From the IMG/VR virus record IMGVR_UViG_3300042887_000846: DNA of 56,828 nt; one strand, given 5' to 3'. Position numbers and translations under genes: made by a program. Source of the DNA: an uncultured virus (IMG/VR IMGVR_UViG_3300042887_000846) (taxonomy: Duplodnaviria; Heunggongvirae; Uroviricota; Caudoviricetes). A model generated the notes under the pieces. That model was not told the DNA's origin and searched no databases. It saw only the letters and a list, made by a program, of their open reading frames with translations. Shown piece by piece: positions 1 to 56,828 of this stretch. How positions within the stretch are numbered: the stretch's first letter is position 1; each line of letters starts with the position of its first letter.

Positions 1-7
1 ATCACTC

Positions 8-412
8 ATGAGCGGTGACGCAGACATGGGCGACGAAGAAGAAGTTGAAGATGACATGATGGAAATGTCAGATGATGCTATGGAAGAAGAAGTTATGGAA
101 GCAGTACAACTTCAGAAAGTATCAGTAACACACGGTGATAATGGCGCTCAAACAAAGAGCCCAGTAACAGCAAATTCAGGAGCAAAGGGAATGGACAGCA
201 AGCCTGTCAAATTCGCAGGCGCTGCTGAGTCTGTACCAAATGGTCCAAAAGGCCCATCAAATGAGTACAGCAAGAAAGAAGGCGATCTACCAGGTGCAGG
301 TTCATTCAAGAACGTACCAGGTGGTAAAGCAAAAGTTGATTTAACTGCTGCACCAAAACCCGTAACCAAAGATGGCTCTGCAAATAGCAAGAGCATCGTG
401 GCCAAAGGCTAA
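8..412 (+). CDS. Acidic head/prohead core-associated protein, probably 5'-truncated by the window edge
   Basis: The frame is open back to the window start. The protein has an E/D-rich stretch and lies directly upstream of the prohead protease, as core genes do in T4-like head modules. Confidence 0.55.
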   Translation: MSGDADMGDEEEVEDDMMEMSDDAMEEEVMEAVQLQKVSVTHGDNGAQTKSPVTANSGAKGMDSKPVKFAGAAESVPNGPKGPSNEYSKKEGDLPGAGSFKNVPGGKAKVDLTAAPKPVTKDGSANSKSIVAKG

Positions 413-434
413 TTAAAAGGAAACTTGGAGAACA

Positions 435-1082
435 ATGGCTTTGTATCTCAAAGAGCACCTAACGTTCGATAGAGCGAACATGGTTGTCGAATCCGTAAAG
501 GAAGACGGCGATCTGAAGACCCTCTATATGAAGGGTATCTTCATTCAGGGAGGGGTAAAGAACGCAAATGAGCGTGTTTACCCCATTTCTGAAATTGAGA
601 CCGCAGTCGAAACGTTGAACAAGCAAATATCTGAAGGTTATTCAGTGTTGGGTGAAGTAGATCACCCAGACGATTTAAAGATTAACCTAGACCGTGTAAG
701 TCATATGATCACAAGTATGTGGATGGATGGCGCAAACGGTTTCGGTAAATTAAAAATTCTACCAACTCCAATGGGTCAATTAGTAAGAACTATGTTGGAG
801 AGCGGTGTGAAACTAGGCGTTTCAAGTCGTGGATCAGGTAATGTGAACGACTTAGATGGCAAGGTCAGTGATTTTGAAATCATCACTGTAGATATAGTCG
901 CACAACCAAGCGCACCTAACGCATATCCTAAAGCAATATACGAAAGCCTCATGAATATGAAGCATGGTCATAAAGTTATGGATATCGCTAGAGAAGCAAG
1001 GGGCGACAAAAAGGTACAAAGATACTTAGGTGAGGAAGTTAAACGTCTCATCAAGGATCTTAAATTAAATAATAGGGGATAA
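435..1082 (+). CDS. gp21: Prohead core protease (T4 gp21-like)
   Basis: Motifs KNANERVYP, LGEVDHP, GKLKILPTPMG, GVSSRGSG and DIVAQPSAPNA. SD GGAG upstream. Confidence 0.95.
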   Translation: MALYLKEHLTFDRANMVVESVKEDGDLKTLYMKGIFIQGGVKNANERVYPISEIETAVETLNKQISEGYSVLGEVDHPDDLKINLDRVSHMITSMWMDGANGFGKLKILPTPMGQLVRTMLESGVKLGVSSRGSGNVNDLDGKVSDFEIITVDIVAQPSAPNAYPKAIYESLMNMKHGHKVMDIAREARGDKKVQRYLGEEVKRLIKDLKLNNRG

Positions 1083-1086
1083 AAGC

Positions 1087-2199
1087 ATGTTAGATGCTAT
1101 CAAACCATTACTAGAGAGTGGTCTAATCAATGAAGAAGTCTCAGGCGAAATTCAAAAGGTCTGGGAGTCAAAGTTGACTGAAGCCCGCGATCAAGTACGT
1201 GCAGAACTCCGAGAAGAGTTTGCGCAACGTTACGAGCATGATCGTAGCGTGATGGTTGAAGCCCTTGATAAGATGGTAACAGAAAGCCTCTCAACTGAAA
1301 TTGCAGAATTTCACGATGAGAGAAAGGCTTTAAACGAAGACCGCGTAAAGGCTAAGATCAAATTGCAAGAAAATGCATCGAAGTTCAATGAGTTCATGGT
1401 TACTAAACTAGCCGAAGAAATCAGAGAACTACGTAATGATCGTAAAGTCCAGACAGAGAATCAACAAAAGTTAGAGAAATTCATTGTACATGCTCTTGCA
1501 AAAGAGATCAAGGAATTTAATCAAGACAAACAAGCAGTTGTTGAGGCTCGTGTCAAGTTGGTCGCAGAAGGTCGTGAGAAACTTGAAGCACTCAAGCAAA
1601 AATTTGTTGCAGAAAGTGCTAAGAGAGTCAACGCCGCTGTTACTGGTCATTTGAAGGGTGAACTATCACAACTCAGAGAAGACATCAAAACAGCCCGAGA
1701 AAATGCTTTTGGACGCAAGTTGTTTGAAGCGTTTGCAAGTGAATACTCTGTAACTTATCTAAACGATAAGGCAGAGGCTCGCAAACTTCATTCAGTTATT
1801 GCAGAAAAAGAAAGAGCATTGGCTGAGGCTACTTCAAAGGCTATAGAAGCCCAGAAGTTAGTCGAAACAAAGGATCGTGAAGTCCGAATTATAAAAGAAT
1901 CAACTCAGCGTGAAAAGGATATGGAAAAACTTCTATCTCCTCTAAACAAAGAGAAGGCTGATGTAATGAAGGCTTTGCTTGAAAGCGTGCAGACACCAAA
2001 ATTGAAAGCCGCTTTCGACAAGTATCTACCAGCAGTTCTTAATACTGGAAGTGAAAAAGCAGGCGCTAAAACTGCCCTCACAGAAAGTGTTGTAAAAGAA
2101 GTAACTGGTGATAAAGAAACTGCCAATAAGAAAGTTGAGCAAGATCCAGAATTGCAAAATAATGTGATCGATCTCAAGCGTCTGGCAGGGCTTAAGTAA
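1087..2199 (+). CDS. gp22: Prohead core scaffold protein (T4 gp22-like)
   Basis: Charged coiled-coil protein between the protease and capsid genes, ending LKRLAGLK. Confidence 0.8.
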   Translation: MLDAIKPLLESGLINEEVSGEIQKVWESKLTEARDQVRAELREEFAQRYEHDRSVMVEALDKMVTESLSTEIAEFHDERKALNEDRVKAKIKLQENASKFNEFMVTKLAEEIRELRNDRKVQTENQQKLEKFIVHALAKEIKEFNQDKQAVVEARVKLVAEGREKLEALKQKFVAESAKRVNAAVTGHLKGELSQLREDIKTARENAFGRKLFEAFASEYSVTYLNDKAEARKLHSVIAEKERALAEATSKAIEAQKLVETKDREVRIIKESTQREKDMEKLLSPLNKEKADVMKALLESVQTPKLKAAFDKYLPAVLNTGSEKAGAKTALTESVVKEVTGDKETANKKVEQDPELQNNVIDLKRLAGLK

Positions 2200-2223
2200 G
2201 ACATAGATTAGGAGATAATACAA

Positions 2224-3420
2224 ATGTCAAAAGTACTCTTAGAAAGCCGTTGGGACGAGACAAAAGAGGCCCTACTAGAAGGCTTGAAGGGAACTCGTCG
2301 TTCCACAATGGGTGTTATATTAGAGAACACCAAGAAGCAGTTGCTCGCAGAATCTACTGCTGGCACAACAACTGCTGGTAATATCGCAACACTAAATCGC
2401 GTTATTCTTCCAGTAATTCGTCGTGTTATGCCAACTGTTATCGCTAACGAACTAGTCGGCGTTCAGCCAATGACTGGTCCAGTTGGTCAGATCCACACAC
2501 TACGTGTGCGTTACGCTCAGTCATTGACTGACAACTCAGCAGCCGCAACAAGCGTAACTGCTGGTGAAGAAGCATTGAGCCCATTCAAAATTGCTCAGGC
2601 CTATTCACGTTCACCATCAGGCGCAACTACATCAAATTACTACACTGGTAATGATACTGCTGCCCTTGAAGGTAACGGTGGTAAGCAGATCAGCGTACAA
2701 ATCTTGCGTCAGGCTGTTGAAGCCAAGTCACGTAAGTTGCAAGCACGTTGGACATTTGAAGCAGCACAGGATGCACAGTCACAGCACGGTATCGACATCG
2801 AAGCAGAAATCATGGCAGCACTTGCCCAAGAAATCACTGCTGAAATCGATCAAGAAATCTTGTTGTCATTGCGTACTCTTGCTTCAACAGAGTTCACATA
2901 CAACCAAGCAACAGTATCAGGTACTGCAACATACGTCGGTGACGAACATGCTGCTCTAGCAGTTCTAATCAACCGCGTTGCAAACTTGATTGCACAGCGC
3001 ACTCGTCGCGGTGCAGGTAACTGGGCAGTTGTATCACCAGCATCATTGACTGTTCTACAGTCAGCAACAACTTCAGCATTCGCAAGAACAACTGAAGGCA
3101 CATTCGAAGCCCCAACTAACACTAAGTTCGTTGGTACATTGAACGGTGCAATGCGCGTATTCGTTGACTCATACGCCCCAGATACTCAGCCAGTATTGGT
3201 TGGTTATAAGGGTTCAAGTGAGACTGACGCAGCCGCGTTCTACTGCCCATACATCCCATTGATGTCAAGCGGCGTTGTTCTAGATCCATCAACATTCGAA
3301 CCAGTCGTGTCATTCATGACACGTTATGGCTATATCGAATTAACTAACACAGCATCATCATTCGGTAATGCTGCGGACTACGTTGGTGAGATCGCTGTAC
3401 AGAACTTAACATTCCAATAA
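2224..3420 (+). CDS. gp23: Major capsid protein (T4 gp23-like)
   Basis: Motifs VGVQPMTGPVGQI, AKSRKLQARWT, EITAEIDQEI, AFYCPYIPL and FMTRYG. SD AGGAG. Confidence 0.97.
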   Translation: MSKVLLESRWDETKEALLEGLKGTRRSTMGVILENTKKQLLAESTAGTTTAGNIATLNRVILPVIRRVMPTVIANELVGVQPMTGPVGQIHTLRVRYAQSLTDNSAAATSVTAGEEALSPFKIAQAYSRSPSGATTSNYYTGNDTAALEGNGGKQISVQILRQAVEAKSRKLQARWTFEAAQDAQSQHGIDIEAEIMAALAQEITAEIDQEILLSLRTLASTEFTYNQATVSGTATYVGDEHAALAVLINRVANLIAQRTRRGAGNWAVVSPASLTVLQSATTSAFARTTEGTFEAPTNTKFVGTLNGAMRVFVDSYAPDTQPVLVGYKGSSETDAAAFYCPYIPLMSSGVVLDPSTFEPVVSFMTRYGYIELTNTASSFGNAADYVGEIAVQNLTFQ

Positions 3421-3446
3421 TAGTTGGATTTGTTGTTCAAAAGATT

Positions 3447-3471
3447 GGGCGCTTCGGCGCCCTTTCTTTTT
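3447..3471 (+). terminator. Intrinsic terminator after the capsid gene
   Basis: GGGCGC-TTCG-GCGCCC (cUUCGg loop) followed by TTTCTTTTT. Confidence 0.9.
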
Positions 3472-3838
3472 ATGCGATTCTAATATCTGTATCGACAGTC
3501 ATGTTCATCACTGACTTCTTACCTTTACGAAGACGTTTTTTATATAGGCTTCCGCAATTTTTACAACATGTTTTAAGATTTCCGGATTTCTTGTTTTTCT
3601 TATTACCATCTTTAAAGACTACTTCTAGTTGGCATTTGTCTACTGCTTTAAATCCGCAAAAATCACAACGATCACCCTTGTTTTGTAGATGCTTGTAGTT
3701 GTCATTATACATCATCTTGCTACAATCTACACAATATTTGTGCCATTTTTTGAATCCTAACTTGCTTATGCCATTAGGTTTCGCCGGTACTAGACCGCAA
3801 TGACTACATACAGGGCGAGATTTTTGCTTTGTTAACAT
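3470..3838 (-). CDS. Small basic Zn-finger/HNH-like protein
   Basis: Several CxxC pairs (CSHC, CVDC, CDFC, CKNC) and a degenerate HNH-like segment. TAAATA lies 5 nt upstream of the ATG. Confidence 0.6.
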   Translation of the reverse strand: MLTKQKSRPVCSHCGLVPAKPNGISKLGFKKWHKYCVDCSKMMYNDNYKHLQNKGDRCDFCGFKAVDKCQLEVVFKDGNKKNKKSGNLKTCCKNCGSLYKKRLRKGKKSVMNMTVDTDIRIA

Positions 3839-3932
3839 ACTGATATTTAGAAAAAAGTTCTAGTTGGTTCTTTTTTTAGTGGTCTACCCAAAAGATATTT
3901 GATAAATATAATAATAGAGGACTTGTATAATA

Positions 3933-6911
3933 ATGTCAGAACCGTTTAACACGCTTGGTGGGTACTCAGTTGGTATCCCGCCGGAGTTAGTAATAGATGC
4001 TAATGGTAACGTTGTCAATAACGTCAACGCACCTAACTCCAACGTCACCGCTAATCGTGTATTTGCTAATGCATATTTTTATGCGAATGGTTCACCACTA
4101 AGCATAGGTGCTTCAGGGTCAAACACACAAGTTCAGTACAATAACAACGGATTGTTGGGCGCGAGTTCAGCATTCACATTCAACAGTTCTACTAATGTTC
4201 TAGCAGTAACTAAACTTCAAGTAGGTAGTAATGCCAACTTAGGCAACGTATCAAACGTTGTCATCTTAGGTGGTACTAACGGATATTTCTTACAGACTGA
4301 CGGTGCAGGTAATCTCACATGGGCGCCTGCAGGTAACGGCGGTAATACAGGAAACGGTGTTCCCGGCGGTGCAAACACACAAGTTCAGTTTAATGATGCA
4401 GGTGTATTCGGCGGAGATGCAGGATTCACTTATAACAAGGTCAGCAATACTCTTTCAGTAGCAAATACTATATCTTCCGGCAATGCTATTACCGGCGTAA
4501 ATTTATCGGTAACAGATGCTACGATTTATAGCACGTTATCAGTAACAAATGTTTTAGCATCAAATATCACATTGTCAGCCAATATAACAAATGCTAACTG
4601 GATCAATGCTAGTTATTTTGCAGGTAATGGATATAATTTATTTGGTTTAGTTGGAGCCAATGTCAGTGGTCAAGTTGCTTTCGCTAACGTAGCAAATAAT
4701 GTAGCAGGAGCAAATGTCAGTGGTCAAGTAGGATTTGCTAACGTAGCGAATAATGTAGCCGGCGCAAATGTATCAGGTCAAGTAGCAAATGCATTAGTCG
4801 CAGGCACTGTTTATACATCAGCACAACCAAACATCACAAGTGTAGGCAATCTAACTAGTTTAACTGTTGTTGGTAACACTACATTAGGAAATCAAGTAGT
4901 TTCAAACTATTTCATCGGTAATTTGTTCGGTGTAGCCAATCTTGCTAGAAATGTAACGTTAGGAGCACAACCTAACATTACAAGTTTAGGTACGCTCACA
5001 TCATTGACTGTCAGCGGTAACACAACATTAGGTAATAGTGTATCTGCAAACTATTTTGTAGGTAATCTATATGGAGTTGCAAACAGCGCGTTAACAGCAA
5101 ATTCAGCAAATTCAGCAAATTTTGCAACAAATGCTACAAATGCAAATTACTCAGCAACAGCATTATTAGCCGGAACAGTATCAGTAAATGCACAACCTAA
5201 TATCACAAGTCTAGGTACATTAACATCATTAAACGTTAATGGTATTTCTAATCTAGGTAGTGTAGGAAATGTAAGAATTGGCGGCGGTACTAATGGTTAT
5301 GTGTTGACTACTGACGGCACCGGCAATTTGAGTTGGGGCGTAGGTGGAAACGGTAACGGCACCCCAGGTGGCAGTAACACACAGATTCAATATAATGACA
5401 ACGGCAGTTTTGCTGGTAGTACCAACTTCATTTGGAATAACGCTTTAAATCAGTTGTCGGTATCCGGCAATGTCACGATCACAAATACACTAAACGTTTC
5501 AAATATTTCCTCAAATCTAGCCAATGCTAATACATTAGCAGTCACAGGAAACATTACAGCAGGTAACGTGAATGCTGGTAATCTACTAACAGCGAATTTT
5601 ATTTCTGGAACATTAACTACAAACTCACAACAGAATATAAACTATCTAGGAAATGTGGGCTGGTTAAATGTTAATACAAGCGTACCAAATAGTAACGGTA
5701 ATATAACATTTAATGGTAGTATGAGTGGCATAGGTGTAGGTAGCAATATTAATATTACTGGCAACTTGAATGCAGGTAATTATGTGCAGGCTAATTTATT
5801 AATAGGCACATTGACTACTCCGGCACAACCTAACATCACAAGTATAGGTAATCTGTCATCATTGACTGTGGTAGGACAGAGCAATCTAGGAAATATAGCA
5901 AACATCACTATATTGGGCGGCAATGCCAACTATGTATTAAGCACAGACGGAGCAGGTAATCTAAGTTGGGTAGCACAAGCAAATGGTGGCGGAGGCAATG
6001 GCATCCCTGGCGGATTAGATACACAGATACAATTTAATGATGCCGGCGAATTCGGCGGAGACAATACGTTAACTTGGAATAAAGTAACGAATTATATGTA
6101 CTTGGGAGGCAATGCCAACGTTGCAGGTACGATGAATGTGTTGACAACGCTGAATACTGCCAACTTTACTGCTACAGGAACAGCGAACTTAAGTGGTACC
6201 ATAAGTTTATCAAACACTACGTTGCTAGCAACTAGGACATTGACAGTAGCAGGCAATTTAAACACAGATGGATCTGCGAATGTCAATTTAGGAAACGTGG
6301 CCAACATACATATCAGTGGCGGTGTTAATGGATATGTACTCAGCACAGACGGTTCAGGTAACTTAAGTTGGAAAAATGCAGGCGGCGGCAACGGTGGAGG
6401 CACACCGGGCGGTAGTAATACTCAGATTCAATATAATAGTCAAGGTACATTTGCCGGCAGTCCATTCTTGACATTTAACGAGGTATCTAATAACGTTCAA
6501 ATCGCCGGTAATTTAACTGCGAATGCTTTAACTATAGGTTCAGGAATCTATCAGTTTAGTTATAGTAACGTTTATTTTGCTACTACAAGTAGTGTTTCTC
6601 CTAATCAAATCTTGTTATCTATCGAAGCAGATGACGGAGTGAGCGGGGGTAATGTAGCAGGGGTTGATTATACAATTATTTCGACAGACAATAATATACG
6701 TAATTTTGTGAAAATCTCATGTGTACGCATAGGATCATCCTTAAATTATGTAGAATACAGTACGTTACCCGTAAATGGGTATACAGGGGATTTTCAAGTA
6801 TTATATAATGCAGGAAACGTGATAAGCCCTGCTACTATACAACTTGTTATGTCACCACAGAGTGCAAACTTAATGACGCACAAAATGATGGTGACAGCAT
6901 ATTATGACTAG
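3933..6911 (+). CDS. Long tail-fibre-like structural protein
   Basis: N/G/T-rich beta repeats, GGSNTQIQYN and TDGxGNLSW modules, four AQPNITS repeats. GATAAATA late-type motif at about 3901. Confidence 0.75.
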   Translation: MSEPFNTLGGYSVGIPPELVIDANGNVVNNVNAPNSNVTANRVFANAYFYANGSPLSIGASGSNTQVQYNNNGLLGASSAFTFNSSTNVLAVTKLQVGSNANLGNVSNVVILGGTNGYFLQTDGAGNLTWAPAGNGGNTGNGVPGGANTQVQFNDAGVFGGDAGFTYNKVSNTLSVANTISSGNAITGVNLSVTDATIYSTLSVTNVLASNITLSANITNANWINASYFAGNGYNLFGLVGANVSGQVAFANVANNVAGANVSGQVGFANVANNVAGANVSGQVANALVAGTVYTSAQPNITSVGNLTSLTVVGNTTLGNQVVSNYFIGNLFGVANLARNVTLGAQPNITSLGTLTSLTVSGNTTLGNSVSANYFVGNLYGVANSALTANSANSANFATNATNANYSATALLAGTVSVNAQPNITSLGTLTSLNVNGISNLGSVGNVRIGGGTNGYVLTTDGTGNLSWGVGGNGNGTPGGSNTQIQYNDNGSFAGSTNFIWNNALNQLSVSGNVTITNTLNVSNISSNLANANTLAVTGNITAGNVNAGNLLTANFISGTLTTNSQQNINYLGNVGWLNVNTSVPNSNGNITFNGSMSGIGVGSNINITGNLNAGNYVQANLLIGTLTTPAQPNITSIGNLSSLTVVGQSNLGNIANITILGGNANYVLSTDGAGNLSWVAQANGGGGNGIPGGLDTQIQFNDAGEFGGDNTLTWNKVTNYMYLGGNANVAGTMNVLTTLNTANFTATGTANLSGTISLSNTTLLATRTLTVAGNLNTDGSANVNLGNVANIHISGGVNGYVLSTDGSGNLSWKNAGGGNGGGTPGGSNTQIQYNSQGTFAGSPFLTFNEVSNNVQIAGNLTANALTIGSGIYQFSYSNVYFATTSSVSPNQILLSIEADDGVSGGNVAGVDYTIISTDNNIRNFVKISCVRIGSSLNYVEYSTLPVNGYTGDFQVLYNAGNVISPATIQLVMSPQSANLMTHKMMVTAYYD

Positions 6912-6947
6912 TATTGATAAATACTAAAATGATGGAGATTATCAAAC

Positions 6948-9900
6948 ATGGCACTTAAACCACTAAATTCAGTAGGCGGCTTCTCAGTAGGAGAAATCCC
7001 TGCTAATGTGATACTAGCGAATGCAGATATCACAGCAAATAAAGGTACTTTCGTAGGAAACGTTGCGATTAGCAACACTAATCCTGCCTATGGTATACTG
7101 ACAGATAATTTATACTATAGTAACGGTGTACCTTGGGACTTGCAGCAGGCTGCAGGATCCAACACACAGATACAGTTCAACAATAACAATGATTTTGGTG
7201 CCAGCGCAAACTTAACGTTTGATTCGGTCACTAACTTATTGACTGTAGTGGGTAACGTACAGTTTAACAATGCTAATCTCGGCAATCTTGTCACAAGCAA
7301 TTTTGCTAACATTGCGTCAAATACTATAACTAGTAATTTAACTGTCAACCTCGAACTAGCAGGTAACACTGCAAACTTCAGTGGTAACATAAAGACTCTA
7401 AACGCTAATCTCGGTAATCTTGTCGTTGCCAATTATGCAAACTTTACCAATGACTTAGTGGTTCAAGGTAATATTGCTAACGCCAACAACATTAATGTCA
7501 CCAACACATTAAATGCTGTAACAGGTAATTTTAGTGGCAATGTGACTTCATTGAATGCTAATCTCGGTAACCTAGCAACTGCTAACTTTGTCAACGTTGC
7601 AAGTAATATTATAAGTAGCAACTTAACTGTAAATCTTGCATTATCAGGTAATACTGCAAACTTCAGTGGTAACATCACATCATTAAATGCAAATCTCGGT
7701 AACCTAGCAGAAGCCAACTTTGTCAATGCGTCAAGTAACGTCAATGTTACTGATACAATGCAAGCAGGCAATGTACGTACCGACAATCTATTGTATGCTA
7801 ACGGAGTGCCTTGGGACCTACAAGAAGCAGCAGGCTCAAATACTGAAATACAGTATAACATGGGCGACAACTTTGCAGCCAGTGCGAATTTAACATACAA
7901 CGATACTACTCAAGTCTTTACAGTATTAGGTAATAGTCAGTTTAATAATGCAAATTTAGGCAACGTAGCAAATGCTAACTTTGTCAACGTTGCAAGTAAT
8001 ACTATCACTAACAACTTGCAAGTTAACCTAAATATTGCTGGTAATACAGCACAGTTTTTAGGTAATGTCCAAGTCAATAACTTTGATGTCAACTTAGAAC
8101 TTGCAGGTAATACAGCAAATTTCTTAGGCAATGTTCAAGTCAATAACTTTGATGTCAACTTAGAATTGTCTGGTAATACAGCCAACTTTACCGGTGCTAC
8201 TATCGCACAAAACGTTACTGCAAATTCAACTGTATTCACTGCAAATGCAAACGTCACTGGAACAACAATCACTAATGCATTGACGGTAAACAATGATATA
8301 ACAGGTAACACTGCGAACTTCAGCGGTAATGTCGTAGTACCAAACTTAACAGTAAATCTTGAACTTGCAGGTAACACAGCAAATTTCACAGGCAATGTTG
8401 TTGCTCCAAACTTGATCGGAGCATTAGCGAACGGTAACAGCAACGTTAAAGTTTATAGTAACTCAAACGTTGAGATCAGTATCAATGGCACTGCTAACAT
8501 TGCAACATTTACTGGTAATTCATTACTAGTAGTAGGCAACATAGAATCAACAGCAGGTAATGTTCTTGCTAATGGTAATATATCAGCCAATAGTTTCTTG
8601 AACAGCGCGAATGCCAATGTAACAGGTGAAGCAAATGTTGGTAGTTTACTAACTTCAAACATCACAGCAAATGGTAATCTAATGATTACTGCTTCAGGTT
8701 CAAATGTCAACATCAATCTTGTTCCTGGTGGCCCTAATGGTGTGATCGATGCGTCATTAGCACGTATCATACAAGTTAATGGTCCGATTAATCCAAATGA
8801 TGCGGCAACAAAAGAATATGTTGATAGCACTTCACAAGGTTTAACGATTCACACAGCAGTTCGTGTAACAAGCGTAACAAACTTAAATGCTACATATGCT
8901 AACGGTGGTAGTGTATTGACTACTATTGCAATCACTGGTGGTAAAACAATACAGTTTAGTGCCGCTCACGGCCTATCAGTGGGCGATGAACTTGCTTGGG
9001 ATAACTCATTCAATAATATTATTGGTGATGACCCATACTTTGTCTACAGCACTCCAGCAGCCGATACTATCACAGTCAAGGCAGGCTATTTCGGTGCTGA
9101 AGTCACTACATTAACTAACGGTACTGGCTTATCACAGACAGCAAGAGCAAACACTGGTGTTGGCGCAACATTGACTAACAACGGAGCAAATGCGGCACTA
9201 TCTATCGATAGCGTTGCATTAGCATCAACAAATAGAGTTCTTGTTCAAGGTCAGACAAATCAGTTTGAGAACGGTGTCTATACTGTAACAACAGTAGGTG
9301 ACGGTTCAACTGCTTGGGTACTAACAAGAGCGACAGATGAAGATACATACAGTCCAACAGCAACTACGTCATTGGGCTACGGCGACTATTTCTTTGTGCA
9401 ACAAGGTCTAAGTTATGCAGGTAGTTCATACGTTGTAACTTCACCGGTTGGTGAAATATTGTTTGGATTCACAAACATACAATTCAGTCAGTTTAGTGCA
9501 TCAGGTTCATATAGTGCAGGTAATGGTATCGCAATCAATGGTACTGTTATAAGTGCAAACGTGGACAATGACACTACTGCAATTAGTGCAGGTAATATCG
9601 TTGTCAAGACAAGCGCAAATCTTGTAACACCAAATCTCGGTGACGCAACATTCAGTAGTTTGTCTTGGAATACATTAAGCAACGGTAATGTCACAGCCAA
9701 TAATTTGAGCATCAGTAACATTGCTAATATTACCGGCAACTTGACTGTTGCAGGAAATGTACAAGTAACTTATGATATTGATAGCAATGCTAATATCTAT
9801 AGCAATAATAGCGATGTATCAAACTTCTTGGTTGTTGGTGGTAACACAACATCAAACAACATTACATCAAATAATTGGTTGAACACAGCAAGCGCAAACG

Positions 9901-10751
9901 TTTCTGCTAATCTTGTAACAAGCAATGCTACAGTAAATCTAGCATTGGTGGGTAACACAGCAAACTTCAGCGGTAACGTGATCGTACCAAATTTAACTGT
10001 AAACTTAGAACTAGCAGGCAATACTGCTAACTTCTCAGGTAACGTTGTTGCATTAAACACAAATGCAGGTAACTTGTTAACAGCAAATTTTGCAAATATT
10101 GCAAGTAATGTCACAACAAGTAATTTAACTGTAAATCTAGCACTTGCTGGCAATACAGCAAACTTTAGTGGTAATGTAGTAGCAGCCAATGCAAATCTAG
10201 GTAATCTAGTTACTGCTAATTTCTTTACTGGTACATTGATAAATGGCACAAGTAATGTTGCGATACCAAGTACTAACGGTAACGTAAACATCACAGCAGG
10301 TGGTAATACATCATTCGTTGTGACTGATACCGGTGCTAATGTAACAGGTAACTTAGGTGTATCAGGTAACTTTAGCGTAGGTAACATTGTAGCAACTAAT
10401 TTGACTGCAAATACAGCAGTCAATATTGGTAATACTAAGATTACTTGGGCTGAAGTCACTACAATAGCAACTACGGCTAACCAGACTATCTCAACTATAT
10501 CAACAACTGGTATAACAGGTGTTCAATGGTTAGTCAAGGGTATTGATTCAACTGGTAGCAAGTACACGGTAGCAACAGTGCAGGCCGTAACAGACGGGTC
10601 AGTTGTTGATTTCTCAACATTCGGCGGCGTGACATTAGGAGGTACTACAGGTACATTAGCAGTTAATATCTCAGGCGGTAATATAGCACTACAAGTAACC
10701 CCATCAAGTTCTAACTCAACTTTATGGGTAACTCAGTATAGAACTATATAA
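6948..10751 (+). CDS. Long tail-fibre-like structural protein
   Basis: LAGNTANFSGN repeats, plus DAATKEYVD and RVLVQGQT..ENGVY modules typical of phage fibres. Confidence 0.75.
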   Translation: MALKPLNSVGGFSVGEIPANVILANADITANKGTFVGNVAISNTNPAYGILTDNLYYSNGVPWDLQQAAGSNTQIQFNNNNDFGASANLTFDSVTNLLTVVGNVQFNNANLGNLVTSNFANIASNTITSNLTVNLELAGNTANFSGNIKTLNANLGNLVVANYANFTNDLVVQGNIANANNINVTNTLNAVTGNFSGNVTSLNANLGNLATANFVNVASNIISSNLTVNLALSGNTANFSGNITSLNANLGNLAEANFVNASSNVNVTDTMQAGNVRTDNLLYANGVPWDLQEAAGSNTEIQYNMGDNFAASANLTYNDTTQVFTVLGNSQFNNANLGNVANANFVNVASNTITNNLQVNLNIAGNTAQFLGNVQVNNFDVNLELAGNTANFLGNVQVNNFDVNLELSGNTANFTGATIAQNVTANSTVFTANANVTGTTITNALTVNNDITGNTANFSGNVVVPNLTVNLELAGNTANFTGNVVAPNLIGALANGNSNVKVYSNSNVEISINGTANIATFTGNSLLVVGNIESTAGNVLANGNISANSFLNSANANVTGEANVGSLLTSNITANGNLMITASGSNVNINLVPGGPNGVIDASLARIIQVNGPINPNDAATKEYVDSTSQGLTIHTAVRVTSVTNLNATYANGGSVLTTIAITGGKTIQFSAAHGLSVGDELAWDNSFNNIIGDDPYFVYSTPAADTITVKAGYFGAEVTTLTNGTGLSQTARANTGVGATLTNNGANAALSIDSVALASTNRVLVQGQTNQFENGVYTVTTVGDGSTAWVLTRATDEDTYSPTATTSLGYGDYFFVQQGLSYAGSSYVVTSPVGEILFGFTNIQFSQFSASGSYSAGNGIAINGTVISANVDNDTTAISAGNIVVKTSANLVTPNLGDATFSSLSWNTLSNGNVTANNLSISNIANITGNLTVAGNVQVTYDIDSNANIYSNNSDVSNFLVVGGNTTSNNITSNNWLNTASANVSANLVTSNATVNLALVGNTANFSGNVIVPNLTVNLELAGNTANFSGNVVALNTNAGNLLTANFANIASNVTTSNLTVNLALAGNTANFSGNVVAANANLGNLVTANFFTGTLINGTSNVAIPSTNGNVNITAGGNTSFVVTDTGANVTGNLGVSGNFSVGNIVATNLTANTAVNIGNTKITWAEVTTIATTANQTISTISTTGITGVQWLVKGIDSTGSKYTVATVQAVTDGSVVDFSTFGGVTLGGTTGTLAVNISGGNIALQVTPSSSNSTLWVTQYRTI

Positions 10752-10771
10752 TTGTTAGGTAACGAAAGAAG

Positions 10772-11425
10772 ATGGCAGTCAGACCTTTAAATTCCATAGC
10801 AGGATTCTCTACAGGAGATCCTGCTGTTACGATAGTACAGGCTAACGGTGATATCACCACCGTTAATTTTACTGCTAACGGAATTTCAAATCTAGGCGCG
10901 AACGGTAACGTTATCATTACTGGTGGTAGTAACAACCAAGTATTGACAACTAATGGTTCAGGTAATCTAACTTGGACTACTGTATCAGTTACGCAAAGTG
11001 CGGCTCCGATGCCTATCGTTATCGATGCAGGTAATACGTTAACTATTCCTGCTAACTATCAGGGATTATTTGGGACACCTCTAACTGTCAATGGAACATT
11101 AGAGATTGATGGTGCATTGATAGATGTGAGTGGTCAAGGTGCCCCAGGTACAGATACGCAAGTAACTTTTAACGATGGCGGAGAACCTTCAGGAAATAAT
11201 GGATTTACATTCGATAAGACATCAGGAAATTTATCAGTGCCTGGCTCTATCAACGGAGGTGCGTTTTTAAAATTAACTACGTATAGCAACACAGCATTAA
11301 CAGCCGTTGTAGGTAGTATTGGTCAGATAGCCGTAGTAACTAACAGCAATCCAGCCGGTATGCTTGCATTTTGGGATGGTACTAACAATCGTTGGTCTTA
11401 TGTCCACGATAATAGCGCGGTGTAA
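10772..11425 (+). CDS. Short fibre-associated structural protein
   Basis: Shares the N-terminal PLNSxxGFS motif and TxGxGNLxW module with the upstream fibre genes. Confidence 0.6.
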   Translation: MAVRPLNSIAGFSTGDPAVTIVQANGDITTVNFTANGISNLGANGNVIITGGSNNQVLTTNGSGNLTWTTVSVTQSAAPMPIVIDAGNTLTIPANYQGLFGTPLTVNGTLEIDGALIDVSGQGAPGTDTQVTFNDGGEPSGNNGFTFDKTSGNLSVPGSINGGAFLKLTTYSNTALTAVVGSIGQIAVVTNSNPAGMLAFWDGTNNRWSYVHDNSAV

Positions 11426-11466
11426 ATTAAGATAAATACAATGAATAGCATTAGCAGAGAACGAAT

Positions 11467-14400
11467 ATGTCAATAATACTTAAAGAAGAATCAGCCAACA
11501 GCATACCGACACCGTCTTCAGGTAAGGCCACGCTTTTCATAGACGATTATGGTGTAATGTCTGTTAAGGACAGTGATGGAAACGTAAACACTTTCCCCAC
11601 AATATCTACTGCTAACACACAGGTATTATTTACTGACGGCACTGCTATTGGTGGTGACAACGATTTTGTATGGGACAAGAACAATAACGTATTAACGATT
11701 ACTGGTAACGTTGCTGCCACTAGAATCAAGACAGACAATCTTCTTTATGCTAACGGTAATCCATGGGACTTACAACTGCCTGGCGGCTCAAATTCACAGA
11801 TTCAGTTCAATGATTCAGATCAATTTGGTGGCTCCGGAGCATTCACGTTTGATAAAACAAGTAATGCTGTCATACTTCAAGGTAACTTAACAGCCGCTAA
11901 CGCTAATCTTGGTAATTTAGTATCAGCAAATTTTGTTACTGGTACATTGACTTCTAGTTCACAACCTAACGTCACAAGTGTAGGTACTTTGCAAGGACTA
12001 ACATTAGTTGCTAACGCACTAGTTACTACAAGCGGTGTAGACTCTGCTATTAGCGGAGCAAACTTAGTCAGCGCAACTTATTTGACTGGTACACTCACTA
12101 CTGCCGCGCAGCCAAATATCACTAGTATCGGTTCATTGTCAACATTATCTGTAACAGGTAATGCAAACGTTGGAAACATAGGTGGCAACAACGCAGTCTT
12201 CACTACAGTATCTGGCACATTATCAACCAATGCTCAACCAAACATCACAAGTCTTGGCACATTGTCAGGTCTAAATGTTAATGGAACTGTAACAGCAGTT
12301 GCATTTACTGCTAACACCGGCGTATTTACAGGTAATGGTAATGGTTTAAGTTCTATCGTTGGTGCTAACGTAACCGGTACGGTAGCAAATGCAACACATG
12401 CAAGCACAGCAAACACAGTAGTTGATGCGGCTCAGTCTAATATCACTAGTGTTGGTACATTGACTGGCTTGACAATGGCTGCAAACGCAGACATCACATT
12501 AAGCGGCGCAACATCAGAAGTAACAGGTGCTAACTTAGTTAGCGCAACTTATCTAGGCGGCACACTAACAACAGCCGCTCAACCGAATATCACAAGTATC
12601 GGCACATTAACAGGCTTGACTATCACAGGTAATGCTAGCGCAGGTAATGTTAACGCCGGTAATTTATTAACAGCGAACTTTGTAACCGGCACATTAACAA
12701 CGGCAGCACAACCTAACATCACTAGTGTTGGTACACTAACTAGTGCTACAGTTACAGGCAATGTCACTGCTGGTAATGTCTATGCTAACTCAGGCACGAT
12801 TGGTGCTTCATTATTGACTGGCACATTAACAACTGCCGCACAGCCAAATGTCACTAGCGTAGGCACATTGACATCATTAACAGTAACAGGAAACACTACA
12901 AGCGGCAACGTTTATGCTAATAGCGGCACCGTTGGCGCAAGTTTATTAACTGGCACATTAACAACAGCGGCTCAGCCTAACGTCACTAGCGTAGGCACAT
13001 TGACATCATTGACTGTCACTGGTACAGCGACAGCAGGTAGCGTGTTTGCTAACTCAGGTACTATAGGCGCAAGTTTATTAACTGGTACGTTAACAACGGC
13101 AGCACAGCCTAACATCACTAGTGTTGGTACACTCACATCTTTGACTGTCAGCGGTAATATCTCAGCAGGTAATATCACTGGTGGTGCATTAGCAAATGGC
13201 AACAGTAATGTAAATATTCCAGCCGTAGCCGGCAACGTAAACATCAGCGTTAACGGAACGGCTAACGTATTAGTTGTAACAGATACTGGTGCGAATGTAA
13301 CAGGCACATTGAATGCAACAGGTAATGCTAACGTAGGTAATTTAGGCACTGCTGGATTGATCACAGCAACGGGCAACGTTACTGGTGGTAATATCACAAC
13401 TGCTGGTCAATTAGTATCTTCAATAGCGACAGGTACTGCCCCATTAGTTGTATCATCAACTACTAAAGTAACAAATTTAAATGCTGATTTATTAGATGGT
13501 TATAGCACAGACTCAGCCGCAACAGCAAACACAGTAGTCATTCGTGACACAAACGGCAGTTTTAGTGCTAACATTGTAACTGCAAACCTAAGCGGTAATG
13601 CAACAACAGCAGGCACAGTAATCACGGCAGCACAGCCTAACATTACTAGTGTTGGTACATTGACATCATTAACAGTAACAGGAACAGCAACGGCAGGTAA
13701 CCTATCAACTGGCGGTACATTAAGTGTAACAGGTAATGCTAACGTTGGTAACTTAGGTACTGCCGGTCTAATCACAGCAACAGGTAACGTATCAGGTGGT
13801 AACTTAACTACAGCAGGTGACTTGAGCGTAACCGGCAATGCGAATACAGGTAACTTAGGTACAACTACCTTAATCGCAACTACTGGTAACATCACAACTA
13901 TCAATAGTGGATTGTTACAGAACGGTAATAGCAATATTGCAATCACTGCTAACGGAAACGTTTCAATTCAAGCAGCCGGTAGTACTGTTGAACTAGTAGT
14001 CACAAGCACTGGCGCAAACATATCAGGTACACTAAATGCAACAGGTAATGCCAATGTAGGTAATTTAGGTACTGCGCAAGTATTAGCAACAGCAAACGTA
14101 ACTGCTCCTCAATTGATCAGTAACGTATCAACAGGTACTGCTCCATTAGTAGTAACATCAACAACAAAAGTTGCCAATTTGAATGCTGACTTACTTGATG
14201 GCTATAGTACAGCGACAACAGCAACCGGAGATACAGTTGTAATTCGTGATATTAATGGAAGTTTCAGCGCAAATATCATCACAGCAACACTAAGCGGTGC
14301 GGCTACAACAGCAGGTACTGTAACAACTGCGGCTCAACCAAATATTACATCAGTTGGTACATTAAGTTCACTAACTGTAACCGGAAATGTAAGCGCAGGT

Positions 14401-17388
14401 AACGTAAGCGGTACATTACTAACAGGTACATTAGCAACTGCGGCACAACCAAACGTAACATCAGTTGGTACATTAACTGGATTAGGTGTAAATGGTAACA
14501 TTACCGCTGCTAATATCACAGCAAATACAGGGGTATTCACAGGCAATGGTAGTGGTTTATCACAACTAGCAGGTGGCAACGTAACTGGTCAAGTAGGTAA
14601 TGCTCTAGTGGCAGGCACAGTTTATACTAATGCTCAGCCAAATATTACTAGTGTTGGTACACTAAGTTCACTAGCAGTTACAGGAAACGTTGCAGCCGGT
14701 AACTTGACAACAACAGGTGTGTTGAGTGTAACTGGTACAGGTGTCAGCAGTATTGCTGGTAACCTAGACATGACTAGCAACACTATCATCAATCTTGCTA
14801 CACCAACAAACGCAAGTGATGCGGCAACTAAACAATATGTTGACGATCTAGCATCAACTGCTCTTGTATATCACGAAGGTGTCACAGCAGCCACAACTGG
14901 TACATTGGCTACTGCTACTGGCGGTACGATCACTTACAACAACGGTGCAAGTGGAGTAGGTGCAAACCTTGTCACTACTGGCTCATTCAATTTGATTGAT
15001 ACCGCTAACGTTCAAACAGTAGGAACTCGTATACTTGTCAAGAACGAAGCAAATGCGGCACATAATGGTATCTATACTTGGGCTAACGCAACTACAATCG
15101 TTCGTGCTTCTGATGCCGATGAATATGGTGTAGGAGCAGGAAGTTTAAGCCTCAACGATTACTTCTTTGTTTCAGGCGGTAGTGTCAACAAGGGTAGCGC
15201 ATATGTTCTAGACGCACCTAGTGGAACAATCACATTTGGTACTAGCAACATCACATTCGCACAGTTCAGTAGTTCGCAGGTTTATGCGGCAGGAACTGGT
15301 CTAACCCTAACTGGTACAACATTTAGTGTAAATGCTTCACAGACACAAGTTACAGCATTGGGCACAGTAACAACTGGTACTTGGAATAGTATTGTAGGTT
15401 CAAGCGCAACTTTCGCAGCAGGCTTGTCAGGTGCAAATCTAGCAAGCATCACTGGTGGTAACGTCAGTGGTCAAGTAGCAAATGCTCTAGTTGCTGGCAC
15501 AGTATATACGGCTGCACAACCAAACATCACTAGTGTTGGTACACTAACTGGATTAGGCGTAAACGGCACTGTTACTGCGGTAAACATCACAGCAAACACT
15601 GGTGTATTTACTGGTAACGGTAGCGGCTTAAGCGCAATCGCAGGTGCTAACGTAACAGGTACTGTGTCAAGTGCTACAACAGCAGGCACCGTAACAACTG
15701 CGGCTCAGCCGAATATCACAAGTGTTGGTACATTATCATCATTAGCAGTAACAGGTAATGCTTCAGCAGGTAACTTGAACACTGCGGGCGCAGTCGTAGC
15801 AAGCACATTGACTTCAAACGTAGCAACTGGTACTGCCCCACTAACAGTGTCAAGCACAACTCGCGTAGCAAACTTGAACGTAGCATACGCTAACGTCACA
15901 GATCATATCAATGTAACTACACAATCAAGTGGCAATGCTTACTTATTATTTGGTAATGCATTGACTGGTAACATTGCAGAAACAGCAAACGCAACATTCG
16001 TAGCAAATACAAGCAACGGTGCATTGTATGCAACTACATTTGTAGGTGCATTGAGCGGTGCGGCGACAAGTGCTACAACAGCAGGTACTGTAACAACTGC
16101 GGCACAACCAAACATCACATCAGTTGGCACATTATCATCATTAGGTGTTAATGGTACAGTAACAGCAGTAGCATTTACTGCTAACACTGGTGTATTCACT
16201 GGTAATGCTAACGGATTAAGCAGTGTACAGGCCGGTAACATTGTTGGAACAACATTAAGTTCAACAGTTGTAACTTCAAGTTTGACAACAGTTGGAACAT
16301 TAGGATCATTAGGTGTAAGTGGCAACATCACAGCAGCCAACATCACAGCAAATACAGGTATATTTGCAGGTAATGGTAGCGGCTTAACAGCACTAAATGC
16401 AAGCAATATTTCAACTGGCACTCTTGCTCAAGCAAGATTAGCAAATGCTAGCGTGACATTAGGTAGCACTGCATTGACATTAGGTTCAACAGTAACAACT
16501 GTTGCTGGTCTATCAAGTGTGACATCAACAACGTTTGTTGGAACATTGTCAGGTGCCGCTACAACAGCAGGTACTGTAACGACTGCGGCTCAACCTAACA
16601 TCACTAGCGTAGGTACCCTATCTGGATTGACTGTATCAAGCACTATCAGTGGTTCAGTAAGTGGATCAGCCGCGACAGTAACAACTGCGGCACAACCCAA
16701 TATCACTAGTGTTGGTACGTTGACATCATTGACTGTAAGCGGTGCCGCAAACATACAATCAACTACTGCGGCAACAAGCACTACAACAGGTGCATTGATC
16801 GTAGCAGGTGGTATAGGTGCTAATGCAAATAGTTACTTCAGTAACTTTAGCGTTAAATCAAATATCGCTTACGTATCACCAAACGGTGCAAACACTATCA
16901 ACAGTCAGATGTTGAATGGTGGTACACTAGCATGGTCAGGTAACGCAGGTCAGTTATTCAGCATCACTGATAGCATGTCTGGTAACATCTTCAGCGTGAA
17001 CGATGTTTCTGGCATACCAATGATCACAGTAAGTGATACTGGTACTATCAATCTTGCCCCAAGCGGCGGCTTTGTAGCATTTGGTGTAAGCACAGGCATC
17101 AGCGCAGCAGGTTCAACACAGGGTACTGCAACTGCATTGACTCGTCCAATCAACGTAGTCAGCACAGTAAGTTCAGGTCAAGGTGTTGTCATGCCAACAA
17201 CTACTGCTGGTATGAGAATAGTCATCATCAATACTAGCGCAACAGCATTGAATGTGTACCCTGCTACAGGTGGTGCTATTAACGCCGGCGCGACAAACGC
17301 AGCCTACTCACTAGCAGCAGGCGGCAGACTTGAATTCGTAGCAACATCAACAACACAATGGTACACTCTAAGCGCAACATATGCGTAA
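11467..17388 (+). CDS. Very long tail-fibre-like protein (1973 aa)
   Basis: About 18 copies of (A)AQPN(I/V)TS(V/I/L)GTL, plus DAATKQYVD and RILVKNE..HNGIY modules. Confidence 0.8.
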   Translation: MSIILKEESANSIPTPSSGKATLFIDDYGVMSVKDSDGNVNTFPTISTANTQVLFTDGTAIGGDNDFVWDKNNNVLTITGNVAATRIKTDNLLYANGNPWDLQLPGGSNSQIQFNDSDQFGGSGAFTFDKTSNAVILQGNLTAANANLGNLVSANFVTGTLTSSSQPNVTSVGTLQGLTLVANALVTTSGVDSAISGANLVSATYLTGTLTTAAQPNITSIGSLSTLSVTGNANVGNIGGNNAVFTTVSGTLSTNAQPNITSLGTLSGLNVNGTVTAVAFTANTGVFTGNGNGLSSIVGANVTGTVANATHASTANTVVDAAQSNITSVGTLTGLTMAANADITLSGATSEVTGANLVSATYLGGTLTTAAQPNITSIGTLTGLTITGNASAGNVNAGNLLTANFVTGTLTTAAQPNITSVGTLTSATVTGNVTAGNVYANSGTIGASLLTGTLTTAAQPNVTSVGTLTSLTVTGNTTSGNVYANSGTVGASLLTGTLTTAAQPNVTSVGTLTSLTVTGTATAGSVFANSGTIGASLLTGTLTTAAQPNITSVGTLTSLTVSGNISAGNITGGALANGNSNVNIPAVAGNVNISVNGTANVLVVTDTGANVTGTLNATGNANVGNLGTAGLITATGNVTGGNITTAGQLVSSIATGTAPLVVSSTTKVTNLNADLLDGYSTDSAATANTVVIRDTNGSFSANIVTANLSGNATTAGTVITAAQPNITSVGTLTSLTVTGTATAGNLSTGGTLSVTGNANVGNLGTAGLITATGNVSGGNLTTAGDLSVTGNANTGNLGTTTLIATTGNITTINSGLLQNGNSNIAITANGNVSIQAAGSTVELVVTSTGANISGTLNATGNANVGNLGTAQVLATANVTAPQLISNVSTGTAPLVVTSTTKVANLNADLLDGYSTATTATGDTVVIRDINGSFSANIITATLSGAATTAGTVTTAAQPNITSVGTLSSLTVTGNVSAGNVSGTLLTGTLATAAQPNVTSVGTLTGLGVNGNITAANITANTGVFTGNGSGLSQLAGGNVTGQVGNALVAGTVYTNAQPNITSVGTLSSLAVTGNVAAGNLTTTGVLSVTGTGVSSIAGNLDMTSNTIINLATPTNASDAATKQYVDDLASTALVYHEGVTAATTGTLATATGGTITYNNGASGVGANLVTTGSFNLIDTANVQTVGTRILVKNEANAAHNGIYTWANATTIVRASDADEYGVGAGSLSLNDYFFVSGGSVNKGSAYVLDAPSGTITFGTSNITFAQFSSSQVYAAGTGLTLTGTTFSVNASQTQVTALGTVTTGTWNSIVGSSATFAAGLSGANLASITGGNVSGQVANALVAGTVYTAAQPNITSVGTLTGLGVNGTVTAVNITANTGVFTGNGSGLSAIAGANVTGTVSSATTAGTVTTAAQPNITSVGTLSSLAVTGNASAGNLNTAGAVVASTLTSNVATGTAPLTVSSTTRVANLNVAYANVTDHINVTTQSSGNAYLLFGNALTGNIAETANATFVANTSNGALYATTFVGALSGAATSATTAGTVTTAAQPNITSVGTLSSLGVNGTVTAVAFTANTGVFTGNANGLSSVQAGNIVGTTLSSTVVTSSLTTVGTLGSLGVSGNITAANITANTGIFAGNGSGLTALNASNISTGTLAQARLANASVTLGSTALTLGSTVTTVAGLSSVTSTTFVGTLSGAATTAGTVTTAAQPNITSVGTLSGLTVSSTISGSVSGSAATVTTAAQPNITSVGTLTSLTVSGAANIQSTTAATSTTTGALIVAGGIGANANSYFSNFSVKSNIAYVSPNGANTINSQMLNGGTLAWSGNAGQLFSITDSMSGNIFSVNDVSGIPMITVSDTGTINLAPSGGFVAFGVSTGISAAGSTQGTATALTRPINVVSTVSSGQGVVMPTTTAGMRIVIINTSATALNVYPATGGAINAGATNAAYSLAAGGRLEFVATSTTQWYTLSATYA

Positions 17389-17400
17389 AGGAGATACACA

Positions 17401-18084
17401 TTGTCAATTGGTTACAATCCAAGCATAGCGACTACAGGCTTAGTACTAAATCTGGATGCGGGCAACAAACGCAGTTATCCGGGTTCAGGAACACTATGGA
17501 GTGATGCATCAACCACAGGTGGAAACGACGGGACATTAGTTAATGGCCCAGTGTATAGTAGCACCAATGGAGGCTATCTAGACTTTGACGGCGTTGATGA
17601 TTATACTTCAAGCACTAGCACTTCTACTACAGATTTGACCGGCACTATGACTTGCGAATGCTGGTTCAAGTTAGATGCTACAGCAAGCGATTGGGTTAGA
17701 GTGTTTGGCAAGGGTGATAGCACTAACAGAACATATGGATTATGGTATAATACAGGATCAAGTATCTTGCTATATCAACGTTACGGAACCAGTAATTTTG
17801 GGGTCACGTACTCTGCTACAGTAAACACCGGCGTTTGGTATCAGATGGTAGGAGTGAGCAATGGTACCGCACAAGCATTATATCTGAATGGAGTATCAGT
17901 AGGGTCTCTGACCAGTGGTTCAGCAACATTTTTTAGTAGTAGTGAAGGTTATAGAGTGGGCGGTGCAAACTTTCATACATATCATAACGGGCCTATTTCA
18001 ATAGTGAGATTATATAATGCCGCACTCACCGCAGACCAAGTATTACAAAACTTCAACGCCACGCGTGGGAGATATAGCATCTAA
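17401..18084 (+). CDS. LamG/ConA-like lectin-domain protein, copy 1 (TTG start)
   Basis: SD AAGGAG. Motifs LDAGNKRSYPGSG, FDGVDDY, LYLNG and QNFNATRGRY. Confidence 0.85.
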   Translation: MSIGYNPSIATTGLVLNLDAGNKRSYPGSGTLWSDASTTGGNDGTLVNGPVYSSTNGGYLDFDGVDDYTSSTSTSTTDLTGTMTCECWFKLDATASDWVRVFGKGDSTNRTYGLWYNTGSSILLYQRYGTSNFGVTYSATVNTGVWYQMVGVSNGTAQALYLNGVSVGSLTSGSATFFSSSEGYRVGGANFHTYHNGPISIVRLYNAALTADQVLQNFNATRGRYSI

Positions 18085-18106
18085 ATAGATATAAGGAGAC
18101 AGAACA

Positions 18107-18379
18107 ATGGTAACAGAAAACAACGGATTGACATATGTGATATTCAATGTGTCAGAACTAGATCAGATAGATTTCAATCAGGTATTACAGACATCGGCTG
18201 AAACATGCCGTCGTAGCGTAGATGGATTGCAAACACTAGTCAAGTGGTATTCACACACAGGAGTTCCTTCATGTGTGCAGTCATTGACTACTAAGGGTCC
18301 ATATATGACACACGATGAGACACTGGAAGTCATGTCAACACCTGCTTGGACAGAACCAGTAGACCCAGAGAATCCATAA
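18107..18379 (+). CDS. Hypothetical protein within the LamG array
   Basis: Strong SD AAGGAG, with CTAAATA upstream. Confidence 0.7.
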   Translation: MVTENNGLTYVIFNVSELDQIDFNQVLQTSAETCRRSVDGLQTLVKWYSHTGVPSCVQSLTTKGPYMTHDETLEVMSTPAWTEPVDPENP

Positions 18380-19026
18380 TGGCATTACAACATAATCCAT
18401 CTATAGTGACATCAGGATTGATAGCATGTTTTGATCCTGCAAATCCTAGAACTTATTCAGGAAGCGGCACTACAATATACGATGCTAGCGGCAATGGCTA
18501 TACTGGCACGTTAGTCAACGGAGTCACATATACCACAAGCAACGGTGGTCTATTCGTACTAGATGGAACAGATGATTATATCGATATACCTATCAATCTA
18601 TCTACGACAAATTATACAATAATGGGAGTATCAAGATACATAGGCGCAACCGGTAGAAATCGTACATTCTCAGCAAAAAATAACAACTGGCTCATGGGAC
18701 ATTGGAGCGGAACAACGGAGAATCATTATGCTGAAGGTTGGGTGACAGCGGTAGGGGCAGGCCCCGGTGACAATAACTGGCGTATCTATGCGGCTTCAGG
18801 AAATATTTCAGGAGACAGTTATAATTTTTATGTCAACGGAGTTTTAAATACAGGTCCAAGCACAGGTGGCTCTGCCGGACCAAATGGATTTGCTATAGGA
18901 TCATATGCAGGTAGTAGCGAGTTTTCAAACGCACAGATAGGATTCATGCTAGTATACAACACAGTTTTGACGGCTGCACAGATCGCACAAAACTTCAATG
19001 CTTATCGCGGGAGATACGGAATCTAA
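18379..19026 (+). CDS. LamG-like protein, copy 2 (start moved to MALQHNP)
   Basis: Same N- and C-terminal signature as the paralogues. TAATG overlap with the previous gene. Confidence 0.85.
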   Translation: MALQHNPSIVTSGLIACFDPANPRTYSGSGTTIYDASGNGYTGTLVNGVTYTTSNGGLFVLDGTDDYIDIPINLSTTNYTIMGVSRYIGATGRNRTFSAKNNNWLMGHWSGTTENHYAEGWVTAVGAGPGDNNWRIYAASGNISGDSYNFYVNGVLNTGPSTGGSAGPNGFAIGSYAGSSEFSNAQIGFMLVYNTVLTAAQIAQNFNAYRGRYGI

Positions 19027-19028
19027 TC

Positions 19029-19682
19029 ATGGCACTAGGACACAATCCATCAATAGCGACATCAGGATTATTATTCTGTGTAGATGCGGCCAATCAACGC
19101 AGTTATCCAGGTAGCGGTACATCATGGGCACAACTTGTTGGAAATACTAATACAGGTGTATTAACCAACGGATCAACTTACAGCAGTTCAAATTTAGGAT
19201 CGATAGTATTTGACGGTGTTGATGATTATGTAGATTTTTCAGGCAATTTAGGCACTATGGCAAATTATACCATAATGTACTGGGCATATAGAAGTGCAGA
19301 AAATAGAATGCCTGTTGCTGGCAGGACAAGTACAGCATTTTATTGGTATGGAGACAACAGTTGGGCATACACTCACGGCGGTGTATGGGGTGAATACTAT
19401 TATTCTAAGCCTACAAGCATACCATTAAACACTTGGGGATGCTATTGTGTAGTTTATAATGGTAGTAATGTTTCAATATATCGTCAAGGTGTATATCAAG
19501 GACAGCAATCAACAACAGGTACAGCAGATTGGAGCCAAGGTTTGCGAGTAGGTTACTGGTCAGCAGGTGGCGGCTACGCATGGCAAGGTAATATATCAGA
19601 TGTCATGATGTATAATGTAGCATTAACCGCAGATCAAGTGACGCAAAATTTTAATGCACTACGCGGAAGATATGGTATATGA
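19029..19682 (+). CDS. LamG-like protein, copy 3
   Basis: MALGHNPSIATSGL...QNFNALRGRYGI. Confidence 0.85.
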   Translation: MALGHNPSIATSGLLFCVDAANQRSYPGSGTSWAQLVGNTNTGVLTNGSTYSSSNLGSIVFDGVDDYVDFSGNLGTMANYTIMYWAYRSAENRMPVAGRTSTAFYWYGDNSWAYTHGGVWGEYYYSKPTSIPLNTWGCYCVVYNGSNVSIYRQGVYQGQQSTTGTADWSQGLRVGYWSAGGGYAWQGNISDVMMYNVALTADQVTQNFNALRGRYGI

Positions 19683-20359
19683 GCATAGGCTATAATCCAT
19701 CAATAGCGACATCAGGATTAATACTCTGTATTGATTCTTATAACGCACGATGCTATAATGGTAGTGGCAGCACGGCTATCGATGTAAGCGGTAATAACAA
19801 CAATATGACTATTGGTGGAAGCCCTACATATTCTGCTACACAAGGGTGGACCTTCACCAATGGCTCTACTGCTAACTATATGATCAAAAATCCTATATCT
19901 ATGCCTACAACTACATTGAGTTATGAGATATGGTGTAAAACTACAGTTGGTGGAACAGGAATAATAAGTTATGCAAGTTCTGCGGCTGACAATGATTTTC
20001 TTATGTTTGATCCTAGTAATTTAGGATTATATGTAGGAGTAACAGCAGTAGCATCAGGTGTAAGTATAAATGATGGCAATTGGAAACAAGTTGTCAGAAC
20101 AAGCAACAGAACTACTGGGGCCGAAACATTATATGTTAATGGTGTAAGTCAGTATACTGGTACTTTAAGTGCTGGTACATTAATCGCTACAGGTGGTGCG
20201 TTAGTACTTGCGCAAGAACAAGATAGTATTGGTGGTAGTTTTGATCCCAACCAAGCATTCGGTGGAAACATTGCTTTATTTCGATTATACAATGCAGTGT
20301 TAACAGCAGATCAAGTACTTCAAAATTTTAACGCAACACGCGGGAGATATGGTATATGA
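19679..20359 (+). CDS. LamG/pentraxin-like protein, copy 4
   Basis: Paralogue signature, plus the pentraxin-like segment LVLAQEQDSIGGSFD. Confidence 0.85.
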   Translation: MSIGYNPSIATSGLILCIDSYNARCYNGSGSTAIDVSGNNNNMTIGGSPTYSATQGWTFTNGSTANYMIKNPISMPTTTLSYEIWCKTTVGGTGIISYASSAADNDFLMFDPSNLGLYVGVTAVASGVSINDGNWKQVVRTSNRTTGAETLYVNGVSQYTGTLSAGTLIATGGALVLAQEQDSIGGSFDPNQAFGGNIALFRLYNAVLTADQVLQNFNATRGRYGI

Positions 20360-21039
20360 GCATAGGCTATAATCCATCAATTGTCACATCAGGCTTAGTC
20401 CTGTGTGTTGACGCCGGTAACCCTAGAAGTTATTCCGGCAGTGGAACAGCATGGAATGACGCTACCACTTCGGGATTTAATTATACTCTTACAAATAGTC
20501 CAACTTATACAAGTGGTACTAGTGGATTTTTTACTTTTGATGGAGTAAATGATTATGCTACTGCAAGTAATAATACAGCACTAGATACACAAACTCCAAG
20601 TGTTGAAGTATGGGTTAAGACAAACGCTACTACGCAAAATGGTTTTTGGTTTGAGAAGGGTACAGTTAACACGCAATATAGTTTATTCCAAGAAGGTGCA
20701 GTAATACAATGGCGTCAATTTTTTAGTTCTGGTCAAGGATTAACCAATCTTTCTACAACTACTGCAACGTATATGAATACCAGCAATTGGTACCAAATCG
20801 TAGGTACATTCACTTCGGGTAGTAGAATACTTTATATTAACGGTGTGCAAGTCAATTCAGACAGTCAAGCCGGAACAATATCAACAAATACCGGTGGTCA
20901 ATGGATTGGAGTATATGGTGGCGCTGCCGGCTATTTTTATAATGGTTCATTATCTATTTGCAGAGTTTATAATCGTGTATTGACTGCCGCGGAAATATTA
21001 CAAAACTTCAACGCGCAACGCGGGAGATATGGAATCTAA
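20356..21039 (+). CDS. LamG-like protein, copy 5
   Basis: Paralogue signature with FDGVNDY and LYING. Confidence 0.85.
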   Translation: MSIGYNPSIVTSGLVLCVDAGNPRSYSGSGTAWNDATTSGFNYTLTNSPTYTSGTSGFFTFDGVNDYATASNNTALDTQTPSVEVWVKTNATTQNGFWFEKGTVNTQYSLFQEGAVIQWRQFFSSGQGLTNLSTTTATYMNTSNWYQIVGTFTSGSRILYINGVQVNSDSQAGTISTNTGGQWIGVYGGAAGYFYNGSLSICRVYNRVLTAAEILQNFNAQRGRYGI

Positions 21040-21041
21040 TC

Positions 21042-21710
21042 ATGGCACTAGGACATAACCCATCAATAGCGACATCAGGGTTAGTACTATGCCTAGACGC
21101 AGCCAATCCGCGTAGTTATCCAGGTAGCGGTACTAATTGGGCTGATGCTATGGGAAGCACAACTAAAGGTACATTGACCAACAGTCCTACGTATAGTGCT
21201 ACTAATAATGGTGGATTAATATTTGACGGTATTGATGATTATGTAGAACTTAATACAACTAATATAGTTACTGGTACTAATCCTTTTACTGTTGAATGTT
21301 GGTATAATCTAGTATCAGGAGCATATGGAGAATTGTTTGGTAATTACGGCACAGGATATACTACAAACTATTTATGGGTAGCAACATTAGGTTTTTATAT
21401 AAGTGGTAGTTGTTATGTACCTAACTATGCTACTGCTACGCAAGGTATACATTGTGTAACTTGTACTAGAGATGGTAGTGGCAATTGTGTCACATATCTT
21501 GACGGTGTTTCAGTTGCAACGGCATCACTAGGGGGAAGTGTTCCTGCAGGCCCAAACTTTAGAATAGGTGCAGATACAAATACCAATGGCGGAGTTGGCC
21601 CGGAACAACTTAATGGTAGAATTTACAATCTTAAAGTTTATAATGTTGCATTAACTGCCATACAAGTAGCACAAAACTTTAATGCAATGCGCGGGAGATT
21701 TGGTATATGA
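21042..21710 (+). CDS. LamG-like protein, copy 6
   Basis: Paralogue signature. Confidence 0.85.
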   Translation: MALGHNPSIATSGLVLCLDAANPRSYPGSGTNWADAMGSTTKGTLTNSPTYSATNNGGLIFDGIDDYVELNTTNIVTGTNPFTVECWYNLVSGAYGELFGNYGTGYTTNYLWVATLGFYISGSCYVPNYATATQGIHCVTCTRDGSGNCVTYLDGVSVATASLGGSVPAGPNFRIGADTNTNGGVGPEQLNGRIYNLKVYNVALTAIQVAQNFNAMRGRFGI

Positions 21711-23224
21711 CAATAAATACCGGACCTAAACTTGTAGAAAACGGTTTGTTGTTTACATATGATATGTACAACAATAGGTCTATGCTCGGCAGTCCTGGTA
21801 CAAATATACTTCCTAGTCCTGGTACTAATGGTAGATTCACTACAAGTAATGATTGGGGTACTTACAATACTAATCAGTATAACGGTGGCAACTTCTTTTC
21901 TATAGGTACTATAGCGAGTGTATCAAGTAATATCATCACTACTTCAGGTAATCATCCTTTTAGGACATATGACGCAGTTCAACCACAGACATCAGGTGGC
22001 GGACTAACTGCTAATACAAATTATTTTGTTAAAAAAATAAATGATACACAATTCAGTCTACATCAATATAATAGTTCAGAAAACGGTAGTCAAGGTTATA
22101 TCAATCCTAGCACAGGTAATTTTAAAGTTTATGATAGTATCGCATTAGATCAAAGAATATCTGTTAATAGCACCAGTTTTCCTACGATGTGGTGGGGATA
22201 TCCTCATTTGCCTAACACGTGTCATGTCAAAGAAATAGTTGAAGGTGGAGGATATGTGCCTGGCACAAACTGTATGCGCATACATGTTACAAGAACAGTA
22301 GGTGTAGACGGTGGCATGGCATATGGAGTATACACACCTGTCACTGCAGGTGATGTTATCGCCGTAAGTTTTTGGTTACGAACTCCTGATAGTAGGGGGT
22401 CAGGTGTTTCAATGACATATACGACATATTTCGGGGCCGCATCTGCTTTTAGTAGTTCAACCACACTAACAACATCGTGGCAAAAAGTTGTATACACATG
22501 GACAGCAAGCGCCACTTTTAATTTTTATCAATACTGGTTTCCACCTGCAGCGGCAACGCCGTATGATGTTGATATGGCCGATCTGCAAGTGCAAGTCAAT
22601 AGTGGTGGCATAGCAAGCAATTGGATGTTAGGATCAAGAAGCACAACACAAGTACTAACTGATCTGACAGCAAACAATACTATCACGGCAAACGCATTGA
22701 CTTATGCTAATGACAATACATTTAGTTTTGATGGGGTCAATGATTATATCACAGCAAACTGGAACGGCGTCAACACATCAGGTGGTGGATATAACACAGT
22801 AAGCATGTGGATGTATTGGACCGGCGGCGCGGGTGGGTTCCCTATGGAGTTTGGTAGTGGATACAGATTATGGATGCCTAGTGGTAATCTTGGATTTAAT
22901 AACGGCAACGGCGATTGTTATGGATTAGATTTTAATAGTTATGCTAATCAATGGGTTCATGTCGCCGCTGTGTTTTATAACGGAAATTATACTAATCAAA
23001 ATAAGATTTATATAAACGGTGTATCACAATCATTGACACAAAGAGTTGGTAGTGCAACAAGCGGAACAGCATCAGCAAGCGGTACTATAGGTGGATATGC
23101 TAGCAGTCCAACCAGTTATCCTTTCCCGGGTAAACTGAGTTATTTCACTGTACACAATCGTGAACTTACTGCTAATGAAGTATATCAAAATTTCATGGCA
23201 CAAAGAGGCAAGTACGGGGTATAA
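21707..23224 (+). CDS. LamG-like protein with inserted extra domain(s), copy 7
   Basis: C-terminal FDGVNDY...QNFMAQRGKYGV, with a central CBM-like beta-rich insert. Confidence 0.8.
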   Translation: MTINTGPKLVENGLLFTYDMYNNRSMLGSPGTNILPSPGTNGRFTTSNDWGTYNTNQYNGGNFFSIGTIASVSSNIITTSGNHPFRTYDAVQPQTSGGGLTANTNYFVKKINDTQFSLHQYNSSENGSQGYINPSTGNFKVYDSIALDQRISVNSTSFPTMWWGYPHLPNTCHVKEIVEGGGYVPGTNCMRIHVTRTVGVDGGMAYGVYTPVTAGDVIAVSFWLRTPDSRGSGVSMTYTTYFGAASAFSSSTTLTTSWQKVVYTWTASATFNFYQYWFPPAAATPYDVDMADLQVQVNSGGIASNWMLGSRSTTQVLTDLTANNTITANALTYANDNTFSFDGVNDYITANWNGVNTSGGGYNTVSMWMYWTGGAGGFPMEFGSGYRLWMPSGNLGFNNGNGDCYGLDFNSYANQWVHVAAVFYNGNYTNQNKIYINGVSQSLTQRVGSATSGTASASGTIGGYASSPTSYPFPGKLSYFTVHNRELTANEVYQNFMAQRGKYGV

Positions 23225-23225
23225 T

Positions 23226-23903
23226 ATGGCACTAGGACATAATCCATCAATCATTACTAGTAATCTTTTATACTGCATTGATGCCGGTAATGCTAGGTCG
23301 TATCCCGGCACAGGCACAACTGTTTATGATGTGACGACTAGTGGTTATAACGGAACTCTTACTAACGGTCCTACATATACTAGCGGAACGAACGGATATT
23401 TTACTTTTGATAATGTTGATGACTACATCTCATTGCCTTTCGCACCACCTAGAACTAATCTACCTTTTAGTTTTTTTAGTTGGGTCTATTTAAATTCTAC
23501 CCCAGGAGCAGGAATAACAAATGGTATATGGGGTCATTATGGTGTCAGTGGAGTCAACTGTCATTTTGAAATATATACAACTTACACAAGAATACGATTA
23601 GGTGATATAAACAATAGTTCTCTTGCTGTATTTCCCGCAGGGGCTTGGACATATGCCGGCTTCACCACTACAGGAACAGAACATAAATATTATGTGAATG
23701 GTAGTTTGAGTGCTACTTGGAGTGGTGCGCAGGGCGCAGTATTAGGTAATCCAGGGGGAGACCCTATACAGATGATAGGTCGCTCTGATGCAGGGAGAAC
23801 ATGGAATGGTAGGATCTCTTACGCTACACTCTATCTTGCTACATTAACTGATAGTCAAATATTAACAAATTATAATGCGTTGCGTGGGAGATATGGCGTA
23901 TGA
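23226..23903 (+). CDS. LamG-like protein, copy 8 (start moved to MALGHNP)
   Basis: The paralogue signature begins at the ATG at 23226. Confidence 0.85.
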   Translation: MALGHNPSIITSNLLYCIDAGNARSYPGTGTTVYDVTTSGYNGTLTNGPTYTSGTNGYFTFDNVDDYISLPFAPPRTNLPFSFFSWVYLNSTPGAGITNGIWGHYGVSGVNCHFEIYTTYTRIRLGDINNSSLAVFPAGAWTYAGFTTTGTEHKYYVNGSLSATWSGAQGAVLGNPGGDPIQMIGRSDAGRTWNGRISYATLYLATLTDSQILTNYNALRGRYGV

Positions 23904-24094
23904 CAGAATTAATAACTGATGTACTTGTTTGTCAAGAAGATCAGCGCACAGCAAGAATAGCAATTTGTACAACATGCGAGATGTATGTGTATGATGAAAC
24001 TGCTATGTATGGGCGTTGCACTATGAGCGATAATAAACCTGTGCCGGTATTAGGTACACTATTAAATGAGGTATGTCCACTTAATAAGTGGTAA
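23900..24094 (+). CDS. Small Cys-rich protein
   Basis: RIAICTTC...C...CPLNKW pattern. ATGA overlap with the upstream gene. Confidence 0.65.
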   Translation: MTELITDVLVCQEDQRTARIAICTTCEMYVYDETAMYGRCTMSDNKPVPVLGTLLNEVCPLNKW

Positions 24095-24102
24095 ATAATT
24101 AT

Positions 24103-24813
24103 ATGAGCATAGGCTATAATCCATCAATCGCAACATCAGGTATAAGATTTTATTATGATGCTGCCAACCCACGCAGTTATCCTGGATCAGGAACTACGTT
24201 AACAGATATAAGCGGTAATGGTTTTAATGGCAGTCTTACTAATGGCGTAGGATATAGTAGTAGCAATTTAGGTTCATTAGTTATGGATGGTGTAGACGAT
24301 ATTATATATGCACCATCAGTCAATACTATAGGTGCTATCCCAAATCAAACATACGAGATATGGGTTAAGAGCCCGGGTTTAGGTTCAGGAAAATACGTAG
24401 GTGGATTGATATGTCCTGATTACGGACAAATATCATATATAGGGCCTGGTGGATCGATAACATATTATATATATAATACTGATGCATGGCCCTCAGCATC
24501 TTATATTGTTAGTTTACAAACTACAGGCGTTAACTGTTTTGACAATCAATGGCATCATATAGTATGCACTAGAAATAGCACTGATGCATTAATTTATGTA
24601 GACAATGTAGTGAGAGCATCTGGTTCCGGCGGCGGATCTTGGTCTGGGGCAACTATCTGGAGTAGTATGGCAATTTCTATAGGTAATAATCCAAATGATG
24701 TTTATTACAATCTGTTAGGAAATATTGCAGTAGCAAAAATATACAACACTTATTTTACAGCAGCGAATGTAAGTCAAAACTTTAATGCACTGCGCGGGAG
24801 ATTTGGTATATGA
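24103..24813 (+). CDS. LamG-like protein, copy 9 (start moved to MSIGYNP)
   Basis: Paralogue signature. TAAATA lies 5 nt upstream of the ATG. Confidence 0.85.
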   Translation: MSIGYNPSIATSGIRFYYDAANPRSYPGSGTTLTDISGNGFNGSLTNGVGYSSSNLGSLVMDGVDDIIYAPSVNTIGAIPNQTYEIWVKSPGLGSGKYVGGLICPDYGQISYIGPGGSITYYIYNTDAWPSASYIVSLQTTGVNCFDNQWHHIVCTRNSTDALIYVDNVVRASGSGGGSWSGATIWSSMAISIGNNPNDVYYNLLGNIAVAKIYNTYFTAANVSQNFNALRGRFGI

Positions 24814-26135
24814 GTGTAACAACAGGTCCTAATTTTGCAAGTACTAGCGGATTAGCATTAATGCTAGATGCTACCAATCCACAATCGATTGTAGGTAATC
24901 GTTCAATTATTAATTGGAATAACTGGACTACAGGTTCAGGCGGTGTTACTGGATATAATCAAAACGGTCAAACAGCAGAAAATGAAAGAGTAGTTGCAAG
25001 CAATCCTTGGGGAAACAATGCTGTAGTTTGGGAAGCAAGACCATTGGCACAAACAAATGATGACGGTGGCTGGAATACAGACTCATTTAATATTGATAAC
25101 ACACAAATGTATCGTTATTCTGTATGGGTTCGCAGAACATCAAGTACATCAGGTGGCACATTTTATTTCGGAATGTATGCTAATGGTGATGGCTCGCGCC
25201 GCATGGATAACAGTACAGTAGAAGGAAACGCCTACTGGGAATGTAGTGGTACAGGTTTACTAACACAGAATCAATGGTATTTGTGGGTAGGACATGTATA
25301 CCCAGCAAATACAACTTACACAGGAAGAAATCCCAACACCGGTTATTATACTACTAACGGTAGAGTAGGAGATATTAACGGTTGTAATATTGGCACCGGC
25401 GACTTAAAGTGGAGTTATAATTCTACAACGGGTGTACATAGAACCTATTTGTATTATTGCGCAGATAACACCACAAGATTGCAATTCTATCAACCAAGAG
25501 TAGACTTATGTGACGGCACTGAACCTAGTATCGAAGAATTACTACAGAATGCAGGCAATATTTGGTATGACATAAGTGGTAATAAAAACAACTGTACATT
25601 TTTAGATTTACCTTCTGCTAACACAGGTTACTATACATTTAACGGTACTAGTAATTATGGTAGCATTACAAATAATAGTACATTAAACTTTGCATCAGCA
25701 CAAACATTACAGATAGTTATGCGTCACACGTATACAGTAGGTAGACGTAATCCATGGAATCAAGCATATGCCGGTTATGGTACATGGACTCATGAACAAG
25801 GCGAAAATATAAGTCAGTATTTCGGTAATGGTGGAGGAGATAACACTCCATATATAGGTGTAACTAGTCCTAATACTCCTAGAAGTGTTTGGAATGTAAT
25901 GTGTGCTACAAGAAGTACGAGCGAATTCAAATGGTTTATCAATGGTAGTTTAAGTAGCACTACTGCTAATCCATATGGTACATTAGCAAACACAAGTGCT
26001 AATATATTGATAGGCAATGGATACGCAGGTTATTGGCAAGGTGATATGTCTATGGTTACTGCATATACTAGAGCCTTAACAGACAGTGAAGTAGCACAGA
26101 ATTTTAATGCTATTCGCGGGAGATTTGGTATATGA
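24810..26135 (+). CDS. LamG-like protein with inserted domain, copy 10
   Basis: LMLDATNP N-terminus, an insert, then WYDISGN...QNFNAIRGRFGI. Confidence 0.8.
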   Translation: MSVTTGPNFASTSGLALMLDATNPQSIVGNRSIINWNNWTTGSGGVTGYNQNGQTAENERVVASNPWGNNAVVWEARPLAQTNDDGGWNTDSFNIDNTQMYRYSVWVRRTSSTSGGTFYFGMYANGDGSRRMDNSTVEGNAYWECSGTGLLTQNQWYLWVGHVYPANTTYTGRNPNTGYYTTNGRVGDINGCNIGTGDLKWSYNSTTGVHRTYLYYCADNTTRLQFYQPRVDLCDGTEPSIEELLQNAGNIWYDISGNKNNCTFLDLPSANTGYYTFNGTSNYGSITNNSTLNFASAQTLQIVMRHTYTVGRRNPWNQAYAGYGTWTHEQGENISQYFGNGGGDNTPYIGVTSPNTPRSVWNVMCATRSTSEFKWFINGSLSSTTANPYGTLANTSANILIGNGYAGYWQGDMSMVTAYTRALTDSEVAQNFNAIRGRFGI

Positions 26136-26875
26136 GTGTCAATCTAGGACCAGACATTATAGAGACAGGCTTGATACTGTCTTATGATGCTATGAACCCA
26201 CGAAGTTATCCGGGCTCTGGTTCTACATGGTATGATGTTAGTGGATTCGATAATCACGGGTCTATAAGCAATGGTGAATATAGCAATGGTTGGTTACAAA
26301 ATAGTGGCAACGTAAGTAGTTTCTTTTATATTTCTACAGGTAATAGCAGTTCTTTGAACTCAGCGTTTAGTACAACAACTGGCGGCTGGACTATTGAAGA
26401 ATCAGTATTGACTTACTCAACTAATTATCCAGAAGCAGATGCAGGTACAGTTAGCAGCGGTGACGCATACTCGCCAGGTAATACAGGTTTTGACTGGCAG
26501 CATGGATATGGGGTCACACAATTTCAGATGGGTATGAGTAGCAATTCCGGTGGAGCATATGAAGATACCTGCCTATATACTGTACCAAGTCCTTACAATG
26601 CTTTTAATGTTTGGCGACTAAGGACTATGGTGTGGAATAGAGGTGCGAACACATTCGCGTTTTATATCAATGGTGGATTGGTGGGTTCTTCTAGTACACC
26701 TAACACATCAGGCACAAGCGTATATGATGGTGGTGGGGTGAGTTGGGGAACATTGTATGGTTGGAAGTTTTTTGGTAGACGCAGTACAATCAAAGTTTAT
26801 AACGTTGCGTTGACCGCTGCACAAGTCAGCACGAATTGGAGTGCATGGCAAGGTAGATATGGGGTAAATGTATGA
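26132..26875 (+). CDS. LamG-like protein, copy 11
   Basis: YDAMNPRSYPGSG...FYING...WQGRYGV. Confidence 0.8.
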   Translation: MSVNLGPDIIETGLILSYDAMNPRSYPGSGSTWYDVSGFDNHGSISNGEYSNGWLQNSGNVSSFFYISTGNSSSLNSAFSTTTGGWTIEESVLTYSTNYPEADAGTVSSGDAYSPGNTGFDWQHGYGVTQFQMGMSSNSGGAYEDTCLYTVPSPYNAFNVWRLRTMVWNRGANTFAFYINGGLVGSSSTPNTSGTSVYDGGGVSWGTLYGWKFFGRRSTIKVYNVALTAAQVSTNWSAWQGRYGVNV

Positions 26876-27624
26876 GTGTTTATGCAGGTCCAGATTATAG
26901 AAACTATAAAACGGCCAGTGAACTATTGTCCGCCTTTCCACAACTAGCAGGTAGAGACAATTACTATATGTTGTATCCACAAGGCCCTAGCAGTAACGGC
27001 GTATTGACCTGGTGTGATATGACCACTGACGGCGGCGGCTGGATGATGATAGCACGTAGCCATCCTTCTACTATAAATTATGGCAGCACTAACTGGGGCT
27101 GGCGTGGTGGCGCGATAGGTGATGTTAAAGATTTTAGTCAAGCATATCAGTTAGGTTGGTTCACTTATTTTTATAATAATACTACATTCTCAAGTTTTAT
27201 ATTTGGCAACAGAGGAAACTATTACAACAATACTTGGGGATATTTTATCTACAAAAGATTTGGATTTACATACAATGATTTGATGAATAGTGACACACAA
27301 CAAGGGGCTTCAGCATCGACACTACAATCTAATACTAGTGTTTATGGTGACTCAGGTTTTCCGGGAATGCAAAGTGCTATAGGATTTGCCACTTCAGCCA
27401 CTAGTAGTAACTTTTATTATATGCGTGATTGTTGCGGATTCGCAGGTTACGGAGCCTATCCTACTTCAATGGTCACAACATATTGCGGAGCGAATTTCTA
27501 TTATGCAGGCCCCTGGTGCGGTGGGTCATCTACAGATGGAAGCGGAAATTTCTTGGCAAATAGTTACGTGTCTAATGGATTGACATATGGCGGAACTAAT
27601 CAATATATGATCATGGTGAAATAA
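26872..27624 (+). CDS. Fibrinogen-related-domain protein
   Basis: WCDMTTDGGGWMMI, the fibrinogen C-terminal-like signature. Confidence 0.75.
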   Translation: MSVYAGPDYRNYKTASELLSAFPQLAGRDNYYMLYPQGPSSNGVLTWCDMTTDGGGWMMIARSHPSTINYGSTNWGWRGGAIGDVKDFSQAYQLGWFTYFYNNTTFSSFIFGNRGNYYNNTWGYFIYKRFGFTYNDLMNSDTQQGASASTLQSNTSVYGDSGFPGMQSAIGFATSATSSNFYYMRDCCGFAGYGAYPTSMVTTYCGANFYYAGPWCGGSSTDGSGNFLANSYVSNGLTYGGTNQYMIMVK

Positions 27625-27625
27625 T

Positions 27626-27886
27626 ATGCAATATAATCTTTATATAGAAACTACTCAAGGTATGAAGAACGCTATGGTTGATAGTCCCCATGTATTCGCT
27701 GGTGCGCCTTTTGGTTATGTTCCTTATCGTAAGTCAGGTTCATGCGAACTTGATCAGACAATAATCGATGATTTCTGGCGCTGTGTTGATATAGTGCTTG
27801 AACAAAATGAATTAACAGCAGATGATTTCATACGAGCAGTAAGAGCGTTTGGTAATAGCAATATGTACGGTGAGATAAACAATTGA
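27626..27886 (+). CDS. Hypothetical protein
   Basis: Tightly packed ORF on the same strand as its neighbours. Confidence 0.6.
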   Translation: MQYNLYIETTQGMKNAMVDSPHVFAGAPFGYVPYRKSGSCELDQTIIDDFWRCVDIVLEQNELTADDFIRAVRAFGNSNMYGEINN

Positions 27887-27896
27887 TAAGTACAAT

Positions 27897-28337
27897 GTGA
27901 CTAACATTTTCTTGTTCGATTACGAACTTAGACTTAAGACCTGGGCTGAATTAAGGGATACTATAAAAGACTTGGATGTTGCCCAGCAGTGCATAGAGAT
28001 AGATAGATTCTGGCAAAGAGCCCCAATCAGTAATTATTATTTACATACTGATTATATAAAAGACTGGCCTGACCCGTGGCAACTACTAGCAGATAACAAC
28101 TTTTGTTATTACGCTAGAGCATTGGGTATGATTTATACCTTTTTACTCACGGGCACCAAAAATCTTGAACTTGTCCTAGCAAAAGACGATAATAGCAATG
28201 AAGTGGTATTAGTCCTTGTCGATGACGCAAAATATGTGTTGAATTACTGGCCCGAGACAGTAGTAAATAATCACATCAGCGATTTTACGATAATTAAGAC
28301 ATTCGATATATCACCACTGACTGCTAAGATAGGTTAA
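27897..28337 (+). CDS. Hypothetical protein (GTG start)
   Basis: Fills the gap before nrdA. WPDPWQLL..NNFC motif, with GATAAGTA just upstream. Confidence 0.65.
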   Translation: MTNIFLFDYELRLKTWAELRDTIKDLDVAQQCIEIDRFWQRAPISNYYLHTDYIKDWPDPWQLLADNNFCYYARALGMIYTFLLTGTKNLELVLAKDDNSNEVVLVLVDDAKYVLNYWPETVVNNHISDFTIIKTFDISPLTAKIG

Positions 28338-28339
28338 CA

Positions 28340-30652
28340 ATGAAAATAAATGTAATAAAAAGGTCTGGAAAGACAGAACCACTCGCCGTTGAAAAATGGC
28401 AACAACAAGTAGCAAAAGTATGTAATGGAATAGCAGACATCTCTCAGTCCATGATTGAGATCAAAGCACAGCCCCACTTTTATGACGGTATAACCACAAG
28501 AACTATTGATGAGATCACTCTACGCGCCATAGTAGACCTTATCGATATCGAACATAATCCAGATGTAGGACATACTAATTATCAATATGTTGCTGGTAAG
28601 CAACGTCTTAGCATGTTACGTAAAGATGTCTATGGGCAGTATAATCCTCCACACTTGTTTCAGATAGTAAAAAAGAACATAGAGTCCGGACTCTATACCA
28701 GCGAATTACTTGATTGGTATAGTGAAGATGATTGGAATAAGATGGAAGAATTCATCGATCATGAGAAAGATGAACAATACAGTTATGCCGCTATTGAACA
28801 ATTGATTGAGAAATATCTTGTACGCAACCGTGCTACAAAAGAGATTTATGAGACTCCCCAAGTTCGCTATATGGTCGCTGCCGCGACTGTGATGCACAAA
28901 GAAGATAAGAGTCAAAGACTAAAATATGTAAAGGAATACTATAATGCTTCTAGTGATGGTTTGTTCACTCTTGCTACTCCTGTACTCGCTGGCCTCGGAA
29001 CACCGACCAAACAGTTTAGTTCTTGCGTTCTTATCCGTAGTGATGATGACCTTGACAGCATTTTTGCATCAGGTGAGATGATGGCTAAGTATGCTAGCAA
29101 ACGCGCTGGCATTGGCCTTGAGATAGGTAGATTGCGCCCATTAGGTAGTCCTATACGCGGTGGCGAAGTTATGCACACGGGAATGATACCTTTCTTGAAG
29201 AAGTGGTTCGGAGATTTACGCAGTTGTTCACAAGGAGGTATTAGAAATGCAAGTGCTACAGTATTTTATCCCATTTGGCATTATCAGTTTGATGATCTTA
29301 TTGTTCTTAAGAACAATCAAGGAACCGAAGAAACCCGAGTCCGTCATATGGATTATGGGGTTGTGCTTAGTAGTTTCTTCTGGAGACGATTCAAAAACAG
29401 AGAAAACATAACATTTTTTGACCCCAACGAAGTTCCAGACTTATACGAAGCATTCTATTCAGATTGCGCGAAGTTTGAAGAACTTTACGTCAAATATGAG
29501 AAACGTAAAGATTTACGCAAGAAAACCATGAATGCTGAAGATGTGTTCAAGGGTGGCATATTAAAAGAAAGAACTGACACGGGACGTATCTATTTGGTAT
29601 TCATAGATAATGTCATGAACCAAGGGCCGTTCGACCCGGAATACCATACAATTTATCAAAGTAACCTTTGCTGTGAAATTCTGCTTCCTACTAAATCTTT
29701 TAAGCGTCTTGACGATCATAACGGTCGAATTGCACTTTGCACTCTGGGGTCCATTAACTGGGGCGCATTCAGAAACCCTGAAGATATGCGTAGAGCTTGC
29801 CGCGTTCTACAGCGTAGCCTATGCAACATACTGGACTACCAAGATTTCTTAAGCATACAAAGTAAACTAAGCAATGATGAGATTCAACCATTAGGCATTG
29901 GTGTAACTAATCTAGCATACTGGCATGCCAAACGCGGAATGCGATATGGTGAGAAAGATAGTTTGCAAGAAGTTAAGACTTGGATGGAACATCAGGCATT
30001 TTATCTCACAGAAGCAACAGTTGAACTTGCTAAAGAGCGCGGCAAGTGTGTAGATAGTGACAAGACACGTTATGGTCAAGGTAAGTTTCCATGGGAGTTA
30101 CGTGCTAAAGGCGTGAATGAACTTGCTAATTTCACCCCTGAACTCGACTGGGAATCGTTGAGAAAGGAAATGAAACAACATGGGGTACGAAACGCAACAC
30201 TTATGGCCATTGCTCCTGTTGAGTCTAGTTCTGTGGTTATTAATAGTACTAATGGTATTGAGATGCCTATGTCACTTATCTCAGTTAAGGAGAGCAAGGC
30301 TGGATCTTTTACACAAGTTGTACCCGAATATCAAAAGTTAAAAAATAAATATGAGTTGATGTGGGAACAGAAAGATTGTTTAGGTTATATCAAGACCTCA
30401 GCAGTATTGGCAGCATACGTAGATCAAAGTATATCAACAAACACATTCTACAATCCCGCACATTTTACAGATCGCAAAGTTCCTACTACGTTGATAGCAA
30501 AGAATTTAATGCTGGCTCATCAATATGGATTGAAGACTTTCTATTACAGCCTCATCAATAAGGCTGGGTCTAGAGTTGTAGAAGAAAGCCATGAAGTTGT
30601 TAAACAAGAAGTATTTGAAGAAGATGGCGATTGCGAGTCTTGCAAACTTTAA
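28340..30652 (+). CDS. nrdA: Ribonucleotide reductase class Ia alpha subunit
   Basis: N-terminal ATP cone (VIKRSG), QFSSCVL, QSNLCCEI, DQSISTN, KTFYY and C-terminal CESCKL. Confidence 0.97.
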   Translation: MKINVIKRSGKTEPLAVEKWQQQVAKVCNGIADISQSMIEIKAQPHFYDGITTRTIDEITLRAIVDLIDIEHNPDVGHTNYQYVAGKQRLSMLRKDVYGQYNPPHLFQIVKKNIESGLYTSELLDWYSEDDWNKMEEFIDHEKDEQYSYAAIEQLIEKYLVRNRATKEIYETPQVRYMVAAATVMHKEDKSQRLKYVKEYYNASSDGLFTLATPVLAGLGTPTKQFSSCVLIRSDDDLDSIFASGEMMAKYASKRAGIGLEIGRLRPLGSPIRGGEVMHTGMIPFLKKWFGDLRSCSQGGIRNASATVFYPIWHYQFDDLIVLKNNQGTEETRVRHMDYGVVLSSFFWRRFKNRENITFFDPNEVPDLYEAFYSDCAKFEELYVKYEKRKDLRKKTMNAEDVFKGGILKERTDTGRIYLVFIDNVMNQGPFDPEYHTIYQSNLCCEILLPTKSFKRLDDHNGRIALCTLGSINWGAFRNPEDMRRACRVLQRSLCNILDYQDFLSIQSKLSNDEIQPLGIGVTNLAYWHAKRGMRYGEKDSLQEVKTWMEHQAFYLTEATVELAKERGKCVDSDKTRYGQGKFPWELRAKGVNELANFTPELDWESLRKEMKQHGVRNATLMAIAPVESSSVVINSTNGIEMPMSLISVKESKAGSFTQVVPEYQKLKNKYELMWEQKDCLGYIKTSAVLAAYVDQSISTNTFYNPAHFTDRKVPTTLIAKNLMLAHQYGLKTFYYSLINKAGSRVVEESHEVVKQEVFEEDGDCESCKL

Positions 30653-30666
30653 GAAAGGATGATATA

Positions 30667-31047
30667 ATGGCTTATAGTTCACAAGTAGTAGATCATTATG
30701 AAAACCCAAGAAATGTGGGTAGTTTTGATAAATCCGATACTGGTGTTGGTACTGGTATGGTTGGCGCACCTGCTTGCGGTGACGTTATGAAATTACAGAT
30801 AAAGGTTGACAATGATACAGGTATTATTACAGACGCTAAATTTAAAACGTACGGCTGCGGCTCGGCAATCGCGAGTTCCAGTCTTGTTACAGAGTGGGTC
30901 AAAGGAAAAACCCTTGACGAAGCCGGAGAAATTAAAAATAGCCAAATTGCTGAGGAGTTAGCATTGCCTCCAGTCAAGATACATTGTAGCATTTTAGCCG
31001 AAGATGCTATCAAGGCAGCGATAGAAGATTACAAAAAGAAACACTAA
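30667..31047 (+). CDS. iscU: Fe-S cluster scaffold protein IscU (start moved to MAYS)
   Basis: MAYSxxVxDHYENPRNVG, APACGD, YGCGSAIAS and LPPVKIHCS. SD AAGGA. Confidence 0.95.
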   Translation: MAYSSQVVDHYENPRNVGSFDKSDTGVGTGMVGAPACGDVMKLQIKVDNDTGIITDAKFKTYGCGSAIASSSLVTEWVKGKTLDEAGEIKNSQIAEELALPPVKIHCSILAEDAIKAAIEDYKKKH

Positions 31048-31048
31048 T

Positions 31049-32149
31049 ATGAGCAAAGAACAATATAATTTAAAAACAAAAACAGATTATTCTAGTCGTA
31101 AAATGTTCTTGGACAAAGAGGGTCCAGTAACAATTCAACGTTTTGAAGAAGTCAAGTATCCCAAATTACAAAAACTAGAACAGACGGCTCGTGGTTTCTT
31201 TTGGGTACCCGAAGAAGTTAGTTTGACAAAAGATGCCAACGATTTCAAAGATGCAACAGATGCCGTCAAACATATCTTCACAAGCAATCTATTACGCCAG
31301 ACAGCACTTGACAGTTTACAAGGACGTGGGCCCAGTCAGATATTCACTCCGGTCGTCAGCCTACCTGAGTTAGAAGCATTGATGTTCAATTGGAGTTTCT
31401 TTGAGACAAACATCCATAGCCGCAGTTACAGTCACATCATTCGTAACATCTATAATGTGCCCAAGGATGTGTTCAACACAATCCACGACACTAAAGAAAT
31501 TGTAGACATGGCATCAAGTGTAGGCGACTACTATGAAAAATTACACCAATTAAATTGCTTCAAAGAAACAGGCACAGAAGTTGCCGAGAGTCATCACATC
31601 AAGGCTATATGGCTAGCACTCAACGCAAGTTATGCATTAGAAGCATTTAGATTCATGGTTAGTTTTGCTACAAGTTTAGCAATGGTTGAGAATAAAATCT
31701 TTATCGGTAACGGGAATATCATCAGTCTCATCTTACAAGATGAGATCATGCATAAAGATTGGACTGCATATATGATCAATCAAGTGGTTAAAGAAGATAA
31801 TAGATTCGCAAGAGCAAAGCAAGAGTGCGAACAAGAAGTATATACATTGTATATGGATGTCATTCGCGAAGAGAAAGAATGGGCAGACTACTTGTTCAAG
31901 AAAGGCAGCGTTATCGGTCTTAACGCTAACATATTGAAGGACTTTGTTGACTACACAGCCAACACAGCACTTAAAGAAGTCGGTATCAAATATCAAAGCC
32001 CTGCACCTAAAAACACGCCGATACCCTGGTTCAATAAACATAGCGAGACCAGTAAAAAGCAGACGGCATTACAGGAAAATGAGAGTACGAATTACGTGAT
32101 TGGGGTCATGAGCGACCAATTAAATTACGACGACCTACCTTCCCTGTAA
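31049..32149 (+). CDS. nrdB: Ribonucleotide reductase class Ia beta subunit
   Basis: FFWVPEEV, LDSLQGR, ETNIHSRSY, LEAFRF, DEIMH and C-terminal ALQENE..Y. Confidence 0.96.
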   Translation: MSKEQYNLKTKTDYSSRKMFLDKEGPVTIQRFEEVKYPKLQKLEQTARGFFWVPEEVSLTKDANDFKDATDAVKHIFTSNLLRQTALDSLQGRGPSQIFTPVVSLPELEALMFNWSFFETNIHSRSYSHIIRNIYNVPKDVFNTIHDTKEIVDMASSVGDYYEKLHQLNCFKETGTEVAESHHIKAIWLALNASYALEAFRFMVSFATSLAMVENKIFIGNGNIISLILQDEIMHKDWTAYMINQVVKEDNRFARAKQECEQEVYTLYMDVIREEKEWADYLFKKGSVIGLNANILKDFVDYTANTALKEVGIKYQSPAPKNTPIPWFNKHSETSKKQTALQENESTNYVIGVMSDQLNYDDLPSL

Positions 32150-32173
32150 TATATAATACACAAGGAGAAAAAT

Positions 32174-32398
32174 ATGAAGGCTGTAATTTGGAGTAAGGAT
32201 TACTGCGGTTTTTGTGACCGCGCAAAAAGATTGCTAGAACAAAAGGGCATCACTTACGAAGAACGTAAGATTGGTAGCGGATATACTAAAGAACAGTTAT
32301 TAGAAGCAGTTCCCTCAGCAAGAACAGTTCCGCAGATATTCATAGACGATGAATATGTCGGTGGTTTCACTGAACTACAACAGAAATTTGGAGCATAA
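32174..32398 (+). CDS. Glutaredoxin
   Basis: CGFC active site, TVPQIF, GGF. SD AAGGAG. Confidence 0.93.
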   Translation: MKAVIWSKDYCGFCDRAKRLLEQKGITYEERKIGSGYTKEQLLEAVPSARTVPQIFIDDEYVGGFTELQQKFGA

Positions 32399-32399
32399 T

Positions 32400-32699
32400 A
32401 TGGATATCAACAAAAACGAAACATACACATTTAAGTTAAACAGCGGTGAAGAATTAGTCGCTAAAGTGATAGAGGTTAAAGATAATTACGTCATAGTGTC
32501 TAGCCCGGTTTCAGTAGCCCCGGGTCCTCAAGGAATGGGGTTGATGCCCAGTTTGTTCACTAACGACCAGCGTGGAAATGTCAGACTAAATACTAATAGC
32601 ATTGCTCTAGTTGCGGATACAGAAGAGGCAGTCAAGATGAAGTACATCGAAGCGACTACCGGAATCAGTGTCCCTTCTAAGAAAATGATATTAGGATGA
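32400..32699 (+). CDS. Hypothetical protein, small Sm-like beta-barrel type (start moved to MDINK)
   Basis: FKLNSGEELVAKV pattern common in T4-like phages. Confidence 0.65.
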   Translation: MDINKNETYTFKLNSGEELVAKVIEVKDNYVIVSSPVSVAPGPQGMGLMPSLFTNDQRGNVRLNTNSIALVADTEEAVKMKYIEATTGISVPSKKMILG

Positions 32700-32702
32700 T
32701 AC

Positions 32703-32981
32703 ATGCCACAATTAAGTCGCAAGGGTGATAAAAATACTACAGGAGGAAAGATTGTACGCGGAGCCGAGACGGTATTCTGTAACAATATTGCTGTAGGTCT
32801 ACATAAGAGCGACATCACCCCGCACGATCCAAAAAAGAATAAGAAGCCGCACCAAGCGGCTAAAACCACTGACGGTAGTCCTACAGTATTCGCAGAACAC
32901 TCTCCTGTGCTTAGAGTTGGCAGCGGAAACGACTGCGGACATAAGATAGTTCAGGGTAGCGATAACGTGTATGTCGAGTAA
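32703..32981 (+). CDS. PAAR-like spike tip protein
   Basis: SRKGD, ITPH, GSPTVF, LRVG..NDCGH and GSDNVYV. Confidence 0.85.
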   Translation: MPQLSRKGDKNTTGGKIVRGAETVFCNNIAVGLHKSDITPHDPKKNKKPHQAAKTTDGSPTVFAEHSPVLRVGSGNDCGHKIVQGSDNVYVE

Positions 32982-32984
32982 GTC

Positions 32985-34919
32985 ATGGCAGATACCGGTA
33001 AACAAAGTCCCTTAGGCGTAAACGTAATAGGATCGATATTAGATAATATCGGTTTCTGGATAAACCCTACGGCTGAAAGTTACATGGGCAGTAATAAACT
33101 GACATGGACTGAGGTTCCCGGTTCTAATGCTGACTATGCTAAAACTTCAAATAATTTAACATTCGGTAGGACAGTAGAAGAAACATCACTTAAGTGGATC
33201 ACATGGTCTATCAATGATGCATTCTTTAGGGGCGCGGCAAGCAAACTTAATCCACTGTTATCGGTCGGCACTATCACAGCAACGACATATAATAATCTAT
33301 TATCTATAGGTCAAGATGCGGCTACAGGTGGAAAATTTTTGCCTGCATTAGGTAATAGCCCACCATATGATAACTGGACTAGGCAGAATGTTAACACATG
33401 GGATCCTACGTATACGTGGAAGAATCCACATCCTGAACTATACTCGCATGAATTAGCAGGTCCACCTGCATTCTCAGGATATGGATTGTTTAGTTGGACT
33501 AATCCTATATATGAAGGTTCATATTCTGTTAGTAGTCCTTTCGACCCTCCCACTAGAGTTAAGTACGCTTACATCAATGAAGGTCAATTAGCAAGTTGGT
33601 GGCCGTTCAAGGCTACAACGTCATCCGGTGTAGTACCTAACAGGGGAATCACTCAGTGGGGTTGGTTGAGAGTGATTCCGTTACAAGCATGGAATGAATT
33701 TGATTTCAACAACGAGTTAAAAATAAAAGGGTATAATCCACAAAGATATTGGATCCAAGAACCTTTGAATACTCCTGAGTACAGAATGTTTGTAGATAGT
33801 TTCATGAGTTTCTATGGATTCATGCAATCTACAAATGAAGCGATATATTCTATAACAAACAGCCGATCTTTCTTGAAGGGAACGTATTCAAATATGGACG
33901 ATCTCATCACGGCTGACGTAGCAGGAGCATCATTAGCATTTAAAGAATTCGGTCAAGATTTATTGAACTTAGGTAAGATAATTGATTGGCAGTATATAAA
34001 GTCATTTGGTCTACCATCTACATTACTAAAAACTCTAAACAACAATAATGCGATAAATGGCAGTTTGAATTTAGCACTGTTGACTTCTGGTATACCGCAA
34101 GCACGAATCACTGATATTGCTACAGGTTCTGAGACTGCCACAAAAGAAGAAGAACAAAAAATGTATGGTTCCTTCTTAGTTATTGTTGGACAAGATTTAA
34201 AAGAAATATTAACTACTTGCTTTTGTAGTACAGTAGGTATAACTACGTTAGGTGATTGTCTCAACATCAAAAAACTATTTCCTAATAGTTATAGCACGTT
34301 GACAGTGCCTACATACAATGTATCACAAAGCGCCGTACAAAGTGCAAAAACTTATTATCCGTTGTTCCAGCCAAATACAGGTAACGTCAACCCGACATTA
34401 GATTCTCCGGCTATGCAAGATAAGATAGGCACGTTAGTACCACCTGGGGCACCTCCTATCACTCTAGTTCCTCCTATGATAGAAACTAGCGTCAGCGAAA
34501 GTAATTTCGGTCTGACTAATAACAGTGTAGATGTATCGGTGACAGAAAACAAGATGGCTATAGCAGAAGGTGTATTAACATCAGAAACTTTAGCAGCGGT
34601 ACAGGATGTACCTAACACTCCTAAGTTATTGCAAGAGAATGTTGATACTAATCCTACTGTAAACTCTGCAATTATTTCAACGGGAGAGTTCTTAGCACAA
34701 GGTTTTGTTAAGGCAACGGCTAGAGAAATTCAAAACGCACCTAATATACCTGCACCAACCCCGCAACCTACACCTAACGTGATTTCAGAAAACACACCTA
34801 ATAAATCAGGTGTAGGAATATCAGGTTCAGGTATAGGAACAATATCACCGACGGGTGGAAAAACTAGCCTCGGTGGCGGATTTTTCCAAGATGATATAGG
34901 TCAATTGGACGATAAATGA
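32985..34919 (+). CDS. Large hypothetical protein, probably virion/baseplate
   Basis: 644-aa ORF directly after the PAAR gene. No family recognised. Confidence 0.6.
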   Translation: MADTGKQSPLGVNVIGSILDNIGFWINPTAESYMGSNKLTWTEVPGSNADYAKTSNNLTFGRTVEETSLKWITWSINDAFFRGAASKLNPLLSVGTITATTYNNLLSIGQDAATGGKFLPALGNSPPYDNWTRQNVNTWDPTYTWKNPHPELYSHELAGPPAFSGYGLFSWTNPIYEGSYSVSSPFDPPTRVKYAYINEGQLASWWPFKATTSSGVVPNRGITQWGWLRVIPLQAWNEFDFNNELKIKGYNPQRYWIQEPLNTPEYRMFVDSFMSFYGFMQSTNEAIYSITNSRSFLKGTYSNMDDLITADVAGASLAFKEFGQDLLNLGKIIDWQYIKSFGLPSTLLKTLNNNNAINGSLNLALLTSGIPQARITDIATGSETATKEEEQKMYGSFLVIVGQDLKEILTTCFCSTVGITTLGDCLNIKKLFPNSYSTLTVPTYNVSQSAVQSAKTYYPLFQPNTGNVNPTLDSPAMQDKIGTLVPPGAPPITLVPPMIETSVSESNFGLTNNSVDVSVTENKMAIAEGVLTSETLAAVQDVPNTPKLLQENVDTNPTVNSAIISTGEFLAQGFVKATAREIQNAPNIPAPTPQPTPNVISENTPNKSGVGISGSGIGTISPTGGKTSLGGGFFQDDIGQLDDK

Positions 34920-34920
34920 T

Positions 34921-37191
34921 ATGGCTATGACACCACCACCAGAAGGCTTTGATTCATATCTTGATGGCATATTGCCACCTGATCAGGCTATATTAGCCGG
35001 CGCCTTTGCGTACACTATGCAACAGGTTAGAAATATAGATAAAGTTCCTGCAACTGACTTTGCTAAAGTAGTATACAGCATGGAGAACGCTTCAGTAGGA
35101 CTACCGCAAATAAACGGTAGCGTTGTTGATAATTTTCAGATACCTACAAATAAACCATTAGCCGACAACGGCACTAGAAAAGAAGCGTTGGGCGCGGGCC
35201 CGCAAGGCACTTATACCATGAGCAATTTCTTTGGTGCTATGAGTGGTCTTCCTTATCCTTGGGTAAGAATGACACAGTTGATCAAAGATACAGAAACATT
35301 TAAGTTGAGAAATACATATCAAGAAATGTTTCTAGCAGTTACATGGCAAGAAGCATCGATGGACATCTTGCAACCAGATTATTATAAAATTGCAAAACCT
35401 TATGTGGCTCCTACAGTAACACCTAACAATACTAACCCTGATTATCAACCTGACGGTACTGTGAAGACCGCAGGATCATTTACAGTAGGTTGGGAGTTCA
35501 CTATTACTACTGTAGGCACTACTGATTTTACTTTGATAGGCGCCGCAAGTAATACAGTTGGGGTGACTTTTGTTGCTACCGGCGCCGGCGCAGGTGACGG
35601 TACTGCGACCCCGGTCGTTAACTTAAATCAATATGTAAATCCTACTACAGGCGCAGAAACAAAAAGCCCTTCATATTATAGTGACGGTGGTGAGCGCGAG
35701 TATTATGACTGGTATTATACAGTACAATGTATGCAAATTGAAGATGGCGGCGGATATGGAAGAGGATCTGCACCTCCGCCTAAAGTACAAGTCGCCATAC
35801 GTTTTCCAAATGGATCATATGATACTGTTAGAAACATAAATGTAGGCACTGTGCCAAATCCGATTTGGACTTCTCCTACTAGAGCCAATGTGACTACAGT
35901 ACAAGGTACTAATCCACAGGACTGTGCATCGATAGAACGTAAGTCATATGGTAGAGTGACTGCAAGAATAAACAATGGCGGAGCATACTTGTGGCTACCA
36001 CTAGACCCGCAACAGAAAGATATATATGGCAGACCTTGGGAAGATAAGACAGGTCAAGATACAGTGTTGTATGTTGATGGCAACCCGGTCGCTAATCCTC
36101 CACCTACACCAGTCTACCCGCCGAGACCAGAACAAGAGATAAGAGGTACATCATTGTCGGATCCTGGCATGATGCCTATAGAAACTATAACGATTGAATA
36201 TCCGCCTATACAGCCTTTACCTGTACAGGCAAACGGCAATAAAGCAGTTGATGGTGTTAACACACAAGGAAGGGTCACTTGTAGATTTGGACTTATGCCT
36301 AACCCACCTGCTACAGTTTTCTGGACTAGCCCTGGTAATAGTGTGACTCAAGGTTATATCAATCAAGCGAACATAGAGATTCAAACGGTTATCGCACCTA
36401 CAACCCCCTATTATCAAGAATTGTACAACTTGTGGGAAATTTTAGGCATTAATATAAAATTAGAGCAACGTTCACGTTATATCGCACTTGCCCCGGTACC
36501 CGTGCCTTGGGACACAAGATATGCAGATATACCTGTGTCATTGAACGGTTTCGTTGATAGCATACCTGAATTTGCTCAACAAACTGAACCAAACATGGCA
36601 GCACAGACTTTAGAAAACATCAGCAATGTCACTACACCAGGCGGCCAAAGCGTAGTAGCGCAGATGAGACAAGAGAGAAATCAGACTAGACTAGCAGAGA
36701 TAGGCATAGAGTTAGATAACGGTATGGGCAAAAAACTACCACCTAGAGAGCAAACAAGGTGGATGGTCAACGGCACACTACCTACAGCAATAACAGGTAT
36801 ACCTGGCGCTACTGGAGCAGACATAGACACACCGATATATGTCATACCATCCTATCCTACTATAACTGTACCTATAACTTATTGGGATTGTGTAGATAAT
36901 ACATTAAAGATCGTCACTAACTTAGCACCAGGAACTATAAGACCTATACTAGAAGGAGAGGGATGTCCTATAGTGGGCCCAGAAATACCAGTAGGTCCTG
37001 GACCCGAATTCCCGCCCCCGGGGAATCCGTTTGATCCAGGCGGAAATAATGGATCAAATCCGGGAGGTGAAAAACCGCCCGCTAATACTAATAGAAATAC
37101 TACTAGTACAACACTGCGTCCAAGCACATATTCTGTGCAAGATGCTATAGATAGGGTAATATCGTGCAACTGCGACTGCTGGATAGAATGA
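34921..37191 (+). CDS. Large Pro-rich hypothetical protein, probably virion
   Basis: 756-aa ORF. TAGSFTVG..GTTDFTLIGAASNTVG insert and C-terminal CNCDCW. Confidence 0.6.
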   Translation: MAMTPPPEGFDSYLDGILPPDQAILAGAFAYTMQQVRNIDKVPATDFAKVVYSMENASVGLPQINGSVVDNFQIPTNKPLADNGTRKEALGAGPQGTYTMSNFFGAMSGLPYPWVRMTQLIKDTETFKLRNTYQEMFLAVTWQEASMDILQPDYYKIAKPYVAPTVTPNNTNPDYQPDGTVKTAGSFTVGWEFTITTVGTTDFTLIGAASNTVGVTFVATGAGAGDGTATPVVNLNQYVNPTTGAETKSPSYYSDGGEREYYDWYYTVQCMQIEDGGGYGRGSAPPPKVQVAIRFPNGSYDTVRNINVGTVPNPIWTSPTRANVTTVQGTNPQDCASIERKSYGRVTARINNGGAYLWLPLDPQQKDIYGRPWEDKTGQDTVLYVDGNPVANPPPTPVYPPRPEQEIRGTSLSDPGMMPIETITIEYPPIQPLPVQANGNKAVDGVNTQGRVTCRFGLMPNPPATVFWTSPGNSVTQGYINQANIEIQTVIAPTTPYYQELYNLWEILGINIKLEQRSRYIALAPVPVPWDTRYADIPVSLNGFVDSIPEFAQQTEPNMAAQTLENISNVTTPGGQSVVAQMRQERNQTRLAEIGIELDNGMGKKLPPREQTRWMVNGTLPTAITGIPGATGADIDTPIYVIPSYPTITVPITYWDCVDNTLKIVTNLAPGTIRPILEGEGCPIVGPEIPVGPGPEFPPPGNPFDPGGNNGSNPGGEKPPANTNRNTTSTTLRPSTYSVQDAIDRVISCNCDCWIE

Positions 37192-37287
37192 TGTCCAAAA
37201 TGTTTGCAGTAATTAAAACAATAAGTTAAGATAGATACTTATTGTGTCTTATCTAAAGGCAGAGGGCAACCAGCCGAGGAGAAAGAA

Positions 37288-37815
37288 ATGGAAAAATCAT
37301 TACAGAGTATCAATCTGTTGATCGGACTTTTGTTTGTAGCATTGCTAACGTTCATGATAAGCAATAACAGGATCAAGATGATCAAAGCAAACACGGCCGC
37401 AAAAACAGAAAGCGTTGAGAGCATAGAGAAGAACCTTTCTTGTCTAGCACTTAACATTTATAGAGAAGCAGGCCATGAGCCTTTCGAGGGAAAGGTCGCT
37501 GTAGCACAGGTAACTATAAATCGTACACGCGACCCTAATTTCCCTGATACTGTATGCGAAGTAGTGTATCAGAAAAATTCGTTTATGGGTAAAGTTGTAT
37601 GCCAATTTAGTTGGTATTGTGACAATGCACACAGAATGCGCCCTATAAACAAACAGGCGTATGAAGAGAGTTACAAAGTAGCCAAGATGGTCTACTTAGA
37701 AGACTTCAAGTTGGAAGGACTTAAGGATGCGTTATATTATCACGCAGACTATGTAAATCCAAACTGGAGAAAAAAGAAAATAACCAAGATAGGAGCACAT
37801 ATTTTCTATGAATAA
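37288..37815 (+). CDS. SleB/Hydrolase_2 cell-wall hydrolase with N-terminal membrane anchor
   Basis: CLALNIYREA, GKVAVAQV..NR, CQFSW, YYHADYV.P.W and IGAHIFY. Confidence 0.92.
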   Translation: MEKSLQSINLLIGLLFVALLTFMISNNRIKMIKANTAAKTESVESIEKNLSCLALNIYREAGHEPFEGKVAVAQVTINRTRDPNFPDTVCEVVYQKNSFMGKVVCQFSWYCDNAHRMRPINKQAYEESYKVAKMVYLEDFKLEGLKDALYYHADYVNPNWRKKKITKIGAHIFYE

Positions 37816-38170
37816 TGACCTTAAACTCAACACGGAAAACAACTTCATGGATAAAACATATGATTATACCAAGCGTTTTTTCAAACGCATGTGGTTAGAG
37901 TTTAGAGCAAGCATTCGCAAAGTCACAATCGATGGTATCGGTTGGACGGCATTGTTGACATTACACGCAGTCACTATTCCTACATTGATTGGATTGATGA
38001 CTGGATTGAGCGACAAGACACCACCAATCGATATGGTATTGATTTTGTGGATCGGTATGGCATTGTTCTATCTAAAGAGTATTCTTGAAAAGAACGTTGT
38101 TAGCATCATCATTATTGGTCTTGGATTTATCGCACAAAGTGTACTGATGGCTCTTGTTTTCTTTAAATAA
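37808..38170 (+). CDS. Small multi-TM membrane protein (possible holin-like, unproven)
   Basis: Three hydrophobic segments. Overlaps the hydrolase stop codon. Confidence 0.6.
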   Translation: MNNDLKLNTENNFMDKTYDYTKRFFKRMWLEFRASIRKVTIDGIGWTALLTLHAVTIPTLIGLMTGLSDKTPPIDMVLILWIGMALFYLKSILEKNVVSIIIIGLGFIAQSVLMALVFFK

Positions 38171-38174
38171 GAGT

Positions 38175-38681
38175 GTGAGCGAAGATCCTAATAAAAACAA
38201 TTCCGCAAAAGGACGAGAGAGTTTCGATGTAACAGTCGGAAACTCTCTTGTTTCTTTTTTTAATAGGAATGCGACCAACTATCCTACAGAAGTAGGTGCA
38301 CCTAAATTTGACCTAGTCCCGGTCACTAAACAAAAAGACATCATGCTCAATGTGGCTAGACTTCATGCTAGCCAAGAATATGATCGTATCATGGAACTTG
38401 TTAATGTATTGCAGAAACAAGCACAACAGATACAGCATAGATTGAAACTCACCGATATGGTACACGGTGCAAAATACAATTTTCAATTGTACCATAATCA
38501 ATGTTATTGGCTTGCGTTTGATCATAGAAAAAACTATACTATACTTACTCCGTTAGGCCCTACAGATTGGTGTACTGGAGCCCCGCATGAGTATGAGTAC
38601 ATCACAAGAGTAAAATGGCTAGGTGACTATACTTGGATAGAAGTTAACCCTGACGGAACAGACGGACAACAAACATTATGA
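38175..38681 (+). CDS. DUF2452-like hypothetical protein (start moved to GTG)
   Basis: YPTEVGAPKF followed by a coiled segment and a DYTW-type end. TAAATA lies 5 nt before the GTG. Confidence 0.65.
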   Translation: MSEDPNKNNSAKGRESFDVTVGNSLVSFFNRNATNYPTEVGAPKFDLVPVTKQKDIMLNVARLHASQEYDRIMELVNVLQKQAQQIQHRLKLTDMVHGAKYNFQLYHNQCYWLAFDHRKNYTILTPLGPTDWCTGAPHEYEYITRVKWLGDYTWIEVNPDGTDGQQTL

Positions 38682-39238
38682 CTAAGATTAGCAAGAGCCC
38701 ACAAAGAAATACTTTTCAAAAAGAAAAGTACATTGAGCGTTGCCAAAAAGAAGGTATAGAACCTTCACAGGATTATTTAGACATGTGGCTAGAAGATGAT
38801 AAGCGCCGCATGTCTAAATTCAATGATCCACAAAGCAGAGTCAATAATATGGAATATGATTTATTGACTACTGATTGGATATTAGAAAAAGTACGTAATG
38901 ATGAAGCATACGCACAAAATCTATATGCCAGCATGTGTAATACTGATTTTGTCAGAAACGATGTATGGCCATTATTGAAGGGTGAAAAGTGGAGTTGTAG
39001 TTGGCGCTATGCAGGGGGTATCATTGCTGATATGTGCCAAGAGGGAGACTACATAGATTGGTACTGTTCAGGTATACGAGGTGATATGTCTGAACCTTTT
39101 GATCCTACACCAGAGCAAATCGAACGTATGAAAATAACTGAGCGGTTTGTAGGTGAAGGTCATGTGACTGATGAGATTCGTAGTGACTTATTAAAGTTAG
39201 GATGGGTAGTTATCGATGACGACAGCCAGCCCATATAA
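38678..39238 (+). CDS. Conserved-looking phage hypothetical protein
   Basis: WSCSWRYAGG and GDYIDWYCSG motifs. ATGA overlap. Confidence 0.7.
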   Translation: MTKISKSPQRNTFQKEKYIERCQKEGIEPSQDYLDMWLEDDKRRMSKFNDPQSRVNNMEYDLLTTDWILEKVRNDEAYAQNLYASMCNTDFVRNDVWPLLKGEKWSCSWRYAGGIIADMCQEGDYIDWYCSGIRGDMSEPFDPTPEQIERMKITERFVGEGHVTDEIRSDLLKLGWVVIDDDSQPI

Positions 39239-39246
39239 ATACAGTT

Positions 39247-39393
39247 ATGATCAATTTAAATAACCTTCACGGCGGCATTAAACTCATCAAAGAGATAATG
39301 GACAAAAATAATAATAAGAGACAACCTTGGTCTAGAGACAAGCAGAAAGAAAAGGTGTCTTCACTTAAAAATTATAAACCTAAATCAAAATGA
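39247..39393 (+). CDS. Small basic protein (48 aa), not in the ORF track
   Basis: MINLNNLHGG...KPKSK. Perfect TATAAATA lies 5 nt before the ATG. Confidence 0.5.
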   Translation: MINLNNLHGGIKLIKEIMDKNNNKRQPWSRDKQKEKVSSLKNYKPKSK

Positions 39394-39556
39394 ATGTTGA
39401 ATCTCCTTGTATAGGACTATGCAGGCTTGAAAACAAAATATGTATAGGATGCCAGCGCACCGATAAAGAAATTCAACAATGGTACTATGCAGATAATCAG
39501 CAGAAGTTAAAAATACTTGAAGCAGTAGAAAAAAGACGCAAGCGATAGGGGTAGAT

Positions 39557-39868
39557 ATGAGCGGCGACCAAATCAAAGCAAGAGTTAGTAAGCGCAGATT
39601 AAAAGATGACAACGCAGTTCGCAAACAAGTCAAGATAGCAAAAGCGCATGGTCTTACACCAAAAGATAAGCAACTAAAAGAACCGCATAGATATGCAAAA
39701 CATCATGCTATGGATTGCGGTAATCCCGGCTGCATTTTATGTAGCAATCCTAGACACAACAAATTATTTAAAAAAGATAAACTTACTATTCAGGAACGAA
39801 AGTTCTTTCAAGATGTGGATAACAAAAAGTATAAACACGGTAACGGAAGCATCGAAGAAGATAATTAA
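39557..39868 (+). CDS. Basic Cys/His (Zn-binding?) hypothetical protein
   Basis: HHAMDCGNPGCILCSNPRH. GGGGT upstream. Confidence 0.7.
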   Translation: MSGDQIKARVSKRRLKDDNAVRKQVKIAKAHGLTPKDKQLKEPHRYAKHHAMDCGNPGCILCSNPRHNKLFKKDKLTIQERKFFQDVDNKKYKHGNGSIEEDN

Positions 39869-40007
39869 TCTATCTTTACTGCTACTATTACTTTTTGGGC
39901 TAAGTCTATTGATCATACCCGCTATAGGTATAATGTTCGGGGCATTACGAAATTTTATGGGCATCTCTTAGGCATATAAGTATTTCACTGACCTATAGGA
40001 GATATAT

Positions 40008-40580
40008 ATGAAAACAGTAGGAGATAAATTAAAGCCCTTCGCCGTAGTTGGCGTTAAGCCAGGCAAGTTGACCCCAGATGATGCTTTTGAAACTATCACA
40101 GAAAAGAGTTTTGAAGGCAAGTGGAAAGTAATTGTTTACTATCCAAAAGATTTTACTTTTGTCTGCCCAACTGAGATCGTTGCTTATGACAAGTTGAACA
40201 AAGATTTCGCTGATCGTGATGCCGTATTACTAATCGGTAGCACAGACAACGAGTTCTGTAAACTAGCATGGCGCGCAAATCATGAAGATTTGAAGAAGAC
40301 TAACAGTTGGATGTTTGCCGATGTTAAGCGCGAGACATACAATGACGTTGATGGTTATAGTAATGAAGGTTTGATCGATCAACTAGGTGTATTCTACGCA
40401 CCGGCTGGTGCAGCATTACGCGCCACGTTCATCGTTGACCCACAGAATGTTATTCAGCACGTTACTGTAAACAACTTGAATGTTGGTCGTAGCCCAGAAG
40501 AAACATTGCGTGTACTAGACGCTTGCCAGACAGGTGAACTATGCCCGTGCAATCGTACTATCGGCGGTGAAACACTGTAA
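40008..40580 (+). CDS. ahpC: 2-Cys peroxiredoxin AhpC
   Basis: YPKDFTFVCPTE, ALRATFIVDP, VGRS..E.LR and LCPC. SD AGGAG. Confidence 0.95.
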   Translation: MKTVGDKLKPFAVVGVKPGKLTPDDAFETITEKSFEGKWKVIVYYPKDFTFVCPTEIVAYDKLNKDFADRDAVLLIGSTDNEFCKLAWRANHEDLKKTNSWMFADVKRETYNDVDGYSNEGLIDQLGVFYAPAGAALRATFIVDPQNVIQHVTVNNLNVGRSPEETLRVLDACQTGELCPCNRTIGGETL

Positions 40581-41224
40581 TGCTTGAAACTATCTGCGAA
40601 ACGCTTGTAGAGGCTTATCGTAGAAATTGGATCACAAGTCGTGATGGCAATGTTAGTATTCGTCATCACGACCGTGATCACTTCTATATAACACCTAGCG
40701 GTGTACGTAAGCAAACACTACAGCCTGATCAATTCAAAAAGATAGGCATAATGCATCAACCTATTGATAGATGGAATTGGACTGATTTGCCTTACACAGA
40801 TATAAGCAAAAATCTTAGACCAAGCGGCGAGTTACCATTACATTTTGGTTTACAAAAGATGATGGGGCAACATAGTAACGATGTTCGTGTCGTGATGCAC
40901 TTTCATCCTACATATTGTGTAGCAGCCATGCATGCGGGTATAGATTTAAGCACAGTCGTAAATGATTTTCCCGAACTAAGCCGTTATACAAAAGTAGCAA
41001 AGAATGTACCAGACGTACCTCCTATCAGTCAAGAATTGGCTGATCGTTGTCTTGAGAATCTAGAATTGACTAACAATGGCACTATATCTTATGATATAGT
41101 TGGCATCAAAGGTCACGGAGTAGTAGCAATTGATACAAGCCCGTGGCGTGCGTTTGAACATATAGAAAGACTAGAACACATTTGTAAGATCGTGCTTTCT
41201 AGCAGAAAGGTTCATAGTGCATGA
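40580..41224 (+). CDS. Class II aldolase/adducin family protein
   Basis: DGNVS, ITPSG, PSGELPLH, HFHP and GHGVVA. Confidence 0.88.
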   Translation: MLETICETLVEAYRRNWITSRDGNVSIRHHDRDHFYITPSGVRKQTLQPDQFKKIGIMHQPIDRWNWTDLPYTDISKNLRPSGELPLHFGLQKMMGQHSNDVRVVMHFHPTYCVAAMHAGIDLSTVVNDFPELSRYTKVAKNVPDVPPISQELADRCLENLELTNNGTISYDIVGIKGHGVVAIDTSPWRAFEHIERLEHICKIVLSSRKVHSA

Positions 41225-41426
41225 GTCTAATAAACGCAGTTTAGCAAAAGCAGTAAGTTGGCGAATCACCGGTACTGTAGATACATTCATAATAAGTTTT
41301 TTTGTGACGGGTGAAGTAGCATTAGCGGGTGCTATTGCAGTAACAGAAGTAGTGACGAAAATAGTTTTATATTGGTTGCATGAGAGAGTTTGGAATAAAG
41401 TGAAGTGGGGTAAGACAGATGCTTGA
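41217..41426 (+). CDS. DUF2061-like small membrane protein
   Basis: RSLAKAVSWR...YWLHERVW. Confidence 0.8.
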   Translation: MHESNKRSLAKAVSWRITGTVDTFIISFFVTGEVALAGAIAVTEVVTKIVLYWLHERVWNKVKWGKTDA

Positions 41427-41814
41427 GTGTTTGATATTAGGTGATAGCATAGCAGTAGGTACACATCAAGCAAGACCTGAGTGTGCTGTATATGCTAGAG
41501 GCGGAATCAACAGTAGAGATTTCGTTAACAGATATATAGGCAAAGACTTAGTTGCCGACACAGTAGTTATCAGTTTGGGTTCTAATGACCATAAAGGTAT
41601 TAAGACTAAAAACGAATTGATGGATTTGCGAAGTCAAGTAGTAGCAAAAAAAGTATATTGGATACTGCCTGCAATCAAACCAGAGATACAGGAAATAGTA
41701 GAAGAAGTAGCACACAAGTATGGTGATTGGATGATTAGAATTCCTCATCTTTCAAATGACGGTGTGCATCCTACTAGGCAAGGATATAAGAAAATAGGAG
41801 ATATAACAAAATGA
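41419..41814 (+). CDS. SGNH/GDSL hydrolase
   Basis: LGDSIA, LGSND and DGVHP blocks. Confidence 0.85.
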   Translation: MLECLILGDSIAVGTHQARPECAVYARGGINSRDFVNRYIGKDLVADTVVISLGSNDHKGIKTKNELMDLRSQVVAKKVYWILPAIKPEIQEIVEEVAHKYGDWMIRIPHLSNDGVHPTRQGYKKIGDITK

Positions 41815-42347
41815 ATGGATTAAGAAATTGGGTAGAAATTATCAAAGATAGCATCCCTGACCATAGTAAAGATATAAGATTAAATCTTGACGCAGTAATT
41901 AATCGTAGCCTGTTGAGCAAAGAAGATACACATGCAGTCGCATTAACAAGCGCACTTGCGGCAGGCAATGGAGAACTAGCGTTTGCGATCATGACTTCAG
42001 GAGAGTTGGATGAATTTCCTAAAGAAATGGAAGCCGCAAAAACAGCAGCGAGCCTAATGGGAATGAATAACGTATGGTATCCATATGTCGAGATGACACA
42101 GGATCCCGAACTCAAAGGCTTACCTGCAGGATTGCGTATGAATGCATACGCAACACACGGTGGTGTATCAAAGAAGCAGTTTGAGATGTATGCACTAGCC
42201 GCTAGCGCAATAGGTAAATGTCATTTTTGTGTTAAGAACCACTATGATGTTCTTAAGAAGGAAGGAATGACTACACCAGAACTACATCACGTAGGTAAAA
42301 TCGCTGCCGTGATTAATGCCATTAGCAAAGTAGCGCCAGATTTATAA
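41811..42347 (+). CDS. ahpD: Alkylhydroperoxidase AhpD
   Basis: KDIRLNL, LMGMNNVWY, E....A.S....CHFCV..H. Confidence 0.92.
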   Translation: MNGLRNWVEIIKDSIPDHSKDIRLNLDAVINRSLLSKEDTHAVALTSALAAGNGELAFAIMTSGELDEFPKEMEAAKTAASLMGMNNVWYPYVEMTQDPELKGLPAGLRMNAYATHGGVSKKQFEMYALAASAIGKCHFCVKNHYDVLKKEGMTTPELHHVGKIAAVINAISKVAPDL

Positions 42348-42905
42348 TCTGCCTATAAGCATCATTCTATTATACTTTAGATGCCCATAGTCAAATACTT
42401 TTTCACCTTCGAAAAGTATTTGACCCATGGGAAACTTTGATTTAAAGTCTTGCATATCAGGTATAGGATGAGTGATGTTCCATACAGGATCATCATTCAC
42501 TACATTACTAGACTGTATACAAACTAATTGATATGGATTGACTTTATGATACCAAGTTGCGTCCATATGCTCACAACTAGTATTGATGATCACATTATTG
42601 TATCCTAACTCTTTATGAGATATGGTATCAATATGTTTAGTGACGTTACGTAGTTTGTGCCCTTCACCTATCATCCAAGCATTATTAATTTTGTCTGCTA
42701 TCTGAGTAGCACGGTCATCTACATCTACTCCTTGTATCATATTATACGTCTCTGATTTCCTAGTCAACATCATAAACCCTAGTAAATTATACCAGGATCC
42801 TATGATCATGACTTGTGCAGGATCGGGTAAATGCTGTTCTAATTCTTCACAAAGCCAAAGTTTGCTTTGTAATTGTCCGTGACTGAATGCGTTGAAGTCT
42901 ATCAT
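42342..42905 (-). CDS. Class I SAM-dependent methyltransferase-like protein (start moved to MIDFNAF)
   Basis: IIGSWY glycine loop, acidic VDVD and INTSCEH. TAAATA lies 5 nt before the ATG. Confidence 0.75.
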   Translation of the reverse strand: MIDFNAFSHGQLQSKLWLCEELEQHLPDPAQVMIIGSWYNLLGFMMLTRKSETYNMIQGVDVDDRATQIADKINNAWMIGEGHKLRNVTKHIDTISHKELGYNNVIINTSCEHMDATWYHKVNPYQLVCIQSSNVVNDDPVWNITHPIPDMQDFKSKFPMGQILFEGEKVFDYGHLKYNRMMLIGRL

Positions 42906-42991
42906 GCTTATATTTACTAACGTTGGTTGATGTATAAATAAAACGATGGACTTGTAGAGTCCTTTTTCTATTATATAATCAGGAGAAAAAT

Positions 42992-43174
42992 ATGAAGAAT
43001 GTAATCGTTTTGGGTTTAGTAGCACTTGCTCTTGTAGCATGCGGCAAGAAGGAAGAAGTTAAGGTCGAGCCAGTAGTTGAGGCTGCACCAGCAGTCGTTG
43101 CCCCTGCCCCAGCCGCTGAAGTGGGCAAGCCTGCTGATGAGAAGGTTGAAGCCACTGCACCAGCAGCCAAGTAA
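42992..43174 (+). CDS. Small lipoprotein
   Basis: Signal peptide with lipobox LVAC and an Ala/Pro-rich tail. SD AGGAG, with TATAAATA at 42933-42940. Confidence 0.85.
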   Translation: MKNVIVLGLVALALVACGKKEEVKVEPVVEAAPAVVAPAPAAEVGKPADEKVEATAPAAK

Positions 43175-43231
43175 TTTAAAAAAATCGCCGTTAAATGCGA
43201 TAAAAAATTACAAGGAATAAATAAATTCACT

Positions 43232-43351
43232 ATGAATACTTTACTACTCATATCTAAACATTGGTGTTCCTTACAGATTAGTAAGATGAATGCCTATGCC
43301 TTTGGATACGAGACACCACGCAACCAAAGAGATCATGAGGTGCCCGGGTGA
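43232..43351 (+). CDS. Putative attenuator leader peptide (39 aa, contains all 20 amino acids)
   Basis: MNTLLLISKHWCSLQISKMNAYAFGYETPRNQRDHEVPG*. Its last codons form the 5' arm of a predicted antiterminator. Confidence 0.7.
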   Translation: MNTLLLISKHWCSLQISKMNAYAFGYETPRNQRDHEVPG

Positions 43352-43389
43352 TGTAAGTTGTTGATTTATAACGAATTTATGTCCCGGGC
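43342..43389 (+). promoter_or_regulatory. Predicted antiterminator hairpin
   Basis: GCCCGGG (43342-48) pairs with CCCGGGC (43383-89), extended by ATGTAAGTT/AATTTATGT and GTTG/TAAC with G-U pairs. Confidence 0.7.
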
Positions 43390-43416
43390 CTAAAAAACCC
43401 GGGATTTTTGTTTTTG
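43381..43416 (+). terminator. Intrinsic terminator, mutually exclusive with the antiterminator
   Basis: GTCCCGGG-cctaaaaaa-CCCGGGAT followed by TTTTGTTTTTG. Confidence 0.85.
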
Positions 43417-43420
43417 AGGC

Positions 43421-43449
43421 TTGACATTTGGTTTTAGAGGGTGCATAAT
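43421..43449 (+). promoter_or_regulatory. sigma70-type promoter
   Basis: TTGACA-17 nt-CATAAT. Confidence 0.75.
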
Positions 43450-43505
43450 ACATTCTGTGTTGATAATTTAAGGAGACACAGATTAGTAAAAGTTTTAAAC
43501 AAGGC

Positions 43506-43534
43506 TTGACACGCACATGAATTTGTGCGATGAT
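43506..43534 (+). promoter_or_regulatory. Weaker sigma70-type promoter
   Basis: TTGACA-17 nt-GATGAT. Confidence 0.5.
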
Positions 43535-43553
43535 AGCAGACTAGTGTGAAATT

Positions 43554-43776
43554 GAGGGAACGAGGTCCTCACAGCGCACTTTAAACATGCTGTAAACGGG
43601 CGGACAGTATACATGAAAGGGTTGGCGATAACTTCCCGAGTAAGACTACTGACTAGGGCATGACCCTAGTATAGCAAAGGAAACTTTGCTATTCTATAAG
43701 CACATTCGTTAATGCCATCAGGCTCTGCAACTCGCTTGGGTACTCCGTGTTAATTTTGAATGTGCTTATAGAATAG
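43554..43776 (+). ncRNA. Candidate structured RNA upstream of the first tRNA
   Basis: Several hairpins, including GCGA and GAAA tetraloops, and a perfect 19-bp inverted repeat at 43689-43707/43758-43776. Confidence 0.45.
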
Positions 43777-43789
43777 TAAATAGTTCGTT

Positions 43790-43865
43790 GCCCATCTAGC
43801 TCAGTTGGTAGAGCACCTGATTAGTAATCAGGATGTCGGCGGTTCGATCCCGTCGATGGGCACCA
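43790..43865 (+). tRNA. tRNA-Thr(AGT)
   Basis: Acceptor GCCCATC/GATGGGC, anticodon arm CCTGA-TTAGTAA-TCAGG, GGTTCGA T-loop, CCA. Confidence 0.92.
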
Positions 43866-43878
43866 AAGTAAAGATTAT

Positions 43879-43954
43879 TGGCCTATAGCTCAGTCGGTAG
43901 AGCATTTGACTGTTAATCAAAGTGTCCCTGGTTCGAGCCCAGGTAGGCCAGCCA
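43879..43954 (+). tRNA. tRNA-Asn(GTT)
   Basis: Cloverleaf with anticodon loop CTGTTAA, ending GCCA. Confidence 0.93.
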
Positions 43955-44035
43955 ATATTCTGTAGGTAAGATATGTTGAATAGGACATATCACGGTAGTT
44001 CGCGGTGTGTGGGGCGACTATCTCTTTTTAATTTT

Positions 44036-44111
44036 GCTCGGTTCGTCTAGAGGCCTAGGACGCCGCCCTTTCACGGCAGTAACACGGGTTCGAATCCCGT
44101 ACCGAGTACCA
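44036..44111 (+). tRNA. tRNA-Glu(TTC)
   Basis: Cloverleaf with loop CTTTCAC and CCA. Confidence 0.9.
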
Positions 44112-44115
44112 GTTT

Positions 44116-44192
44116 GGGTCTATCGTATAATGGCATATTATATCTGGCTCTTAACCAGAAAGATGCAGGTTCAAGTCCTGCTAGGCCCACCA
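44116..44192 (+). tRNA. tRNA-Lys(CTT)
   Basis: TCTGG-CTCTTAA-CCAGA, atypical D-arm, CCA. Confidence 0.85.
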
Positions 44193-44201
44193 AACCTCGG
44201 T

Positions 44202-44275
44202 TGAGGGATCATCCAATGGTAGGATAGCGGACTTTGACTCCGTTCATCTTGGTTCGAATCCAAGTCCCTCAGCCA
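44202..44275 (+). tRNA. tRNA-Gln(TTG), copy 1
   Basis: U1-A72 pair, loop CTTTGAC, ending GCCA. Confidence 0.92.
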
Positions 44276-44475
44276 GATTATATCATCCTGTCCTTTGATG
44301 TAGTAGGGAATGATTATACGGTAAAACATCAGTACAGAGTGCGAGGTTGTCTGTTGGTAGCATGAATATACTATGAGGTGAACAGAATAGTCTATGTTGC
44401 GCGGGGGCATAGATGAGATCAAACTCTATTGTTGTTTACGGTGGAGTTAGCCCGCGCCTTAACTAAATATTCTCT

Positions 44476-45075
44476 ATGAACAATTACTTTTTTAAAATAG
44501 CAAAATTTGATATCGATGAAACTCTGTTATACAACGAGTGGTTCCACGTAGCCAACAAATACGATGCGTTTAACAGGACTAAAAAGTTTATAGAAGATAT
44601 CAATGGGGTAAAAGGTTACAAGACCTATCATAGGTTGCGAATCAACTATCCCGATAATATGAGTAGTGATATGGATCCAGTTATGATACAAGGGTATAAC
44701 ACTGAAGTAGAGGCTACTGGATATAGCATCGATAATATCATTGATGATTTTAAAGGTTCGTATACTGAAAAGATTGCTAGACAAGTGCATGATTTCTTGC
44801 TTGAAAAATATCCGGCATATATCGTCACTAATATCAAGTATCATTCGATATCACCCAAATCATCAATGACGTTGCATATTGATGATAGCACTAGACCTAG
44901 ATTTTTTCTTTCTGCTAGCGTACCCGAAGGTTGTTTCATGCAAATAAACAATGAGAAGATTCCTATGCATGAGACCGGCGCATTGTACAGAATGATATGC
45001 AAAGTGCTACATAATCCATTAAATGAAAGTGATGGTTATCGTGTTTCTATGGTTTTTGATATAGCACATAAGTAA
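44476..45075 (+). CDS. 2OG-Fe(II) oxygenase / Asp-Asn hydroxylase-like protein
   Basis: HxD (LHIDD), distal His (LHNPLN) and RVSMVFD. Confidence 0.7.
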   Translation: MNNYFFKIAKFDIDETLLYNEWFHVANKYDAFNRTKKFIEDINGVKGYKTYHRLRINYPDNMSSDMDPVMIQGYNTEVEATGYSIDNIIDDFKGSYTEKIARQVHDFLLEKYPAYIVTNIKYHSISPKSSMTLHIDDSTRPRFFLSASVPEGCFMQINNEKIPMHETGALYRMICKVLHNPLNESDGYRVSMVFDIAHK

Positions 45076-45090
45076 GTGCTAAATAAGTTT

Positions 45091-45250
45091 TGTGAGAGTC
45101 CGAAAGCAAAGAGTTTAACCAACTACCTGGCTATCAAGGATGTATCCGACCTTTTGTTATATTCGATCCCGGTTATTAGGGTGTGCTGTGGTGGCACTGG
45201 AAACAAAAGGGGGCATATCTAGCCCTTAAACGGACGATAGCACCCTCACC
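45091..45250 (+). ncRNA. Candidate rod-like structured RNA
   Basis: Nested helices GTGAG/CTCAC, GTCC/GGAC, GTTTAA/TTAAAC, GGCTA/TAGCC and CCTTTTGTT/AACAAAAGG. Starts just after CTAAATA. Confidence 0.55.
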
Positions 45251-45260
45251 CCGAATTAAC

Positions 45261-45336
45261 GGGCCTGTAGCTCAGTTGGGAGAGCGCCAGCTTTGCAAGC
45301 TGGATGTCGCAAGTTCGATCCTTGTCAGGTCCACCA
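45261..45336 (+). tRNA. tRNA-Ala(TGC)
   Basis: G3:U70 pair, loop TTTGCAA, CCA. Confidence 0.94.
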
Positions 45337-45355
45337 GATTTTAAGTGAGTTTAAA

Positions 45356-45790
45356 TTGTTGCATCTTATAAATGATTTCACAGATAAGTTTTTCAGTTTC
45401 TTGTTAGAAGATCCTGTGAGACCAAATATTCCTCAAGTTGACCGTATAGGCAACAACAAGGATATCTTTGTCATGCGTGATGAAGATGATAAGGCACAAG
45501 CGATAACCTGTGTGAGTTATCAAAAATCTGTTCCTACTAGTGAGGCTGATCTTTTTGAAATGTGTGAAGAACCCGAGATCGCGGTTTTTTATACGATTTG
45601 GAGTTATAAAGCCGGAGCCGGTAGACAATTGATATTTGATGCCGCACAGTATATCAAAGAAAACAGACCTGAGATCAAACGTTTTGTCACATTAAGTCCT
45701 AAGACTGAAATGGCTAAAAGGTTTCATCTTAAGAACGGTGCTTTAGTATTCAGAGAAAATACAGACACCGTTAACTATGAATATCTATAA
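45356..45790 (+). CDS. GNAT-fold protein resembling the malonyl-CoA decarboxylase C-terminal domain (start moved downstream of the tRNA; TTG start uncertain)
   Basis: AVFYTIWS..GAGRQLI...FVTLSP. Confidence 0.65.
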   Translation: MLHLINDFTDKFFSFLLEDPVRPNIPQVDRIGNNKDIFVMRDEDDKAQAITCVSYQKSVPTSEADLFEMCEEPEIAVFYTIWSYKAGAGRQLIFDAAQYIKENRPEIKRFVTLSPKTEMAKRFHLKNGALVFRENTDTVNYEYL

Positions 45791-45794
45791 ATGT

Positions 45795-45869
45795 CGCAGA
45801 GTGGAGAAGGGGTATCTCGTCAGGCTCATAACCTGAAGGTCGGTGGTTCGATTCCATCCTCTGCAACCA
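45795..45869 (+). tRNA. tRNA-Met(CAT), initiator type
   Basis: C1:A72 mismatch, loop CTCATAA, CCA. Confidence 0.88.
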
Positions 45870-45895
45870 ATAACTGTTGTTAAAATACAACAGGC

Positions 45896-45924
45896 TTGAC
45901 AACGGGACATTTCGGCACTATAAT
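45896..45924 (+). promoter_or_regulatory. Consensus sigma70 promoter
   Basis: TTGACA-17 nt-TATAAT. Confidence 0.9.
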
Positions 45925-45979
45925 ACATGTATTGATGCTGAAAAAGCGTCCCGTTCTTTAAAATACACGATTTTTTTAT

Positions 45980-46055
45980 ATACCGGTAGCTCAACTGGCA
46001 GAGTAGCGGTCTCCAAAACCGCAGGTTGGGGGTTCGATTCCCTCCCGGTATGCCA
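45980..46055 (+). tRNA. tRNA-Trp(CCA)
   Basis: GCGGT-CTCCAAA-ACCGC, ending GCCA. Confidence 0.92.
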
Positions 46056-46061
46056 AATTAT

Positions 46062-46139
46062 GTGTCGGTGGCAGAGCGGCCCATTGCAACGGATTGCAAA
46101 TCCGTAAAACCGTCAGTTCAAATCTGACCCGACACTCCA
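46062..46139 (+). tRNA. tRNA-Cys(GCA)
   Basis: Loop TTGCAAA, U73 discriminator, CCA. Confidence 0.9.
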
Positions 46140-46455
46140 AGTTTCATCGGAAAATGGCTGTGACCACCATAACCAGCCCAGTGCTTTTGTACGGCGCAAT
46201 TCTAGACAAGCCAGAGAGAGCAAACGATAGCAGGGAGATTGCTATCCATAACGATGAGCCCTACGTTCCGGGTGTCTCCGGATAGTGTGACCCACACGAT
46301 GAGAAGTAGTGTGACAACTACGGGTGGTAGTCTTTAAACCAAAAGGCCGCTGGCAGTGCGAGAACGGTCCCTGTCGGGAAGCGGGTGGAAGGAGTGTGTG
46401 ATGGGTATGATAGCGTCATATCTTGATACTCTATAATTACCGCCGGGGGACGCAG

Positions 46456-46665
46456 AGCATTTTAAAATATATTAAGGGTTACCTGATCCGTTAGGTACTT
46501 TAAGAGAGGAGCACAGGGGCCGCCCTACGCAATCTTAGAGTACAGGAAGCGTATGAGTACATTGTACCGAACGTGACGGGCAGTTAGGCAGTAATGACGA
46601 AACTGAAAATATGAGAGACGGTCTCATATAGCAAGTCTAGTTCCCTTAGTGTATTTTAAAATGCT
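46456..46665 (+). ncRNA. Candidate structured RNA closed by a 23-bp helix
   Basis: 46456-46478 pairs with 46643-46665 using two G-U pairs, with internal hairpins. Confidence 0.55.
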
Positions 46666-46678
46666 AAATTAAATATGC

Positions 46679-46763
46679 GGAGATGAAGCATCAATGGTGA
46701 TGCAGTGGACTGTAAATCCGCCGCCTTCGGGCACGACTGGTTCGATCCCAGTAATCTCCACCA
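46679..46763 (+). tRNA. tRNA-Tyr(GTA)
   Basis: Loop CTGTAAA, long variable arm with TTCG, CCA. Confidence 0.88.
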
Positions 46764-46770
46764 AATATTA

Positions 46771-46847
46771 GCCTCAATAGCTCAGTTGGTTAGAGCATCG
46801 TCTTGATAAGGCGGGGGTCCATAGTTCGAATCTATGTTGAGGCACCA
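46771..46847 (+). tRNA. tRNA-Ile(GAT)
   Basis: Loop TTGATAA, CCA. Confidence 0.92.
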
Positions 46848-46850
46848 ATT

Positions 46851-46926
46851 GGCAGTGTAGCATAGCGGTTAATGCGCTTCCTTCATACGGAATAGATCGT
46901 GTGTTCGAATCACACCACTGCTACCA
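46851..46926 (+). tRNA. tRNA-Met(CAT), elongator (Ile2 not excluded)
   Basis: Loop TTCATAC, CCA. Confidence 0.85.
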
Positions 46927-46928
46927 AT

Positions 46929-47005
46929 GGTGGCTGTCGTCAAGCGGTTAAGACCATGGATTGTGATTCCATTATACGTGGGTTCGATTCCCACCAGTCA
47001 CCCCA
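46929..47005 (+). tRNA. tRNA-His(GTG)
   Basis: G-1:C73 pair, loop TTGTGAT, CCA. Confidence 0.92.
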
Positions 47006-47009
47006 AATT

Positions 47010-47085
47010 GCCATAGTAGCTCAGTTGGTAGAGCAACGGATTGAAAATCCGTGTGTCGTTGGTTCGATTCCAACCTTTGGCACCA
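47010..47085 (+). tRNA. tRNA-Phe(GAA)
   Basis: Loop TTGAAAA, CCA. Confidence 0.93.
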
Positions 47086-47090
47086 AAAGG

Positions 47091-47119
47091 TTGACAAATA
47101 GATTCTTTGATAGTATAAT
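47091..47119 (+). promoter_or_regulatory. Consensus sigma70 promoter
   Basis: TTGACA-17 nt-TATAAT. Confidence 0.9.
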
Positions 47120-47129
47120 TAAAGCATAA

Positions 47130-47221
47130 GGAGAGGTGCCCGAGAGGCCGAAGGGAGCGGTTTGCTAAACCGTCGAACGTAGAAATATGTTCCGTGGGTT
47201 CGAATCCCACTCTCTCCACCA
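47130..47221 (+). tRNA. tRNA-Ser(GCT)
   Basis: Loop TTGCTAA, long variable arm, CCA. Confidence 0.92.
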
Positions 47222-47439
47222 GACCCCGGTTTACACTTTTACGTTATATAAAGTGGGTGATTGTCGCAACCATACAGACACGGTGAGATCATTATCGACC
47301 GCAAGGCCTGATTTTACGGGCGACTTGAGACACATGATCGGGCAGAAGTGAAACTGACCTAGATGCAAATATCAACGGACAGGGTAACAACTCAGTTTGG
47401 GGCAGAACAGGGAACTGTAGCCAAACACTTTAGAATTTT

Positions 47440-47516
47440 GGCCCGTTAGATCAGTTGGTTAGATCGCATGCCTGTCACGCATGAGGCCAGGGGTTCAAGT
47501 CCCCTACGGGTCGCCA
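47440..47516 (+). tRNA. tRNA-Asp(GTC)
   Basis: Loop CTGTCAC, ending GCCA. Confidence 0.93.
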
Positions 47517-47523
47517 TATTTTT

Positions 47524-47600
47524 GCGTCTTTAGTTCAGTGGATCAGAATGCAACGCTACGAACGTTGAGGTCGGAGGTTCGAGTCCTTCAAGGCGCGCCA
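47524..47600 (+). tRNA. tRNA-Arg(ACG)
   Basis: Loop CTACGAA, ending GCCA. Confidence 0.93.
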
Positions 47601-49074
47601 GCCAATCATCTATTTGATTTGCTATCTTATGAATCGTGTTCCTGCTGTATTTTCTCAATGCAGGTAAATCATTTATAGGAGTTCTATTGATAGGGTGTGT
47701 GCTATCATCATTATCTTCATCAGGCATGTACATTATAGTCAGGTTAGGATTATTGATATGTTTCTGCCAAGCATGATATAGATAATCATAACGCACATCC
47801 TTCTTGAATACATCTGAGTATTTTGGTAACAGTATCAACGCCTTTCGCTGTGTATCTGATAAACGGTTCACGAAATGTGTGATGACGTTATCAAAATATT
47901 CTTTAGTGTGATTCTTTTCAAGAGACCAATACATGCTATAATCGAAAATAAATTCGATGTACGAAGCGAACACAATGATCTTGGGTAATTTCTCAAAATT
48001 ATACTGTGAGTGATATAATTTATCAGTGCGAAACAAATCTTCTAGTGGTATATTGTAATAGATTTGATCCATATATCTGCTATATGCGGCGTATGCAGGT
48101 CCTAAACAATGCATCAAGAACGCGATAGATGGTTCTTTAACTGAAAGATTTTCTTGACCTCTGATGAAGTTTTCTAAAGAGGAATATTCATGTACGTTGA
48201 TATAATCGATATCAGCATGATCTATACAATTGCTACCCAATAACATTTTGTATTTGGATTTCAACAATTGCATACATCGTTGTTCAATATTCATGTTCAT
48301 GACTCTGCAACTAAAAACAAAATTAGTTATAGTGGCTGCGTTTAATAATGAATCACCTTTAGTTTGTATTGAGATATAACCGATCAAACCATAATAACCA
48401 TACTTGTCCCATGCGAATACAGCATAACTTTTTATGTCGTTTCTGAGGATATAATCTGATACTGTGTTTTTAGCAAAGCGACTATTGGTATAGTTAAGTT
48501 GATTGGATTTATTGACTAGTTCTTCTACTCTTTCTTGATATAACAAACAATCATGATTCTCTGCTATCGCTATATTGATATCAGAATCTTTTAAAAATTC
48601 AATATTAGAATCATAAGATTTTCTGATATCTTTCTTTGTTTCTAATATTCTATATTGTTTTGTTTTAGTATTATTTTGGGGTATGGCAAACTCATCTATG
48701 AATTTGTATGGGTCATTGTACGTAACTATGCCTGGACAATAATATGTTGCTTCATTGAGGTTTATCATATTATCATCGATGAATACAACATCATCCGAAC
48801 GTAACTGACAATCAGATATAATTTGATTTATCCTGTTACCTTTCGGTAGTAGATTGATGCTTGGGAAAACAAAGAGTTCCCAAATATCTAGACTCTGTAG
48901 TTTTTTCTTGATACGATCATGATCGTTTTTAGAACAGATAGAATGTATGATACCATTCTTTTCTGTGTTTTTTATAAATTCGATGATGTCTTGATTCGGC
49001 GAAGTATCGCCGCCTTCAGTGATACTACCACTCCATAGTACACCATCAAGATCCCAGATAACAAGTTTAACCAT
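47530..49074 (-). CDS. FkbH-like HAD-IIIC phosphatase/acyltransferase
   Basis: VIWDLDGVLW, CSKND, VFIDD, ELVNKSNQLN, DKYGYYGLIG and FSCRV. Confidence 0.85.
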   Translation of the reverse strand: MVKLVIWDLDGVLWSGSITEGGDTSPNQDIIEFIKNTEKNGIIHSICSKNDHDRIKKKLQSLDIWELFVFPSINLLPKGNRINQIISDCQLRSDDVVFIDDNMINLNEATYYCPGIVTYNDPYKFIDEFAIPQNNTKTKQYRILETKKDIRKSYDSNIEFLKDSDINIAIAENHDCLLYQERVEELVNKSNQLNYTNSRFAKNTVSDYILRNDIKSYAVFAWDKYGYYGLIGYISIQTKGDSLLNAATITNFVFSCRVMNMNIEQRCMQLLKSKYKMLLGSNCIDHADIDYINVHEYSSLENFIRGQENLSVKEPSIAFLMHCLGPAYAAYSRYMDQIYYNIPLEDLFRTDKLYHSQYNFEKLPKIIVFASYIEFIFDYSMYWSLEKNHTKEYFDNVITHFVNRLSDTQRKALILLPKYSDVFKKDVRYDYLYHAWQKHINNPNLTIMYMPDEDNDDSTHPINRTPINDLPALRKYSRNTIHKIANQIDDWLARLEGLEPPTSTFVALHSDPLN

Positions 49075-49090
49075 ACAGATATTTAGTTAA

Positions 49091-49167
49091 GCCCAGGTGA
49101 TGGAACAGGTATACGTGTCTGACTCAAAATCAGAATTTTGTGGGTTCGAATCCCACCTTGGGCACCA
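49091..49167 (+). tRNA. tRNA-Leu(CAA), short variable loop
   Basis: TCTGA-CTCAAAA-TCAGA, A73, CCA. Confidence 0.88.
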
Positions 49168-49171
49168 ATAT

Positions 49172-49246
49172 TGGGGATTCGCCAAGCGGTAAGGCATCGG
49201 ATTTTGATTCCGACATTCCCAGGTTCGATCCCTGGATCCCCAGCCA
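49172..49246 (+). tRNA. tRNA-Gln(TTG), copy 2
   Basis: U1-A72 pair, loop TTTTGAT, ending GCCA. Confidence 0.92.
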
Positions 49247-49252
49247 AATAGT

Positions 49253-49281
49253 TTGACAAGTTCCGATGAAACAGTTATAAT
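49253..49281 (+). promoter_or_regulatory. Consensus sigma70 promoter
   Basis: TTGACA-17 nt-TATAAT. Confidence 0.9.
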
Positions 49282-49314
49282 TTTAATAGAATGATTGTAC
49301 ATTTGACAGATTAC

Positions 49315-49390
49315 GGGACGTTAGCTCAGTTGGTAGAGCAGTAGACTTTTAATCTATTGGTCACAGGTTCAAATCCTGTACGTCCTACCA
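49315..49390 (+). tRNA. tRNA-Lys(TTT)
   Basis: GTAGA-CTTTTAA-TCTAT, CCA. Confidence 0.94.
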
Positions 49391-49410
49391 TTTTCAGGAT
49401 AAATAAAAAT

Positions 49411-50175
49411 ATGAGTAAGTTGTTGATCACAAGCGGATGTAGTTTTAGTGAATGTCTATCGTCAAGTATCGATACTTGGCCTCGACATCTCACACGTAAA
49501 TTAGAATCGCATGGTTACGATAAGCATATCAGTTGTGCTATGGGCAGTCAAGGTAATGGATTGATTAGTCGTGGACCAATGTATGAAGTGACCAAAGCAC
49601 TGAAGACTCATAAGCCAGAAGACATTCTTGTCGGCATTATGTGGAGCCACAGCAATCGATTTGATTATCGTTGTGAAGACCCTACCGTATTGAGTTGGGG
49701 TCATGAGAACAAGCATCATTGGATGGTGAATCCACGATCATTTGTAGATGGAGCACCCAATAATTGGGTGATCGGTAATCTACATTGGGATAGTATAGAA
49801 TTCTCAACTCATTTGAAGTATTATCATAGTCATATCGGTTCATCAATATTGAGCCTTGAGCATATATTGCGCACTCAATATTTTTTGAAGTTGAAGAAAG
49901 TTCCATATTTCTTTACAGATTTTATAGACTATAATATAGTTGAGAAAGCATTCTTACATGAACCAGAATTGACTTATCTCATGGATGAATTAGACAAAGA
50001 TCAGTATTTACCCGTAACGAGCGAACACGGTTGGTTGATAGAAAATAGCATGACTAAGGAAGAATATCTTAAAGAACATAATGGTTGGCAGTGGATTCAT
50101 CCTAAGACCCATCATCATAAAGAATTCGTAGATAGAGTTATCTATCCTTGGTTGCAGGATAAAAAGTATATATGA
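49411..50175 (+). CDS. SGNH-like hydrolase/acyltransferase (start moved to MSKLL)
   Basis: SGCSFS, GQGN-like block and C-terminal HP...H. TAAATA lies 5 nt before the ATG. Confidence 0.7.
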   Translation: MSKLLITSGCSFSECLSSSIDTWPRHLTRKLESHGYDKHISCAMGSQGNGLISRGPMYEVTKALKTHKPEDILVGIMWSHSNRFDYRCEDPTVLSWGHENKHHWMVNPRSFVDGAPNNWVIGNLHWDSIEFSTHLKYYHSHIGSSILSLEHILRTQYFLKLKKVPYFFTDFIDYNIVEKAFLHEPELTYLMDELDKDQYLPVTSEHGWLIENSMTKEEYLKEHNGWQWIHPKTHHHKEFVDRVIYPWLQDKKYI

Positions 50176-50180
50176 TTTTT

Positions 50181-50256
50181 CTGCCCGTAGTTCAGGGGAT
50201 AGAACAACAGCCTTCTAAGCTGTGGGTCGCAGGTTCGAATCCTGCCGGGCAGGCCA
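50181..50256 (+). tRNA. tRNA-Arg(TCT)
   Basis: Loop CTTCTAA, ending GCCA. Confidence 0.92.
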
Positions 50257-50270
50257 TAAAGTGAGGACTA

Positions 50271-50894
50271 ATGAGAGTTAAAGTATACAATGACAGCATA
50301 ATTCATTTGATGTTTCCTAATCAAAAGGAACTCACTATGACTTTATCTAGACCTCAAGAATTCTATGAAAGCAATAATTCAAAGTTGCGTAATAGAATTT
50401 TCACGTATGAACAATTCATAGATCATCATACACAAAAAGACGGGTGTTTTGACTACTTCAGTTTTTGGGGTGGTTTTAATATACCTGGGCATATCTTAGA
50501 AGACTTCTTTGACGTTTTTGAATTGACCCAACGTGAAGCAGCGGTTAGGAAAATTACTAAGAGATACAAGCGAAAGCCTTACTATCTGATCGGTACGTTA
50601 GCAAAAGATGATGAGACGATGGTTCACGAACTACTACATGCTCATTATTATTTGGATCCTGTGTATAAACAACAGGTAGATGTGCTAGTGAGGTCTATGA
50701 GTAAGACTCTAAGAGTAGAACTGACCACTGCGTTAAAAACAATGGGTTATGCTAACCATGTGATAACGGACGAAATAAATGCGTACATGGCTAGTAGTAA
50801 ATATAAGTACTTAAAAGAGGAATTAGAATTAGATGTTACGAGGGCTGATATGAAGCCATTCGTAGAGTTGATGAAGACAATAATGCGGCGGTAG
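50271..50894 (+). CDS. Hypothetical protein with an HExxH zincin-like motif
   Basis: VHELLHAHY...DEINAY. SD GAGG. The stop codon lies inside tRNA-Gly. Confidence 0.7.
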   Translation: MRVKVYNDSIIHLMFPNQKELTMTLSRPQEFYESNNSKLRNRIFTYEQFIDHHTQKDGCFDYFSFWGGFNIPGHILEDFFDVFELTQREAAVRKITKRYKRKPYYLIGTLAKDDETMVHELLHAHYYLDPVYKQQVDVLVRSMSKTLRVELTTALKTMGYANHVITDEINAYMASSKYKYLKEELELDVTRADMKPFVELMKTIMRR

Positions 50895-50958
50895 TTTAAT
50901 GGTAGAATGAGAGCCTTCCAAGCTCACGACAAGGGTTCGATTCCCTTTCGCCGCTCCA
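50885..50958 (+). tRNA. tRNA-Gly(TCC)
   Basis: GCG start, loop CTTCCAA, U73, CCA. Confidence 0.9.
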
Positions 50959-50974
50959 AACAAAGGTGAATTTT

Positions 50975-51214
50975 ATGATGGATAGCAAACAAATGGCACT
51001 ACAATATCTCATGGATTCGTGTGATGATATGGCTAGTGCTTGCGAGAAGAATTTAAAGTCGCTCGACAAGAAAAAGACCTTAAGAGATTTAGAACGAAAT
51101 TTTGGTAACTTGCTAGCAAGTATTAAAGAAGTAGTCGAAGCATATAAGTTAGATGAGAACAAAGTTTTTTCCGAAGTAGAGAACTCTATACAAAAACGCA
51201 AAGAATCAATCTGA
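50975..51214 (+). CDS. Small helical hypothetical protein
   Basis: AAGGTG SD before ATG ATG. Confidence 0.55.
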   Translation: MMDSKQMALQYLMDSCDDMASACEKNLKSLDKKKTLRDLERNFGNLLASIKEVVEAYKLDENKVFSEVENSIQKRKESI

Positions 51215-51220
51215 CTTGGT

Positions 51221-52354
51221 ATGAAGATTCTGCGTAAGATAGTCAACATGGATAGTATGCTTTATGATGAGCATAGCCATGACATTTTTGAGAAACATGA
51301 TCATTTCTTTCAACTAGATGATCGCTGGGAATATGTCGATAATATAGAAGACGCAGACATAGTTCCTATATTACCAGCCGGAAAACCTAAACTTGATAAA
51401 TGCTCACTTAGATTGAGAGACGATCAAGTACTATGTATGTTGATGTACTATTTGATAGATGATCACCATGATATATCATTTTTTGAAAATGTGCTAGAAT
51501 ACGCGGGGCATATAGCCAAAAATGTATTGATAGTGCATAAAAATAGTTTATTTAAAAATCATGTTCACGATAACATCGTGCATTATGATTCTATGTTTAG
51601 TATCACTAAGATGTGTTTTACCGAATATGAAAACTATGATTTTACAGACCGTATTTGGAATCTATATTCACATAATGATACATATCGTTTACCGGATATA
51701 AAAAAGAATCTAACTAAAAAATTTATGTGTCCTACGTATGTCTATCAACCATATACACATGCTAGGATGATCTATAGAGCAAAAGTTAGAGAAATCATAG
51801 AACCATATAAAGAATATGGTTATGTGAGTACAGATAAAGTCAAATTGATGCCTAATAGTCCGGTGACTGACCTCATGCTGAATAATATGATGAATAGTAC
51901 TACTATACAATGGTATCCGGTCAGCGATGAATTATATAACTCATCCTGTATCTCAGTTGTATGCGAGACTATAACGGGTTTATGCAATGAGGATAAAAAA
52001 TATAATAAAGTTCAATGTGTCACAGAGAAAACACTAGAACCATTGGCAAAAGGTAATTTCATATTACCATTTGGATATCCCGGATTGATACAAGATGTAT
52101 TAGCATATGGGTTCAAATTACCAGAATGGATAGATTATTCATATGACGATTTACATGACATAGATAAACGATTTAACAAGTTCAAAACGATATTAGATAA
52201 TTTATTAGGTAACATCTCTGTAGACAGATTACAAAAGTTTTGTGAAAGAGATATAGATATATTAGAACACAATAAACGGGTATTTTACTCTAGACCTTAT
52301 GATAATTTATATGATATAATCTTGAGTAAATACAAAGAATTATTGCCCAGGTGA
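51221..52354 (+). CDS. Glycosyltransferase-like protein (ET...TEKT type)
   Basis: ISVVCET...VTEKTLEPL...LPFGYPG...GF...IDYSYD C-terminal motif set. The stop codon lies inside tRNA-Leu. Confidence 0.65.
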   Translation: MKILRKIVNMDSMLYDEHSHDIFEKHDHFFQLDDRWEYVDNIEDADIVPILPAGKPKLDKCSLRLRDDQVLCMLMYYLIDDHHDISFFENVLEYAGHIAKNVLIVHKNSLFKNHVHDNIVHYDSMFSITKMCFTEYENYDFTDRIWNLYSHNDTYRLPDIKKNLTKKFMCPTYVYQPYTHARMIYRAKVREIIEPYKEYGYVSTDKVKLMPNSPVTDLMLNNMMNSTTIQWYPVSDELYNSSCISVVCETITGLCNEDKKYNKVQCVTEKTLEPLAKGNFILPFGYPGLIQDVLAYGFKLPEWIDYSYDDLHDIDKRFNKFKTILDNLLGNISVDRLQKFCERDIDILEHNKRVFYSRPYDNLYDIILSKYKELLPR

Positions 52355-52421
52355 TGGAATTGGTATACGTGTTGGTCTTAGAAGCCAAATTTTGTGGGTT
52401 CGAGTCCCACCCTGGGCACCA
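52345..52421 (+). tRNA. tRNA-Leu(TAG), short variable loop
   Basis: TTGGT-CTTAGAA-GCCAA. The body is nearly identical to tRNA-Leu(CAA). Confidence 0.88.
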
Positions 52422-52433
52422 TTATAAGAGAGC

Positions 52434-53831
52434 ATGATGATAATCACTAGAGATATAATCAATCGTGATATAAAATATTTCGACCGCACACAATTAAATT
52501 TGCATAAGGATTTTGATTTTGCCGGCTTGTCTAGCATGGTCGATGCATATAAAAATCTATTCATGTCTAAGGGCGCTAGTAAAGGCAAAAGCGTAGTCAT
52601 AGGCAATCCTGCTAATACGTCACAGATAGCATTAGTATTAGCATGTGCAGAATTAGGACTCACGATTATGATCGTAGGCAATCCGTTATTGCCGGGCACT
52701 AAACCAGAAGACTATATTCGCATGAGAGGTAATATAGATTCTAAACTAAAAAAATTGTTACCGATAGATTACTTTATATTAGATAATCAGCAAAGCACAA
52801 ATAAGTTTGAGGTGTTTAGTGATGTTTGCAGATACACTATTCTTATAGAAAATGAGAAATTAGATTACACCCCTAACAACACGATATATGCAGACGATAC
52901 TACTTTATTGATAAAATGTACTAGTAGCGGTACTACTGGCGAACCTAAAGTACTATCACATACTCATGCATTCATGTATGAATTAGTACATAGAAATAGC
53001 AAGCAATTTTATGGTAATATGGGAATGCTCAGTAATCTTGCGCACGGTAGCAGTATCGCTGTGTATTTTTTACCGGGACTAGTATCTAAAGATGTAAAAA
53101 GTTATTACAACTTACCTAATATTGATCTAGCGACTATATCAAAGATACTACACAATCAAAATGCATCATTAGATCATTTGCTTATTCCTTATACAGTGTT
53201 CATCGATGATTTTTTTACAACAGATCATAAATTATCAGGTTGTGTGCTACATACTTTAGGTATGATACGCAAGTCTTGGGTGAAAGAATTGTATAGCGGC
53301 AGGATCAAAGACATAGTTAGTATATTTGGAACTAATGAAACTTCAGGTCCCTTCTTATTGAATAAAGCGTCTGATCCTGAATTCGCTGAAGATACATATT
53401 TTGAGATAGATGATTTTTATAAATTAAATCTATCAGGTAATTATGGATTAGAAGTCATAATGCCTATATATGAAACCAGTGTGAGGACACATGATACTTT
53501 CTACAAGCAAGGGAATAAATTTGTGCATGTGGGTAGAAGTAACTTATATCGGATAAATGATTTAGAAATCGATGTCAACAAGTATCAAATAGAAGTTGAT
53601 AGATTGATAAAAGGTGAAATAATAGTAGACACAAAGAAAGATAACATCTATCTTGTGATTTGGGAAGATATAGTAGATTTATCTAAAATCGACTACATCA
53701 ATGCCCGTATGAAGAGTGATAGTAATGGATTGCATTTCATATCCAAATATGCAAAGTTAAATTATTCAGATTATCTCAATGGCGTCAAGATCGATAGAGA
53801 GACGTTGAGGGAATACTTCCGAAATCTTTAA
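52434..53831 (+). CDS. AMP-binding (adenylate-forming) enzyme
   Basis: TSSGTTGEPK, FGTNET, THD, VGRS and GVKIDR. Confidence 0.85.
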   Translation: MMIITRDIINRDIKYFDRTQLNLHKDFDFAGLSSMVDAYKNLFMSKGASKGKSVVIGNPANTSQIALVLACAELGLTIMIVGNPLLPGTKPEDYIRMRGNIDSKLKKLLPIDYFILDNQQSTNKFEVFSDVCRYTILIENEKLDYTPNNTIYADDTTLLIKCTSSGTTGEPKVLSHTHAFMYELVHRNSKQFYGNMGMLSNLAHGSSIAVYFLPGLVSKDVKSYYNLPNIDLATISKILHNQNASLDHLLIPYTVFIDDFFTTDHKLSGCVLHTLGMIRKSWVKELYSGRIKDIVSIFGTNETSGPFLLNKASDPEFAEDTYFEIDDFYKLNLSGNYGLEVIMPIYETSVRTHDTFYKQGNKFVHVGRSNLYRINDLEIDVNKYQIEVDRLIKGEIIVDTKKDNIYLVIWEDIVDLSKIDYINARMKSDSNGLHFISKYAKLNYSDYLNGVKIDRETLREYFRNL

Positions 53832-53893
53832 CCAATTCACTATACATTCTTGTCCGGGCTAGTTATAATATACACAGTTAATCGGAGAATGTT

Positions 53894-54058
53894 ATGAAAA
53901 CGGTTACATTTGAAAACATCTTCAATAAAGAGAGGTTCGAAGTTTTTGGTAAAAAAGATACCAAATTCATCGATGGTATTGAATACTGGAAAGTATTTAA
54001 GCAAGGTACCAAGCGTGAAGTATTAGTACGCAAGGATTACTTGAAAAAGGTTAAATAA
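53894..54058 (+). CDS. Small hypothetical protein (54 aa), not in the ORF track
   Basis: SD GGAG. MKTVTFENIFNKERF...LKKVK. Confidence 0.7.
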   Translation: MKTVTFENIFNKERFEVFGKKDTKFIDGIEYWKVFKQGTKREVLVRKDYLKKVK

Positions 54059-54075
54059 GAAAGACAGAGGACGAT

Positions 54076-54633
54076 ATGGCAGTTTTAGCACTTGATATCT
54101 CAGGAACTCCGCGTCAATGGATCACCAATGATGACGCGATCACTTACCATGCCAAGAGAGCAGTTGCCTGGACATTGGGCAACATCGTAGCAAAATATCG
54201 CGGTGGAGTTCAAAACGATGGTACAGAGTCATATTTGGAAACACCTAGTATTATCGCTATCAAGGGCCATGGATTCAACCCCGCAAGGCATGGGCGTGTC
54301 GCATTGACTAACCGCACACTGTTCGGTCGTGATCGTCATGTTTGTGCATACTGCGGTGGTCATTTCCCTAACGGTAATCACCTTAGCCGGGATCATATCT
54401 TACCTAAGAGTCGCGGTGGTGTTGATGACTGGATGAACGTAGTAACAGCATGTAAGAAATGTAACACTCATAAAGGTAGCAAGACTCTAAAAGAAGCAAA
54501 ACTTGAATTGATCTATGTGCCATATGCACCTAATCACTTTGAGAATCTAATCTTACAGAATAGGAACATCCTAGCAGACCAGATGGAATATCTACTGTCA
54601 GGGGTACCTAAACATAGTAGGATTATCAATTGA
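54076..54633 (+). CDS. HNH endonuclease
   Basis: RDRHVCAYCG, DHILPKSRGG and NVVTACKKCN..KG. Confidence 0.92.
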   Translation: MAVLALDISGTPRQWITNDDAITYHAKRAVAWTLGNIVAKYRGGVQNDGTESYLETPSIIAIKGHGFNPARHGRVALTNRTLFGRDRHVCAYCGGHFPNGNHLSRDHILPKSRGGVDDWMNVVTACKKCNTHKGSKTLKEAKLELIYVPYAPNHFENLILQNRNILADQMEYLLSGVPKHSRIIN

Positions 54634-55184
54634 GTTTATTGTACTCCATATATGGTTATTTTGGACATCTATGCGAAGTCCCGAAAGATGTCCTTGATAA
54701 CCTGCATGAGAATTACGAATATGTGACGCAAAACGTTCATACAAACATGAGGAACACTACTTACAAGCAGTGGTTCCTGCAAGATACAAAGACAGAAGAT
54801 GTATTTACATATAATGATGCAGATTGGACTGTATGGAATGATCAAGACAGGCTTAGACGTACTAAAGATTTTTTCAATCAGTACGTGTCAGAGATATTTC
54901 GATTTAGATTTTCGTTCTTAGAAAAAAATAACAGCGTTGATTTTCATTCGAAGCACATGTTGCCCAGAATTCATATACCATTGAATGATAACGATTCCTA
55001 TTTTGAAGTCATAGATGAGAAAGGAAATACGCATTCGTATAAATTAGAATATGGACATGCACATTTCATCAATGTGACATATAAACATCGTGTAGTAGGT
55101 TCAAACTCTAACGCAAGAAAGAACAGTTTTTTCTGTTTTAAAGAGTTCTCAGATAGAAAAATCGCAGAGAAGTTTTTAAAATAA
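54630..55184 (+). CDS. Cupin/2OG-Fe(II) oxygenase-like protein
   Basis: DFHSKH..RIHIPL...INVTYKHRVV...R. Confidence 0.65.
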   Translation: MSLLYSIYGYFGHLCEVPKDVLDNLHENYEYVTQNVHTNMRNTTYKQWFLQDTKTEDVFTYNDADWTVWNDQDRLRRTKDFFNQYVSEIFRFRFSFLEKNNSVDFHSKHMLPRIHIPLNDNDSYFEVIDEKGNTHSYKLEYGHAHFINVTYKHRVVGSNSNARKNSFFCFKEFSDRKIAEKFLK

Positions 55185-55198
55185 TATATAGTATAGAA

Positions 55199-55274
55199 GC
55201 CCACTTAGCACAGCTGGTAGTGCAACTGATTTGTAATCAGTAGGTCGGCGGTTCGAATCCGTCAGTGGGCACCA
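55199..55274 (+). tRNA. tRNA-Thr(TGT)
   Basis: Loop TTTGTAA, CCA. Confidence 0.94.
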
Positions 55275-55279
55275 TTTTT

Positions 55280-55909
55280 ATGATCATAAATACAGAAAAT
55301 TTTCGCAGGATAGTAGGGGCAAAGATAGTAGGCTTTGACCCCTATTGTCGTTATGCTAGGGAAAGACATATAGCATACGTGCATATTCCTAAAAACGCTA
55401 GCAAGATAATCATGGCTGCATTGAATGATTATACGGATATAGTACTTGAAGATAGAAATCCAGTTGATGTACAATTAGAAGACCCTGATGCTAGGTTTAT
55501 AGTAGTGTTGCGCAACCCATTAGAAAGATGGTATAGTGGTATACTACAGTACCTAGAAAATATCAATTATCGTGAAGGACTTAAGAATCCTAAAGTGTTG
55601 CGCATGATATGTGACGGCTTAGATTTTGATGTACATACACAATTGCAGATAGACAAGTTAGATGGGTTAGATACAGACCGTTGTGTATTTTTCAATGCTG
55701 ATGATTCATCCTTCAATCAAAAACTGATAGACTTTTTCAGCAAAGAGTTAGACTACGAGATAAAACTTCCGGAAAAAACGGTTAGTTATGATATAGATAA
55801 TCTAAACTATATCAGAGATTTTATTAGAGAGAATCCTGAGACATTAGAAAAGATCAAAAAGTATTATAAACCCGATTTTATGCTGTTTGATAAAGTAGCA
55901 TTTGTATAA
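55280..55909 (+). CDS. Sulfotransferase-family protein (start moved downstream of the tRNA)
   Basis: YVHIPKNAS (5'-PSB), VLRNPLERWYS (3'-PB) and YKPDF.LF. Confidence 0.8.
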   Translation: MIINTENFRRIVGAKIVGFDPYCRYARERHIAYVHIPKNASKIIMAALNDYTDIVLEDRNPVDVQLEDPDARFIVVLRNPLERWYSGILQYLENINYREGLKNPKVLRMICDGLDFDVHTQLQIDKLDGLDTDRCVFFNADDSSFNQKLIDFFSKELDYEIKLPEKTVSYDIDNLNYIRDFIRENPETLEKIKKYYKPDFMLFDKVAFV

Positions 55910-56000
55910 GTTTTGTACTATACAAAAACTATACTTTTTGGCCTGGCTGTATAAATAGACTTGACACGGGGACGTGTCCATGCAGTACAGGAGTAGTACA

Positions 56001-56246
56001 ATGAAGAAGATAGCAGTAGCAACATTGGCTTTGTTTTCGACTCTAGCATTCGCTCAGGATCGTGTAGCAAAGTTTGATAGAGATGAAGACGGCAAAGTAG
56101 ATATAGTAGAGTTAAGAAAGTCGTGCGATGTATCACACAATCTGTTCGAAAAAGCAGACAAGAACGGTGATGGTGCATTGAGCAATTCTGAGATGAGAAC
56201 AGCCAAGGCTTATCTCTTCACCAAATGCGATGAGAAAGTTGCTTAA
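56001..56246 (+). CDS. Secreted EF-hand protein (start moved to MKKIA)
   Basis: Signal peptide ending AFA. EF loops DRDEDGKVDIVE and DKNGDGALSNSE. SD AGGAG, with TATAAATA at about 55950. Confidence 0.85.
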   Translation: MKKIAVATLALFSTLAFAQDRVAKFDRDEDGKVDIVELRKSCDVSHNLFEKADKNGDGALSNSEMRTAKAYLFTKCDEKVA

Positions 56247-56274
56247 TTTAACAACCATCCTCCAGAGGGTTGTA

Positions 56275-56300
56275 GGGCGGTAGCGATATCGCCCTTTTTT
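56275..56300 (+). terminator. Intrinsic terminator
   Basis: GGGCGGTA-GCGA-TATCGCCC followed by TTTTTT. Confidence 0.85.
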
Positions 56301-56339
56301 ATTGCATTAGTTTTAAATTAATATATAATGAATATAGTT

Positions 56340-56416
56340 CGGAGTGTAGCACAGCCTGGTAGTGCGTCTGCTTTGGGAGCAGAAGGTCCAAGGTTCGAAT
56401 CCTTGTACTCCGACCA
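56340..56416 (+). tRNA. tRNA-Pro(TGG)
   Basis: C1-G72 pair, loop TTTGGGA, CCA. Confidence 0.93.
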
Positions 56417-56428
56417 GTTTTACAATTT

Positions 56429-56503
56429 GCGGGATTAACTCAGTGGTAGAGTAGCGCCTTTACACGGCGAATGTCGGGAGTTCGACCCTCTCATCCCGCA
56501 CCA
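56429..56503 (+). tRNA. tRNA-Val(TAC)
   Basis: Loop TTTACAC, CCA. Confidence 0.93.
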
Positions 56504-56504
56504 A

Positions 56505-56828
56505 TCAACTAAAGTCCTCATATGTGTCATCTCTCACAGTATCAAGGGTGGCGCAATGAGGACCACCGCTTAATGTGCGGCAATGACGCATACGAACCGG
56601 CATTATATCAAAACCGTTCGCTTCTAGTTGTTTTATGAGATTAGTCTGACGCTCTTCTACAGCGATGAGTTTATCACTGAGGCTGAGGATGTTCATGCCT
56701 AACCAAGGACTTGCAGCCGCCCAATGCTCTTCATATGGAGTCTCAATCGGATCCGCCGCATAGATTTTCTTCCATGATTTAAAGAAAGAGGGAAGGTTAT
56801 TCTCATTGACACGCTTAGGATTTAATAA
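56505..56828 (-). CDS. Amidinotransferase family protein, C-terminal part (truncated by the window edge)
   Basis: The frame is open to the window end. Motifs LLNP.RV, WLGMNILS and RTLSGGPHCATLD.VR. Confidence 0.85.
   Translation of the reverse strand, partial: LLNPKRVNENNLPSFFKSWKKIYAADPIETPYEEHWAAASPWLGMNILSLSDKLIAVEERQTNLIKQLEANGFDIMPVRMRHCRTLSGGPHCATLDTVRDDTYEDFS

Follow-up and report, generated by a model that had tools for sequence, protein, structure and literature searches.

Leaders of the trpL, hisL, thrL and ilvL type are the leader-peptide transcription attenuators of amino-acid operons. A second set, represented by pyrBI leader coupling, bmrB-bmrCD and vmlR, senses a general slowing of the ribosome rather than one amino acid, the triggers being UTP-dependent pausing or antibiotics and the targets enzymes or resistance genes. 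We know of no general-slowing attenuator that gates tRNA genes or resides in a phage. The leader-peptide attenuators of amino-acid operons (see PMC3082878 and PMC4046918) resemble a locus in the 56,828-nt window analysed here (the whole stretch of phage DNA) in having a short open reading frame (ORF), an intrinsic terminator and, at the end of the ORF, a segment that is predicted to pair with the 5′ arm of the terminator. An initial annotation of the window had pointed to this geometry, and it is real: leader ORF, terminator and competing hairpin are all present. The locus departs from the known attenuators in that its ORF has neither runs nor enrichment of regulatory codons in any variant and would be read from a leaderless or near-leaderless message of a phage late promoter. 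Furthermore, tRNA genes lie downstream rather than enzymes, promoters follow the terminator, and four of ten loci have an imperfect clamp in the competing hairpin. With pyrBI, bmrB-bmrCD and vmlR it would have in common the logic that delay of the leader ribosome alters terminator formation.

The source of the DNA is an uncultured T4-like freshwater (lake) phage, with a capsid protein of the Gp23 family and a protease of the S77 family; phage records queried with the locus DNA and with a neighbouring protein gave no match. In this phage a junction composed of a late-promoter box, a small frame, an IHF-type site, a terminator and early promoters heads an array in which ORFs are scattered among 26 tRNA genes (43790–56503, plus strand). 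ARAGORN identified 25 of the tRNAs and Rfam added a tRNA-Tyr with a GTA anticodon at 46679–46760, which bears out the earlier count of 26 tRNAs for 20 amino acids; tRNA-Val and tRNA-Asp are among them. The element occurs in two groups of sequences, that of the window and a distant one, with 11 sequence variants in all, and its sequence is well preserved in phages that share 36–61% identity in the neighbouring proteins.

We tentatively read the junction, with a little less than even confidence, as a translation-sensing attenuator for late transcripts. In this scheme the late box would start an RNA with its 5′ end at or near the AUG of a frame of 33–39 codons, and the act of translating the frame would matter while the peptide would not. 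The stop codon lies on or beside a CCGG/CCCGGG segment, which could pair with the 5′ arm of a strong terminator located 32 nt further 3′. Once a ribosome arrived at the stop codon it would cover this segment, the terminator would form and the late RNA would end at ∼185 nt; with a lagging ribosome the segment would stay available to sequester the terminator arm, and late transcription would enter the tRNA genes. The downstream early promoters, used by the host RNA polymerase, would drive the array independently, and they are probably served by an IHF-type site that lies between stop codon and terminator. Among the features that argue for the attenuator are the stop codon abutting CCGG/CCCGGG, the open frame, the leaderless spacing and the conserved terminator. 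The anatomy of the junction, its conservation, the maintenance of the open frame and a leaderless layout like that of real genes are evident from the comparisons that follow; translation of the frame, the site at which late RNA starts and any influence of the ribosome's position on termination are inferred.

The late box of T4 (gp55) is TATAAATA, located at −13 to −6 (PMC1524935). A T4-type box lies at 43216–43223 (plus strand) and is present in all 11 variants, reading AATAAATA in the window and CATAAATA, GCTAAATA or TATAAATA in relatives. The resemblance to T4 extends to structural genes, since NATAAATA boxes stand 23–27 nt 5′ of those at 3933, 6948 and 11467 of this Gp23-type phage. What differs is the fusion of the box to start codons (N5-ATG), predicted to yield leaderless messages, a fusion that the passages of PMC1524935 on late promoters do not describe for T4. 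TAAATA-N5-ATG occurs eight times in the window against 1.64 expected, a count reached by 0 of 100 shuffles, and six of the eight sites are starts of ORFs of 48–514 aa, so the earlier suggestion that the leader may be leaderless fits this phage. The spacing between box and ATG is N5 in the distant group and N8 in the window group; we infer that late RNA starts at ∼43229 in the window, 3 nt 5′ of the leader AUG, so that the window-group leader has a 3-nt 5′ end and not an AUG at +1. A σ70 promoter with an ATG-containing −10 element (TTACAA-17-TATGAA) was considered and set aside, being unlisted by the promoter scan and displaced by the late-box reading.

Between the late box and the tRNA array, every one of the 11 variants carries a short ORF, of 38–39 codons in the window group and 33–34 in the distant group. 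In the window it occupies 43232–43351 (plus strand, stop codon included). The frame is open in 11/11 variants, the other two frames containing one to four stops, and both indels found within the groups, a 3-nt deletion in L002/L010 and a 3-nt insertion in L349, are in frame. The peptides of the two groups are 19–22% identical. Variable columns are distributed over the three codon positions as 13/15/12 and 5/10/9 in the two groups, with no excess at the third position, and by codon they comprise 4 synonymous-only against 19 amino-acid-changing columns. The chance of zero stops arising within the groups is 0.05–0.08 and 0.23–0.33, respectively, and composition-matched shuffles of the leader leave an open frame in 6–12%. 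In both groups the CCGG/CCCGGG segment abuts the stop codon, despite differing local sequence. Translation of the leader is suggested by the maintenance of the frame, the in-frame indels and the leaderless-gene layout. Moreover, the open frame, the lack of a third-position excess, the late-box spacing and the perfectly conserved terminator make it likely that this is a translated, sequence-unconstrained leader reaching the foot of the terminator.

The three copies of CCCGGG noted previously, at 43343, 43383 and 43398, do give two exclusive folds; the window holds seven copies where 1.82 are expected, a number that none of 100 shuffles reached. Copy 1 (43343–43348, plus strand) forms the last two sense codons and pairs with copy 2 in a long GU-rich hairpin, the candidate antiterminator (43342–43389, plus strand). 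Copies 2 and 3 form the intrinsic terminator, an 8-bp hairpin with a 9-nt loop and a U-tract (43381–43416, plus strand), which a simple terminator scan missed because its maximum loop was 8 nt. Folding agreed with what had been predicted for 43330–43420: the minimum-energy fold is the copy 1–copy 2 hairpin (−24.9 kcal/mol), and when the RNA was blocked up to 12 nt past the stop codon, the copy 2–copy 3 hairpin formed instead (−15.3 kcal/mol). The same block led to the terminator in 10/10 loci. The free fold is unexceptional in its stability (z = −1.62; matched by 13 of 200 shuffles).

Conservation bears differently on the two hairpins. All 80 of 80 terminator cells are paired, with a UA to CG compensatory change in three loci. 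In the long hairpin 89.8% of 197 cells are paired and covariation amounts to one compensatory AU-to-GC pair; four of the ten loci have a mismatch at its clamp pair, 149:188. Copy 1 reads CCCAGG or CTCAGG in four of the seven window-group loci, and its equivalent in the distant group is a CCGG just after the stop codon. In full transcripts the terminator is the more stable state in 7/10 loci and the antiterminator in only 2–3/10.

In the distant group the first leader codons can base-pair with the motif-bearing arm of the long hairpin (P = 0.001, 0.003 and 0.049), and this extra segment creates a 1:2 / 2:3 / 3:4 layout. Pairing of this kind would favour termination if the leader were untranslated, which contradicts, for the distant group, the proposal that absence of translation allows read-through. 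The corresponding pairing was rejected for the window group, where it is no better than in shuffles (P = 0.26–0.53). A possible hairpin joining the copy-1 region to an invariant block, CACC, has four breaks and lacks compensatory changes. The predicted partners of the upstream segments differ between the groups, which may thus not share one mechanism; structures within the ORF differ as well, and the feature common to both groups is the frame.

Two putative early σ70-type promoters follow on the plus strand: P1 (43421–43449; TTGACA-17-CATAAT, 11/12 matches), whose −35 hexamer starts at 43421 when the terminator U-tract has ended at 43416, and P2 (43506–43534; TTGACA-17-GATGAT with TG, 10/12 matches). 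The window group conserves both, and a single promoter of this type is present in the distant group. By their position these predicted promoters bypass the terminator, as the initial annotation had cautioned. From P2 to the first tRNA runs a conserved structured leader (43540–43789, plus strand) with no Rfam family match. Contigs from RNA libraries cover the element, one of 232 nt over 43213–43428 and one of 434 nt bridging 43162–43521; the latter extends across the terminator and is possibly DNA, and such contigs tell us that the region is present but are silent on ends, strand and level, with uncovered parts meaning nothing.

Relatives place the array in context. Exact-pattern scans of viral contigs found five contigs with the element, and blastn found it in only 5 of 80 metagenome loci, L022 and L033 ending before its position. 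The tRNAs are arrays behind the element in L024, L030, L034 and L035, lie right beside the homologue in L026, L027, L029 and L032, and occupy other positions in three further loci; 69 of the 80 metagenome loci have no tRNA within the flank. The element is absent from L026, L027 and L032, the three of these loci that were read and more distant relatives, where a σ70 promoter and a TATAAATA box directly precede the first tRNA with no leader. Such direct arrangement behind a late box points to late tRNA transcription in the lineage, which in the present phage must cross the ORF–terminator module.

The strongest competitor of the attenuator, possible although we hold it less probable, is an unregulated junction: a small leaderless late gene or translated spacer would end at a constitutive terminator, the long hairpin would be an IHF-type site set between palindromic flanks, and terminator and early promoter together would keep late transcription arriving from upstream out of an early tRNA operon. 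A 19-nt motif (43352–43370, no strand assigned), invariant across the family, makes up the 5′ arm and the loop of the long hairpin. On the minus strand, 43354–43366 fits the IHF consensus WATCAANNNNTTR, a string that occurs in 24 open-access papers, PMC9452768 among them, with an A/T tract adjoining the site. IMG/VR contigs (at least 120) and bacterial genomes from many Gram-negative phyla (at least 121) share the 19-nt motif. Its contexts are many and unrelated, often within stems, before T-runs or before TTGAC promoters: of 111 examined, 24 adjoin iterons, TTGAC lies within 90 nt in 21 and stems of 5 bp or more flank the motif in 42; it also recurs beside tRNA or att-like ends. IHF sites between palindromes also occur at operon ends, as RIB/RIP elements; the putative site described here differs in sitting inside a transcribed leader. 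Taken alone, the loose IHF consensus shows no significant excess in the window, with 9 matches where 5.1 are expected. The widespread putative IHF-type motif explains the invariant hairpin arm at the DNA level.

The same competitor draws on known cassettes. T4-like phages have PeSL cassettes (PMC4122927; see also PMC2839356), in which a stem-loop with a T-run precedes a σ70 early promoter, a composite of terminator and early promoter; according to the former source PeSLs are dispersed repeats followed by a Shine–Dalgarno sequence and a gene start. The junction resembles them in that a stem-loop and T-run stand just 5′ of a near-consensus early promoter, and in its location within a variable part of a T4-like genome. 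Unlike PeSLs, it has a single stem-loop, with a conserved ORF before it and tRNAs after it instead of a Shine–Dalgarno sequence and gene. No second copy of the hairpin motif was found in the 56.8-kb window with up to three mismatches allowed, which argues against a dispersed cassette here; GGCTTGACA occurs exactly at 43418, 43503, 45893 and 12466. An unregulated junction would also accommodate the degenerate clamp and the preference for the terminator in full transcripts, and the phage has another small leaderless ORF, of 48 aa, at 39247–39393. It does not account for a frame that stays open in spite of lacking amino-acid-level constraint, nor for a stop codon that remains beside the CCGG segment in both groups, and the first-codon complementarity of the distant group suggests that pairing acts in the RNA, over and above any role of the DNA site.

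The initial annotation had gone further and proposed that the leader is selected for maximal variety of amino acids and codons, such that loss of almost any tRNA, through starvation or anticodon nucleases, would stall the ribosome, open the terminator and release a set of replacement tRNAs. We consider this unlikely. Its starting point is correct, as the 39 sense codons of the window leader comprise 33 distinct codons and all 20 amino-acid kinds. Among 24,208 stop-free 39-codon windows in six frames, 32 have all 20 kinds and 63 have at least 33 codons; both properties coincide in three, of which one is the leader ORF and the other two overlap each other on the antisense strand of a tRNA (49177–49296). 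First-order Markov sequences gave all 20 kinds at 0.9–1.0%, at least 33 codons at 0.9–1.3% and both at 0.04–0.07%. The diversity is thus rare for a single ORF, yet the ORF was picked post hoc from a very large scan. All 11 variants have 18–20 kinds in their 33–39 codons against shuffle means of 15.2–16.8, and with peptides so dissimilar between the groups this high diversity recurs in largely different sequence. The probability of at least the observed number of kinds, from mononucleotide and Markov shuffles with which structure-preserving shuffles agree, is 0.006–0.011 for the window, 0.007–0.012 for L035 and L030 and 0.05–0.08 for the rest. It is also the case that phage tRNAs counter tRNA-cleaving defences, as reported in PMC10264068, PMC11464382 and PMC11555353.

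Against such a sensor, the full set of 20 amino acids is a property of the window leader that relatives do not share: Val is missing from 10/11 variants and Asp from 2/11, although the array encodes tRNA-Val and tRNA-Asp. The claimed switching among synonymous codons is not conserved either, with 23–33 distinct codons per leader and L023 and L024 ordinary by comparison with shuffles (P = 0.34–0.84). The predicted upstream pairings would restrict effective stall sites to some codons. In the window group three nucleotide-invariant blocks hold 16 of the kinds, which RNA pairing could explain equally well. Because that group was chosen for its diversity, the distant group is the only unbiased replicate, a single lineage with P about 0.01–0.08.

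Less probable still is a non-coding late RNA of ∼185 nt, running from the late box to the terminator and acting as RNA, with the frame incidental. The invariant blocks are long and extend to third positions, and RNAalifold on seven sequences predicts an irregular hairpin inside the ORF (43247–43312, plus strand; window group only), in which pairs 43271:43284, 43273:43282 and 43274:43281 are kept through two-sided changes in one to two sequences each. An ATG at +1 of a late box also occurs without a long frame, at 42946 (3 codons), at 6929 (9 codons) and, in L026, directly before a tRNA, and the RNA-library contigs that cover the element would suit an RNA product. Set against this, the frame is kept with in-frame indels in all variants, for which we roughly estimate a joint chance on the order of 1e-3 (the shuffle and within-group figures multiplied post hoc with 1/3 per indel, assuming independence). 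Real leaderless genes of the phage are laid out in the same way, and the frame is shared by groups whose ORF structures are not. Rfam has no family for the leader RNA, the best sub-threshold score being 16.2 bits against a cut-off of 49.5 bits; a T-box, a riboswitch and a known small RNA were rejected, as no family reached its gathering score.

A functional micro-protein was rejected as the main reading, since variation is even over codon positions and neither Pfam nor PHROGs returned anything for the peptide; of six matches in a search of protein representatives with a 10-peptide alignment, the 39-aa and 33-aa proteins are the two groups themselves and the other four (220–1309 aa, 6–19 matched stretches) were taken as spurious.

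In sum, the initial interpretation is partly supported. Word searches of the open-access literature, which are not proof of absence, gave no description of a leader-attenuated phage tRNA array among the matches listed, and among those listed on phage tRNAs and anticodon nucleases no such control is described. If the attenuator is real, a phage would gauge translation to set its own tRNA supply, and leader-peptide attenuation would extend both to tRNA genes and to the leaderless late messages of T4-like phages. It would also have implications for why the tRNA sets of large phages are nearly complete, whether for codon supply or for escape from tRNA-cleaving defences; were the leader a sensor of all tRNAs, it would form a feedback loop on decoding capacity itself. 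The cassette is small and can be tested with a reporter. Even if the junction is a plain one, the analysis documents starts of leaderless genes fused to late promoters and a very widespread 19-nt IHF-type site, which should be useful in their own right.

The source of the window is a T4-like phage, with a Pfam Gp23 match in the capsid protein (333 bits) and a Peptidase_S77 match in the prohead protease; the stretch is present in public lake-water metagenomes. A run of paralogous ~220–250-aa ORFs at 17401–21710 (and 23160–27624) matches virion structural protein families (phrog_8510, phrog_24074). Reading 42700–43900 in order, we found a small lipoprotein-like gene (42992–43174), a late-type box, AATAAATA (43216–43223), a leader ORF (43232–43351), CCCGGG at 43343, 43383 and 43398 (copies 1–3), a T-run to 43416 after the third copy, and two near-consensus σ70 promoters, P1 (43421–43449; 11/12 matches) and P2 (43506–43534; 10/12, with TG), confirming the early promoters that the initial annotation had placed downstream of the terminator. 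A conserved leader of ~250 nt (43540–43789), which has no Rfam match, separates P2 from tRNA-Thr (43790), the first tRNA of the array; in relatives its hairpin at 43693–43776 keeps the stem, with the interior swapped for unrelated sequence. A 12-nt direct repeat is common to the leader ORF (43273–43284) and the P1 transcript (43478–43489) and is adjoined by a 7-nt GAGACAC repeat (43306–43312 and 43473–43479); within the P1 leader these repeats run together inside a small hairpin whose loop is AAGGAG. ARAGORN found 25 tRNAs in the array; it misses tRNA-Tyr (46679–46760), which has a GTA anticodon and a long variable arm and was picked up by the Rfam tRNA model alone (36 bits). Just upstream of the locus, at 40008–42347, lies a host-like metabolic gene cluster encoding an AhpC/TSA peroxiredoxin, a class II aldolase, DUF2061, a CMD/AhpD-like protein and a GDSL-like hydrolase, the last with a match below cut-off.

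We tentatively read the locus, at a little short of an even chance, as a late leader, translated and leaderless or nearly so, on which the ribosome settles the choice between termination and entry to the tRNA array. Scanning viral contigs for exact patterns and metagenomes with a protein anchor yielded 11 distinct versions of the locus: a window group of seven (the window and related loci L004, L002, L010, L003, L023 and L034) and a distant group of four (L035, L030 (= L344), L024 (= L346 = L348) and L349). A neighbouring 187-aa protein is only 36–61% identical in L002, L003, L004 and L010; ~43210–43790 is 85–89% identical, column by column. In all 11 versions a late-type box precedes an ATG, by 8 nt for window-group members and by 5 nt for distant-group ones, and this ATG opens a frame of 33–39 codons, with the stop codon on or next to CCGG/CCCGGG (CCC GGG TGA and TAA/TGA CCGG, respectively). 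Peptide identity between the groups is 19–22%. Variable columns are spread evenly over the codon positions (13/15/12 of 38 each; 5/10/9 of 32 each) and only 4/23 and 2/17 varying codon columns are purely synonymous, which argues against purifying selection on the amino-acid sequence. No stop has arisen in the frame (chance within the groups 0.05–0.08 and 0.23–0.33), both clear within-group indels are in frame, the remaining frames hold 1–4 stops, and only 6–12% of shuffles matched for composition give an open frame; the product of the frame-maintenance chances, our own rough and post hoc figure, is ~1e-3.

The TATAAATA box of T4 occupies −13 to −6, and its first T is poorly conserved among relatives (PMC1524935); in this phage NATAAATA is found upstream of structural genes. 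TAAATA-N5-ATG occurs eight times in the window against 1.64 expected, a count reached by none of 100 shuffles, at 3836–3849(−), 6918–6931, 24092–24105, 39236–39249, 42903–42916(−), 42935–42948, 49072–49085(−) and 49400–49413. Six of these ATGs begin ORFs of 48–514 aa (3838−, 24103+, 39247+, 42905−, 49074− and 49411+), suggesting that fusion of late promoter and start codon is routine in this phage and appears to give leaderless late messages. The distant-group leader has exactly this layout, and that of the window group would have a 5′ end of 3 nt. The other two sites, which precede the SD-led genes at 6948 and 42992, open frames of just 9 and 3 codons, respectively, and in L026, a more distant relative, the same box-spaced ATG is followed by a tRNA; an ATG at +1 therefore does not by itself prove a gene. 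RNA-library contigs cover the element in two runs from different studies; one of 232 nt spans 43213–43428 and one of 434 nt, from a relative, bridges 43162–43521 across the terminator and both promoters, although such contigs show neither ends nor strand and may reflect DNA carry-over.

Sequence and folding bore out the three CCCGGG copies and their two alternative folds, a long hairpin (43342–43389; copies 1 and 2) as putative antiterminator and a terminator (43381–43405 plus U-tract; copies 2 and 3). The terminator is paired in 80/80 cells, with one UA-to-CG compensatory pair; for the long hairpin the figure is 89.8% of 197 cells, with one AU-to-GC compensatory pair, and its clamp pair (alignment columns 149:188) is broken in 4/10 loci, where copy 1 is CCCAGG or CTCAGG. 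With either state forced, the antiterminator was more stable only in the window (by −1.0 kcal/mol in the full transcript, −3.0 locally), in L003 (−4.2 and −4.0 kcal/mol) and, locally, in L002; the terminator was the stabler in 7/10 full transcripts. That balance, and the likeness of the terminator and early promoter to PeSL cassettes of T4-like phages (PMC4122927), would suit the main rival, a simple junction whose terminator is unregulated, which we think possible but less likely; the maintained frame sits less easily with it, and RNA blocked through the stop plus 12 nt gave the terminator in 10/10 loci, as our translated-leader reading would predict. The opening codons of distant-group leaders are complementary to the arm that immediately follows the stop, with energies of −11.2 to −16.8 kcal/mol (P 0.049, 0.001 and 0.003 versus shuffles), so that in folding models this group looks like a classical four-segment attenuator whose untranslated RNA terminates; in the window group this pairing was no better than in shuffles (P 0.26–0.53). 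The proposal that absence of translation means read-through is not borne out in the distant group; in the window sequence the naked RNA leans slightly towards read-through. A single uniform mechanism is therefore not supported.

A leader with all amino acids had been proposed to sense the loss of nearly any tRNA and open the terminator into the tRNAs. The ORF has the content claimed for it (39 codons, 33 distinct, all 20 amino acids). Of 24,208 stop-free 39-codon windows in the window, 32 contain 20 kinds and 63 contain 33 or more codons; the two coincide in 3, namely the leader ORF and an overlapping pair antisense to a tRNA. The joint rate in Markov sequence is 0.04–0.07%. Given the ORF's own composition, the probability of 20 kinds is 0.006–0.011 in shuffles, and 0.0097 when shuffles preserve predicted structure. 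Permutation therefore upheld the rarity of such diversity for a single ORF, yet this one was picked post hoc out of a very large scan. The sole other such stretch, 49177–49296 (−), is antisense to tRNA-Gln and spacer, so structured sequence that codes for no protein can also reach this diversity. Neither property is kept in relatives: the window has 20 kinds, eight versions 19 and two 18, with Val missing from 10/11 and Asp from 2, and distinct codons range from 23 to 33, those of L023 (28) and L024 (23) being ordinary (P 0.34–0.84). Kinds exceed the shuffle mean by 2–3.5 in all versions; the probability of at least the observed number is 0.05–0.08 for the remaining window-group members and L024 (L349 not included) and 0.007–0.012 for L035 and L030. 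The distant group, the only replicate not selected for diversity, is one lineage, and its diversity is suggestive, not decisive. A strict all-codon sensor is thus possible but quite improbable.

Within the hairpin arm, 19 nt (43352–43370) are invariant across the family save one R and one Y position. Viral contigs that carry this motif number at least 120, and bacterial genomes at least 121, the latter from many Gram-negative phyla. Across these loci (L102–L221 and L222–L301) it often lies between inverted repeats, by iterons or tRNA ends, or before TTGAC promoters; among the matches listed, which give 111 distinct viral contexts, iteron-like repeats adjoin 24, some adjoin tRNA ends, TTGAC lies within 90 nt in 21, and in 42 the motif is flanked by a stem of 5 bp or more. 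Since the motif is widespread in unrelated contexts, the arm's invariance needs no RNA explanation. A purely non-coding RNA is the least likely reading, beside a frame open in every version.

The minus strand of the motif fits the IHF consensus WATCAANNNNTTR, and this candidate IHF-type site probably serves the early promoters ~60–95 bp downstream. The more distant relatives L026, L027 and L032 are without the lipoprotein gene, small ORF or terminator; directly before the first tRNA and upstream of the 187-aa homologue, they carry a TTGACA-type promoter in tandem with a TATAAATA-type box, suggesting that there the array is transcribed both early and late without a leader. Under our translated-leader reading, the ribosome on the late leader would set the fate of late transcripts, which would stop at 43416 or run into the tRNA array, and the early promoters with the IHF-type site would provide an independent early route.
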